Source: Amphiscolops sp. MND2022 (taxonomy: Eukaryota). From it: a stretch of 60,000 nt of DNA. Positions 1-60,000 of this stretch are shown in pieces (the first letter of the stretch is position 1; each line of letters starts with the position of its first letter). Made by a program: the position numbers and the translations under genes. The stretch is from the NCBI GenBank assembly GCA_964187785.1, contig OZ076409.1, positions 23,562,001 through 23,622,000 of the forward strand, given 5' to 3'. Below the pieces are notes generated by a model. The model did no database searches and was not told the origin of the DNA. It worked only from the letters and a program-made list of their open reading frames with translations.

Positions 1-9
1 TCTCCCGGG

Positions 10-696
10 TTAGCGAAACTGGAACGGCTGATATTGATTGTTTTCTTTGTCGTCTCCTGGAGTACGCTTCACTGCCGCTGACCGTATTGCTGCTTGCTTT
101 TCCAAGTCGTTTAGTGGACTAATCGGACGTGGAATTACTCTCTTCAGTGGGCCTGGGGGTGTCTCGAAAAGAGAAATATTGTCCTCTTCCCTGTGGATTT
201 CCTCCAAATATTCGTTGATAATGCAGCTCGTGATCGATTGTGGGCTTGGTGCACGATGGCCTTCCACCACGAACACTTCAGGGTTCGATTTATTGTCGTC
301 CTCTTCCTGTTCGTCCGGACTGTCTGGACTCTCCTTCATTGAGCTGTATTCAGACTTCGGCGAAGCGTTGTTAAGTTCTCCTGATTCTAGGGATTCGAAA
401 GACGAACTCAGCCGCATCCTCTTGCAGTCCGCTTCTAACGAGTCCGCTGAGACGTCGAAATACTCTTCTTCGTCAGCTACTGCTCTGGCGGATGAATTTG
501 AAACATTTAGGATGACTCTAATATTGGGTAGTGACCCACTGGGAAGGGGAGTTGATGATCTCTCGGACGCCTCTGTTTCGTCTTCACTAGCTGACGAGAA
601 GTCTATTAGCTCGTATATTTCCAGTAGATGGGTCATTTTCTTCAAGAAATTCTTTCTTTCTTTGCAGCTGACTTTTATCTTTTGATTGTTCCTCAA
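10..696 (-). CDS. Acidic, Ser-rich hypothetical protein (~210-230 aa), possibly a second accessory gene of element A
   Basis: 228-codon ORF; E/D/S-rich low-complexity body, many SP/TP sites, C-terminal DKEN motif. Start uncertain (TTG 696, ATG ~636, or spliced). Confidence 0.5.
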   Translation of the reverse strand: MRNNQKIKVSCKERKNFLKKMTHLLEIYELIDFSSASEDETEASERSSTPLPSGSLPNIRVILNVSNSSARAVADEEEYFDVSADSLEADCKRMRLSSSFESLESGELNNASPKSEYSSMKESPDSPDEQEEDDNKSNPEVFVVEGHRAPSPQSITSCIINEYLEEIHREEDNISLFETPPGPLKRVIPRPISPLNDLEKQAAIRSAAVKRTPGDDKENNQYQPFQFR

Positions 697-749
697 TGAA
701 TTCAGGATTAATTAGGATTAAGGAGAATATTGGGATAAATCCCTCCATT

Positions 750-1050
750 CTGATTGGCTATTCAATCATTTTAATCCTTTTCAATTCTCAGATGTTGACG
801 TTATTCCAACGCCGCTTTTTATTGGCTGCAAATTAAATTAATCCGCTTAGTCAAGATTGTCAACGTTATGCTGACGTCATTATAGGTTATAGGATTAATA
901 ACCCAATAACCTTTTTGTCGACGTTATGCCGACGTCAATTTCGCTGATTTTCCAATCAACTTTTTGGTGCTGACGTTATGCCAGCGTCAATTTCGTTGGT
1001 GATTTGCCAACTTTAGGTTTTGTCACCGTTATGATGACGTCAATTTCGAA
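750..1050. promoter_or_regulatory. Repeated CRE-like/CCAAT cluster between divergent ORFs (candidate bidirectional promoter)
   Basis: About 5 degenerate copies of GACGTTATGCCGACGTCAATTTCG at ~795, 860, 918, 970, 1022; ATTGG/CCAAT at ~753, 821, 903, 952. Confidence 0.45.
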
Positions 1051-1099
1051 GCTCGTTTTCATTGTTTTGCTTCTTTTTCAGATTCCCTGCTGCTTCGTA

Positions 1100-4000
1100 A
1101 TGGATTCTCGTCCATCTGTTTCTGTTGGTTTTGACCCAGGAGCTCTGAGTGGTCATGAGACCCAGTTCTTATTTTCGGAAGGAGATGTTCGTCGGAGTGA
1201 CGCAGATGATATTCATGTTTCAGCACGTGGTAAGTTTATCATTCCTTGATCCATTAAGCTTTCGTGAGATATACTGACAACAGATAGGCCTTTTCTGTAT
1301 TTGTATTTCCACAGCTTAGATTTTCTTGACGCGTCGATGTTGGAATGATCTTTTTGGGTGCTGAAGCTACTCCTCCTTCCCCTACTGCCGATGAGCGTGA
1401 GCCACTTCACTCGTCTACTCCTATCGCAGGTTCCTCTTCAGTTCCCGTCCACGTTCCCGTGACGTCTTCCATTGCATTTACTCCCCCGGTTGTTTCTACT
1501 GCAGACTCAGCTTCAACTCTGGGAGGATTTGACGTCCCTCTTACGCAGTCCATTGTCGGGCCTTCTTCTAGGGACGCAGATAAAACTGCGAGTTTCTGCT
1601 CACGTAGGTGAGACAGTATGCCCCCTCCCCAATGAGGAAACGCTACAGGTAGCAGAGACAACACCATCCTGTGGTGCCGCGGGTTCATCGCCGTCCCCTG
1701 GGTTCCTTGGTGGATTCGAGAAAGCACGGGCGGAGTCGTCCAAGAAACGGGCATCGCAGAAAGGTAATGGATTACTGCTGAGTTATATAGTGTATACTTT
1801 GGAGTTTGCTAATCCCATTTTCTATATTGGGTTTTTGATTATGTATTTAGTGCCGAGAGAATTGTCTGCGGTGTTGCCTTTTAAGAGGAGACGACAAGTG
1901 CGCGTTTCAACCGCCGATTTGCAGGTCTCGCAGTTTACTGTCAGCGGTAATGTTGAATTCTTTGTTTTTAAATTCGTTGTGGCGGTTGTTGCAGTTGTTG
2001 GCTGTATTCATTTTGTAGACAGTAACAATGATGATTTGGGAGAAGTGTCGGTGGAGCGTGCTCTGCAAGAGGTGTCAGGAGTGAGCGACATGGACACGAC
2101 TGGACTTGCCCATCCCTCAATTGGTCCGTTTCTGGCAAGTACGTGTGGTCTTTCTGTTACTTGGTATTGTTGTAGTACGCTTGGTATTCGCCACATTGTC
2201 GAGGTAATTCTGCATTGTTTTGTGTTTGTTTCTAGGGATGCAAGATTTAGTTTCCCGCATGGAGACAAGTTTCGATGCCGCAGCGTCACGTGCCCCTCCT
2301 GTCAAGAAGTACAGCAGTCGCCACCGCTTGCGAAAAGATATGGTGGGAGATCATCCGGTGTACAGTCTTTTCGTCAGTGGATCGAGCAGTGGATCTTCGT
2401 CCCTCTTCCACTGTATGATCTGTCGGCGAGACGTATCAATGCAGTCTCGGGGTTCGAGGGAATTTGTCCGCCATTTCGGATCCGATAAGCATTGGTTTCG
2501 AGATGTAGCCTACCGAGTGCAGAAAGACTTGCCCGTCTACAGTCGTTTAATGGAGCCTCTTGAGTTGTCGTCCGATGAGCGTGCAAAGTATCTGAGCCAG
2601 GATCCCGTCGAGAAGGATGAGGGTTTCAGTTTTCCAGAGGATCTGCTACCAGCCTGTACCCGAGTAGACTCCACTGTTCCCCTTCTCACTATGGTGAATT
2701 GCATCGCCGAGCTGTGCCGCTGTGGGGGTAGTTATACCCTCTTACGCAAACTTTGGGGCAACTTTCGTGCAACTTTGGGGCCAGAAGATCCGCTCTACAG
2801 TCTGTGTTGGAATCGCTCTGAGACTCTGGTTAGTATGTTCCTTTCTCCTTCTAATCTTGGTGTTATCTTCTTTCCCTTTTCCCTTTTTTGGTCGGAGTAT
2901 TGGCGCGTATTATGATGTTTTTCCGTAAGTGAGTCTGTGCCTCTGTTTAGTCGTTAATCTGTCGTGCCTTGTACGCACGAGTCTTGAGATCTGTGGTGTC
3001 GCGAGTGAGTGCTTTCAACTGCTATTGTGTCAGTTTCGAGGATCGCGATGATGGACAATATTGTTTTGTCCGAACTTGGGAGGGCAACAGCCTACTGGAA
3101 ATCTGCGTGAATGTTGAACCTTTGGGGCAGCGTATTCCACAAAGTGAGTTGTCGTCACTATCGCGGGTCGTGACGAGTTTGCCCTCAGGACTTATGCCTG
3201 TCAGTATCCGCGGGGTTAGCCAACCAGTGTTGCGGGTCCTCAGTGAGGAGCGGAGCGATGGTTGCCGCTTCGTTTACGCCCGGGAGTTCTCAGTTGACGT
3301 CTTTCTTCATTGTTACCGAGTGGCTCACCAGGAAATCTTTGGGCTTTTGGAGACAACTACGATGGTTGACTACCTCATGTTGCGCTTGCGTGGGGCTCTT
3401 CAGGAGCCTTGGATGATCGACCTGCCAAACTTGCGTCGTTGCGTCACTGCTGGACGGGTGTCTTTCGACGAATTACGAGGAGTCATCAGTGAACTGATCT
3501 CGATCTGGGACACCGTGCGAGAGTACGTCCGCTATACGGGACCTCGCCACATTAAAATCGGTTCGGACAGGGTGAGTTCCATCTTTTATATGTGATTGGT
3601 CAGTTTGTCCTTGGTAGGTTGGTTAGGTCGTCGTCATCATTCCAGTATTCATGGCTTTGTGTGTGTTTTAGATGCGTGGCACAGATCCTCTGGTGTATTC
3701 GGAGACCACGAATAAACTTCGTCTAGGAATGCTTCTCCACGTACTCGATTTGTGTGAGTTGTTCTTTTACTTGTCAGTAGGTTATTGCTGTTTTCCATCA
3801 CGTTTTGATTGTAGTATTGGCGTGGGTTTCTGTGTTGTTGTCGTTTCGTTGACGGAGAGTGACCTGGGATGTATATGGTTGATATCGTTTGTATTTAGAT
3901 GACTGCACCTTCAAGAAGCAGAAGACTGGCCGTGTGGATTATGCTTTCCATGCATACAATGAAGTGTGCCAGTTCATATACTGTTTGCTTTCTCGAAGCC

Positions 4001-5214
4001 GTGTTGTGTCTGGCCTGCCTCAGATGGACGACTGGGAGGCATATATGGATCCCTCAAAGTTGAAAGATCTGGAGAAGATTTCAAGTGAGGACTTTCTGAA
4101 GAGCTACGAGTTCGGGACAGAGTTGCATCGGGCCAATACTGGAGAATTGTGCGAGTTCCGAAATCGTTGTCGAGAATTTGTGGACCACTTAGTTGACGTC
4201 ATCCTTGCGCAGCAAGTTGTCTCTTCGGATTTTTTCCAAGGTCTCTATTGTTTCTGCCCCGAGCTGCTTCTGGAAGGGGATGATCGCCACGTGTTCCAGC
4301 TATTTTCCCGTTTGTTGCGCGTACTTGAGAGATGTGGGGTCATTCAAAGTGGAGTTGCGCGCACTAGCCTAGAAGAGTTCACTACCTTTGTCGTTGATGC
4401 CCGAGCCCGACACCGTGATTCAGGTAGAAGCGCAGAAGAGATCTCTGATATTGTCTCTCATTTGTTGGGCGATTACAGTTTCATGTCCCGAAGGGATTTG
4501 GCTCGAGTTTTGAAAATATGCAGTCTAGTTGTTGCTCGTCCTCAAATTAGCATGCCCAAGATTGAAATCGATTTGGATCGCTGTGCCGTTCCTGCTTCCG
4601 TCATTATGTCGTCGTTGCGGGGTGTACAGAGTCTTGTGCTGTCCGTAAATTATAAGCAAGGGGCGTTTTTCACACAGGGGACTATGGAGAGTGTCCGCGA
4701 CGCCATCGCTAGTAGTCGCCAGTTTATGTCAAGTGCCTCCTTTGATCCTTGGGAGAGTCTGTGTTGTGGTCGCTCATCGTTTGTCACAAAATATTCGTCT
4801 GCTTTTGACGACTACCTTGCGCGTAAGAAGAAGGAGGCAGATGAACAATTGTACAACGCCAATCGTGAGCCTCGTCACGTCCGCTTTTCGGAGTCTGGTG
4901 GGTCACGGACTTCAAGTGTGTGTGGTTCCCCGCGATCTGTTGTTGAGCCAGTTGTGTCATGTACGGCTACTTCGCCTGGGGCTATTGCTGCTAGTAGTTC
5001 TAAAACGTCGGGACGTCGTCCAATTGTGGAAGACTCTTCATTGGCTGCAATCTTGGGGCGAAAGAAAGGTGTCAGGAGTGCTGCTGCTGAGAGTCAGGTG
5101 GGTGCTGCGAAGAAAAGTACGGATGAGGGCCCTTCCAAGGATGCGAAAAAGGATCCTAAACTCGGGTCGAAGTCTTCTGGAGAGAAATCGTCTGTCAAGT
5201 CGAAGAGTGTATAA
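1100..5214 (+). CDS. Spliced antisense accessory gene of element A; zinc finger plus inactive hAT-transposase-like protein (~1,100 aa)
   Basis: GT-AG exons 1100-1229, ~1320-1763, 1851-1946, 2019-2138, 2236-2828, 2951-3571, 3672-3753, 3899-5214. Phases are consistent from ~1590 onward; exon 2 appears frameshifted. Zinc finger CMICRRDVSMQSRGSREFVRHFGSDKH. Colinear similarity to the gene at 26467-30651. Confidence 0.75.
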
Positions 5215-5447
5215 ACTTTGAAACAGTTATGAACTGAAGTTTGTGATTTTGATTTGTAGTTTTTAGTCTGATATTTATTGCTGTTGATTTCCATTGATTC
5301 CCTCTGATAAAATGAATGAGTTCTAGAGGAGGGTTATTTGAAAAGAGAAAAGAGAAAAAAAATCAGAGTAATGAGGGGCATTGTGTGTCCTGAATTGAAA
5401 AATTGTCAGATCGGTTCGGTCTGGACTCCTGATAAAATCTTTTCCTC

Positions 5448-8400
5448 TTAGTGAGTCGTAGTCATAGCGTCAAGTCTTCTGAAGTCAGGATTAGCGTTGG
5501 GTTTGGGATTAGGTCGTAAATTGTATTTCGCTATTTTCCTTGGATTGTATCCGACTGCTGTAGGCGGTGATCTTGGGGGAATGGGTGGACTTTCAATGGG
5601 TGGGGGGCAACGTATATATGGATTATCCCCTACGTCTGTAGTAAGATTCGAAAAATCCGGAGATGGCGGCGCTGCGTCGTTCATAGTTTCAGGCTGATTG
5701 TTCGGTACTTGTTGCGTCGGCGTTTCGTCCTGCGTGTTCGCTACTTTTTGCGTTACCGCTTGTTGGTTATTGTTTCCATTCTCTCGCGTCTCGTGCTCGT
5801 CGATCTGTTTTCCGAAATCCATTTCCCACGAGACTGCGTACCATTCATTGTGTGACACTTTGACATCTGGATCGGGAAGGTAATTGTCGGCTCGTACTGT
5901 GACGTCAGGCAAGCGTTGTTCTGGCACGTAAGGTCGTATGCGAATTCTGTGTAGTGTTTGTGTATATCTTGTGCCAATTTTTCGCATTGTGTAGTTGTTG
6001 TTTGAGAGCACTTTGATTACTACATACGGTCCTGTCCAGATGCAATCTTGAAACGCAAACTTTGTCGCTTGATTGTCGGCTTTCGGGTTGAGTATATAGC
6101 AGTAGTCGTTAATTTTCAATGGAGCTGCGGTCGCTTTGCGGTCGTAGTATTTTTTGTATTTGAGGTAAGATAGCATGATGTTGTCTTTGGTCGTCGCTCT
6201 CACTTCGTCGATTTGTTTTTGGAGTTGTTCTGCTATATCCGAGTGGGGGGTGGTTTTCCACTTTGGCTTGATGCCTAGTTTCAAATCAAGAACGTTGTAA
6301 GGTATACGTCCGTGAAATACTGTAGATGGTTCGCAGCCCAGAGTTTCATGGTATGTTGTATTGTAATTCATCACTGCGATTTGGACGTATTTGTGTATTT
6401 GTGCCACATTGAGCGTCGTTCGCCCGTTGATATTTTTAGAGCAGTTTTGATTGAAGCGTGCGTTCTCTCCAAAATTCCGATTGTTTGTGCATGTTTTGTA
6501 GACGCGTGGCTGATTTGAATCTCGAGTATTTGGGCTATTTCTGTGACGACTTCTGATCGAAATTGTGAGCCCTTGTCTGATAGGATTAGTGTTGGCAAGT
6601 ATGCATGTCTTGTCATAACGTCGACAATGCATCGTCCGATTGTTTTCGCTGTGACATTCTGCGTTGGATATGCAAATAGGTAACGTGAAAATACGTCGAT
6701 CATCGTAACGATGTTCTGGTATCCTGCAGAGCTTGGCAAATTTGGTAGTATGTCAATTTCAAGAATGTCCTCCGGACCAAGGACGTGTTCCGTATTGTTG
6801 ATCATTTTCGGTCTGATTTGGTTGTTGTTGATTCGTTTGTATTTGATGCAGTCTTCGCATTGCATTACCCACTGTCTGATCCTCTTTGCTAATCCGGGGT
6901 AGTAATACTTTGATCGGCATTCTTGGATCATTTTTGTGATTCCTGGGTGCTTTCCCATTTGTCCATGAATTGCTTTCAAGAGTTTTGTGATTAAATGTTC
7001 AGGGATTAAAATTTGATGGTGAGTGACTTGGCCACATTCCCCGTAGTATTTGCGCATTAGTATTCCATCTTTCACTATTAGTCTGTTCTCGTGGAGTAGG
7101 AGACGTTTAGCTGTCGGATCGGTCTGTAGAAGGTGTTTGTCGTATTCTTCACATATCAGTTTCTTTTTGATTGCTTTGAAAACCAAATTCGAGTCTTGTT
7201 CGACTCTAATGCGTGCGTCTTCTTTTATTGCCCCAAAAGTATAAGATGCTTTATTTATTGGAATTGGGGAGGTTTCTTTGATGGCTAGTTTAATTTTGGG
7301 CGTCCCCTCGTCGCGCGCATTTTGTCTAGCTTGTTCCTTCTGCAATAGGATTTCTTCTTCTGTTTCAATTGTTTCATTAGGAAGGAAGAAAAGTTGTTCC
7401 TCATCCGCGACGTCCGTTGATTGAAGATTCACTTGAATTGGCCTGATTGTAATATCCTCTCTGATTTTTAGTTCAACTCTTTCTTTGGGATTGAGATCAA
7501 TTCTTGAGAGGAAATCGGCCGCGGTGTTTTGCGTACCCGCGGCGTGCATTATGTGGAAGTTGAATTGTAATACATAATCACATGCATTCCACAGAGTGGG
7601 CGGGATCGCTTTTGTTTGAAAAAAACGCGTTACTGATCTGTTGTCGGTCATCACGAGAGTTGGTAGGGTTGTTTCCCATAGAATATGGCTGTATTCGAGG
7701 AAGGCATGATAGATTGCTAGGAATTCCTTGCAATAGATTGACATTTTGATTTGGGCCGGGGAAAACACTTTTGATCCAAATGCGACTGGTGCAAATGTCT
7801 TCTTTTTTGAATTGAGTTTTTTGTCATTGTCCTCTTCAATCATTAATGCGTAGCCGGAGACTCGAAAGCTGGCATCCGTCATTAGGACGTATTGACGTCC
7901 TGTGATTGGTTGTTTGAGAGCCAATCCGCAGGCTTGCGACAGCGCTGCGTTGATCGCCTTGTAATGGTCGAGTAGTTCTTCAGTGATTTTAATTTGTTTG
8001 TCTGCTTTCAGCAGCTCATAGAATCCGAGTAATTTTTCAGATAATCGCGGGATGTAGTTGCGATAAAAATTGACAAAGCCGATGTATCTTTGTACTTGTT
8101 TCTTGGATTTCGGAAATCGTACATTTGCTAGGAATTTTTGAATTTTATGATCCTGCGGGGCGATTCCTTGTGGTGTGATCGTTCTTCCAAGGAATTCGAC
8201 TTCGGTTACTCCGAAATGGCATTTTTCGATGGTTAATTTGAGTCCCGCTCTTCTGATACATTCAAAAACTGCTCGAATGTTGCGTATCAGTTGCGCCACA
8301 GAATTGGCCGCTATTCCGATGTCGTCCACGTACTGCGCGCATTGATCGGCTTTGATTACTTTATCCAAGTATTCTCGCATGAAGCTTGAAAATGCCGACA

Positions 8401-10387
8401 GGGCTCTGCTCAGTCCTTGTGCTAGGCGTTTGTAGGCGAACGTTCTGCTTGCAAAGTTGAAAGCTAGCATTTCGATTGATCGTTGGTCTGCCATCTGTAG
8501 GCAATGATATGCCTGTGAGCAGTCTAATTTGCAAAACAACTTTTTCCCAGCTAGGTGTTGGGCTGCATCTGACAGGGTGCTGACTGGGTGGTTATTGTTG
8601 ATGTAATCATCTGAGATTAGTGCGTTTATTTTTCGTAGGTCGACGAGTAGTCGTAACTTGCCATTCGGTTTGCGTTGTGCGAAGATTGGGCTTGCATATT
8701 TTGAGAATGGTAGGGTCGTTATTATGCCGTACCTATGCATTAGTGCTAATTCGACTGTTAGATCTTCTTTCAGGTTGATTGGTACCGGCAAGCTTTGTGT
8801 GTAAATTGGACGCTCGTCTTTCGGAGTTAGTTTGACTTTGAAGCTATTGTTGATTCCAATGTCAAGGCGATGGCGGGCAAAGATATCGTTGTATTCGACT
8901 ATTGTTTGCTCGAGTTGCTTCCTGTCGTTGCCTTCAATTTGAGAGCCTTCCCATTGAAACATGTCGAGGAATTTTTGTCTTGAATCCTGGTCTTTGGTTG
9001 GGTCTAATTCTTCTCTCTGTTTTAGTTCACGGATTTCTTTCAGGATCCGTCGTTGGATTGGCGTATGTTCTTCTTCGTTTCCCGGATTCTCAGGTGTGGG
9101 GAACCAGAAATTTTCATCACCTTGTTCAGTTTCGTTGGCTTTCATGAGTTCATTGACGTACATGTGGGTGTCATCAGGATCTTCTAGCAATTTGAGTGCG
9201 GCGGCGTCTATTGGACGTATTTGTTTCGTGTCCTCGGGTCTGAAGATTTGTAGTTCAGCCAGTTTTGTGTGATTCTTTATTGTATGAGGGAAATCCGTTA
9301 AGTTGGCGATTCGGATGTTGAGCCTTTTATTGTGGGCTGTCGCTAGTGCTGGTGCAACAATGATTGTTGCTGCTTCATCAAATTGTGGTAGTGGTTGTAC
9401 TGCTCCAGTGACGTCATGCATGTTTGTGGTTATTACTATTGCGTTCACTGTTGTTGTTTGTTGGGGCGGTAGGGTTTGATTTCCTTCTGCCATTATTTGG
9501 AGCGGTTTCGGGTTGCATTTTTTCATCTCGTCCGTCATGGCTAGCGTCATTTCGACGTGCGGGAAATTGATGGTTCCGTTGGCAGTGTCAATTACTGCTT
9601 GGTGATTTCTCATGAAGTTCAATCCTATGATAGGGAATGACGTTTTCGATAGGATGACGAAGGTATCCGTGAAGGTATATGTTCCAATATTGAACTGGAT
9701 GTCCGCTGTGGCCATTGGTTGCTCTAGTTGTGCGTTTGCGCATTCGATCTTGAAGGGGGGTTGAGGGTATTCTTTTATGACACAACTACCACTGTTCATT
9801 TTGATTGCGTTGTAGTCTGACCAGGACATGGCATTGATGAACGCGCCTGAGTCGACGAGTCCATATATTGTTATCTCGCCGAATTCGAGTGGCAAGTACA
9901 GCATTCTCCTTCTATTCTTGAGGACTATGGTGGAATGGAGGGGTATGTATGTTTCCCCATCCTTTTCGGCTACGTACTCCTTGATTGAGTTGAGTGATGT
10001 GGGAAAATCGTCTGTGGACAGAAATGCTGTGGAGGAGTTGTGGTTATCTCCTTCAATCTGTTGTGACGATGGGCGGTCGTCGGGGGCGTTTTCGGTTTGT
10101 TCTGTTTGGGTTACGGTGGACTGTGTTGTATTGGTGAGGGGTGGCTGGATGAGAAGATTTGGGTGTTGTTTGTGGTCGTCTCCATGATCCTCATCTTGTG
10201 TCGGTTCCTTTTCGGTTTGTATGAGGGGTCTTCGTATGGAAGCGAGTGCCTGACGTCTCAGCCAGTCCTCTGTTGGAGTTCCATCGCATTCTATAGTTGT
10301 TTCGTTGGTGTATGTAGTAGGGGGATCATTTGGTGAATACGCCCTCGCGTCTACTGTTCCCTCGAAGCGCAGGCGCGGCGTATTTAG
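5448..10387 (-). pseudogene. pol: Gypsy pol (protease, RT, RNase H, integrase with GPY/F), one frameshift
   Basis: LVDSGA; YVDD; TDAS; H..H..CEDC; EID/SDKG/ILER; WTGPY. The frame is open from the slippery site (10387) to the Met at 9904. An 8-bp tandem duplication GTATTTGT at 6387-6402 shifts the frame into ORF 5448-6632. Confidence 0.95.
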
Positions 10388-10393
10388 TTTTTT
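10336..10393 (-). promoter_or_regulatory. -1 ribosomal frameshift signal (A AAA AAC plus stem-loop)
   Basis: gag ends TCA AAA AAC TAA. The -1 frame stays open for 161 codons into pol. Downstream hairpin AATACGCC...GGCGTATT with an inner stem. Confidence 0.85.
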
Positions 10394-11820
10394 GATTCAA
10401 TGACGGAGTTAGCTGTCGTTGGTTGGACGGGAACGTCCCTTTTTGATTCCGGGTTATTGTAACGCTTAGGTCGTGGATCGTTGGCAGAGTTGGCTCCGTT
10501 CCAACAATCTTCCGTTTTGTGAGGTTTGCCGCATGTGTCGCATTTAAGCGATTTGCCTGCACTAGAGTTGGTTTGACCATTGTTCTTCCTGATCTGCATC
10601 CATTTATCTCTCTTCATTTTCCTACATTCCGCTTTGTAGTGTCCAAATTTGTTGCAGTAGAAGCATTATCCCTTTTTGACATTTTGCGTCGTGCTGTCGA
10701 CTTGTTTGGATTCAGTTTTTGTTGGGGCCGGTTCTACTTTATTTAGCGGTACCAGTGTTACTTCATCTGGCGCCTCAAGGCCGTTAAGCCTCATTTCTCT
10801 TTCCAAGTGTAGCACAATGTCATTATATGGCTTGTCTTCGAGATACGCCCTGTTTAGTATCTTTTTTACATGATCTGGCATTTTTGCGTATATTGCCTTG
10901 TCAATGAATTGTTGGGCTTCAGATCCGAAGGCTTCTTTGGCCGTTTTTTGAAGTACGTCTAGAAATTCATGGAGTTTCTGGTTCGAGGGGTCAAATCTGA
11001 GCGCATCCCATTCGCATCTAGCTTTAGCCGTAGACAGGTAGTCCCCGAAACGTCGTTTGAATATCGTCATTATTTCGTCAAGGGAATCTTTTTTCGTGTC
11101 TTCTATATTGCAAAACGCCTGGAGGGCGTCTCCTCTGAGTAGCGAGTGGAAATAGTTAATTTTCTGTATTTCCGTGAGATGGGGATACATTTTTATGTTG
11201 TTGCGGAAAAGATCTTCGAATAATTCGAATTTTTCCGATTTCCCGTCGAACGTTGGGGGAGATGCCGTTAGTGCCTTTGGCATGGGCAGCGTTGGGCTGT
11301 CACCTTTTTCCGATGTAAACAGGGTTCTTGCCACAACTGGACGTTCTTTTGACGTTGGCTGACTTTGGGACCGGGCCTTCGTTCTTTTTGGCTGGTTAGT
11401 GGAGTCGGTTAAAACTCCTGTCACCATGTTACGACATGCTATCGAGTCGTTTTGAGTTGAACTTATTCTCACTGACTTTGTAGGGGTATGAAAACTTCTA
11501 GTCTCCTCTTCTACTTCTTCCTCAGTATTCTCCCTGATGCTTCCCCTTGTTTCAGGTTTTAGTAGTTTCAACATTTCTCTCTGGGATTCGGCAAGAAGAG
11601 TCTTAATTTCTGATGTTATTTTTTCTTTCAAAGATGCTCTCAAACTCTCTAAGAAGCTATTTTCAATTCGAGGAGATTTTGGTCTAGAAGGACCCGACAC
11701 ACCTACGTCTTGGTTTGGACAACAGGGATTTTCTACCACTATTGGTGAAACAAAGCCTTCACTTACGTCTCTGTCGCTTTGTTGCTCATTCCTTCTTTTC
11801 TGGCTTCTAGTTGTAGACAT
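10384..11820 (-). pseudogene. gag: Gypsy gag (starts inside LTR; in-frame TAA at 10666-10668)
   Basis: MSTTRSQKRR start; PTFDGKSEKFELFEDLF capsid-like region; CFYCNKFGHYKAEC and CDTCGKPHKTEDC knuckles continue in frame after the TAA. Confidence 0.9.
11411..11426 (-). other. Primer-binding site, tRNA-Leu-like (TGGTGACAGGAGT)
   Basis: Directly follows the LTR terminal CA. Resembles the TGGTGTCAGGAGT complement of a tRNA-Leu 3' end; tRNA identity is tentative. Confidence 0.75.
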
Positions 11821-12457
11821 TTTGAAGAAAAGCTTTATCTTGAAGAATTGATTTTCCAAAGATAATTTTCAACAAAGTTAGCTGAGATTAGAGTTTAGCG
11901 AAATTGAGAATTCAACTGAATTAAACAATTGCATCAGACTGAGTCCCTGAGTCAATGAAAATCATCCTATATATACCCTCCTAGCATCATTTGATCACGA
12001 TTAAAATCCTAATTTTCCTCGAACAATTAGTCATTTCCTGTATTTTCGATGAAAAAATCATTTTGTTCCCAATTTTACGTCGGTAACTCGTCAATTTTTA
12101 AGACACGACAATTTCAATCTAGCATTAGTCATCAACCACGATCATATCATTTCAGCTCGGCGTCCTTTGCTTTCCTCCCAAGCAGGAAGTAGATATTACT
12201 TCAGTCTGTCAAACCGGAAATGATTCCCTGTTTTACTGCTTTGGTTCGTAGGAAAATGACGTGGAGATGACGCTAACGTGAACAACTAATACCTGATTTT
12301 GAATTTTTACTTGAAGGAAATGCTATGACTAATGTTTTCAGCTTTGGAATTTCCAATGATGCTAGGAAAAGTAAAGACAAAGCTATGGAATTAGCTTCAA
12401 TTTTTGAGTTGAATTCCCAATTCAGATAAATAGTAATTAAACCAAATTAACGTAACA
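11427..12457 (-). repeat. 5' LTR of element A (1,031 bp)
   Basis: Perfect 7-bp terminal inverted repeat TGTTACG...CGTAACA; adjacent PBS; TATA-like TATATA ~11970 upstream of the gag ATG. Confidence 0.85.
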
Positions 12458-14631
12458 CCAACGTTTACATTAGAAAACTAGAATGATTTGGCAACAGCTC
12501 TTGGCTTCTACAAAATTGGCTGAAAAGGTGGACGGAGCTATGACGTGTTAAAATCAAAGGTATTAACGAGTATGAATTTCGTAATTGAATTCATTCATAC
12601 TCGAGTTTAAACTTTGACGTCTTAACGTCGTTGGATTGAACTAATAAAAGTGAAACAGTCAGTTGCCAAAAGTGGTATGAAAATGATCACAATGAGATGT
12701 ATAAAAACAACAAAAAGCACAGTTATATTGGGGGAAAACACGAATATGAATATTACAAAAATATGACCTCATTATTAAAATATAATCTTTGCTGGTTCAT
12801 AGCCCATAACTTTTCAGATACGTCAGATTGACGTCAGGTTACACACAATCGTATTTATGGTCTGCTTCAAACAGCATAAAATGTACATTAATAACATTCC
12901 CCTTTTTGGAATAAACTGTGACTTTAATTATGAAGAATATGGAAATCCTAATCAGGTCATTTTACAATGTGATTCCAAAAGATTAGTATTTTTATTGACG
13001 GGAACAGGACGTAAATTACCAAGTTTTATCCTTAACCTCGTAGAGTTCTAAAACATCTTTAAACGTTTCTTTTCCGTCAAATCCGACATATTAATATTCA
13101 TTCCGCTGAACTGGATGGATTAAACCAACTATTTTGATGGATTTTGGACGTAACGCGGACGTACGTATTAAGATTAGCCTTAGTCCGCTGGTATTGGACG
13201 TAACGCGGACGTATTTAAAATAAGAATTAGTCCGCGCCGAGAAGACAACACCGTGACGTCACTATGGCGGAAAATTGGAATGATTTTAAGTAGTGCTACT
13301 AATATAGGCGGTAAATTGGAATGGTTCTCTAGTGAGCGCGGACGGAACGGTGACGTCACACTATATACTTTCAAGTCTGCTTCTTACCGACGTTTAATAT
13401 ACATGTATTCTTTATTTTGTTTACTTAGCGCAGTGCCGACGTCCTAATCCGCACTAACTGCTGTTCAAAGTGCAATTAAGCTGCCTTTCTTAGAAAAGGA
13501 GTGGATATCTCAGTGTGTCATCTCGATGTACATTCTATTTTAGATTCAGATAATGTCCTTTTCCCAGTAGTGATTTTGGGTATGTTTTCGTTTAGATCGG
13601 TCTATGGTCTTTATTTCAAGACGTATACTTAATTAAGTTTTCAGGTGGCGAATGTTTCTATTTTGACGAGATGAAAACGTCCTGCCGGAAGTGTGTGAAA
13701 TCATTTTGGCTCATTTTAGTTTCTGTTCTCATTTTCATTTAAACTTTGCGCACGTTAGACGTACTTTTAGTCACAGTTCATTCTAACATTAGTATGAAAG
13801 TTCAAGTCAGTAGCCAAAATACCTTTTCGAAAGTTTCGCTGTACAGCCGTGTCCTCGTCCGAACCCAATCCGTCTACATCCACAATCCAGTCCGGGAGCG
13901 GACTGTGACATTCCCAAAATCAAGTATGTTTTCCAATCTGCTGTTAAGTTTCTGTATAATTGTTGTCATTTGGTTTCTTAAATTATTGTTATCATCTCAG
14001 TCGAAATTTGCATTTTGGCACTGATTCTATTAATACTGTTAAATTTGTCGCTTAGGCTACTTTTAAGTTCTCAATTCCTACTTTGAAAAACATTTTAAGA
14101 GTTCTTAGAAACTTCATCTGAAGTTCAATGAACTTGTGACTTTACTTTCCAAAGACTTCCCATCGAGAGACGGAGGCTCATTCTCATAGGGCTTCGTTTT
14201 CTTTTATTTCCTATGAAGTTTTCGATAGAAAGAATTGCTGTGTAGCAAACATTTTTACATCTTGTAATGTGAAAGAATGAAAAAAAGGAAATGATGACAA
14301 TAACGAAAAGTGGAGAATAAACAGAAGGCGAAAATAAAATTCAAAGAAAATTCTGAGTGGAAAAGTGAAAAGTGAAGTTTGTGACAATCTCGTTTAAGCA
14401 CTGACAGACTGAATTGTGACACTGGGGTAGAGTCTAATTTTTTCTCTATACAGTCACCGTTTTTTTGTGACCACCGTTTTTGCCACACTTCACTGCGATG
14501 TTCAGAAAAAACCTAGGTAGAGAACATATCAAATGAAAGCACAAAACAGCACCACTGGCTAATGAAAATCATCAAAACGAACGATCCACCGTTACTCAAT
14601 TCCAGCTTTTGCTTTAAAACGTAATTGAAAC

Positions 14632-15219
14632 CTACTTATGTAACGTCCACCTGTCATGAACATTACGGTGTGATTTTTCGCCATGTTCACTATTAAGAGT
14701 AGTTTTAGCTTTCGCGTTGTACTGAACTTCGGAATAACTTTCCGGTCTCTCATCAGATCTCTCCCATCCCCTTCTAGTCTCCTGTCCTGAACCGGCCATA
14801 ATAACGTTTTGAATCTGGGGCAAAACCTGGTTATTGATGGCGTCACTTATGGCTCTCTGGATCTGAGAACTAACACTGTTCATCATCTCATCCATCTCTC
14901 TAGATATTCTAGAGTTCAGTTCACTCGATAACTTATTGATCTCAGCTTGCGAATCTATACTTGCTGAATTTTGGTCGTAACCGGCACTAGTCCCAACTCC
15001 AAGATTTCTATGATCGGAATGGAGATCCATTTCTTCATTTTCCAAGTTATTACTTGTAATACTTTCTTGCCTTCTAATGGAAGTTCCATCGAGACTTCCG
15101 TCTCTTCTCGCATCATTAAAGTGATTTTCACCTAACATTATGTCAAGGCTTTCAATGTCAGAGAGAATTTCTAATCCTCTAGATTTCCTTGCTTTCTTTT
15201 GCTTCCTTGTAGTAGGCAT
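14632..15219 (-). CDS. LTR-encoded Gag N-terminal-like peptide (195 aa)
   Basis: MPTTRKQKK start parallels MSTTRSQKR (A) and MVITRSQ (B); helical segment EINKLSSELNSRISREMDEMM; stops just outside the LTR. Confidence 0.6.
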   Translation of the reverse strand: MPTTRKQKKARKSRGLEILSDIESLDIMLGENHFNDARRDGSLDGTSIRRQESITSNNLENEEMDLHSDHRNLGVGTSAGYDQNSASIDSQAEINKLSSELNSRISREMDEMMNSVSSQIQRAISDAINNQVLPQIQNVIMAGSGQETRRGWERSDERPESYSEVQYNAKAKTTLNSEHGEKSHRNVHDRWTLHK

Positions 15220-17185
15220 TAAGACTGAACCGGGTTGAATACTTGAATTATCAATTCCGGAAAATTAACAGTGAAACCGTTTGTATTATGAACGTCTTTA
15301 TCAAATGGAGAGAAGTACAAAGTATGAGCCTTCCTGCAGGGGTATGGGTATTAATACCTCTGAAAGGATGACACACACATTTTTTACATACTTTGACCAA
15401 GACAAATAGGATTTTACAATCATCATAGGGAAATCCCCGACAATTACATATTTCCGGGGGACATTTAAGGAATGGTATTCAGAGTCATCATTTTAAGTAG
15501 CAACTTCAAACAATCTATCGGTTAGACCTACTTCAAGTGTGATGTAAACAAATACCACAACTTGCATATTTTATAGTGATGTGAAATGAAGGCACGTGCC
15601 GGCACAAGTTTACTGCAAATTAAGCTGAAAATGGAATGTACTACTATGTGTGGGATTCTAATACTGCATCGATATTCACGAAAATACACTCACATATCAG
15701 AGCCGGAATAGGCCCAAATCCATAGCATGTACTGCGCATATGAAGGACAAGGTAAAAAGGCCTAAACAGTCCCTTTATTCAAGTTGAAAATATACAAACA
15801 TCAAACACCACAAACGTATTTATTTAGACTAAAATCATGATTCTAATAGCTCCGCGTAAGTATTGATTCAATGAGGCAACAAAGATATTATTATGCTTGA
15901 ATTGGCCGAAACCGTCCATTTGACTGAGGGACTGATATAAATTAGCACCGCTTAGTCAATCGGCCTTATCCGGCCATCATAAATAAAGCACTCATAATTA
16001 GCAAAAGGAAAGCTCTGATTGGTTAATAATCGTACTGAAAGTTACATCGCCGAGAAGGGACGTTTTCTCACTTGAACACGTTTCCTTCTCGCGATTAACC
16101 TGCTTATTGTACGTTACCGCTTTGATCAAATTTCATACTCTATTTGTAATACAGCAAAACTTCCTTTACAAATCACAAATTACAACCTGATTTGGATAGC
16201 TCCAAATCGTAATTTTAACAGACTAATATCACGAACAATTATATAAAAATGCACTTGAATAAACAAAAATGAATGTGATTAACAAATAAATATAAGTTTC
16301 AGCAAGGCAAAGTTTAAAACGTGGGCAGGGTACCTGGGACGATTTCTTGATTTTCCGCTGACGTCGTTATTAATGTGCCGTCACAGGCGGCAGCCTGCGA
16401 CACCACCAGTTTGGTGACAAAATAACACCTGCTAGAATTTTACCAAAATTTCGAGGTACTGCACAAAAGGAAAATGGCTAACCTGGCAGGTACCCAAAAG
16501 ACGTATCAAGAACACCATACTCGGAGAACAGACAGAAAATACACCCGATACACAGAGACCTCCCCGAAAAACCCAAAAACACACCGTGCTGTGCCTGCTC
16601 GTGGTAAAAAGGGTCCCGTTTTGCAACTGCACCAGATGAATTGCCATTGGAAAGCGGAAATTCAACAGAAGAAACAGGCAATATTTGCATGGACTACCTC
16701 ACAAATCAAACACTCGCTGAGACTGCATTTCGATGATTCTCTAGCGTATTCCAGTGTAATTATACTAATTTTCAGGTATTTGGAGATGTATGATCTGCTA
16801 GATCCCTTTATGGCATCACTTATACCCAATAAAATGTATTTCAGTTAATTGCCATATTTGGACCTCGGGAGTATGTAGGAAGTCTAGGAAGACTCAGAAA
16901 CACTAGGAACCGTTTTTATGTGTTTGTGAGATATGTCTGAACTTTTAGTGTGCCAGCACGTCGCCTCGGAGCTGTGAAATGTGGAGCTCCCCGACGTTAG
17001 AATTGTCCCCCAGCAGACCATTTAGAGAGAAAAACTGATGTCTAGGCTTGTAGATAGATTATGGTCTTCTGTCCAGGCAACACAGGTATTTTCCCAGCTC
17101 GAATATGTGCTCTTTTTGCTACGTGTTTTATTTTGAGAAACTTTGAATATCTCATACTTTCACCTGATTTTTTATCTGCGTTACA
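14639..17185 (-). mobile_element. Probable solo LTR (2,547 bp) of a related Gypsy family
   Basis: TGTAACG...CGTTACA termini; flanks ACTTA/ATTTA (5-bp TSD with one mismatch); contains a Gag-N-like ORF running off the LTR end; no internal domain. Confidence 0.7.
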
Positions 17186-17647
17186 ATTTAAGATAAAATG
17201 GTTATTTGAGCTTTAAAGGTCCTCATTGTGAACATTTTAAGTATTGTATGATGTTTTTTGAACCCTCCAGAAAAACAACCCTTTAACATAATTGAACGAC
17301 TTCCTCTCGTTGAGCCTAGAGCGTAGCACCGACGTCGACGTTTCTGTCTTGGTACAAGTGCCTAAACATGGAACTTCTTGTCCAGTTTCGAGAACTGTCG
17401 AAAATTATTGAAACTTGAAAAAAAAGACAAATTAGCTTCTGATTAGTTAAAATTTGAGTTGCATCAGAAGCATTTCGAAAAAGTTTTTTTTAGCATTTTC
17501 TTATATTCCACTCTGTTTTGAATGTCGGTATCTTTAGGGTTTTGATACCGTTTCTGCAACAGTAAAAAATTAGTAATGAATTTTTAAAACTGTTTGTATC
17601 GATCTGTATTAGTCTTTCCGGGAATAAATTAATTAAAAGAAACTAAG

Positions 17648-18729
17648 TGTCATGCCCGCCAAGCATGAAGGAATTAAACGAACTCTAAAACATTAATTTA
17701 TACATCAAACTCCCTAAAATACAGATCATCATGAAAATACATTGCAGTAATTTATTCCCTGAACAATACAGTTGAGAGTATAACGACTGGAACTAACAGT
17801 CATCAATACTAAATTCATTCATATTATTGTGCATCGTTTAGAAACCAAGACTGAAACAATCAGTCATCAGCTATCGTGATAGTTTGTGATTTAATCATTC
17901 TTCATCCATTTTTTATATTACATGTAAAGTATTACCAGAATATTCAATCATTCATAACAACTACATTTCGTTCATTCATATTAGCAATTTGTACAATGCC
18001 TTTTAGTAATTATCCTCCAAACGATAATTGAATCAGTCACCATGATGATAAGAACACGCGGTAGTAAAGCCTCAGTTTAAGAGGCAATTGAGACAATTGC
18101 GTGCTAAAATGACTGGTGCTTGCGGTCATACTGGATCAAACATGAATAATTAAACGCCGATTATCACCCGTCACGACTGTAGCCACCAGTCGTCAAGTGC
18201 AATTAAACAGCAATTAGTAAATCGAATGTCATTGGCTAAAAGGAAAGGTGCTAACACACCTTTATAGTTACACAATCGGGTAAAACCGAACTCACTCACA
18301 AGTTGTAACCATTGATATAACCAGTTGCCTACTACCTTGCTTACGAGTTGTCAATCCTTATTTTAACATTAAAACATTTCGATTCAACTTAAACTTCCAG
18401 ACTTTTCATGGTAATTACCAGATCTCAAAGTAGTCAAAATAGACAAGTAGAAACTGAAAATATGGATAGATCAAGCGATAACGAAAGTGAAGCCAGTTTC
18501 CCTGAATATTTATCCAGAGACCAAATGGTAGACCTTGACTCTGACGACGTTTTAACTAGACGTCAAAACAGTTACAGATATAACATTGACCAGCGATTTA
18601 ATGAGATAAATAGACAAATCGGAGACCTTACTAATATAGTCCTTACACTGACCAATCAGTTTGCCTCCGTTAATGGAGAAGGGAACAGACTGAAACCAGC
18701 AACTACAAGTACTGACGGTCGTTTCGACA
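17648..18729 (+). repeat. 5' LTR of element B (1,082 bp)
   Basis: TGTC...GACA termini; direct repeat of 31467-32577 with a 29-bp indel and roughly 16 substitutions counted by eye. Confidence 0.97.
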
Positions 18730-18745
18730 TAGTGACAGGAGTCTT
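18730..18745 (+). other. Primer-binding site (TAGTGACAGGAGT; TGG>TAG variant)
   Basis: Adjacent to the LTR end; matches the element A PBS except at position 2. Confidence 0.7.
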
Positions 18746-19930
18746 GAACCCACGACCATCAGGATCTCGAACAACACCACCCAACGGGACACCAAGGAGT
18801 GACGAAAGTATTCCGCAGATAGCAGATGTGATGACGGAAATCCACCATCTCCGCAGTACAATGGGGGAAACCTTGACCCATCCAAAAATCCTGCAGACCC
18901 AAGTACCTCTATTCAAGGGAAATCGAGACAAATACAATGAACTCGAGCATTTATTGCTCAACCACTTACGACCACATGCCCACAAACTAACCGAAGAACA
19001 AAAACTCAACTACTTTCAGAGTCTTCTCAGAGATGACGCAATTGAGTTTTGGCAAACCCTAACAATCACAACAGAAACGACACTGAGAGATATACTGACG
19101 GCATTCAAAAAAGAATACGCAAAGGAAGAACTCTCAGAAGTCTCGAAGTTCAAATTCGACCAGCTACGATACGATCCGGCCACTGAGTCATTCAGTACCT
19201 TCCTCGCCAATTACAAAAAGATTGCCAAACAAGCCTACGGCGAAAATGCACAGGAAATTGTCCAGACCTTCCTATTTGCCAAATTACCGATCCAGCTCCA
19301 AAACGAACTGACAATTGCAGGAAAACACAATGCCAGCATTGAAGACATCAAAACATTCGTCCAGAGAAGATGTCAATATGCCCAGTAACTACCAAACCAA
19401 CAACTCCTCCAACCGTTCAACCAAGCTATCCAGACACAAGAAGTCCCAAACAAGCCAGTTGTTCAGAAGAGGAACGAAAACAAACGACCAACAATCAAAA
19501 AGAAATTCGATGGCAACTGCAGATACTGCGCAATTTACGGACACAAATGGGCTGAGTGCCGAAAACGACTGCGTGACGAAGCAGCGGGCAACAACAACTC
19601 ACAACCTCAGAAAAAGCCCGAACAGCAAAATAACAACGCAGAAACACAACCAAAATACAATGCCAAACTGGTCTGCCAAATTTGCGGATATACAGGTCAC
19701 TCCGCAAAAGACTGCCGTTACAGAATACCCCGAACCTCCGCCTACGGAAGCGTGCCATACAATAGGCAAACCACAAATGAAAACAGGGACTTCCGACGCG
19801 ACTTCCGAAGAGCACACAACTACCCTTACCCAGCAAATGAAATGAACGAACTTGCACCAGGGGACCAACAACAGCAAACCAGTGATGACTACTACCAACA
19901 GGAATTCACCGAAGGATCATCCAGCCAGCC

Positions 19931-19937
19931 AAAAAAC
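19931..19937 (+). promoter_or_regulatory. -1 frameshift slippery heptamer A AAA AAC
   Basis: CCA AAA AAC TTC TGA at the gag end; the protease ORF (19979-20578) is in the -1 frame. Confidence 0.75.
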
Positions 19938-22900
19938 TTCTGAAGCCACGTCATCCGACTGACTAATACAATAACAAAGTGCGCAACATGAACAACTACT
20001 ACTACACAAAGAACTACAAAAACCGGGCAACTGATCTTCGGCAGGATCAGAAACCTAAGACTACAACTACCCACGAAACAACCAATGACAAAATGAACCC
20101 TCCCTTCGAACCAACGGACGTGAACTTACAAACGACAGAAGACAAACAGCACTCTAACTCGACTACAACGACTGACTGTACAAGGAAAACAATGAACCGA
20201 AAGAAAGACGTGGCGATCCAGGTGTTAACAGCAACACTCCAATTAAACAAAAAGGACAAGATGTTGTACGTCCCATTGCAATTCCGAGAATACGAGAACC
20301 ACGGACTCCTCGACACAGGAGCAATAAGAAGTGCAATGTCAGAAGACGAACTCAGACGAATCCTGTCTGCACACCCAGCCGCACTTCTCGAAGAGTACCC
20401 AGCACCGGACTTCAAAGTCCAAATCGCAAACGGAAGCATCGTCCCGGTCCGGAAACAGGTACTACTTCGCTTCTTCATCGGAGGTAAAGTATTCGAGGAA
20501 ACCTTCATGATTCTTTCAACCATGGGTAACATCTTGATCGGAATGTCATTTTTCAAAAAAGTATTCAGTGACACTTGACCTTGCCAACAACGTAGTCAAG
20601 TTCCCGGATATTACCCTGCAACTGAAACCAGAACGAGGACGATACAAAATCCAGATGATCGAATTACGAACGACACAGAAAACAGTCATACAACCGGACC
20701 ACCAAATCATTGTCCCCGTCCTAGCAGAAAGGGACCTCGGGACAATCCAGGGCACAGTGGAAACCTTTCCTGCCTTTGAAAGGAAGACACAATTACTGGT
20801 GTCCCCCGCCCTAACGCAAATCACTGAGAAGAAAAGCCATGTCCAGTTCACCAACCTCACTTGCCATACAATTACCCTCAACCCGAACACGACAGTGGCC
20901 ACCTTCAAAATAATGACTCCCAATCAAGCAAAAATTCTACAACCAATGTCAAACGAACAATTGACACTAATAACCAAATACCCGGACGAAGCCAACAACG
21001 TACTGAACCGTCTGTTTCAGGAACCCGGCACTGAAACCAACCGCAGATGGTACCCAACCCCGGAGACATGTGACGACCCGTCCAAGCTGAACCGCATTGA
21101 AAGGCGGATATATAACGAAATCACTCAACTCCGTGAAGAAGAGAAACTGGACCCAACAGCAGACGACCAACAACGCAAGGAGTTCCTTGCTAACTTCAAA
21201 TGGGAGAACTCAATCCTGAATGAACACGAACAACAACAAATTGAGAACCTCCTTGTGAAGTACAACAATGTATTCGCCAGACACCGCCTCGACATAGGCA
21301 TCAATACTGACTTCAAAATCAAACTCACTCCGAAGCATGATGAACCAGTCTACGCGCAGAGCTTACCTACACCCACCAACCTCAAAGATGACCTGCTCGT
21401 CGAACTAGCGCTGATGCAAGAGTACGGGATCATCACGACGTTGCCGTACAGCAAGTATTCCTCACCAATATTTGCCCAGCGCAAACCCAATGGGAAACTT
21501 CGCATTCTTGTAGACCTGCGCAGAATCAACCACCTCTTGAAAAATGATTACAACCAACATAATCATCCAGTCACCACCATCGCCGACGCCGCCCAGCACA
21601 TGGCAGGGAAGAAGGACTTCTGCAAGCTGGACTGCTCGCAGGCGTACCACTGTTTGCAGATGGCGGATGAACAATCCATACAACTCTTGGCATTTAATTT
21701 TGGAAGTCGAACCTTTGCTTATCTACGACTGGCACAAGGACTCAACCGATCCCTATCAGCATTCAACAGCACGGTGCGAGAATACGTTGATGCACTGGTG
21801 AAAGCGGATAAATGTGCCCAATATGTCGACGACATTGGGATTGCTGCCCACACTGTAGATGAGCTACTGTCAAACATTGAAGCTGTGTTCCAACAAATCC
21901 AAAAAGCAGGACTGAAATTGTCGATGTCAAAATGTGCGTTTGGTCACCCACAGATCGACTTCCTCGGGAGAAGCATCACATCAAAGGGTGTCGCCCTACT
22001 CGAAGACAAGATCGACGACTTCCTCAAGAAGATCAAATTGCCCACATCAATCAAATCCCTCCAAAGGTACATCGGGTTTGTCCAGTTCTACAGGCAGTAC
22101 ATACCACGCCTAGCAGAAAAACTCACCCCACTGTACAAACTACTCCAAAAAGACGTCAAATTCCAGTTGACCCAGCCGCACAAGGACATCATCTTCGAGA
22201 TTAATGAAAATCTTGCCAAAGCTGCGAAACTTTCGCTGCGTTTTCCGTTACCCGATAAACAGCTTGTTATAATGTGCGACGCCAGCGAGCATGCAGCAGG
22301 ATATGTCCTCCTGATAGAAGACTATACCGAAACAAACGATGGACCACTGAAAACGTACGCCCCAGTATCATTTGGATCCCAACGATTCACGGAGGGCCAA
22401 ATGTCCCTAACAATGTACGCAAAGGAATTCCTGGCGATGCATTTCGCATTCGATGAATTCGCACACATACTCTGGGGTGTCAAGAAACCAACAATAGTAA
22501 TGACGGACAATAAAGCACTGACCCGATTTTTTCAGTTTAAACGGATTCCCCCGAAGCTATGGAATTACTGCGATCAGACGCTCCAATTCGAATTCGTACC
22601 TGCCCACGTTCCTGGAACTGAGAACCCTGCTGCAGACTACCTGTCTCGTCTTGACATACGACCAGAGGAAAGAATACACCTCAAACTCAACGACGAGATA
22701 CCAGTCTTCCACGTCGAGATCGACCTGGCATCGAGAACACCCAAGCAGGACGAAGAAGAAGAAGAATGCATACCTGATGACCAACACACTACCACCACCA
22801 AACAAAATGAAGCCATCAACGCCATCCTGGACCAGGTCCCCATGTGCAGCAACGAATCGAGTGGACAGTTTCTCGAGAGGATAGAAACCATCTGTCATCA

Positions 22901-24737
22901 AATCACACCCATCATCACAGGGCAACATGACGATATGACGTTCACCAGATTCAGACGAAAGCTTCATGACAACGTGGTAAACCAGGTATGCCCCAATGGG
23001 GAGTATCAAATCATCCAGGATCAAGTCGTAAACCTTGACATCCAACGCATGATTAGAATTTTGAACCAAAAGAAAACCCTTTCTAATCATGTGAACTTTG
23101 AAAGTCAGTTTTTCCAAAAACTAGTTAAAAACAAGAAAAGACTTGAAGTAGTGAACAACGTTTTGTACAGGAATTTTTTTGATGGTACAGGTAAAATCAA
23201 GTGTAAACAAAATGTCACTCCCCCTGAAACCATTCGGAAAATCATTCAATCCCTGCACGATCACCCTCTGCAAGGTCACCCTGGCTGTAACAAAATGCTC
23301 CAGGAACTGCGTAAAAGGTACTACTCACCAAACCTTTCTGAACTGGTACTGCAATACGTCTCGAACTGCCAGGACTGTATCCGCGCAAAACCAATCCGAA
23401 AAGCTGCAATCACACCACCACTTCAACAAATATACGACCCCTGCAACGGACCAGAAGACATACTAGAAATCGATTTAGTCGGTGAACTCCCACCTTCCAA
23501 CGGATTCACACACATCCTCACTGCATGCGACTACTTTTCTAGGTACCTCTTCGCAATACCAATCCGTAAACCGGACACAAAGTCGGTCGTAGAAGCACTC
23601 ATGCAAATCTTCACGCAGCACTCGTATGTACCCAAAACAATCTTAACTGACAAGGGAACGACATTCACATCTCAACTACTCAACGCCCTGATGGAGTCTG
23701 CCGGTATAAAAATCGAACACTCCTCTGTAAAGCACGCACAAACGATCGGGATGGTTGAACGTTCACATCAAACACTGAAACAAATTCTCAAAATCAACAT
23801 CTCAGCTGATTCACCACAATGGCACAAATACATAAACATGGCCGTAATGGCCCATAACACAACCTACCACCAGGCTATCCGATGCACACCCACTGAAGTT
23901 TTCCACGGACGTGTTCCGTTCAATGCCCTTGACGTCAAATTTGGCCAGCCATTAACCGAACAACGTAACACCACTGACGTCACTGGAATACTAGATAACA
24001 TGAACAAAAAATTCCAACAAACACATGACAACATAATCGAAGCCTTTCACAAATACAAGAATTACTACGACCGAAAAGCGCAAACTTCACCTCTGAAAGT
24101 AAACGATTTCACCTTTCTGCTAAACAAAAGACTGTCTCAGCAATCTGAAAAAATTCCTTTCAAGGAATTCAAGTGGGAAGGCCCATACAAAGTGGTCAAA
24201 GTCTTGTCAAATTCAAATTACATCATACGTAAGATTGGCACTCTTCGCACCCAATGCGTTCACAGAATGAGGCTTCGCCCATTCACGCCAAACGCACCAA
24301 TCGAAGACATTCAAGACAATGCATCACAATATTTCGAAGATCCTGACGCCCTCAACGAGCAGGAGTTATTTGACAATAACCTACATGATCATGTCCATGA
24401 ACAGCCACAACAAGTAATACCTGAACAATCAAACTTCGAAGAGTTACACGCAGACCATGGAATGATCTACTACGAACGGCAAAACATAGAACCTGATCAA
24501 AACATCTCCATACCTGAAAGCCAGGCTGAAACACAAGAACCACAACCGGATAATGCTAGCATGAACAATTCTGAACACCAAACAAATGATCGCCCTCCAG
24601 CGCCATCACGACACACCATGTCTCGATACGGGCTCAGACACAACCCAAAACCTACCACGTACCCTGATTTCTTAATGCACGAATTACATGGTACGCCTTC
24701 ACTGCAACAGTTACTTCTGAAAAACAGAAACCTGTAA
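19937..24737 (+). pseudogene. pol: Gypsy pol (PR, RT, RNase H, integrase, GPY/F)
   Basis: LLDTGA; YVDD; CDAS; HDHPLQGH..CQDC; EID/TDKG/MVER; WEGPY. TAA at 19964; one extra A in the run at 20555-20560 separates ORFs 19979-20578 and 20568-24737. Confidence 0.95.
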
Positions 24738-26466
24738 AACACCCATCCCTCATTGCATTTCTCAAACCAACGACTGCTAACAGCAGTCATAAACAGTCTC
24801 GCTCCTTGACCGTAAAAGTAATTGTTTTACAATTACGACCCTGTATACCAGTACTCAACAAGCAGTATTGAAAATTCCGGACAACCTAGCACACAATCCA
24901 ATTAATACGATTAAATGACCATCCACTTCCGTCGTCACTGTTTGAGCTGTCTAATTACTTAGCGTCAACTACTACGTAAGAAGCAAACAAACGGTAACGC
25001 AACGACTGCAAACGCCAATCATCCCAACACTTGCGGCCCAGAAGCACACGTAGCAAGCAAAAATGTGAACGATAATTTATTCAATTCGCACCAAAACTAC
25101 CACGTCAACAAACGAAACGAAACACTTCGCTTAGAAAACCGTCGAAACACAACTAACGAAACGTGAACGAAAACAACGTTCCCTACAAGCGCAACAAACT
25201 AACAGTGACGATCTGCTGCCTGGAAAACGTTAAGACAACACAACCAATACTCCACCCATTTCGACTTAAACCCATAGTGCTGGCTGTGTGGGTGCGTCGT
25301 CGAAAAGCGCGCTTGTGTGGTTGGTCGTCACCATACAGATGAAGGTTGCTCTTTAGCAACTGGATTCAGTGTTAGTTTTGCATAGGTGGTTCCGACGAGA
25401 ATTCACCTTTTCCAATGAACTGAACACCGAAAATAACAAACCAACCATAGACGATAACACAACGCCGGTAAACAACAAGAGCTTGCCAAATTCAGAAAAC
25501 AATGAATACCCGACCCCTTAAAAATAACCAGATATGCGAAGGCTTCGCCTCGCTTGGGAAAAGATTCAGGAGTGCGCGGCCCCAACCTCTGCTTAGTATT
25601 AAAATCTACACACACCCATAGTTCTCAGTCTAACAACTTCCTACCACCGAAGTTAACATAATGTAAGAACTCGCGATCTTGACGACACACATCACGTATG
25701 ATGACGTCCCAGGACACACATCAACGATGATGACGTCGCGTACACAGACCGCTACATGTAATATATTGAAACACACTAAAATACATGTAAAATAGTCCCT
25801 AAAAATTATAACATGAATATTACATACACACAAAATAAGTCATGCATCAAACCAAGGATACACTCCTTGAGCCTTCCGTCATCGTAATGAACAAGCTGCT
25901 CAGTCACGTACCTTACAGTGCGGCGCTAAGGACTGGAAGGCCATGGTCTGAATGTCTCGTTACCATTCTCGAGCCTTCACTAACAACTTACATGAAAACC
26001 TGGCTCTCGAGTACTATGCACAGCACAGTTTGACGCGTGAAAAAAAATGTTTATGCTAATGGTTACCACAGTGACAACCATAACCAACATGAACTTCCTC
26101 AATAAATTCCCTGAACACGCCGTAACAATTAGAGCGTAAGTCCACTCGAAACCATAGCGAAGTATGGGTTACCCCTTACACACACTTAAGAAAGACAAAG
26201 CATAAACGTACATACAAGCAAAACAATTGAAAAACCTCTTGTGACGTCCGAACTGTCCAGTCCTAAGGAAAAACAAAGAAGAGTACTATGACGGTTGCAA
26301 CCATCTAATTAAATCACTAGAAAGTGCAAGACCTACTAAGGCCAAAACAAAAAAAAATTGCAGCATATAAAGCAAATCACAATATCAGGACTCAATAAAT
26401 ACACAAAAAGCTGAATACACAAAGAAATATGGAAAGTCTGATTACTAATACAAGTCCTTCTGCCAA

Positions 26467-29400
26467 CTAATACTCTGTAGAACGGCTGGAGCCGCCCTCG
26501 TTACTGCTTTCTTCGAGTGAAAAAGCCCGCCTGCTGACTTGTACAATTTCAGTCTCAAAGGTAGCCAGAGTGCGCTTCCCTTTCTTGTCCGGCTTCCCAC
26601 CGGTCCTCTGTCCGTGATTGCCCCCTGACGTCCTACTGACTGCTTTGCGCTTCGGAGCTGACTCACTCGGACCTGCTGACGACACTACGACCTCGGATTG
26701 CAATTTCGGCGCTTGAGCTGCTGAACGCCTTGATTTGACAGGACTCCGACGGGGAGCAGTTGGACTCGACTCCATTGTCCGCAACTGATTACAAACAGCA
26801 GACACATAATCGTCAATGACAGGGCAAGTAGGTAGTCCACCAGTCGTCTCCAGTACTGTGACACAGCGCCCAAGCGATTCATCAACCCCCCTCTTAACCA
26901 ATTGGTCCCAGGTGATAGCTCTGCCTTCATCGGTAAACCGCGAAACCTGCATGTCTGTAGTGCTGCAGTGTCTAACAAATCCAATCATCGAGCGTCGAGA
27001 ATGCCCGCCGAAACCACTCGACATCCAGCTTCGAATAATGTTCAAACTTGACAGCATGATACAGTCATCGAGGGCTGTGTCTCCTACATCCTGAAAATTA
27101 GCAGCATACGAATCATGGAGCATTCCCACAAAAAGAATCTCCACAATGCCCCGGAATTCTTGGCACCGGTCCCACGAAGGATATGACAGCCACAAAGACA
27201 TGGCATCGTCAATAACTGGCACCATCGAAGCATTGGACTCCCATCGATGCTTGAAGTAGTTGACTACCTCGCGATACTGCTGCAAGATGATGGCACCTTG
27301 ATCTCCTCTGCAAAGATCTCCAAAGCTGAGCACAGAAAGTGTACCCACAAGGATGTCTGTCAGCCGATCCATTGACACCGATTGTATAGCATAAGGATCC
27401 AGCGGCAACAAGCTGAGGTGCTTAACCCACCCTTGGTCATAATCGCCAATGCACGACTCGCACACAGTCCTGAGGAAATTCTGCACTTCTTTATAAAAGA
27501 AAGGCTTCTGGCTGACCACGTCGAAGCGGAAGTACTGGCCGAACAGCACTTGAAATCGGGCCTTGTCAACAGGCTTACTCTCGCCCAGTCGCAACTTCAA
27601 CACGGCGAGGACTTCAAAATCAGGTGGTAGCGATGAGGGTTCGACGACCAGAGACAATAACTCCCGAAGGAAAGCAGCCAGCTCCCGCTCGAACCACAAG
27701 TTCCGGTCTCGCCCAGCAGAACACAAGCGAGGACACTTTGCAACAACTGAAACACACAGGTGAATCACAACCAAAATGTTGAAAAACTACACACCCTAGC
27801 AACTCAGACGTCGATAACACCCAAATCCACAATTACAACAAAACTAGTACCGACACACCCGTACACAAGAAACACTCAAAACTCTTATACTGACCTGTCT
27901 CTGCCAGAAAATTCAAAACTGCAAATCGCGGCCTCGACAAAGCATCGTTGAAGACTTGAGTTTCCATACTGGCTATACTCCGCGTTTCGGACACAGTATT
28001 TGACCGGTGAACACCGAAGTAGGCACCGAGGTCGTCCCATCGCTCCACAAGTTCGGTGCACAGTGCCGACAACTCCTGGAAGCGCGCAGCACCACCACGG
28101 ACGAACTAAAACAAAATTAGCACCGAGTTAGAACGAAGCAGACCACGACCACACATTACCACACATACTCACACCAGTCCCCGAAAAAAAAAGAAAAAAA
28201 AATGCGCTAACAAACTTAAAATCAATTACCTCTCGAAGCCTTGGCATATTGTCAAATGACGAACCACCGATGACGGCGGCTAAACGGAACCGGAAATACT
28301 CCAACACGCAGAAGGGTTCCAGTCCACTCAACTCTCGCAGAAACGTGCGCCGCAGCAAATCCTTCAGCCAGTCCACATCGAGACGACGGGTAACCAAAGG
28401 TATGGCTGGGTGCGCGATGCTAGCTAAAGCACGCCCAAGACGCAGATTCTCTCCCACACTCACAGCACACAGACCCGCATGAGACTCCACACAGGCCAGA
28501 ACAGAGACAACGATCTTGAGTAGTGAGCGTTCCCACTCACCACCACCAGGAATAGCAGCTAGCACAACCATCTTGACTGTCAGAGCGTCAAAAATGTGGC
28601 AATCCACCCGCTTCAACGACCCATCAGTGCGGACGTGCAGACCAAACCGCGCCCCAGCAGAGAGTAGATCGCTCAGTTTCTCCATGACAAATGGATACAG
28701 GCCGTACAACACAAGACTCTACAACAAACATACAACAGTGACACTTCTCAGCAAGTACTGCCAACGAAAACAGTAAGCAACTGCAAACACGAACTAGCAG
28801 ACAAGAACCAACATTCACGAACAAAACATGTATTACCTGACATTTCGGGTATGATAGCACCCTCTCACTGAAAACCAGCTCGCCCCGCATGCTACTGGAC
28901 CACACTTCCATGGACCGCACAACGCTCGAAAAGTCCCTCAGTTCAACAAAGTTATTGATGAAGCAGCATAGCCAGAGGTATGAAGAACTGGACTCCGACA
29001 ACTCGGGTTTCGAACCAGCTGCCTCCTCTTCTAATTCAACCGCAATCCGCTCTTCAACAGTCAGCTTCACCTCTGACTCCAGAATGACAGGTGGCTCTGA
29101 CACTCTGGCTGCCCGAATTCTCCGATCCTCGTCCAATGACACGGGCCTACAGGACTTTTCCAATAGAGGCCTATTAGACATGATGCGGAAGCGCTGCTCA
29201 AGACGAGTGTGCTCTCGCCCTTTCCAATGATCCCACAAGTTGTGTAGCCCACGTCCGGCAATGCTTAAATCAACGTGGCACAGACGACACCTTGCGAACC
29301 CGTCCACCACACGTTTGTTTCGGGGGAAACCAACGAAGGTCCCCACGACCCCAGAAACGAAGAATGAGGGTTTCAACGTTTTGATAGCACGTTTCCGTCC

Positions 29401-30651
29401 TGCTAACACACAACACAAATCACATAGCACCACTGTCCAGCCAAAACCTTCCAAAAACAAAAAAAACGTGTTTGTCCTTAATCAGTAGTAGTACGTTATA
29501 TACACCTCTTATTTCTTTGTTTACCACCTAAAACTAAAACCCCTCACGTGATCTTTTGAGAGTTCTTACCAGGCTTTGATGTGGAGGCAACAGCGGACGA
29601 AGTCCCCCCAGAAGGAACGACGCTCTTTTCTCCAAACTCAGACGGCACATCAGATTCCACTGCCGCACGACGATCGTCCACACCAGAGATGCTCCCAGCT
29701 ACGGAGCGTGGTAGAGAAGAAGTCTCACCACCACGGGGAACGAGAGGAGCTTGACCCAGTTCTCGCAACGCTTCCTTCATTTTGTCCAGGAATTCCTCGA
29801 CAGCGAGGGCACCCACTGTCCCTAGCCGGCCCAAACTAGACTCGATTGCAGCCTTCACCCACTGCTGAATTTCCCGTTCTACACGTTGAAACAATTCAGT
29901 GAACTGCCCCACAATGACATCAGCTCGAACATTGGCATCTGCAAAGTAACCCTTAGTTCATAGCACCTACTTTGAACTCAACGACTGAAGGCATCTATCA
30001 CCGCCTGGTTAGAGAACAGCAACCGTATACTGCATGCATTGGTATTGAACAACAAAAGAACCAAAAGACCCCCCCAGCAGATAACTTAACTTCACAGTAA
30101 CCGTGAATTCACCTACCAAGTTGCGATGTCAGAAAGGCATCCAGTCGACGAAGGATGGGCGCCGCATCCGTCTCAGAACCCTCAGCAGTTCCAGTGGCTA
30201 TCGAAGCACGAAAGCGACGTAAATAACTGACCACGTCGGACATGTTGACATCAGCTACAAACACGAGAACACCCTATTTAAAATGCTACGCCTGACACTC
30301 CCTAACATTACGGGACTCAAACTTGAAAGTATGCAAACTTGAAGGAAAGACTTAACTCTCCCTTACGCTTTAGACATACCACTGATAGTAGTACAATATA
30401 CGAAGTGAGCACTTACCAAATTCCTGGGAGAGAACGACATCCAATAAATCGCTTAAACCAGCGATATTAGCAGAAGATACCCGAGCCGCAAACTGACAGC
30501 AGTAACTAGTCTCCAGCAATAATCCTGATAACTCCAGATCGCCTCCACTTCCACCTAGCTGAGCCCCCTCTCCGGTCATCTGATTCTCCACTTCAGCGAC
30601 TAACTCAGCTAATCCGGGACCAAAGGACTGACCTGCCTCATCATCAGACAT
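26467..30651 (-). CDS. Spliced antisense accessory gene of element B; zinc finger plus inactive hAT-transposase-like protein (1,095 aa model)
   Basis: Seven GT-AG exons 30651-30417, 30254-30117, 29938-29570, 29402-28837, 28718-28230, 28105-27895, 27746-26467 total 3,288 nt, all phases compatible with no stops. Zinc finger CRLCHVDLSIAGRGLHNLWDHWKGREH. Confidence 0.8.
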
Positions 30652-31453
30652 ATTGGATAACGCTGGGAGAAAAGGAAATAACTGAAACTCTCCGGGGAAA
30701 TAATAATCGGCGACGAAGACACGACTGCAAAAGCTCATTCTTCCATTTTTTGTTGTTATAGACTGATCACCTATTCCAATATACAATGGATACCTGATCT
30801 CCTCATCAAACAGTTTTACTCTAGTAATACTGGACATTCAAGGAACCATATTTTTGGACCTACTTCCACCAGACATCAAATGCTAATTACAAGAAGCAGA
30901 AAGAAAGCAGTCGTATTTCCCAGCCAAAAAAGACTAATTCCCCGAACAATCTTATCAGTACAAGCGATACCCGAAAAACACAGGACTAACAGTGCAAAAA
31001 ACAAAACATGGACATATTTTCATCATTGTGGAAGAATGAGCAAAAGGTTGACAAACGGAGGTGAATACTCTCAAATTAAAGCGGGATCAAATTTCAATTC
31101 AAACAGTAATTGACTCGACTGACTTTCACTATGGCAACACAACAAATCAATCAACTGCCGATGATCGATGAAAAGTTGCTTAAACAAACATCACGCTCAA
31201 TGCGCACTACACGGATGACGTGGCTGTCAAACCGTTTCTATAAATAGACTTCAACTTCCGACTACCTACTATTTGCCTGCCTCACCTTGTCCATTCACGC
31301 TTCCGAATGTTTCCAGAAGCTACATTGCCACCCACGCGTTTCTCTATACCTTGCATGCCACTTCAGCCGCTGTTCAATACTCCACTCAGATATCTGCTAC
31401 CTCTCAACTCGACCGTTCACCTTACCCATTACCCCTACAGCCTGCTCTCTCTC

Positions 31454-31466
31454 AAAAAGGGGGGAA
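31454..31466 (+). other. Polypurine tract
   Basis: AAAAAGGGGGGAA directly before the TG of the 3' LTR. Confidence 0.9.
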
Positions 31467-32577
31467 TGTCATGCCCGCGAAGCATGAAGGAATTAAACGA
31501 ACTCTAAAACATTAATTTATACATCAAACTCCCTAAAATACAGATCATCATGAAAATACATTGCAGTAATTTATTCCCCGAACAATACAGTACTCAATAC
31601 AATTAACAATACAATCAAGTTGAGAGTATAACGACTGGAACTAACAGTCATCAATACTAAATTCATTCATATTATTGTGCATCGTTTAGAAACCAAGACT
31701 GAAACAATCAGTCATCAGCTATCGTGATAGTTTGTGATTTAACAATTCTTCATCCATTTTTTATATTACATGTAAAGTATTACCAGAATATTCAATCATT
31801 CATAACAACTACATTTCGTTCATTCATATTATCAATTTGTACAATGCCTTTTAGTAATTATCCTCCAAACGATAATTGAATCAGTCACCATGATGATAAG
31901 AACACGCGGTAGTAAAGCCTCAGTTTAAGAGGCAATTGAGACAATTGCGTGCTAAAATGACTGGTGCTTGCGGTCATACTGGATCAAACATGAATAATTA
32001 AACGCCGATTATCACCCGTCACGACTGTAGCCACCAGTCGTCAAGTGCAATTAAACAGCAATTAGTAAATCGAATGTCATTGGCTAAAAGGAAAGGTGCT
32101 AACACACCTTTATAGTTACACAATCGGGTAAAACCGAACTCACTCACAAGTTATAACCATTGATATAACCAGTTGCCTACTACCTTGCTTACGAGTTGTC
32201 AATCCTTATTTTAACATTAAAACATTTCAATTCAACTTAAACTTCCAGACTTTTCATGGTAATTACCAGATCTCAAAGTAGTCAAAATAGACAAGTAGAA
32301 ACTGAAAATATGGATAGATCAAGCGATAACGAAAGTGAAGCCAGTTTCCCTGAACTTTTATCCAGAGACCAAATGGTAGACCTTGACTGTGACGACGTTT
32401 TAACTAGACGTCAAAACAGTAACAGTTATAACATTGACCAGCGATTTAATGAGATAAATAGACAAATCGGAGACCTTACCAATAAAGTCCTTACACTGAC
32501 CAATCAGTTTGCCTCCGTTCATGGAGAAGGGAACAGACTGAACCCAGCAACTACAAGTACTGACGGTCGTTTCGACA
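31467..32577 (+). repeat. 3' LTR of element B (1,111 bp), containing the Gag N-terminal ORF 32256-32591
   Basis: Direct repeat of 17648-18729; followed by TSD CTAAG. Confidence 0.97.
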
Positions 32578-33179
32578 CTAAGTTTTATTGAGAGCATCCA
32601 GATTTCGACAGCTTTTGACAATGTTTTAACTATCAAAAAGTTTAGGCGGCAAGCTATCTCGAATTTTGATCAAAAATACAGTGGTATTTTTTGTTTTGGA
32701 ATCGAATCAAACTTAAAAATAGTCAATAAACATTTTAATTTGGGGAATTTGGACGATTAGGGAATTTGGGAAATTGGGGAATTTGAAAGATTTCTGACTT
32801 TTTAAAAGTTTTCAGTTTACTGGTTAATAGTTTTCAACTTTTTTCGGTATAGACGTTGCATTTTATGATATTGTTCTGATTGAAAATTAATTGCCAAATC
32901 TTTTCTTCAAATAGAAATAAAAATGGTTTAGGGGGCAAAGTATGACCCTTTGGTAAATGCAGCAACATCTCATTTGTTTGTAGTCTTTTGTGCCATGGAG
33001 TCCTAGTATTTTCTCCAAAATGGCCTGATAATGTTATCGAAAAAACCTGGTTATAAGCATTTTTGTTGTTAGTTCATCTTAGCTTTGATTTTTTTCACGA
33101 TATATTGTGGAAAAATCAAGTCTAAAATGAACTTACAGCGAAAATGTTTCTCAACGTGATCTCACCTACATTTCTGTTG

Positions 33180-33362
33180 GAATTTTCGGAAAAGTTGAAA
33201 AATTGAGAAAAAGTTGCATAGAATCTAATAGCTGTCTAGAGAATTTTCGGAAAAGTTGAAAAATTGAGAAAAAGTTGCATAGAATGTAATAGCTGTCTAG
33301 AGAATTTTCGGAAAAGTTGAAAAAGTGAGAAAAAGTTGCATAGAAGTAATAGCTGTCTAGAG
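33180..33362. repeat. 61-bp tandem repeat, 3 copies
   Basis: GAATTTTCGGAAAAGTTGAAAAATTGAGAAAAAGTTGCATAGAAT.TAATAGCTGTCTAGA x3. Confidence 0.95.
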
Positions 33363-33369
33363 ATCAACA

Positions 33370-33647
33370 GAAAACAAGTCAAGAAAACCGTGGAAGCAAC
33401 CAAGAATTATATATTATTTTTGCAAAATGTTATGAATTGTTTGCAATCAATTGTCGCGTAGCATTTAGATGGTATTTTGACGAAAATATTATTCAGCGAC
33501 ACCTTAATAGATGCATCTCGTCCATTGTTGGGTTAGTTATATATACGCGACAATTGATTGCGACAATTGATTGCAAACAATTCATAACATTTTGCAAAAA
33601 TAATATATAATTCTTGGTTGCTTCCACGGTTTTCTTGACTTGTTTTC
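33370..33647. repeat. ~90-bp inverted repeat (foldback/MITE-like)
   Basis: 33370-33460 is the reverse complement of 33544-33647; the right arm has a 13-bp internal duplication; ~80-bp spacer. Confidence 0.85.
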
Positions 33648-35169
33648 AGTCTTGACTTGATATTTGTTCTTGACTTGATATGAAATTCAGTTATCAAATT
33701 CTGTGTGGAAACTCACTATATTTGTATGGATTGTTCAAGTAGCTCAATAGTTCAAATAACTTTGTTCAATAATTCAAATTTGATAATTGTAACAACTGCC
33801 AAAGATGTGTAAAATAATAGGAAAATGGAAGAATAAAAATGATCGTCACTGCTTTTATGTGTATGAAATTGTTATTGTATGAGCAACTGAGTTTCTATAG
33901 AGCTTGCTAAGAAATTGGACCTTTATATGCTAATTAAAACTTGGCTGACAATGGGCGAATCAACGCAGCAAACTTTGAAGATGCTAGATCATGGAAACAA
34001 TCAACGCGCAATTGTTGATGTCTTGGACATTCCTTTGTTATCCTACATTTAGTCGCAATCAAAACAAATTCCAAGTTCATATTTTGTGCTCAGCGCTGTT
34101 CAAGAGCGGGCATAAGCGTTGTGACGACGGGTACATGTTTTAACGTTTCTCAGGCACGATCTGAAGTTTTCAACAGAATTTTCCAAAGTTTTGCATGCGA
34201 ATGAAACTGCTGTGCTTCATGAATCACATTAAGAAAGCAACAATTTATGGTTTGACAAAAACTTGCCAAAACTCTTGACAGATATGTACTTTTCACCAAA
34301 ATGTTACGAAACTCAGTACGAGTCCCAGGAATTCTTAATGTTGCCACTAATCTAATATAAAAACCTCTTTTTAGTTTTGTTATAAACAAACCACTTTCTA
34401 GTTTGGAAACTGAGTCTAAGTTGAAAGCCTAATACTATACGAAGTAGTTCGTGTTTACGCAAGCAGTCTTTCAGTAACAAGTCAGGCGAGTTTCTCACGG
34501 GTATACAACGAAAAAGACTCAATACTTCCTCTGAAGTGACATATTTTGTTAGATTTATCAGATGTACTACATACCCACAAAATTACGATAACTTTTTGTA
34601 AAAAAAACAGGGCCATCGGTGAAAATTTCAACAAAATGCTGTTTTTGTTATCCAAAAAAATAATTGAGCCCAAACTTTCCAGATATTTACATTCATTAAT
34701 TTTTTTATGCTTAGATAACATCAATAGAAAAATCGACACATTTTACTTTACAGCAGAAAATTTGACAATGGAAGTAATTTTTTTGCTTTGTAATCAAAAT
34801 ACCTGTCGCAGGTCAATTTCAGCTTCAAGCCGTTCCAAAAAAGTTTTTTGTTTCTGCAGTTGACATAAAGTTTTGCTTTTCATATTTTGAGAGTCACATG
34901 CAAAAACTGGTAAAGAGAAATACAGCGCAATAAATGTTGGATTATATAGTACGATGAATAAGAAATCATTCCGTGGACGATTTAACGATCGATTTTCTCG
35001 ATATCAGTTGAAAATTTTGAAAAACATCAGAATTAAAGGTTTCATTTAGTTTAGCTTGTGGGCGTGCTCTTGCTTCCCAGCCACGCCATTCACTCATGGT
35101 AACCACCAGGCGAAGTGTAAAATACTTCGCCTTTAGTTTCAGGCAGAAATTGCTGGGGAACACTTTTAT

Positions 35170-38100
35170 AGAAATCCGCGCAGTAACAAAGATTTTTTTC
35201 TTGAGAGAATTCAAAGTAACAGGTTACTGCTGAGACCTTTGGTTGATTCTGTACGCTTTTCTAATGCTGAAGTGGATGTTCTAGTTGATTCATAGCATTG
35301 TTTCCTCCAATACATTTTTTGTTGCTCAAATAAGGTGGCCTCTTCTTAAAGGCTTCGTGGCTCACAATACAAAGAAGTTGCACTCCCAGTGCAAAATATG
35401 TTGAAACTTTTGCAAAGATTCTTACCAGGTGTTTCACAAAAATGTAAGATTGTTATCAAGAAGTTCAAGAGTTTTTTCACTGAGCTGTGCCTCTGGTTGT
35501 TCGTGAGTCTTTATTCGCCTTCATTAAACGCGCTTCTTTCCAACTTCCATCGCTAAACTTGAGTAACTCTTTATGCAACCTTCAACACACAAATTGTAGC
35601 AGACTGGGAATGAAGGCGAATAGTTTCAAAGCAGAAAAAATTTTGTTATTGGTTCAAAAAAATCGGTAATGATGTAGGTATAACCAAATCGTTAAAACTA
35701 CGTCCGGATTTCCTTTGGATCACATGATTCTTGTTGATTTCGTAAGGTCGTCGGAGTTTGGTGTCCAGAAACGCTTTATCAAAACCATTTTGCTACTTAT
35801 TTCGTTTTAAGAATAGCCAAACTCAACATCAATCGGTCTCAACGATTGATCGCAATACCCTTTGAAGGACATCAACTAACTACTGAAATGTGCACCAAGT
35901 TATTTACGTACGCAGTGGGTGCTACCAGAGTGAAAAAAAGCTTCGAAAACATTGACTTCTGAGAATATCCTAAATTACTTCAAAGTAGCTTTTCGGTCCT
36001 GAAACGCTTTATTAAAACCATTTTGCTACTTATTTCGATTTAAGAATTGTCAAACTCAACATCAATCGGTCTCAACGATTGATCGCAATACCCTTTGAAG
36101 GACGTCAACTAACTACTGAAATGTGGACCAAATTATCACGGACGCAGTGGGTGGGTGCTACCAGAGTGAAAAACCTTCGAAAACAATGACTTCTGAGAAA
36201 ATCCTAAATTACTTCAAATTAGCTTTTCGGTTCTGAAACGCTTTATTAAAACCATTTTGCTACTTACTTCGATTTAAGAATTGCCAAACTCAACATCAAT
36301 CGGTCTCACCGATTGATCGCAATAGCCTTTAAAGGACATCAACTAACTACTGAAATGTGCATCAAGTTATCACGGACGCAGTGGGTGCTACCAGAGTGAA
36401 AAATCTTCGAAAACATTGACTTCTGAGAAAATTCTAATTTACTTCAATTTAGTTTTTCTCAATAAAGAAAACTTTCGAGCTCCTCAAAACAAACTAAGAT
36501 CTTCAAAACAGTTGATGAAGTGTAAGTTAGGTTTGAAATTGAACCTGAGATCTTCTAAACCATTTCCGAAGTTTGCCTTGCATGCATTTGGAACTGTGCC
36601 TCGTGTTTCTAAAGTCATCCAGCTCCGGGGTAATTATCTTCGCGAAAAAAAGTATCGGAAAAAATGTCAATTAATGTAAAGCGTACTTTCGAAATGCGGA
36701 TGAAAATGATAAGTGTGAGGACTAAGGAAGAAAATGGGAAACTCGGTACTACAACCAAAAGTTTCGAAAAACCATGCTAGCTAATTATTTGGAGTACTAA
36801 TATGGCCAGGCACGAAAATGGAGGCAACAAGCAACGTGAAGGATACAAGAGCATAGGGCTCAACAAGGGAATATTAGAGCATATGGCTCGATGAGAGATT
36901 AATACCGCATAAGACTCCATTAGGAGATTAACAGAGCGTAAGGCTCGAATAAAAATCTTGAGGGAACATAGGGCTTTATGAAATCAAAAAAAAGACAAAG
37001 CAAATCTCGGGAAAAGTCACAAACTGCGTCTAAGAGGAATGCAAACATCGAAATGTATCGTTTGGTATAGCAAACGTCAAAAACGTCAGAAAAATAGACA
37101 AAGCATTACTGGAAATGTAGAACATTTTGGGCCTTCAGAAATCAAACCAGTTTTGTTCGAATAAATAGTTTCTCCATCAGTGGAACGGAAAAGCGTTGAA
37201 ACAAATTGAATGAATCAGCACAAGAAAAAATGCAAAAACAAAAAGCAAGATTTTCGGAATTGAGAGTACGTACAGCGCTGATGCTGGCTAAAAGTAAAGA
37301 CGAATGGACGAAAAAGTGGCGCTGATGTCAGAAGACAAAGTTCACAACTGACGACTCTTGAAAGGGTAACGTCAAGCCTCATCATCGTTTCTGCGACGCA
37401 AACCCGTGTCGTTACAGCGACGAACACCAACTCGTTACTGCGACGATGGAGTTGAAGATGAACAAGACACCCGCTAAACACCGGGATATTTTCCGCCTTA
37501 TCAAAGAAAATCAGGATGAGGCGAGATTCGAACCCAAAACTGACTGATTGATAGTAACTGAATAAGTCAAGTAACTAAAACAGTCAAGTAGTGGATGGAG
37601 ATCGTGAAGAATTTACCATTAGTAACTACTTGACTACTTTAGTTAAAAAATAGTCAAGTAGGGATGGAGGTGATGGAAATTTGGCAAAATTTGTAAAAAA
37701 AAATGCATCACAGATCATGATTTTCCTCCCCCATTTTATGTGGGCGGAAAATAATAATAAGTAGAGGAACTACGAAGGGATGTAAGGACTGAATACTCCA
37801 GCGGACTGCTTGACGTGCTCCACGCAGACACAAAAGGCCAGTCCAGGAAACCAGAACCTTGCCCTGACGTCCTTCATCAATCGAAATTGTTGTTTCAATC
37901 ACTGCTTCACAACGAGGCCACTTCTCCAGACAGCCAGAAAAGAAAATGAATCTCAGTTGTTAGAAAATGTTTAATCCGCTTGCACAATAGGGGTTTTTGG
38001 CTGTTATGTTTGGAGCACAAAGGGATGCGAAAGGAATTGAAGAAATAATTGATTCGTTGTTCATGTATAAAGCGAAGTTGTTTACATTAGACGATGAATT

Positions 38101-41100
38101 GAAGACTAGGTTAAAGAAATCAAAAGGAATGGGAATTATGGCTTGGTTACAAGATTACGGCTCCTGAAGGCACCAGCAGCTAGCAGTGAAAGATTAATGT
38201 TGTATTGACCCGAGCAGTGCCTGTTTCCCAAATTATTTCAACCCAAAATGTCCTAGAAAGGGATTCACAAAACGTTAAAGATACCTTAGCAGGTACCAGA
38301 CAAGTCGTTGGATAAGCTTTTTAACATTTCCAGTATGTTGAAGACAATTGAACATGCTGGAGAAAAGCATTGTTTCTCTATGGCGTGGTGAATTGAATCA
38401 AAGGAAATCAAAGTACATACCATTTGAACTGATGGCACTTCACAAAGAAACTTGTTGAGATGTCCATCAAGTGGTTGACCTGAACCGACAAACGTTCGAA
38501 CTATACCCAAAAACTAGCGAACACCGGGTTCAGTAGGAGAATGTAGACATAGAACAATTTTGTAGAAATCAGCGCACTAACAAAGACTTCTTTTTCTTGA
38601 GAGAATTCAAAGTAACAGGTTACTGCTGAGACCTTTGGTTGATTCCGTACGCTTTCCTAATGCTGAACTGGATGTTCTAGTTGATTCATAGCATTGTTTC
38701 CTCCAATAAATTTTTTGTTGCTCAAATAAGGTGGCCTCTTCTTAAAGGCTTCGTGGCTCATAATACGAAGAAGTTGCACTCCCAGTGCAAAATATCTTGA
38801 AACTTTTGCAAAGATTCTTACCAGGTGTTTCACAAAAATGTAAGATTGTTATCAAGAAGTTCAAGAGTTTTTTCACTGAGCTGTGCCTCTGGTTGTTCGT
38901 GAGTAATTATTCGCCTTCATTAAACGCGCTTCTTTCCAACTTCCATCGCTAAACTTGAGTAACTCTTTATGCAACCTTCAACACACAAATTGTAGCAGAA
39001 TGGGAGTGAAGGCGAATAGTTTCAAAGCAGAAAAAAATTTGTTATTGGTTCAAAAAAATTGGTAATGATGTAGGTATAACCAAATCGTTAAATTTACGTA
39101 CGGATTTCCTTTGGATCTCATGATTCTTTTTGATTTGGTAAGGTCGTCGGAGTTTGGTGTGCTGAAACGCTTTATCAAAACCATTTTCCTATTTATTTCG
39201 ATTTAAGAATAGCCAAACTTAACACAAATCGGTCTCGACGATTATTCGCAATACCCTTTGAAGGACGTCAACTAACTACTGAAATGTGCACCAAGTTATC
39301 AGGGACGCAGTGGGTGCTACCAGAGTGAAAAAACTTCGAAAAACAATGACTTCTGAGGAAATCCTAATTTACTTCAAGTTAGCTTTTCGGTCCTGAAACG
39401 CTCTATTAAAACCATTTTGCTACTTATTTCGATTTAAGAATTGCCAAACTCATTATCAATCGGTCTCACCGATTGATCGCAATAGCCTTTAAAGGACGTC
39501 AACTAACTACTGAAATGTGCACCAAGTTATCACGGACGCAGTGGGTGCTACCAGAGTGAAAAAAAAACTTCGAAAACGTTGACTTCTGAAAAAATCCTAA
39601 TTTATTTCAATTTAGCTTTTCTCAATAAAGAAAACTTTCGAGCTCCTCAAAACAAACTAAGATCTTCAAAACAGTTGTTGAAGTGTAAGTTAGGTTTGAA
39701 ATTGAACCTGAGATCTTCTAAACCATTTCCGAAGTTTGCCTTGCATGCATTTGGAACTGTGCCTCGTGTTTCTAAAGTCATCCAGCTCCGGGGTAATTAT
39801 CTTCGCGAAAAAAAGTATCGGAAAAAATGTCAATTAATGTAAAGCGTACTTTCGAAATGCGGATGAAAATGATAAGTGTGAGGACTAAGGAAGAAAATGG
39901 GAAACTCGGTACTACAACCAAAAGTTTCAAAAAACCATGCTAGCTAATTATTAGGAGTACTAATATGGCCAGGCACGAAAATGGAGGCAACAAGCAACGT
40001 GAAGGAAACAAGAGCATAGGGCTCAACAAGGGAATATTAGAGCATATGGCTCGATGAGAGATTAATACCGCATAAGACTCGATTAGGAGATTAACAGAGC
40101 GTAAGGCTCGAATAAAAAACCTTGAGGAACATAGGGTTTTATGAAATCAAAAAAAAACAAAGCAAATCTCGGAAACATCACAAACTGCGTCTAAGAGGAA
40201 TGCAAACATCGAAATTTAACGTTTGTTATGGCAAACGTCAAAAACGTCAAAAAAATAGACAAAGCATTACTGTAAATGTAGAACATTTTGGGCCTTCAGA
40301 ACTCAAAGCAGTTTTGTTCAAATAAATAGTTTCTCCATCAGTGGAATGGAAAACCATTCAAACAAATTGAATGAATCAGCACAAGAAAAAATGCAAAAAC
40401 AAAAAGCAAGATTTTCGGAATTGAGAGTACGTACAGCGCTGATGCTGGCTAAAAGTAAAGACGAATGGACGAAAAAGTGGCGCTGATGTCAGAAGACAAA
40501 GTTCACAACTGATGAATCTTGAATGGGTAACGGCAAGCCTTATCATTGTTTCTGCGACGCAAACCCGTGTCGTTACAGCGACGAACACCAACCCGTTACT
40601 GCAACGATGGAGTTGAAGATGAACAAGACGCCTGCTTAACACTGGGATATTTTCCACCTTATCAAAGAAAATCAGAATGAGGCGAGTTTCGAATTCAAAA
40701 CTGACTGATTGATAGGAACTGAAATAGTCAAGTAACTAAAATAGTCAAGTAGTGGATGGAGATCGTGAAGTTCTGGCAAAATTTACCATTAGTAACTACT
40801 TGACTGTTTTATTTAGAAAATAGTAAAGCAGGGATGGAAATGATAGAGACTTGGCAAAATTTGTAAAAAAAAAACGCATCACAGATAATGATTTTCTTCT
40901 CCCATTATATGTGGGCGGAAATTATAATAAGTAGAGGAACTAAGAAGGGATGTAAGGACTGAATACTCCAGCGGATTGCTTGACGTGCAGGAATCTCCGC
41001 ATCATATATGTCAATTTCCTCAAATTTTTCATATGTGCTGGGACAACTCTTCTAGATTTTAATATCTCGATAATGTCTTGCTGCGACAATACAAAGCTCA

Positions 41101-44100
41101 AAACAGTTCATTGTCTGGATTGATCGGATATTATTAAGCAAGAATTTTTTGTCTGAAAACTTGGTTGATGCTGGTATGAAGCTTCCATCTCTGACGTCAA
41201 CTAACTACTGAAATGTGCACCAAGTTATCACGGACGCAGTGGGTGCTGCCAGATGAAAAAAAACTTCGGAAACATTGACTTCTGAGAAAATCCTAATTTA
41301 CTTCAATTTAGTTTTTCTCAATAAAGAAAACTTTCGAGCTCCTCAAAACAAACTAAGATCTTCAAAACAGTTGATGAAGTGTAAGTTAGGTTTGAAATTG
41401 AACCTGAGATCTTCTAAACCATTTCCGAAGTTTGCCTTGCATGCATTTGGAACTGTGCCTCGTGTTTCTAAAGTCATCCAGCTCCGGGGTAAATATCTTC
41501 GCGAAAAAAAGTATCGGAAAAAATGTCAATTAATGTAAAGCGTACTTTCGAAATGCGGATGAAAATGATAAGTGTGAGGACTAAGGAAGAAATGGGGGAA
41601 ACTCGGTACTACAACCAAAAGTTCCGAAAAACCATGCTAGCTAATTATTAGGAGTACTAATATGGCCAGACACGAAAATGGAGGCGACAAGCAACGTGAA
41701 GGAAACAAGAGCAGAGGGCTCAACAAGGGAATATTAGAGCATATGGCTCGATGAGAGATTAATACCGCATAAGACTCGATTAGGAGATTAACAGAGCGTA
41801 AGGCTCGAATAAAAAACCTTGAGGGAACATAGGGTTTTATGAAATCAAAAAAAAACAAAGCAAATCTCGGAAAAATCACAAACTGCGTCTAAGAGGAATG
41901 CAAACATCGAAATTTAACGTTTGTTATGGCAAACGTCAAAAACGTCAAAAAAAGACAAAGCATTACTGTAAATGTAGAACATTTTGGGCCTTCAGAACTC
42001 AAAGCAGTTTTGTTCAAATAAATAGTTTCTCCATCAGTGGAATTGAAAACCATTCAAACAAATTGAATGAATCAGCACAAGAAAAAATGCAAAAACAAAA
42101 AGCAAGATTTTCGGAATTGAGAGTACGTACAGCGCTGATGCTGGCTAAAAGTAAAGACGAATGGACGAAAAAGTGGCGCTGATGTCAGAAGACAAAGTTC
42201 ACAACTGATGAATCTTGAATGGGTAACGGCAAGCCTTATCATTGTTTCTGCGACGCAAACCCGTGTCGTTACAGCGACGAACACCAACCCGTTACTGCAA
42301 CGATGGAGTTGAAGATGAACAAGACGCCTGCTTAACACTGGGATATTTTCCGCCTTATCAAAGAAAATCAGAATGAGGCGAGATTCGAATTCAAAACTGA
42401 CTGATTGATAGGAACTGAAATAGTCAAGTAACTAAAATAGTCAAGTAGTGGATGGAGATCGTGAAGTTTTGACAAAATTTACCATTAGTAACTACTTGAC
42501 TGTTTTATTTAGAAAATAGTAAAGCAGGGATGGAAATGATAGAGATTTGGCAAAATTTGTAAAAAAAAAACGCATCACAGATAATGATTTTCTTCTCCCA
42601 TTATATGTGGGCGGAAATTATAATAAGTAGAGGAACTAAGAAGGGATGTAAGGACTGAATACTCCAGCGGATTGCTTGACGTGCAGGAATCTCCGCATCA
42701 TATATGTCAATTTTCTCAAATTTTTCATATGTGCTGGGACAACTCTTCTAGATTTTAATATCTCGATAATGTCTTGCTGCGACAATACAAAGCTCAAAAC
42801 AGTTCTTTGTCTGGATTGATCGGATAATATTAAGCAAGAATTTTTTGTCTGAAAACTTGGTTGATGCTGGTATTAAGCTTCCATCTCTGACGTCAACTAA
42901 CTACTGAAATGTGCACCAAGTTATCACGGACGCAGTGGGTGCTGCCAGAGTGAAAAAAACTTCGGAAACATTGACTTCTGAGAAAATCCTAATTTACTTC
43001 AATTTAGTTTTTCTCATCAAAGAAAACTTTCGAGCTCCTCAAAACAAACTAAGATCTTCAAAACAGTTGATGAAGTGTAAGTTAGGTTTGAAATTGCCCC
43101 TGAGATCTTCTAAACCTTTTTCGAAGTTTGAGTTGCATGTATTTGGAACTGTGCCTCGTGTCTCTAAAGTCATCCAGCTCCGGGAAATTTATCTTTGCGA
43201 AAAAAAGTATCGGAAAAATTGTCAATTAAGGTAGAGCGTACTTTCGAAAAGCGGATGAAAATGATAAGTGTGAGGACTAAAGAAGGAAATGGGAAACTCG
43301 GTACTACAACCAAAAATTCCGAAAAACCATGCTAGCTAATTATTAGGAGTACTAATATGGCCAGGCACGAAAATGGAGGCAACAAGCAACGTGAAGGAAA
43401 CAAGAGCATAGGGCTCAACAAGGGAATATTAGAGCATATGGCTCGATGAGAGATTAATACCGCATAAGACTCGATTAGAAGATTAACAGAGGGTAAGGCT
43501 GGAACAAAAATCTTGAGGGAACATAGGGTTTCATGAAATCAAAAAAAAGCAAACCTCGGAAAAGTCACAAACTGCGTCTAAGAGGAATGCAAACATCGAA
43601 ATGTAACGTTTGGTATGGTAAACGTCAAAAACGTCAAAAAAATAGACAAAGCATTACTGTAAATGTAGAACATTTTGAGCCTTTAGAAATCAAAGCAGTT
43701 TTGTTCAAATAAATAGTTTCTCCATCAGTGGAATGGAAAACAATTCAAACAAATTGAATGAATCAGCACAGGAAAAAATGCAAAAACAAAAAGCAAGATT
43801 TTCGGAATTGAGAGTACGTACAGCGCTGATGCTGGCTAAAAGTAAAGACGAATGGACGAAAAAGTGGCACTGATGTCAGAAGACAAAGTTCACAACTGAC
43901 GAATCTTGAATGGGCATTGTTTCTGCGACGCAAACCCGTGTTGTTACAGCGACGAACACCAACCCGTTACTGCAACGATGGAGTTGAAGATGAACAAGAC
44001 GCCCGCTGAACACTGGGATATTTTCCGCCTTATCAAAGAAAATCAGGATGAGGCGAGATTCGAATTCAAAACTGACTGATTGATAGGAACTGAAATAGTC

Positions 44101-45058
44101 AAGTAACTAAAATAGTCAAGTAGTGGATGGAGATCGTGAAGTTTTGGCAGAATTTACCATTAGTAACTACTTGACTATTTTATTTAGAAAATAGTCAAGC
44201 AGGGATGGAAATGATAGAGATTTGGCAAAATTTGTAAAAAAAACGCATCACAGATAATGATTTTCCTCTCCCAATATATGTGGGCGGAAATAATAATAAG
44301 TAGAGGAACTAAGAAGGGATGTAAGGACTGAATACTCCAGCGGGTTGCATAACGTGCAGGAATCTCCGCATCACATATGTCAATTTTCTGAATTTTTTCA
44401 TATGTGCTGGGACAACTTTTCTTGTTTTTAAAATCTCGATAATGTCTTGCTGCGACAATACAAAGCTCAAAACAGTTCATTGTCTTGATTGATCGGATAA
44501 TATTAAGCAAGAATTTTTTGTCTGAAAACTTGGTTGATGCTGGTATGAAGCTTCCATCTCTGACGTCAAGTAACTACTGAAACGTGCACCAAGTTATCAC
44601 GGACGCAGCGGGTGCTGACAGAGTGAAAAAAACTTCGGAAACATTGATTTCTGAGAAAATCCTAATTTACTTCAATTTAGCATTTCTCAATAAAGAAAAC
44701 TTTCGAGCTCCTCAAAACAATCTAAGATCTTCAAAACAGTTGATGAAGTGTAAGTTAGGTTTGAAATTGCCCCTGAGATCTTCTAAACCTCTTTCGAAGT
44801 TTGAGTTGCATGCATTTGGAACTGTGCCTCGTGTCTCTAAAGTCATCCAGCTCCGAGAAATTCATCTTTGCGAAAAAAAGTATCGGAAAAATTGTCAATT
44901 AAGGTAGAGCGTACTTCCGAAAAGCGGATGAAAATGATAAGTGTGAGGACTAAGGAAGAAAATGGGAAAATCGGTACTACAACCAAAAGTTCTGAAAAAC
45001 CATGCTAGCTAATTATTAGGAGTACTAATATGGCCAGGCATGAAAATGGAGGCAACAA
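35170..45058. repeat. Nested macro-satellite / segmental repeat array
   Basis: 35170-37815 repeats at 38564-40988. ~230-bp subrepeats occur x3 (35765-36450) and x2 (39160-39620). A ~1.68-kb unit is repeated in tandem (anchors CTGACGTCAA at 41191, 42887, 44560). The same 87-107 aa ORF occurs five times. Confidence 0.92.
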
Positions 45059-45061
45059 CAC

Positions 45062-45481
45062 CCTCTGTTAATAATCAGCTTGCATTTTTGAGTTGAAACA
45101 AACCTCAATTTCCAATTCAGTAGCTGGTTTGTATAATAAAACTCACAAGAATAATTGGATTTTCAAACTAGGTGCCTCTTGTAAGTTTTTGATACTTAAT
45201 GAATAGAGGTTCGGATAAACGTTTATCAGGAAAACAATAGGGTCGAGGATAGTTCTTCTTGGTTTGAAAGCAATAGTTTTCAAGTGACTTCGTCTGGTGT
45301 TTTCTTCGAAATCGTAATCATTGCTGTCTGTTGTGTTCTCTTTTGTTGTTTCTGAGTCAAGTTGGGAATTTACCTCGCGGTTGTTTGAATGATCTCTGTG
45401 TTTTTGGCGTAAGTGTTTGTTCAGATTTCGCTTGTGTTTGTTACATTTCAAGCAAGTTTCACAACAAAATTTTCGGTCCAT
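45062..45481 (-). pseudogene. C2H2 zinc finger followed by a fragment resembling the N-terminus of Maverick/Polinton-type polB proteins
   Basis: CETCLKCNKHKRNLNKHLRQKH, then D..FL...KIQLFL*VLLYK...EVCFNSK. Truncated at the satellite boundary; family assignment is from motif recall only. Confidence 0.4.
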
Positions 45482-46689
45482 AATGGCGGAGCCACTGGAA
45501 AGGGAGAATATTGAACTTGTACTTTGCAACAAATGTTTCCAGTCTGTTTTTCGGTAACATTCAGTAGGTATTGGTCAAAATCTTGGAAATTTGAGTAAGT
45601 CACTTCCTAATGGCCATAATTTTAAATATGTTTCCCTGTTACGATCTGCTTCACATGGAATTTACAATCGTTCATGTTTCAAGACATTCTGTGAATTAGT
45701 TGTAGTCTTTCCGAAAAGTTCTGTTCTTGACCTCAGAAAAGCTATTTCTACTGAAATTAGGGAATATAAACGAATATGAACTAAAGTGTAACTCATTTGT
45801 TATTTGTTTAGGTATAGTTTTAGTTGCAGTTATAGTTAATCTATTTTTTGACCTCAGAAAGAGACCTCCTCTTGAAAAGCGTTAGATGACTAGCAAGTTT
45901 CAGTTAAAGTGAAGTTTTTTTGAACTCAAGAAGTTGTTTTTCTCCGGACATTAGAATGATACGAAACACTAGTGAATTTCGAAATAACTCTGAGTCTCAA
46001 GACATTTCTCATGTTCATAGTAATGCTTTTAGTTGAATAATTTTTGAACTCAGGAAAGTCATCTTCTTTTGGAAAAAAAGGAAACAACAGCAATATTCAA
46101 TTGAAATACTGAGTCTTGATTTATTAGTGTCAATATTTGCTCGTAAATGTTATATACAAAGTCATTGACAACATACCTTCGTTAGGTATAAATCATAAAT
46201 TATTGAATTTCAACACTTTGTTTCATAATTGAATTGGAACGAAACCTTTATTACACTAAAATCACTCCCATGCCTTGACTTTTGCTTCATTTTCTAAGCA
46301 TCTGACACATGCTTCAAGAAACGCTCGAGGAGTTCAAGTAATTATCACCAAGTCAGGTAAATAGGACATGGTTCATGGCATGGATGATTATTCCATATTC
46401 ACGCTTTACGCTCTCTACCAACTGAAAAGATAGGCTACAACGGACTTGCTCGTGTCCTGGTAAGTTGTCTCCATCCACATAAAATTGGGTTGGGTTACTG
46501 TAGTTGATGAGTTTGCTAAAACTCGTATTAAGGGAGTGCAAACAGTATTAATTTTTATACAATTTACTTAAGAATTCAGATGCAATTCCATAACTTGAAG
46601 TGGTTTCCACTATACGTGAAAAAATGTTCACTATAATAGCAGTAGTCATTCATGAAAAGGACCTTATTTTATTAACTTTAACTGAAAGG

Positions 46690-49600
46690 TAGTTGCAACC
46701 ATCCCATTGTCGCCTCCGCAGTCTCTCCCGACTTGTTGCATAGCATAGTTGACGTATGTTGGCGAACTCTTAGCTCCAAAAATGTGTCTTTCATATTCAA
46801 ACACAGATATAGGTTCAGTGTTGTTTTCTCTCCACAAAAATTGAAGTACTTTACAATCTACAGGTGGTACTTTCACTTGGAGAAATATCGCTTCAACATC
46901 TGCTGTCAAGGCAAATTGCTTCTCTCTGAATCTGAAGATAATTCTTATCAACGATTGTAGGAGGTCTGGACTGGCCATCAAGTTATCATTAAGTGAAACA
47001 CCTCCGAACTTTGAGGCAGCGTTGCACACTCGTCTCACCTTGTCTGGTTTGTTCGGGCTCAGCACAGGCAGATGCGGAACATTCCACTAAAGGTCTGATT
47101 TAATGTTTTCAATCTCTGCTTCATCCAGAGTTCTCACAAATCGCTTTTGTACGTCCACATCAATTGTCTCTTTGTAGCGCTGTTTCAAATTCTCATCCTT
47201 TTCCAGTCGGCGTTCGAGAGACTTCAATTGACACACTGCTGAACTGTATTTGTTTGGCAAATGCGGCTTTGCTTTTTTCCAAAGTATTCCGACATCATAC
47301 CTCTCTCCATCGAACTTTGTGGTTGCCTTGAGCATTTCGAGGGTCTTGTTATCCTCCTTGGACCTTCCGGATGCGCTGCAGTTGAGAGCATACGATTCCA
47401 TGCTCCACCAAGTTTTAACTTGATCCGCAAGTTTTGCTGTCTCATGTTGGGGCAAGGGTCCACTGAGCACCCATCCCAGTTTCGTTTGCACTGCCCAGGG
47501 CTCTGCGTTTCCACACTTTCTTTGGTCGATTGCTCTATGCAAGTGGTAGCAATCTTGGCCCAAGATAACTTTCACTTCTCCCAAGTTGATGGTAGAATCT
47601 TTCTAAACTGACAGGTGAGGATACGTTTATTTCAATTTCTTGAGGTTGTACGTTCGATTTCCCGCGTTTACGTTGGGATGACTATAGGCAATGCTATCTT
47701 CATTGACCCTCCCGTCTTGATCTCCAATCTTGACTTGAAGTCGTTTGCTACTAATATCTGACGTACCATGAATCCCAATATTCAAATCCACTGGCTGTCC
47801 CGAAAGATTTAGCCCTTTCATCAGGCTTTCGTCCACAAAAGACAAGCTTGCTCCAGAGTCACACAAAGCGAAAGTTTTCAGCGTTTTGCTCCCACTCCCT
47901 ATCGTTACTGGAATGACTGGAAGCACTCCACGGCTTCTCATTGAGGACAAGTTGGAGACCTCATCGACATTTTCAACATTTTTCTTTTGTTCCACGTTCT
48001 TGTATCGTCTGTGTGGCAATCTGTGATGGGGTTTTCCGCAACCATTTACGTCGCAGAGTCTACCAAAACAATTTCTCATCTGATGCGCGTCTGACAAACA
48101 TTTGATGCACAATTTCAACTCTTTCGCCTTTTGTCCTCTTTCTTCGACGTTCATCTTCTTGAACTTCTCACATTTCCATAATCGATGTTTGCCGTCTTTC
48201 AACACACACTCCCTCTGGTTCTTCGAGTTGGCACTGGCTGTGTTTGTTGTTGATGTGGCAAACGTAGAGACTTTGGCCTTTTCTTTGTGGCTTGACTTCG
48301 CGCGATCAGCATTCGGGTTTGAAGACAGAAGCAGTTCATCTTGCATCTCTGCTATATCCCCGGGCCATTCACTGAACACAGCGAGTCCCGGTTGATACAG
48401 GTTCATTTGCTTGACATAATGAGCCACTTCGTTTTCATGTCCAGTGTTAACTTGCTTGTGGCGCTTCCCAGAACTCCCTCTGAGTTCAAGTCTCCCATGT
48501 AGTTGAATTGTGTCAGAACATTCACGCAACTCGACACTATTCTCGCATACTTGATCAAAGCGGCTCCGTCATAAAGTTTCATCGGTGGAAAGGAGTAAAT
48601 TTTCTTTAGTTGAGCATTCACAACCATTTGAGGTTTTCCAAAACTTCGAACTAGAACGTTCCACGCCACATTGTACATTTCAGCGGTGTACCCAAGGCTA
48701 GCAATCGCCTCTTTGGCTTTGCCCGTGACCATTGTTTTCTGGTGATTCATCTTTACACTGTCGTCCATGTTTGCTGCGTGGACGGTTGTTTGAAATAGTT
48801 GTGACCACTCTGGCCACTCCAATGGGTCACCTGAAAATTCTGCCAACTTCAGTTTTGGCAAGCTAGATCTGATGTAGTAGTCTTCTCTTACTTTTGAAGC
48901 AATGTTTGGCCCTTGACTTGGCATATACTGCTTCTGTGTGTTCGCAAGCTGTGGTACTTGAAATGCACCACTCGAGATGCCTGCAAACGTAGGTGGTAAC
49001 TGATTCTGGTCTGCACTGAGAGTCATCGACGGCTTCGATGAGGCGAACTTCACCTCTGGTTGTGCTGTTGCTCTTTGACTGCCAACATTTATGACAGTCT
49101 TTGTTCTGTCCTTTCCAGTCCCTCGCATACGGCTTTTGTGGATATGGTCGGTTTCACCGAGTTTTCAAGTCCCTCACTAGCGCGGAGCATTGTCCTCCAT
49201 GCTTCGATTGTACTGTAATCACTGGTGCTGAGACGGACGTTTGCTGGTATACAGATGGCACGTTAATCGACGATGCCACGTTTTCAGCTTCTTAGGTCTT
49301 ATCCATCCAATCTGAGACTTTCGTCAGATTGTCGTCTGGAGTCTCGACTGGTGAGATATTTCTGAAACTAGACCCACAACTATTCGAAACTATCGCCATC
49401 TCTCTTCCTTTTCAGCAATTCTGGCCTTGCGGGCCACGTCATCTCGCAAGTCTGCTATCTCCTTTTTTTCGCTTCTCGTTCCAGTTGTTTTGCCTCTCGT
49501 TCCAGCTTCTCAAGGAGCTTTTGCAGTTCTTCGTGCTCTTTCAGAGCTTCCAGCTCCAAATGCATAACTCGTATAGCACTTGATGTTTTTGAAATCACTG

Positions 49601-50420
49601 AGGTTTTGTTGTTTTTGTTCTTTCCACCTTGCGAACTTATGCTCATTTCTTCTATTGGCATTGATCTAGCCCAGTTTTATGGCTCTTGGCTGTCATCCGC
49701 GTTGTGACCATCGTGTTGCGTTTGCTCATTGTCTGGTTGTGGTTCCTTTTGTGGTGAGGTACAATTTTTACTGGATTTGTCTGCTGCCATGCTTGGACAA
49801 ACGTATGCTAGTCTTTGTTCGGCGTCTTCAAGGCTTCAGGAAATGGCTCCAGCTTCTCTTGAATTCAGGAGAGCTTCAATTCTTGACATGCTGCTGCATA
49901 ATCTTCTTCGGCGTCCTCGTTGTTTTCAATTCGTTCATCGCGCAACTTTTTGTTGAGAACGATTCTTTCATCAATAGCACGTTTCTTTCCTTCAAGTTCC
50001 AAATAGTTTAGTATCTGACTTTCATCTTGCAATGCTGACATCAGTATTATCAATCTTCCAATGTTAGAGTTTTTTCGCTGCAACTCAACAAATCAGCTCT
50101 GCATCGCTTTCATCACAGTTGAGAACATTTCGGGTAACTGTGGTTGGTATTTGACTTTGATTGCATTTTGGATTGCCTTAATGAGTCGTTCTCGCCTGTT
50201 TATGGCATCTATTCGTCGTAACAGTAGCTCTGCTATCTAATTGTTGTCATCATTGCTAGCTAGGTTTTCATCAATTCCTATGATCGTATTGCCGTGCTCG
50301 ACAGCTGCATTCCAATAACTCAAAGTTTCGGCCTTGTCTGCAGAGTTCTTCAAAAATTTTTCAACTTTGTTGATATCAAACCGCTTTGGTTGAGCCACTT
50401 CCTCTCTTCTTGATTGAACT
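46690..50420 (-). pseudogene. BEL/Pao gag-protease-partial RT, many stops and frameshifts
   Basis: ORF fragments 46664-47065, 47087-47584, 47627-48529, 48403-49128, 49865-50083; ends before the YxDD motif. Confidence 0.9.
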
Positions 50421-50427
50421 CAGTTCC

Positions 50428-51186
50428 CAAAGTCACAATAGCCCAAACTCCCAGAGTTACAGTTGCCCAATCTCCCAGAGACACAGTAGCCCAATCTCCC
50501 AGAGACACAGTAACCCAACCTACCAGAGATACAATAGCCCAATCTCCCAGAGACAGGGTAGCCCAATCTCCCAGAGACACAGTAGCCCAATCTCCCAGAG
50601 AGACAGTAGCCCAATCTCCGAGAGACACAGTAGCCCAATCTCCCAGAGACACAGTAGCCCAATCTCCCAAAGACACAGTAGCCCAATCTCCCGAACACAC
50701 AGTAGCCCAATCTCCCAGAGGCACAGTAGCACAATCTTCCAGAGACACAGTAGCCCAATCTCCCAGAGACACAGTAGCCGAATGTCACAGAGACAGAGTA
50801 GCCCAATCTCCCAGAGACACAGTAGCCCAATCTCCCAAAGACACAGTAGCCCAATCTCCCAAAGAACAGTAGCCCAATCTCCCGGAGACACAGTAGCACA
50901 ATCTCCCAGGAACACAGTAGCCCAATCTCCCAGAGACACAGTAGCCCAATCTCCCGGAGACACAGTAGCCCAATCTCACAGAGACACAGTAGCCCAATCT
51001 CCCAGAGACACAGTAGCCCAATCTCCCAAAGACACAGTAGCCCAATCTCCCAAAGAAACAGTAGCCCAATCTCCCAGAGACACAGTAGCACAATCTCCCA
51101 GAAACACAGTAGCCCAATCGCCCAGAGACACAGTAGCCCAATCTTCCAAAGACACAGTAGCCCAATCTCCCAGAGACACAAAGTCA
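50428..51186. repeat. 24-bp minisatellite (~31 copies)
   Basis: (AGAGACACAGTAGCCCAATCTCCC)n. Confidence 0.97.
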
Positions 51187-51317
51187 GAGCCTCTAAGAAT
51201 CAGACACTTGTTCTTCCTGGGCAATCTTCTCAGTTGTCCACCAACGAGTCGTCTTCGTCCTCGTTTTCTTTTTGTCCGGGTCGTCCACCAACGAGTTGTC
51301 CGGGTCGGCGGACCAAA

Positions 51318-51522
51318 TGTTACGGCTGCTTGCTCTTATCCTGCGCTGAGGCTCGACAAACTTTACGCCGCCCTGATCCGTTGCTTAGTACTGTGGACCG
51401 TTACTAAGCAAATCCTAGTTTCTTGTTTAAAGGACTGTATCTTGTGACTGGTGGGTCCGACGTGACCCGTGGAATCTCCTGCGATTCCTCTTTGCAGTTG
51501 TTTGGATCCGATGTGACCCGTA
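51318..51522 (-). repeat. Duplicated BEL/Pao 5' LTR lacking terminal 3 bp
   Basis: Near-identical to 54948-55152; fused directly to pre-protease sequence. Confidence 0.9.
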
Positions 51523-54075
51523 TTGTTACTGGAATGACTGGAAGCACTCCACTGCTTCTCATTGAGGACAAGTTGGAGACCTCATCGACATTTTCAACAT
51601 TTTTCTTTTGTTCCACGTTCTTGTATCGTCTGTGTGGCAATCTGTGATGGGGTTTTCCGCAACCATTTACGTCGCAGAGTCTACCAAAACAATTTCTCAT
51701 CTGATGCGCGTCTGACAAACATTTGATGCACAATTTCAACTCTTTCGCCTTTTGTCCTCTTTCTTCGACGTTCATCTTCTTGAACTTCTCACATTTCCAT
51801 AATCGATGTTTGCCGTCTTTCAACACACACTCCCTCTGGTTCTTCGAGTTGGCACTGGCTGTGTTTGTTGTTGATGTGGCAAACGTAGAGACTTTGGCCT
51901 TTTCTTTGTGGCTTGACTTCGCGCAATCAGCATTCGGGTTTGAAGACAGAAGCAGTTCATCTTGCATCTCTGCTATATCCCCGGGCCATTCACTGAACAC
52001 AGCGAGTCCCGGTTAATACAGGTTCATTTGCTTGACATAATGAGCCACTTCGTTTTCATGTCCAGTGTTAACTTGCTTGTGGCGCTTCCCAGAACTCCCT
52101 CTGAGTTCAAGTCTCCCATGTAGTTGAATTGTGTCAGAACATTCACGCAACTCGACACTATTCTCGCATACTTGATCAAAGCGGCTCCGTCATAAAGTTT
52201 CATCGGTGGAAAGGAGTAAATTTTCTTTAGTTGAGCATTCACAACCATTTGAGGTTTTCCAAAACTTCGAACTAGAACGTTCCACGCCACATTGTACATT
52301 TCAGCGGTGTACCCAAGGCTAGCAATCGCCTCTTTGGCTTTGCCCGTGACCATTGTTTTCTGGTGATTCATCTTTACACTGTCGTCCATGTTTGCTGCGT
52401 GGACGGTTGTTTGAAATAGTTGTGACCACTCTGGCCACTCCAATGGGTCACCTGAAAATTCTGCCAACTTCAGTTTTGGCAAGCTAGATCTGATGTAGTA
52501 GTCTTCTCTTACTTTTGAAGCAATGTTTGGCCCTTGACTTGGCATATACTGCTTCTGTGTGTTCGCAAGCTGTGGTACTTGAAATGCACCACTCGAGATG
52601 CCTGCAAACGTAGGTGGTAACTGATTCTGGTCTGCACTGAGAGTCATCGACGGCTTCGATGAGGCGAACTTCACCTCTGGTTGTGCTGTTGCTCTTTGAC
52701 TGCCAACATTTATGACAGTCTTTGTTCTGTCCTTTCCAGTCCCTCGCATACGGCTTTTGTGGATATGGTCGGTTTCACCGAGTTTTCAAGTCCCTCACTA
52801 GCGCGGAGCATTGTCCTCCATGCTTCGATTGTACTGTAATCACTGGTGCTGAGACGGACGTTTGCTGGTATACAGATGGCACGTTAATCGACGATGCCAC
52901 GTTTTCAGCTTCTTAGGTCTTATCCATCCAATCTGAGACTTTCGTCAGATTGTCGTCTGGAGTCTCGACTGGTGAGATATTTCTGAAACTAGACCCACAA
53001 CTATTCGAAACTATCGCCATCTCTCTTCCTTTTCAGCAATTCTGGCCTTGCGGGCCACGTCATCTCGCAAGTCTGCTATCTCCTTTTTTTCGCTTCTCGT
53101 TCCAGTTGTTTTGCCTCTCGTTCCAGCTTCTCAAGGAGCTTTTGCAGTTCTTCGTGCTCTTTCAGAGCTTCCAGCTCCAAATGCATAACTCGTATAGCAC
53201 TTGATGTTTTTGAAATCACTGAGGTTTTGTTGTTTTTGTTCTTTCCACCTTGCGAACTTATGCTCATTTCTTCTATTGGCATTGATCTAGCCCAATTTTA
53301 TGGCTCTTGGCTGTCATCCGCGTTGTGACCATCGTGTTGCGTTTGCTCATTGTCTGGTTGTGGTTCCTTTTGTGGTGAGGTACAATTTTTACTGGATTTG
53401 TCTGCTGCCACGCTTGGACAAACGTATGCTAGTCTTTGTTCGGCGTCTTCAAGGCTTCAGGAAATGGCTCCAGCTTCTCTTGAATTCAGGAGAGCTTCAA
53501 TTTTCGTTTGAGGTCAGACCTCTCTCGAAGCAATTCTTGACATGCTGCTGCATAATCTTCTTCGGCGTCCTCGTTGTTTTCAATTCGTTCATCGCGCAAC
53601 TTTTTGTTGAGAACGATTCTTTCATCAATAGCACGTTTCTTTCCTTCAAGTTCCAAATAGTTTAGTATCTGACTTTCATCTTGCAATGCTGACATCAGTA
53701 TTATCAATCTTCCAATGTTAGAGTTTTTTCGCTGCAACTCAACAAATCGGCTCTGCATCGCTTTCATCACAGTTGAGAACATTTCGGGTAACTGTGGTTG
53801 GTATTTGACTTTGATTGCATTTTGGATTGCCTTAATGAGTCGTTCTCGCCTGTTTATGGCATCTATTCGTCGTAACAGTAGCTCTGCTATCTAATTGTTG
53901 TCATCATTGCTAGCTAGGTTTTCATCAATTCCTATGATCGTATTGCCGTGCTCGACAGCTGCATTCCAATAACTCAAAGTTTGGGTCTTGTCTGCAGAGT
54001 TCTTCAAACATTTTTCAACTTTGTTGATATCAAACCGCTTTGGTTGAGCCACTTCCTCTCTTCTTGATTGAACTC
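51523..54075 (-). pseudogene. Second copy of BEL/Pao gag region
   Basis: Near-identical to 47902-50420 at offset 3621, with a 33-bp extra segment near 53500. Confidence 0.9.
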
Positions 54076-54081
54076 AGTTCC

Positions 54082-54816
54082 CAAAGTCACAATAGCCCAA
54101 ACTCCCAGAGTTACAGTTGCCCAATCTCCCAGAGACACAGTAGCCCAATCTCCCAGAGACACAGTAACCCAACCTACCAGAGATACAATAGCCCAATCTC
54201 CCAGAGACACAGTAGCCCAATCTCCCAGAGACACAGTAGCCCAATCTCCCAGAGACACAGTAGCGCAATCTCCGAGAGACACAGTAGCCCAATCTCCCAG
54301 AGACACAGTAGCCCAATCTCCCAAAGACACAGTAGCCCAATCTCCCGAACACACAGTAGCCCAATCTCCCAGAGGCACAGTAGCACAATCTTCCAGAGAC
54401 ACAGTAGACCAATCTCCCAGAGACACAGTAGCCGAATGTCACAGAGACAGAGTAGCCCAATCTCCCAGAGACACAGTAGCCCAATCTCCCAAAGACACAG
54501 TAGCCCAATCTCCCAAAGAACAGTAGCCCAATCTCCCGGAGACACAGTAGCCCAATCTCCCAGAGACACAGTAGCCCAATCTCCCGGAGACACAGTAGCC
54601 CAATCTCACAGAGACACAGTAGCCCAATCTCCCAGAGACACAGTAGCCCAATCTCCCAAAGACACAGTAGCCCAATCTCCCAAAGAAACAGTAGCCCAAT
54701 CTCCCAGAGACACAGTAGCACAATCTCCCAGAAACACAGTAGCCCAATCGCCCAGAGACACAGTAGCCCAATCTTCCAAAGACACAGTAGCCCAATCTCC
54801 CAGAGACACAAAGTCA
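54082..54816. repeat. 24-bp minisatellite, second copy (one unit fewer)
   Basis: Same unit; the offset between copies changes from 3654 to 3630 across the array. Confidence 0.97.
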
Positions 54817-54928
54817 GAGCCTCTAAGAATCAGACACTTGTTCTTCCTGGGCAATCTTCTCAGTTGTCCACCAACGAGTCGTCTTCGTCCTCGTTTTCTT
54901 TTTGTCCGGGTCGTCCACCAACGAGTTG

Positions 54929-54945
54929 TCCGGGTCGGCGGACCA
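54929..54945 (-). other. BEL/Pao PBS, tRNA-Tyr-like (TGGTCCGCCGACCCGGA)
   Basis: 2 nt from the LTR end; 14/17 match to the TGGTCCTTCGAGCCGGA tRNA-Tyr-type PBS. Confidence 0.6.
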
Positions 54946-54947
54946 AA

Positions 54948-55155
54948 TGTTACGGCTGCTTGCTCTTATCCTGCGCTGAGGCTTGACAAACTTTACGCCG
55001 CCCTGATCCGTTGCTTAGTACTGTGGACCGTTACTAAGCAAATCCTAGTTTCTTGTTTAAAGGACTGTATCTTGTGACTGGTGGGTCCGACGTGACCCGT
55101 GGAATCTCCTGCGATTCCTCTTTGCAGTTGTTTGGATCCGATGTGACCCGTAACA
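54948..55155 (-). repeat. BEL/Pao 5' LTR (208 bp)
   Basis: 8-bp terminal inverted repeat TGTTACGG...CCGTAACA. Confidence 0.9.
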
Positions 55156-55200
55156 CTCTTTGTATCTTCACGTGCTCTGGCTCTCCAACTATGAGAGTAG

Positions 55201-55708
55201 CGGAGTGTACGCTTTTGATCTAATTGCTTGGGTCTAATGGAATTAGATCTGAAAGTTAGGTCCAACTTTCAGTTCTAATTTTATCTAAAATACTTAGGTC
55301 TAACCCCTTTATGATCTAATATGTGTTCTGAAAGCGAAAATATAATGTGGGGCATATGCTATGTATGCACGCTCGCCCTAACCGTCGCAAAGACCAGCTC
55401 CCACTGCGATCTCTTCGTGATCTTCGTTCCCGCTAGGTCTTTGCTCCTGTTCTACCTCGCTTAGCAAGATAGGATTATAAGCGGCCCCTAGGGGCTGCGG
55501 GGCACTAGAGGAACTAGGGACATATCCGAGGCACGTTTTATACTTTATATCATTTTTTAGTTTTAGATCCTAATTGACTATTTTTTTTTCTCAAATAAGA
55601 TCAAATTAGAAGAGGTTTTTAGACCTGATTATTTAGATCAAAGTATTTATATCTCAATTTTGCGCCCTCTCTTAGAACTATTTCATTAGACCTGATTCCA
55701 CGTAGCCG
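55201..55708. mobile_element. Possible non-autonomous DNA transposon
   Basis: CGG...CCG ends flanked by AGAGTAG direct repeats; GRTCTAA motifs on the left, inverted TTAGAYC motifs on the right. Confidence 0.35.
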
Positions 55709-56394
55709 AGAGTAGCTACTTAGTCGCTCTAACTCTAGCGAAAAGTTTTGAAGATTGAGAAGTTGATTAATTAGTCCCTTGGTCCTAAGCCCCAACTTGA
55801 CTATAGCTATTCAGTGAAGAAAATCTCTATTTAATATTGGTATACATATCGTTTACAATTCTACAGTAAATATAAGCAAATATCAGTTGAACTATGTTGT
55901 ATAAGTAAATGACATTTAAAGCATAAAATGAAGTTGGCTAAGTAAGCAAACTATGTGGTGGTTTTGGCATGTTGGTTATCTGGGCTAGGAAGTCTGTTTG
56001 CGCAATGTAAATATCATTAATTTCAACAGAGTTACATTTCCTTCGAGGTCATGTGAGAAAAACAAATAATAATTAATACATTAAAATTGGGTAATTCATG
56101 GGGTCCGACCTAGGTCACTTTGGGTGTTAATTGCTCAGAACCAAGGGGAGATACGAGGTCGAGTGTTTCCAATGAAAAGTTGAGTTAGCACATGTAGTAT
56201 ATACATGCTAAATTTCAGGGTAATTGGACAATTGCTTCTCAAAAACGGGGGTGGTGTTTTTTGGGGATGCCCTATTTCTGGTGAAACTTGTAGATTTTCC
56301 AACTAAAATCTTGATAAATTTTCCAAGTGTTTTGAGTTATGAGTTTCATCAATCACCTTCAAATTTGAGTTTCTGATCTCGCAATTGACTGGCG

Positions 56395-57163
56395 CCAACA
56401 GTCCATGTTGATGATTTTTGGTGGTGCGGAGAAGACCATTTTAAAAAGTCAGATGTTGAGAAATTGGAGTCAGTCTTTGTTATTGGCAGCGCTTCTTCTC
56501 TTCCACTGTCTTTCTTGCGGTTGCACGTTTCTCAAGTCAACGAACGAACCATTAAAATTAAATAGAGTGAGTACTTGAAACAGGTACAACCAATTGACAC
56601 CTCAAACAATACCCGTGAGAACCACCAAACTCTTCTTTGCGACTCCATGAGAACGAAATTCAGACAACTATTGGGTAAGTTTCATTGGGTTTCTGGGCAG
56701 ACTAGGCCAGATTTAGCGTTTAAAATGAGTCAATTTAACGCGCGGGCATCAAAAGCTACAATTGAAGATGTTTTGGCTATAAATAAAGTAGCAAAAGACG
56801 TGAGTACACGTTCAATGTCTGCAAAGTTTCCTAATTTGGATAACTATGATGATTGGAGAACTATCGTATACACAGACAGATTCATCCCTTGCTAACCTTT
56901 CGGACGGTGGTACTTAAGGAGGGTATGCTATTTTTCGAAAACAAGAAAAGTTTAAAGTCTGTACTCATTTCGTGGCAGTCGCAGAAAATTGAACGGGTTG
57001 TCAGAAGTACGTTGAGTGCGGAATGTATGGCATGCATCGAAGGAGTCGACTCAGCGTTCCTACTCCAACAAATTTTGAATGAGCTGTACGATAGAATTGT
57101 TCCAATTACTGTGTTTGCCTATAACGAGTCCTTGGTGGAGTCCGTTTTCACGAATAAAACAGT
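56395..57163 (+). pseudogene. Ty1/Copia RT-RNase H fragment (GalEa-like)
   Basis: VHVDDF; LGKFHWVSGQTRPDLAF; IVYTD; LISWQSQKIERVVRSTLSAE; stops and a frameshift. Confidence 0.8.
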
Positions 57164-58371
57164 TAGATATTTCGTTACGAAATTAGATGCCCACTATGGT
57201 TTCTACTTGTTGAAGAACTGCTTTAGTCTACCTAAACTACTATACTTTCTTCCTACCAGCCCTTGCTTTGAAGAGATGGACCTCCTACAGCAGTATGCTT
57301 CCATTATCCGCAAATCATTGTCCAAAATCTGCAATGTGAATTTTGATGAAAGCAGCTATACTCAAGCGATTCTCCCAGTCTCCAAAGGGGGCATAGGCAT
57401 TGCATCGGCTTCCCAGATTGCTCTTCCAGCTTTTTTAGCTTCAGCAACGGGCGCCAAACGTGCTTTGTCGTGTATCCTCCCGGAAGACTATGTTGATGCA
57501 TCGTTTGAAAAGGCTCTGGATTTATGGTTGACGAGGGCGAACCTGACAGAAGCACCGTCGGACTCCATCCAAAAACATTGGACCTCTCCTCTGAGCGATG
57601 CTATTTTTGATCAATTTATTACAGACCTTGATGCGGAAAATGTCAAAAGGCTGAATGCTTATCAAGACCCCTTTGGTTCAGCTTGGCTGAATGTTGTACC
57701 AAGCAAAAATCTCGGTCTGAAGTTGACAGATCAGCAACTGCGCATCTCCTAATCCCTCTGCCTGGGTTCGAAAATTTGCGAGAAACACACGTGCCGCTGT
57801 AGTAAAGTTATCGAAGAGAACGGACATCATGGTCTTCCCTGTGCCAGAAGCGCGGGACGTTTCTCGGAGCACCACAACCTCAATACTCTCGTGAAACAGG
57901 CGCTGAGTTCCATCAAAGTTCCCTCAATTTTGGAACCAAATGGTCTGACCCGAACAGATGGAAAGCGCCCAGATGGAATTACCCTAGCGCCCTGGGAGGA
58001 AGGCAAGCAATTAGTCTGGGATGTTACTTGTGTCGATCTTCTCGCCCCCAGTAGAATAGAGAACGGGTCTGTTGCCAACCCAGGCACAGCAGCGGAGGAT
58101 GCCGAGGAAATGAAAACGGCTAAGTACGTTTGTTTGACTGACAAAGGATACATCTTCCAACCATTAGCCTTTGAAATTCAGGGAGGAGCCGGACCTTCCC
58201 CGTCTACCTTCTTGAAAAACCTCTGTAAAAATTGTGCGTGTGCAATCAAGAAAATAGAGCTGGGTCGTTTTTCAGGCCGAGACTCTCTCTCGCAATCCAG
58301 GCAGGCAATGCGGCCAGTGTAGTTGGAACGGTTCGAGACGAAGACCACATAAGCGAACTCTACTACTTGTA
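57164..58371 (+). mobile_element. 5'-truncated non-LTR retrotransposon with C-terminal restriction-like endonuclease (CRE-like)
   Basis: PKLLYFL; QAILPVSKGGIGI; AWLNVVP; CRC..GHHGLPC; GKRPDG..WDVT; PLAFE; stop at 57750. Confidence 0.8.
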
Positions 58372-58883
58372 ATTCCGCGTTTTAATAGCCGTTTTGTTTC
58401 ATTAAGAAATATATGTCTTCTTTGCTTCGTAATCGTTACCATTTCACATGCCTCTTTGAGTTTCTGAATTGAGATTTCTCCAGGGTCCATTGAACTCTCT
58501 GGTTGCATGATCCTTTCCTTATTTTCTTTTATGTTTCCTATGTTGGTTGGATTTTTTTGTCTGCCGCCCGGGCTGGGGGCACATGATGAATACAGAAGCG
58601 TTTTTTAAGAAACGCTGATTGATGACGACGATCCAATTCTGATTGAGGTTTAATAAAAACAGTTAGTGACAAGCGTTTACCGATGGATTTGCGGGTTAGG
58701 GACAATTTGCCGAACGTGAAGGAACGTGTCGCTGCATTTATAATGTATTGTGTCACTTCTCACATTTTTTGCTGCGTGTACACATGTGCTGACGTGCAAG
58801 CTGTGCTTTTATTCTACAACAACTCCTTGTAAAACACAACTAAAATACGGCGAGATTGTTAATTAGTGTTTATATATTTCAGG

Positions 58884-59960
58884 TGGGTTTGAATTTAATA
58901 CAGGCCCTTAATACAGCAAAATCTGCTGGAGTGGACAACATCTCCCCAAGGATACTGAAAGAAATAGGATCTGAAATAGCACCGCTCCTATCTCAAATCA
59001 TGACGGAATCCTGGAATACTGCAATACTACCCGATGACTGGTTGCGGGCTAACATATTGCCGATTTTCAAACCAGGGAATAAATCAGAGGCAACCAACAA
59101 TCGTCCAGTGAGCCTGACCTTAATCCCCTGCAAACTAATGGAAAGAATTATCAGAAAGAGAATAATGACATTTCTTACAGATAATGACATCTTAAGTGAT
59201 AAACAATGTGGCTTCTTATCAAAAAGATCAACGCTTCTCCAACTTCTGAAAATATTTGATCAGTGGACTTTGGCATTGGACAATCTAGTGTACCTCGATT
59301 TTCGGAAAGCGTTTGACAGCGTCCCACACAGAAGACTCAAAGCTATTCTCGAACAAAATGGGGTTAATGGAAAAACTCTGAACTGGATAAAAGCGTTCCT
59401 CTCCGGGAGACAACAGAGGGTAGTAGTCAATGGCACATTCTCAACCTGGCAGAATGTTACAAGCGGGATACCTCAAGGATCAGTATTAGGTCCAGTGTTG
59501 TTCACGATCTACATAAATTCTATGCCGGAAGCTGTGGAGTCAGAACTTTACCTGTTTGCCGATGACACGAAGCTCTACCGGGAAATACACTCAGACGCAG
59601 ATCAGCAAATACTCCAAGATCACCTCCGAAAGCTTAGAAGCTGGTCGAGTAGCAGTTTACTCAATTCAATGAGAAAAAATGCGTGAAAATGACCATCACA
59701 ACAAAGAAAGACTCAACTGAGAGACATTCATTACTCTATGAACACAACAAAGATGTTGGAAAATATTGGATGTGAAAAAGACTTGGGTGTACTAACTGAT
59801 CACAAACTAAATTTTGACTTGCATATTGCTGAAAAAATAAAGAAGGCAAATTCAATGCTTGCTATTATCAAAAAATGTTTCATGAAATTGAACTGCCAGT
59901 TCACTGAGTGTACTAATTAAGACGCTTGTCAGACCCCACTTGGAATATTGTAACCAAGCA
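58884..59960 (+). mobile_element. CR1-like LINE reverse transcriptase fragment
   Basis: KSAGVDNI; RPVSLT; YLDFRKAFDSVPH; SGIPQGSVLGP; LFADD; EKDLGV; frameshifts after 59660. Confidence 0.9.
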
Positions 59961-60000
59961 TGGCATCGGGTGGCTGTAAATAGGTTGAATTTTTCTGGTC

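Follow-up and report, generated by a model that had tools for sequence, protein, structure and literature searches.

A gag gene that starts inside the 5' LTR in a clade of Ty3/gypsy-type retrotransposons

In which way can the end of an LTR, the primer binding site (PBS) and the start of a Gag protein be written into one and the same stretch of DNA? This question is raised by two LTR retrotransposons, designated A and B, in the 60-kb sequence analysed here (the window). Element B has a length of 14.9 kb, is encoded on the forward strand and carries the gag-in-LTR arrangement under study. Its 5' LTR of 1082 bp (17648..18729) has the ends TGTC..GACA and is 96% identical to the 3' LTR of 1111 bp (31467..32577). 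The target site duplication (TSD) CTAAG is present at both outer flanks (17643..17647 and 32578..32582), and a polypurine tract (31454..31466) precedes position 31467. The gag ATG is located at 18408, which is 322 nt (107 codons and one nucleotide) ahead of the LTR end, and the frame of this LTR-coded Gag N-terminus (18408..18729) is open from the LTR through the Leu-tRNA-like PBS (18730..18741), with D-I-VTGVL as translation of the junction. The PBS of this copy lies in the gag frame and differs by one base from that of the family. The remainder of gag (18730..19943) encodes a linker, the capsid and two zinc knuckles and is interrupted by an in-frame stop at 19386-19388; it is followed by pol (19967..24737) with protease, reverse transcriptase (RT), RNase H and integrase, in two frames in this copy. 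The 3' LTR repeats the frame with an ATG at 32256, 107 open codons and a stop four codons into the flanking DNA.

Element A is located on the reverse strand and has a single LTR within the window. This 5' LTR (1031 bp, 11427..12457) has a 7-bp terminal inverted repeat, by which alone its 5' edge at 12457 was set. With the gag ATG at 11820, the LTR-coded part (11427..11820) comprises 394 nt, i.e., 131 codons and one nucleotide ahead of the LTR end at 11427, where the PBS (11415..11426) abuts the LTR's CA end in the gag frame and the junction is translated as N-M-VTGVL. The remaining gag frame extends to its first stop (10666..11426), which results in 384 aa in total vs. 478 in relatives, and pol (5448..10396) is present in two frames in this copy. 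The window copies of A and B are both decayed. The sequence-only reading had claimed that the att site and the PBS are themselves coding, and the frame that is open across LTR end and PBS in both elements confirms this.

The arrangement recurs in relatives. A third lineage is represented on the DNA level by the metagenome locus L001, which carries one LTR only, with an ATG at 9356 and the junction CA/TGGTGACAGGAG at 9743/9744, so that 129 codons and one nucleotide are LTR-coded. In protein searches, which are biased toward copies with open frames, the best 120 of 3217 A-type matches included 112 with the junction motif, 106 with residues upstream of it and 93 with at least 90 such residues; the respective numbers for the best 120 of 154 B-type matches were 99, 92 and 75. 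A profile search yielded 2566 matches, the best 150 of which contributed more distant lineages, and a tree was established from 28 Gag cores hand-picked for diversity and length. In 22 of these 28 Gags, distributed over both deep branches, (N/D/H)-M-V-T-G follows after 100-223 residues, and the other six show motif variants or late starts. The cores of A and B share 33% identity. Within the branches, N-termini could be aligned to those of A, B or L001 with z values of 9-38 in nine of 13 pairs, their length changing in frame, and a start of the type M-x(1-2)-T-R-S/K is kept across many lineages. The proposal that the upstream frame is kept across copies and lineages, for which its loss would have been decisive, thus holds among these matches and hand-picked Gags, and a real and clade-wide gag-in-LTR arrangement is well supported at sequence level. 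No relatives were found by protein search in viral contigs and genome contigs; the junction 16-mer had five viral matches, all unrelated, and tblastn with nine Gags gave no match.

The residue in front of the junction methionine is N, D, H or Y, the residues of the NAC codons, so the protein word (N/D/H)-M-V-T-G-V corresponds to NAC A/TG GTG ACA GGA GT, the slash marking the LTR end. In L001 (9741-9790) and in the proteins P0435, P0471, P0539 and P0437 the att/PBS junction recurs as an in-frame tandem repeat; the duplication in L001 has a period of 42 nt and a degenerate second copy, and P0471 contains three copies. Such in-frame duplications are a possible route for shifting the LTR end and the length of Gag.

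The sequence-only reading had further pointed to an in-frame ATG at the junction of A as a possible second start for a shorter Gag. This ATG is present, but it is not special to A: B-type relatives read D-M at the junction in 82 of 92 cases, and the Ile is peculiar to the B copy of the window. Since an LTR end in CA and a PBS starting with TGG together make an ATG, conservation of this codon is no evidence of its use, and a start at this position remained without support, as the gag AUG and the junction are separated by one to four additional AUGs (three in A, four in B and one in L001). Nevertheless, two forms of Gag could be postulated, of which the long one would begin at the LTR ATG and the short one at the junction ATG via an internal promoter, splicing or leaky scanning, with the short form perhaps comparable to Ty1 p22. 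The junction methionine is found in 102 of 106 A-type and 84 of 92 B-type matches with upstream sequence (best-120 lists), the short protein would, according to the structure models, retain the whole capsid domain, and the restrictive short Gag of Ty1, described in the available part of PMC4551931 as made from a subgenomic RNA, provides a precedent. However, att site and PBS already fix the ATG, which makes a coding reason unneeded, and ribosomes that scan would need to skip the gag AUG in addition to the intervening ones. Moreover, no TATA-like match was found inside the coded part of the LTR of A or B, and an annealed primer tRNA would presumably cover the junction codon. We therefore consider two Gag forms improbable, although of the alternatives this one survives best.

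For the LTR-coded part, AlphaFold models of A and B (mean pLDDT 62-63) predict a disordered N-terminus with one helix (residues 54-86 in A, 47-88 in B), a junction inside a disordered stretch and a helical capsid domain thereafter. The predicted helix of B contains a four-heptad repeat (residues 60-85; 18585..18662) with hydrophobic residues at eight of eight heptad positions, which none of 500 shuffles equalled. P0216 has seven of eight at an N-terminal identity of only 16%, and the pattern is found in most B-type lineages (seven of ten, at most 6 of 500 shuffles being as good). A-type N-termini have no canonical heptads (4/8; 308 of 500 shuffles as good), and relatedness of A-type and B-type N-termini was not detected (z 2.1, 0.3 and 0.8). 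A hydrophobic-moment test, in which at most one of 100 shuffles was as good in six of 22 N-termini (five shuffles as good for B, 11 for A), was not used as support. A protein-level proxy for selection based on shared vs. private substitutions gave p = 0.002 for regions picked by visual inspection and p = 0.20 with the AlphaFold helix as region; the conservativeness of shared changes gave p = 0.09. As the proxy is weak, selection is argued mainly from the kept frame, the start motif and the helix. According to these models the LTR-coded part would be a disordered region that evolves fast and contains a single amphipathic helix, forming coiled-coil heptads in the B-type, and it probably aids Gag assembly.

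The same data bear on the idea that Gag starts at the junction ATG or later, in which case the frame upstream would be a relic that is never translated or a side effect of the LTR being rich in A. This would agree with the faster evolution of the upstream part, which is 33% identical between A and P0100 vs. 87% for the core, with the six of 120 A-type and seven of 120 B-type matches called from the junction (best 120 of 3217 and of 154, respectively) and with the lack of significance of the selection proxy for independently chosen regions. Yet an open frame of the length of the LTR-coded part appeared in only seven (B) and two (A) of 20000 base shuffles, the frame shows codon-position base bias, and M-x(1-2)-T-R-S/K start, in-frame length changes and helix are all kept across lineages, in addition to the heptad repeat; a late start is thus very unlikely.

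How precisely the LTR end is located can be read from copies that have only the LTR. With the 131 LTR-coded residues of A as query, 709 short proteins were obtained from the protein collection and the best 120 were taken. In this set 109 ORFs track the family to residue 131 and continue with unrelated sequence, and the other 11 go on into MVTG. In 108 of the 109 ORFs the first residue outside the family can be encoded by a codon that begins with A, compared with 47 of 108 at the next residue. Divergence after residue 131 together with the A-starting codon is what is expected of 3' or solo LTRs ending in ACA, which fixes the boundary of the A family to the base. These LTR-only ORFs run into flanking DNA with a median tail of 26 residues. 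Among the short members of the P0216 and P0142 clusters, none proved to be an LTR-only peptide. For the lineages known only from proteins, the LTR end is deduced from the motif, with direct support in the 195-residue lineage from one peptide, P0620, which departs from the family directly after D. The junction 15-mer occurs twice in the window vs. 0.12 expected occurrences. Together with the LTR repeats and the TSD of B, the 109 LTR-only ORFs bear out the original placement of the gag ATG 107 (B) and 131 (A) codons deep in the LTR.

Between the two LTRs of B, 9 of 322 nt differ in the coded part (18408-18729 vs. 32256-32577) and 7 of 760 nt upstream of it, in addition to a 29-nt indel (p = 0.027). 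At several of the differing sites the 3' LTR matches the relative P0121. The differences change seven residues and are silent in one case, but having arisen after insertion they are uninformative on selection. The excess would fit an LTR drawn too long, with its true end ahead of the ATG and the repeat lengthened through gene conversion or a faulty assembly, a reading to which we give next to no credence and which is contradicted by the TSD of B directly after 32577, the CA end with the adjacent PBS and the 109 LTR-only ORFs of the A family, which lose similarity at the same base.

The elements were assigned to a class by their domains and termini. Pfam matches place protease, RT, RNase H and integrase of A and B in the Ty3/gypsy order, and the RT-RNase H part matches foamy virus Pol (2e-33) and Ty3 (3e-21). 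Element B has direct LTRs, TG..CA ends, a short TSD, a PBS and a polypurine tract. Membership in Ty1/copia was rejected, as integrase does not precede RT. Gag-like and zinc-knuckle Pfam matches, including Retrotrans_gag, were below the cut-off, while Retrotrans_gag reaches 0.93 in the Atlas for the capsid part. The best fold matches of this part are the capsids of dArc1 and PNMA2 (weak, E 0.02), so that Gag is recognized by a weakly matched capsid fold and CCHC knuckles. A coiled coil is found at the N-terminus of Arc-like Gags; A and B resemble Arc and PNMA2 in the ranking of the capsid and differ from them in that their own predicted helix is encoded within the LTR. An env gene was found in neither element. 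A and B are thus Ty3/gypsy-type LTR retrotransposons of a clade with the gag start inside the 5' LTR. The host would be a eukaryote, probably an animal.

Ten of the 12 bases of the PBS agree with a Leu-tRNA end in the tRNA table of PMC13524379, and this table contains no exact 10-mer match. No tRNA gene was found in the 60-kb window. In P0342, one of 15 cluster members listed, the LTR-coded part and MVTGV are followed by GFEPT...LSLAP and a stop. Judging from the layout of tRNAs, this tail presumably corresponds to the reverse complement of an entire Leu(CAA) tRNA including its intron, and P0342 reads like an LTR fused either to a complete primer copy or to a tRNA gene.

The gag frame of B terminates on the slippery-type run AAAAAAC (19930-19943) and that of L001 on TTTAAAC (10970-10981), each with pol just after it in another frame. 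These runs suggest that -1 frameshifting may connect gag and pol.

In B a TATA-like box and an initiator-like hexamer (18261..18297) are predicted 147 and 116 nt before the ATG (chance 0.035), and in A a TATA box and an initiator-like hexamer (11937..11975, reverse strand) 155 and 122 nt before it (chance 0.021). In each of these LTRs this is the only such pair in the upstream part, and it precedes the ATG. A transcription start downstream of the LTR ATG, which would have refuted the sequence-only reading, is not what these predicted promoters indicate. L001 has TATAAATA 197 nt before the ATG, and an initiator match is absent. The predicted leaders contain 0 (B), 1 (A) and 0 (L001) ATGs vs. 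2.2, 2.3 and 3.1 expected; the one in A is located 6 nt past the initiator, where several relatives read Leu. Poly(A)-like hexamers are found 40 (B), 19 (A) and 61 nt (L001) before the ATG, the one in B being ATTAAA (18368..18373), a candidate poly(A) signal, and several more lie within the coded parts. RNA folding of junctions and leaders did not exceed that of shuffles (z -0.6, -1.7, +1.1 and -1.4), so a PBS stem-loop is not claimed.

From these motifs we propose the following arrangement. Transcription would start about 115-165 nt upstream of the LTR ATG, and a poly(A) signal just upstream of the ATG would result in a short R. The U5 would then comprise about 320-400 nt in A and B and up to about 600 nt in relatives, nearly all of it coding, and translation from the LTR ATG would yield one full-length Gag. 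The integrase end and the PBS would be placed in the disordered linker ahead of the capsid, which may tolerate the five residues dictated by the DNA. Since both LTRs receive a copy of U5, the start of Gag is also found, as an orphan frame running into the flanking DNA, in 3' and solo LTRs. We assign to this reading, i.e., a short R, a U5 made up almost entirely of Gag code, att site and PBS in a disordered linker and Gag from the LTR ATG, a probability of roughly 80%, judged on sequence features.

Of the known systems, Ty1 of S. cerevisiae (Ty1/copia) is closest in layout. According to the available part of PMC5454406, its GAG likewise begins within the 5' LTR and includes the PBS as coding sequence, with a 5' UTR of 53 nt, a PBS at RNA nt 95-104 within GAG and PBS changes that may be silent in GAG. 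The earlier statement that gag of Ty1 starts only a few codons inside U5 agrees with the about 13 codons ahead of the PBS in this source, compared with 107-131 in A and B and about 195-220 at most in relatives. Unlike Ty1, A and B have a predicted helical segment in this part, the Ty3/gypsy gene order, a Leu-like PBS and LTRs of 1.0-1.1 kb. With the gag ATG inside the 5' LTR and a frame that continues through the PBS, A and B thus show the Ty1 layout, about tenfold longer and in Ty3/gypsy elements.

Insect errantiviruses share with A and B the Ty3/gypsy affiliation, a PBS at the LTR end and the occurrence of Leu primers (available part of PMC13524379). In contrast to A and B, all 40 LTRs called among the 46 rows of one dipteran part of that source (part 14 of 34) are separated by over 500 nt from the start of gag downstream, taken as in the paper's methods; the annelid rows in its available part are unusable as a baseline, as their coordinates misfit a gag start at 3000. 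The Tor elements of Oikopleura are likewise divergent animal Ty3/gypsy elements with extra genes, and their transcription start was mapped in the 5' LTR (PMC4402516), although the available text contains no placement of the Tor gag start in the LTR. A narrow phrase search, with subscription papers and repeat databases mostly outside its range, returned no Ty3/gypsy description of a gag or other ORF starting in or overlapping an LTR, and the available parts of PMC3095310, PMC6112278, PMC2774666, PMC6238403 and PMC9911081 contain nothing on such an arrangement.

Further features of the elements and of the window were observed. In A, B and L001 several kb between pol and the 3' LTR contain antisense ORFs (window 2208-5214 on the forward and 26467-29481 on the reverse strand; L001 2530-5762 on the reverse strand). 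A BED-finger-like antisense ORF (zf-BED E = 0.007) is homologous in all three, and two further ones are common to A and L001 with 27-32% identity. The antisense ORFs resemble the exons of a spliced accessory gene, conserved and in antisense orientation, which is possibly of greater interest than the gag-in-LTR finding itself. Towards the end of the 3' region, A (10-711, reverse strand) and L001 (7297-8031, forward strand) each have a sense ORF of about 235-245 codons that is acidic and rich in Ser and Pro; the ORF of A had no Pfam match, and A vs. L001 gave no blastp match. L001 (1-11621) has the order pol end, antisense ORFs, one LTR, PBS, gag and pol start. This order is circularly permuted, as would result from an assembly collapse or from a circle with one LTR. 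Outside the elements the window contains three 61-nt tandem copies and a MITE-like 91-nt inverted repeat (99% complementary, 102 nt apart) at 33180-33650, and a tandem array at 35200-45100 with units of about 1.7 kb and 233-nt subrepeats (91-99% identical). The region 47000-60000 contains a 3.6-kb duplicated block with a 24-nt minisatellite in open frames, a protease-like ORF at 47627-48568 and a separate RT ORF at 58844-59686.

LTRs are usually taken as non-coding; here about one third of the LTR encodes about one quarter of Gag. Since this part is coding, an annotation that treats the LTR and the internal part separately cuts Gag short and wrongly places its start at the PBS. Conversely, the (N/D/H)-M-V-T-G word makes LTR ends readable from protein data alone. 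Solo and 3' LTRs with an open Gag start into host DNA are a possible source of chimeric proteins or a possible brake on copy number. As a speculation that we regard as rather doubtful, hundreds of 3' and solo LTRs might act as expression units, each with a promoter, an ATG-poor leader and 107-195 codons including an oligomerising helix. Orphan N-terminal Gag peptides might then poison or tune capsid assembly according to LTR copy number, coding first exons might be donated to host genes, and in-frame junction duplications as in L001 might shift the LTR boundary together with the length of Gag. For the clade as a whole, the first 100-200 residues of Gag would be written in the LTR, and the signals for integration and priming would double as protein code, with att end, PBS and protein sharing one sequence over deep divergence and the overlap placed in a disordered linker.

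Follow-up and report, generated by a model that had tools for sequence, protein, structure and literature searches.

What is a long gene with six introns doing on the strand opposite to gag and pol of a gypsy retrotransposon, and where does its protein come from? The question is raised by a 60-kb window of the genome of Amphiscolops sp. MND2022, by which we mean the whole stretch of 60,000 nucleotides that was analysed (contig OZ076409.1). The genome contains Wnt genes (best E 3e-45) and lacks plant NAM, as fits an animal host. The original prediction saw in this gene a catalytically dead hAT transposase. Our analysis supports, with a probability of roughly 55%, an accessory gene of an animal Ty3/gypsy lineage encoding a probable hAT descendant, which would serve the element as a non-cutting nuclear DNA-binding factor.

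The carrier, element B, is a 14.3-kb Ty3/gypsy element read on the plus strand. Its 5' LTR (17648-18113), placed by alignment of both ends and by repeat and blastn tables, starts with TGTCATG. Its 3' LTR (31467-31961) is abutted at the first base by the polypurine tract AAAAAGGGGGGA (31455-31466, plus strand). Aligned with each other, the two LTRs differ by 5 substitutions and one 29-bp indel, which is an insertion in the 3' LTR relative to the 5' LTR. Gag (18393-19943) is split by one in-frame stop at 19386-19388 into pieces of 331 and 184 aa that share the same phase (18393-19388 and 19389-19943), and it forms one 517-aa frame in a sister subfamily. The pol region (19967-24737) consists of a protease (19967-20578, 203 aa) and of reverse transcriptase, RNase H and integrase (20538-24737, 1,399 aa) in different phases, which are joined in one 1,524-aa frame in the sister subfamily. 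The comparison of frames with sister copies thus confirms the lesions that had been predicted for gag and pol of this copy. Pfam recognizes RVT_1 (1.3e-19), RT_RNaseH (9.3e-16), rve (1.2e-13) and Integrase_H2C2 (1.2e-17) in pol. With paired LTRs, a polypurine tract and the succession of gag, protease, reverse transcriptase, RNase H and integrase, the carrier is built as a Ty3/gypsy element. Downstream of the 3' LTR, the sequence still resembles the element's 5' end up to about 32577, which indicates a second, partial internal region there. An Rfam scan of the 60-kb window returned no family, and no inverted repeats of at least 100 nt were reported in it.

The antisense gene (26467-30651, minus strand) lies, as predicted, between the end of pol at 24737 and the polypurine tract and 3' LTR. 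Its seven exons join in phase to 3,285 nt, corresponding to 1,094 residues followed by TAG, with no internal stop; the earlier length of 1,095 aa had included the stop codon. Exon 1 (30417-30651) carries the start codon at 30651-30649 and is followed on the minus strand by exon 2 (30117-30254; 138 nt, 132 in one subfamily), exon 3 (29570-29938; 369 nt), exon 4 (28837-29399; 187 in-frame aa), exon 5 (28230-28718; 163 aa), exon 6 (27895-28105; 211 nt) and exon 7 (26467-27746; 425 in-frame codons plus the stop). All six introns begin with GT and end with AG after a pyrimidine-rich stretch. Between the stop codons of pol and of the antisense gene lies a non-coding spacer (24738-26466) without any frame of 80 aa or more, and this is presumably where the antisense transcript ends; on the minus strand, neither AATAAA nor ATTAAA occurs within 770 nt past the antisense stop codon. 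Judged by its position, the region upstream of the ATG (30652-31454, minus strand) would contain promoter and 5' UTR. It has neither TATAAA nor TATATA, and is 80% identical to that of a sister subfamily, compared to 74% for the antisense gene itself.

The predicted protein begins with an unassigned N-terminal quarter (exons 1-3, with exon 3 giving chance-level Pfam matches only), followed by a BED-type finger, an RNase H-like domain, a helical domain and a basic, disordered tail. The finger lies in exon 4, the most conserved exon, and reads CxxC-x16-H-x5-H (29209-29289); C37, C40, H57 and H63 are invariant in 8/8 subfamily sequences. Here falls the sole Pfam family match of the protein, a sub-threshold hit to zf-BED (E 0.0072; 16.8 bits, short of the 20.6 required) that recurs in six of eight members. 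The BED-type finger that had been read from the motif is supported by its invariant spacing, with the Pfam match staying below threshold. An RNase H-like domain also appears at its predicted place in exon 5 (about 28356-28658), where the AlphaFold model has the topology beta1-beta2-beta3-alpha-beta4-alpha-beta5-alpha. For exon 7, modelled from a 54-sequence alignment, residues 10-210 are all helix, mostly with pLDDT above 90, and form a helical domain at about 27115-27717; weaker helices follow, and then a Ser/Lys/Arg-rich tail (26470-26727) that is disordered (pLDDT below 50 for residues 340-425) and has NLS-like Lys/Arg clusters. Mean pLDDT of the exon 5 and exon 7 models is only 66-67. A homodimer prediction for exon 7 residues 1-340 gave no answer (score 0.00).

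It is the predicted folds that point to hAT transposases. In Foldseek, the best match of exon 5 among 350,542 chains is the hAT transposase Hermes, at an E value of 1.8e-3 that misses the 0.001 line of the tool, and Hermes fills six of the first ten rows. The VIA comparison aligns exon 5 to Hermes residues 154-275, the longest alignment in its table. Exon 7 aligns there to Hermes 367-609 over 173 residues, again the longest in the table, as a weak match at rank 5 of 48,161; Foldseek with the exon 7 model returned nothing below E 0.69. Two pieces that were folded separately thus correspond to consecutive stretches of a single hAT transposase. Moreover, hAT proteins likewise have a BED-type finger preceding the RNase H-like core. 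Domain order and modelled folds together suggest that the antisense protein most likely descends from a hAT-type DDE transposase.

The association with gypsy elements is not limited to element B. Gag and pol adjoin the gene on the opposite strand in three of the four subfamilies for which the downstream flank was examined, and no subfamily that we examined, divergent ones included, lacks the gene. A distant homologue resides in element A, a neighbouring member of a different gypsy family in the same window with its pol on the minus strand (6371-10396, from Pfam). The homologue (2208-5214, plus strand; frames 2208-2915, 2951-3595 and 3883-5214) occupies the same relative place and orientation as the antisense gene of element B. 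Family profiles aligned to the element A frames with hhalign at E 5.3e-5 for exon 4, 0.006 for exon 5 and 7.3e-6 over 261 columns for exon 7. The finger spacing in frame 2208-2915 is the same as in element B, and direct reading of the sequence reveals a GT donor and an AG acceptor at the exon 4/exon 5 junction. Within one pair of elements, synonymous divergence of the antisense cassette is roughly fivefold that of pol, which would fit a swapping of cassettes between element lineages. A more far-reaching possibility, less likely than not, is that a whole animal gypsy clade took over a hAT gene, introns included, as a required but exchangeable module that is swapped by recombination, its product being a retired BED-finger DNA-binding protein used in regulation or in the choice of integration sites.

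At the level of sequence, however, the link to hAT transposases was not borne out. Pfam scans of 54 sequences of exon 7, 17 of exon 5 and 8 of exon 4 gave no hAT family. The dimerisation domain PF05699 is absent from the 54 exon 7 sequences at E values up to 1; with this model, 150 scored hAT copies are recovered from other places in the genome. Profile and sequence searches of PDB sequences with the antisense protein gave empty or chance-level rows. Comparison by hhalign with nine hAT transposases of the same genome, in several settings, yielded probabilities of at most 1% (best P 0.056), and 0.2% for the exon 7 profile. The hAT reading of the original prediction is hence supported only in part, by the fold, with Hermes as best match for exon 5, but not by sequence and profile tests. 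As a side observation, which we do not count as evidence, the best non-significant local hhalign alignments to hAT fall at collinear places. By eye, several parallels with a hAT alignment, none with statistical support, occur in the right order: an Asp in beta1, S/T-D-N after beta4, A-H, R-W, L-D-P and S-S...R-x-F/W-S.

A selected accessory gene could also have arisen outside the hAT superfamily. Finger and RNase H-like domain would then stem from another DDE superfamily with an insertion domain, or from a host protein, and the likeness to Hermes would reflect a shared fold and nothing else. We consider such an origin less likely, because Hermes ranks first in Foldseek, because its alignments to exons 5 and 7 are collinear and exceed all others in length in the two VIA tables, and because the finger precedes the core as it does in hAT proteins.

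A further part of the original prediction was that the DDE acids are missing. With the equivalence of catalytic positions taken from the exon 5 model and not from a residue-level alignment to Hermes, this is correct in so far as the acids are not conserved, but they are common. Strand beta1 ends in Asp in most members (His in two sequences), and among 16 sequences the residue that follows beta4 is Asp in eight, Glu in three, Gly in two and Ser in two, with one gap. Neither position is among the invariant columns, no candidate for a third acid was identified, and a conserved DDE triad as in hAT transposases is absent. In some subfamilies the protein might still be an active nuclease or transposase-like enzyme, for example one that nicks the target or processes element DNA, given that Asp at the end of beta1 and an acid after beta4 in 11/16 sequences would occupy the places of the first two DDE acids in the model. 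This is highly improbable, since a divergent subfamily has His and Ser at the two positions in two of its sequences, Gly takes the second position in the intact, multi-copy subfamily L015, and where the hAT motif SER.FS has its Glu, the by-eye counterpart shows Ile or Val.

The gene is present in many copies. At least 99 scored copies of exon 7 were obtained from 1,133 first-look candidates in the own genome, and 82 of the 99 are free of stops. They group in identity tiers near 94-100, 78 and 70%, and one tier holds more than 12 identical copies, indicating a recently active family. About 134 of 150 scored matches to exon 6 span residues 1-70 exactly, at identities down to 53%. All seven exons recur in each of 11 other copies that we examined. 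Of the 66 introns mapped there, 65 have GT-AG borders, and in six of the 11 copies the spliced frame runs through without interruption. The antisense ATG is kept in 12/12 copies, and in six of these no further in-frame Met lies upstream of it before a stop. Intron lengths drift, exon lengths are constant or shifted by multiples of three, and read-through of introns meets a stop in 41 of 42 intron-by-copy cells. Support for splicing of the antisense gene comes from comparisons of this kind. Processed, intron-less copies were not seen. Open frames of 545 and 347 aa around exon 6 or 7 at two loci had been candidates, and the locus that was checked, L041, proved to be intron read-through. In protein databases, 129 representative proteins match exon 7 (E of 0.001 or lower); the ten clusters examined are unnamed ENA fragments, and some matches in the 40% tier resemble a divergent subfamily of this same genome. 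Consequently, other species cannot be said to carry the gene. No full-length annotated protein was retrieved with exon 7, the exon 4 search yielded four read-through ORFs only, and the ESM Atlas had no usable match for exon 5 or P0203. The protein databases searched contain the antisense protein only as exon-sized, unnamed fragments.

Selection was judged from dN/dS. The ratio is 0.09 between the element B copy and the 78% subfamily (dS 1.34, with saturated synonymous sites) and 0.056 between two copies of the 70% tier. It is lowest in the finger exon, exon 4 (0.03), and reaches 0.08-0.17 in exon 3. Near-identical copies have ratios of 0.7-1.3, as expected from decay after insertion. Both the gene model and its conservation far exceed chance, and by these sequence comparisons the antisense gene is real and under purifying selection. 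That it is passive cargo, be it a host gene or nested transposon caught once and useless to the element, or an illusion of gene finding, might be argued from the broken gag and pol of element B, for whose own movement the open antisense frame is not needed, but this is largely refuted by dN/dS values of 0.06-0.09 across subfamilies with saturated synonymous sites, where passive cargo would decay at values near 1, by splice sites kept at nearly all mapped introns, and by retention of the gene in all subfamilies examined and in a second gypsy family.

How would an accessory gene of hAT descent work within a gypsy element? Introns on the antisense strand survive reverse transcription. All six introns being antisense, the genomic RNA of the element would hide them from the spliceosome, so that reverse transcription leaves them intact and every new element copy inherits them. 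A separate antisense transcript would start either in the 3' LTR or in the 0.8 kb separating it from the gene, and would be spliced and translated into the 1,094-residue protein. A possible route to this arrangement is an old nested hAT insertion that the gypsy element retained. With acidic positions that are not conserved across the family, DNA cutting is expected to be lost. The original prediction proposed that the protein could be a DNA-binding regulator, an anti-silencing factor or a targeting factor. We expect it to bind specific DNA sequences in the nucleus on behalf of the element, where it would either drive or tune transcription from the LTR or tether the integration complex to preferred sites. 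What the sequences and models show is the gene model with its conservation and purifying selection, its constant position in several element subfamilies and the folds of two domains; that the protein descends from hAT, no longer catalyses, binds DNA in the nucleus and benefits its element is what we infer.

The family is large, multi-copy and recently active in an animal, and it carries a long, multi-exonic antisense gene under strong purifying selection. Finger and RNase H-like core suggest an activity that can be tested, DNA binding. Host genomes repeatedly co-opt DNA transposases. If hAT descent is true, the present case would be an example of a retrotransposon doing so, of which we found no description in the open-access literature searched. 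Should the takeover of a hAT gene have been clade-wide, one class of mobile elements would have domesticated the machinery of another. In practice, loci of this kind will be mis-handled by programs that predict genes or mask repeats.

ZBED-type host genes derive from hAT transposases. Compared to the hAT transposase Hermes itself (PDB 8sjd, 4d1q and 8edg), the antisense protein appears to follow the same order, in which a finger is succeeded by an RNase H-like domain, then by a large helical domain and by helices at the C-terminus. It differs in having no detectable sequence similarity, no PF05699 and no conserved acidic triad, in about 250 extra aa at the N-terminus, and in being encoded inside a retrotransposon and not between inverted repeats. 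An analogy only is offered by HBZ of HTLV-1 and APH-2 of HTLV-2, which one report describes as nuclear regulators encoded opposite to gag-pol and transcribed from the 3' end (PMC11963269). These share with the element B gene the strand opposite to gag-pol, but are bZIP proteins of about 200 aa from vertebrate exogenous retroviruses, unrelated in sequence and fold. In fungi, brtn, according to the works citing it, is an antisense gene of Boty-like gypsy elements in Botrytis and Sclerotinia (Zhao et al., 2011, Virology 417:248, via PMC8365987 and PMC7264820) and hence likewise an extra antisense gene in a Ty3/gypsy family outside plants. A counterpart in placement is aORF-3R of plant Tat/Retand-type elements (Retand, Grande, RIRE2 and PvRetro13). 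In two reports it sits downstream of pol and ahead of the 3' LTR, running against gag-pol, is present in most copies and conserved, with a suspected DNA-binding or regulatory role, and mostly encodes proteins with TRP28/Transposase_28 (PF04195) or SMC-like segments; it is described there as a single ORF, and neither text mentions the word intron (PMC11963269; PMC7264820). The element B gene has the location of aORF-3R, from pol to the 3' LTR, and its antisense orientation, and is likewise conserved in most copies and in related families. In contrast, it has an animal host, seven exons, 1,094 aa and a BED-type finger with an RNase H-like core, and Pfam scans of its protein gave neither PF04195 nor SMC-like segments. 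The gene described here is thus a new, animal case of an antisense gypsy accessory gene, a kind otherwise described in plants and fungi.

The antisense gene of element B is, in our estimate with a probability of about 0.9, a real gene under selection, and comparison between copies makes a strong case for it. The gene lies on the minus strand at 26467-30651, coordinates that coincide exactly with its stop and start codons. As foreseen in the original prediction, canonical GT-AG signals flank every exon and the seven exons join in phase; the resulting 3,285 nt encode 1,094 residues plus stop with no internal stop. A search of the element's own 1.07 Gb genome gave 1,133 first-look candidates for the last exon, of which at least 99 were scored as matches; 82 of these 99 are without a stop, and the matches fall into tiers of protein identity near 94-100%, 78% and 70%. 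More than a dozen copies in the 78% tier are identical, and hence this subfamily moved recently. The host genome is that of an animal, since Wnt genes were found and the plant gene NAM, which was also sought, is absent. Eleven copies drawn from different tiers were aligned with the window gene: none of them lacks any of the seven exons, GT-AG is found at 65 of 66 mapped introns, and the spliced frame is wholly open in six, while the stops or frameshifts in the other five are expected of dead copies. Exons either keep their length (563, 489 and 211 nt) or change it in steps of three nucleotides, whereas intron lengths drift freely; reading through an intron meets a stop in 41 of 42 intron-by-copy cells, and the start codon is retained in 12/12 copies. 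The full 70-residue match to exon 6 occurs in about 134 of 150 scored loci with identity down to 53%, and still more distant subfamilies retain the same exons at 40-67% identity. Intron 4 of the window copy (28719-28836) can be read through without meeting a stop, though at 118 nt it shifts the frame, and a database ORF of 439 aa from the 78% subfamily (P0203) reads exon 4, intron and exon 5 as a single open frame, so that gene callers may report the unspliced form. Elsewhere in the genome, four exon 7 copies lie on the same strand within 8.5 kb (G000:C13:45783329-45791787; spacing 1,614, 3,956 and 1,614 nt), where part of the antisense gene has been duplicated locally in tandem.

A dN/dS near 1, which the original prediction had named as a refuting outcome, was not found between subfamilies, which is the level that matters. 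By the Nei-Gojobori method, the window copy and the 78% subfamily give 0.09 (dS 1.34) and two members of the 70% tier give 0.056. The finger exon has the lowest value (0.03), and the highest are those of exons 1-3 (0.1-0.5). Between near-identical copies the ratio is 0.7-1.3, as neutral decay after insertion would leave it.

Element B itself is an LTR retrotransposon of 14.3 kb with LTRs at 17648-18113 and 31467-31961, between which there are five substitutions and one 29-bp indel; directly before the 3' LTR stands the polypurine tract AAAAAGGGGGGA. The plus strand carries gag (18393-19943), a protease frame (19967-20578) and a frame of 1,399 codons for RT, RNase H and integrase (20538-24737), and the antisense gene occupies the space between pol and the polypurine tract. 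The damage claimed for gag and pol was borne out by comparison with a sister subfamily: gag is interrupted by a stop in frame, and protease and RT occupy different frames. Past the 3' LTR (31962-32577) the sequence goes on to resemble the leader and the beginning of gag (96% over 1,111 nt with 17648-18729), and thus the LTR also belongs to another internal region, a truncated one, in a tandem LTR-internal-LTR-internal order. Further along the window, at 35200-45000, a unit of about 1.7 kb stands in five tandem copies that are 91-100% identical, and repeats of about 233 nt come before this array. The region 47900-55100 contains two arrays of 24-nt units (about 50315-51309, and from 53969 on) within a duplicated 3.6-kb segment (pairs 47897/51518 and 49877/53531, 99-100%). 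Nearby frames with a weak aspartyl-protease match (47627-48568) and with RT (58844-59686) indicate further retroelement debris.

Is the gene a one-off capture? Its distribution speaks against this. Downstream flanks were fetched for four subfamilies, and in three of them gag and pol lie directly beside the antisense gene on the opposite strand; the fourth flank had no gag or pol. In addition, the neighbouring, different gypsy element A (in the region 1-12000), with pol on the minus strand at 6371-10396, carries plus-strand frames that hhalign relates to exon 4 (2208-2915, E 5.3e-5), exons 5-6 (2951-3595, E 0.006) and exon 7 (3883-5214, E 7.3e-6) as distant homologues. The zinc-finger spacing is identical to that of the window gene, and the intron between the equivalents of exons 4 and 5 is at the same position. 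Element A lacks the exon 5/exon 6 intron, fuses exon 5 with the first part of exon 6 and has an extra intron further on, a difference which suggests that introns have been gained or lost within the gene family. The antisense gene thus belongs to this element group as a long-established component. Within the group, the gene has probably not always shared the history of its surroundings. When element B (17648-31961) is compared with an element of the 78% subfamily (G000:C9:34035400-34050200, L011+L050), nucleotide identity is 87-88% in the LTRs, 87% in the leader, 90% in gag and 93% in pol, but only 74% in the antisense gene with its introns and 80% in its two non-coding flanks; synonymous divergence is 0.27 in pol versus 1.34 in the gene. 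Since a selected coding region is here more diverged than non-coding surroundings, the pattern suggests exchange of gene cassettes between element lineages by recombination, with one breakpoint near 26200.

The protein was predicted to resemble a hAT transposase, and this part of the prediction is supported by fold and domain order only and fails in all sequence-based tests. Pfam gives no match above threshold; the sole match is zf-BED on exon 4 (E 0.0072, 16.8 bits versus a cut-off of 20.6), seen below threshold in 6 of 8 subfamily sequences, and the finger CxxC-x16-H-x5-H is invariant in all eight. No hAT family was detected by Pfam in 54, 17 and 8 sequences, PDB-sequence profile searches for a hAT link returned nothing, and hhalign against an alignment of nine genuine hAT transposases of the same genome remained at a probability of 1% or less. 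Exons 5 and 7 were folded as separate pieces. The exon 5 model (163 aa, 17-sequence alignment) reaches a pLDDT near 80 in its core, and its elements follow one another as helix, beta1-beta2-beta3, helix, beta4, helix, beta5, helix, the arrangement of an RNase H-like motif. Among 350,542 PDB chains, its top Foldseek match is the hAT transposase Hermes (8sjd_A, E 1.8e-3, probability 1.00; no match reaches E 0.001), and Hermes fills six of the first ten places, with RNase H, retroviral integrase cores, RuvX and Pelota ranked below. The exon 7 model (425 aa, 54-sequence alignment) predicts a confident all-helical domain at residues 10-210 and a disordered basic tail at 340-425; Foldseek found no match for it. 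The comparison drew on the catalytic residue numbers and domain limits of Hermes. Each of the two pieces, folded on its own, appears to correspond to a different stretch of one hAT transposase, the second stretch following the first without overlap, and a BED-type finger lies upstream; this collinearity is the main argument for hAT descent. The structural scores all lie in a zone where a shared common fold explains them as well as common descent does. Descent from a hAT transposase is thus plausible and somewhat favoured, on fold and domain order only. Genuine hAT transposons abound in this genome (150 hAT-dimerisation-domain matches scored of 2,215 candidates; open frames of 597-697 aa occur in several of the matches), so that a source for capture was at hand.

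The catalytic acids, described earlier as missing, are not simply absent; they are unconserved. In the exon 5 model an Asp stands at the end of beta1, and the position that follows beta4 holds Glu in the window copy; over 16 sequences the counts there are D 8, E 3, G 2, S 2 and gap 1. Neither column is invariant: two sequences of one divergent subfamily replace the beta1 Asp by His, and the second position is occupied by Gly in a subfamily that is intact and multi-copy. DNA cutting is therefore not the conserved function, and catalytic death of the protein is likely as judged from the model. The invariant finger, a retired nuclease-like core, the helical domain and the basic tail with its Lys/Arg clusters would together make a nuclear DNA-binding factor, which the predicted protein looks like. 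It is an established principle that introns on the antisense strand survive reverse transcription, and we infer that it applies here. As the gene faces backwards, its splice signals would never be in the right sense on the genomic RNA of the element; hidden in this way, the introns would survive each round of reverse transcription, and a separate antisense transcript would be spliced into mRNA. The two most likely roles would be to control transcription of the element itself and to tether integration to preferred DNA.

The window gene belongs to the antisense accessory genes of gypsy elements. Accessory ORFs of animal LTR elements, among them planarian Burro and rotifer elements, have been reviewed (PMC6431247), in a text where the word "antisense" does not occur. 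A BED or hAT-like multi-exon antisense gene in an animal LTR retrotransposon was not found described in the open-access full texts that were searched. Passages in PMC11963269 and PMC7264820 place antisense additional ORFs between pol and the 3' LTR in the plant elements Retand, Grande, RIRE2 and PvRetro13, and a further one, brtn, is known from the fungal element Boty (as cited in passages of PMC8365987 and PMC7264820). The transcription control proposed here would echo a function that, in the relevant passages of PMC11963269, is suspected for the plant antisense ORFs and known for the antisense genes of complex retroviruses.
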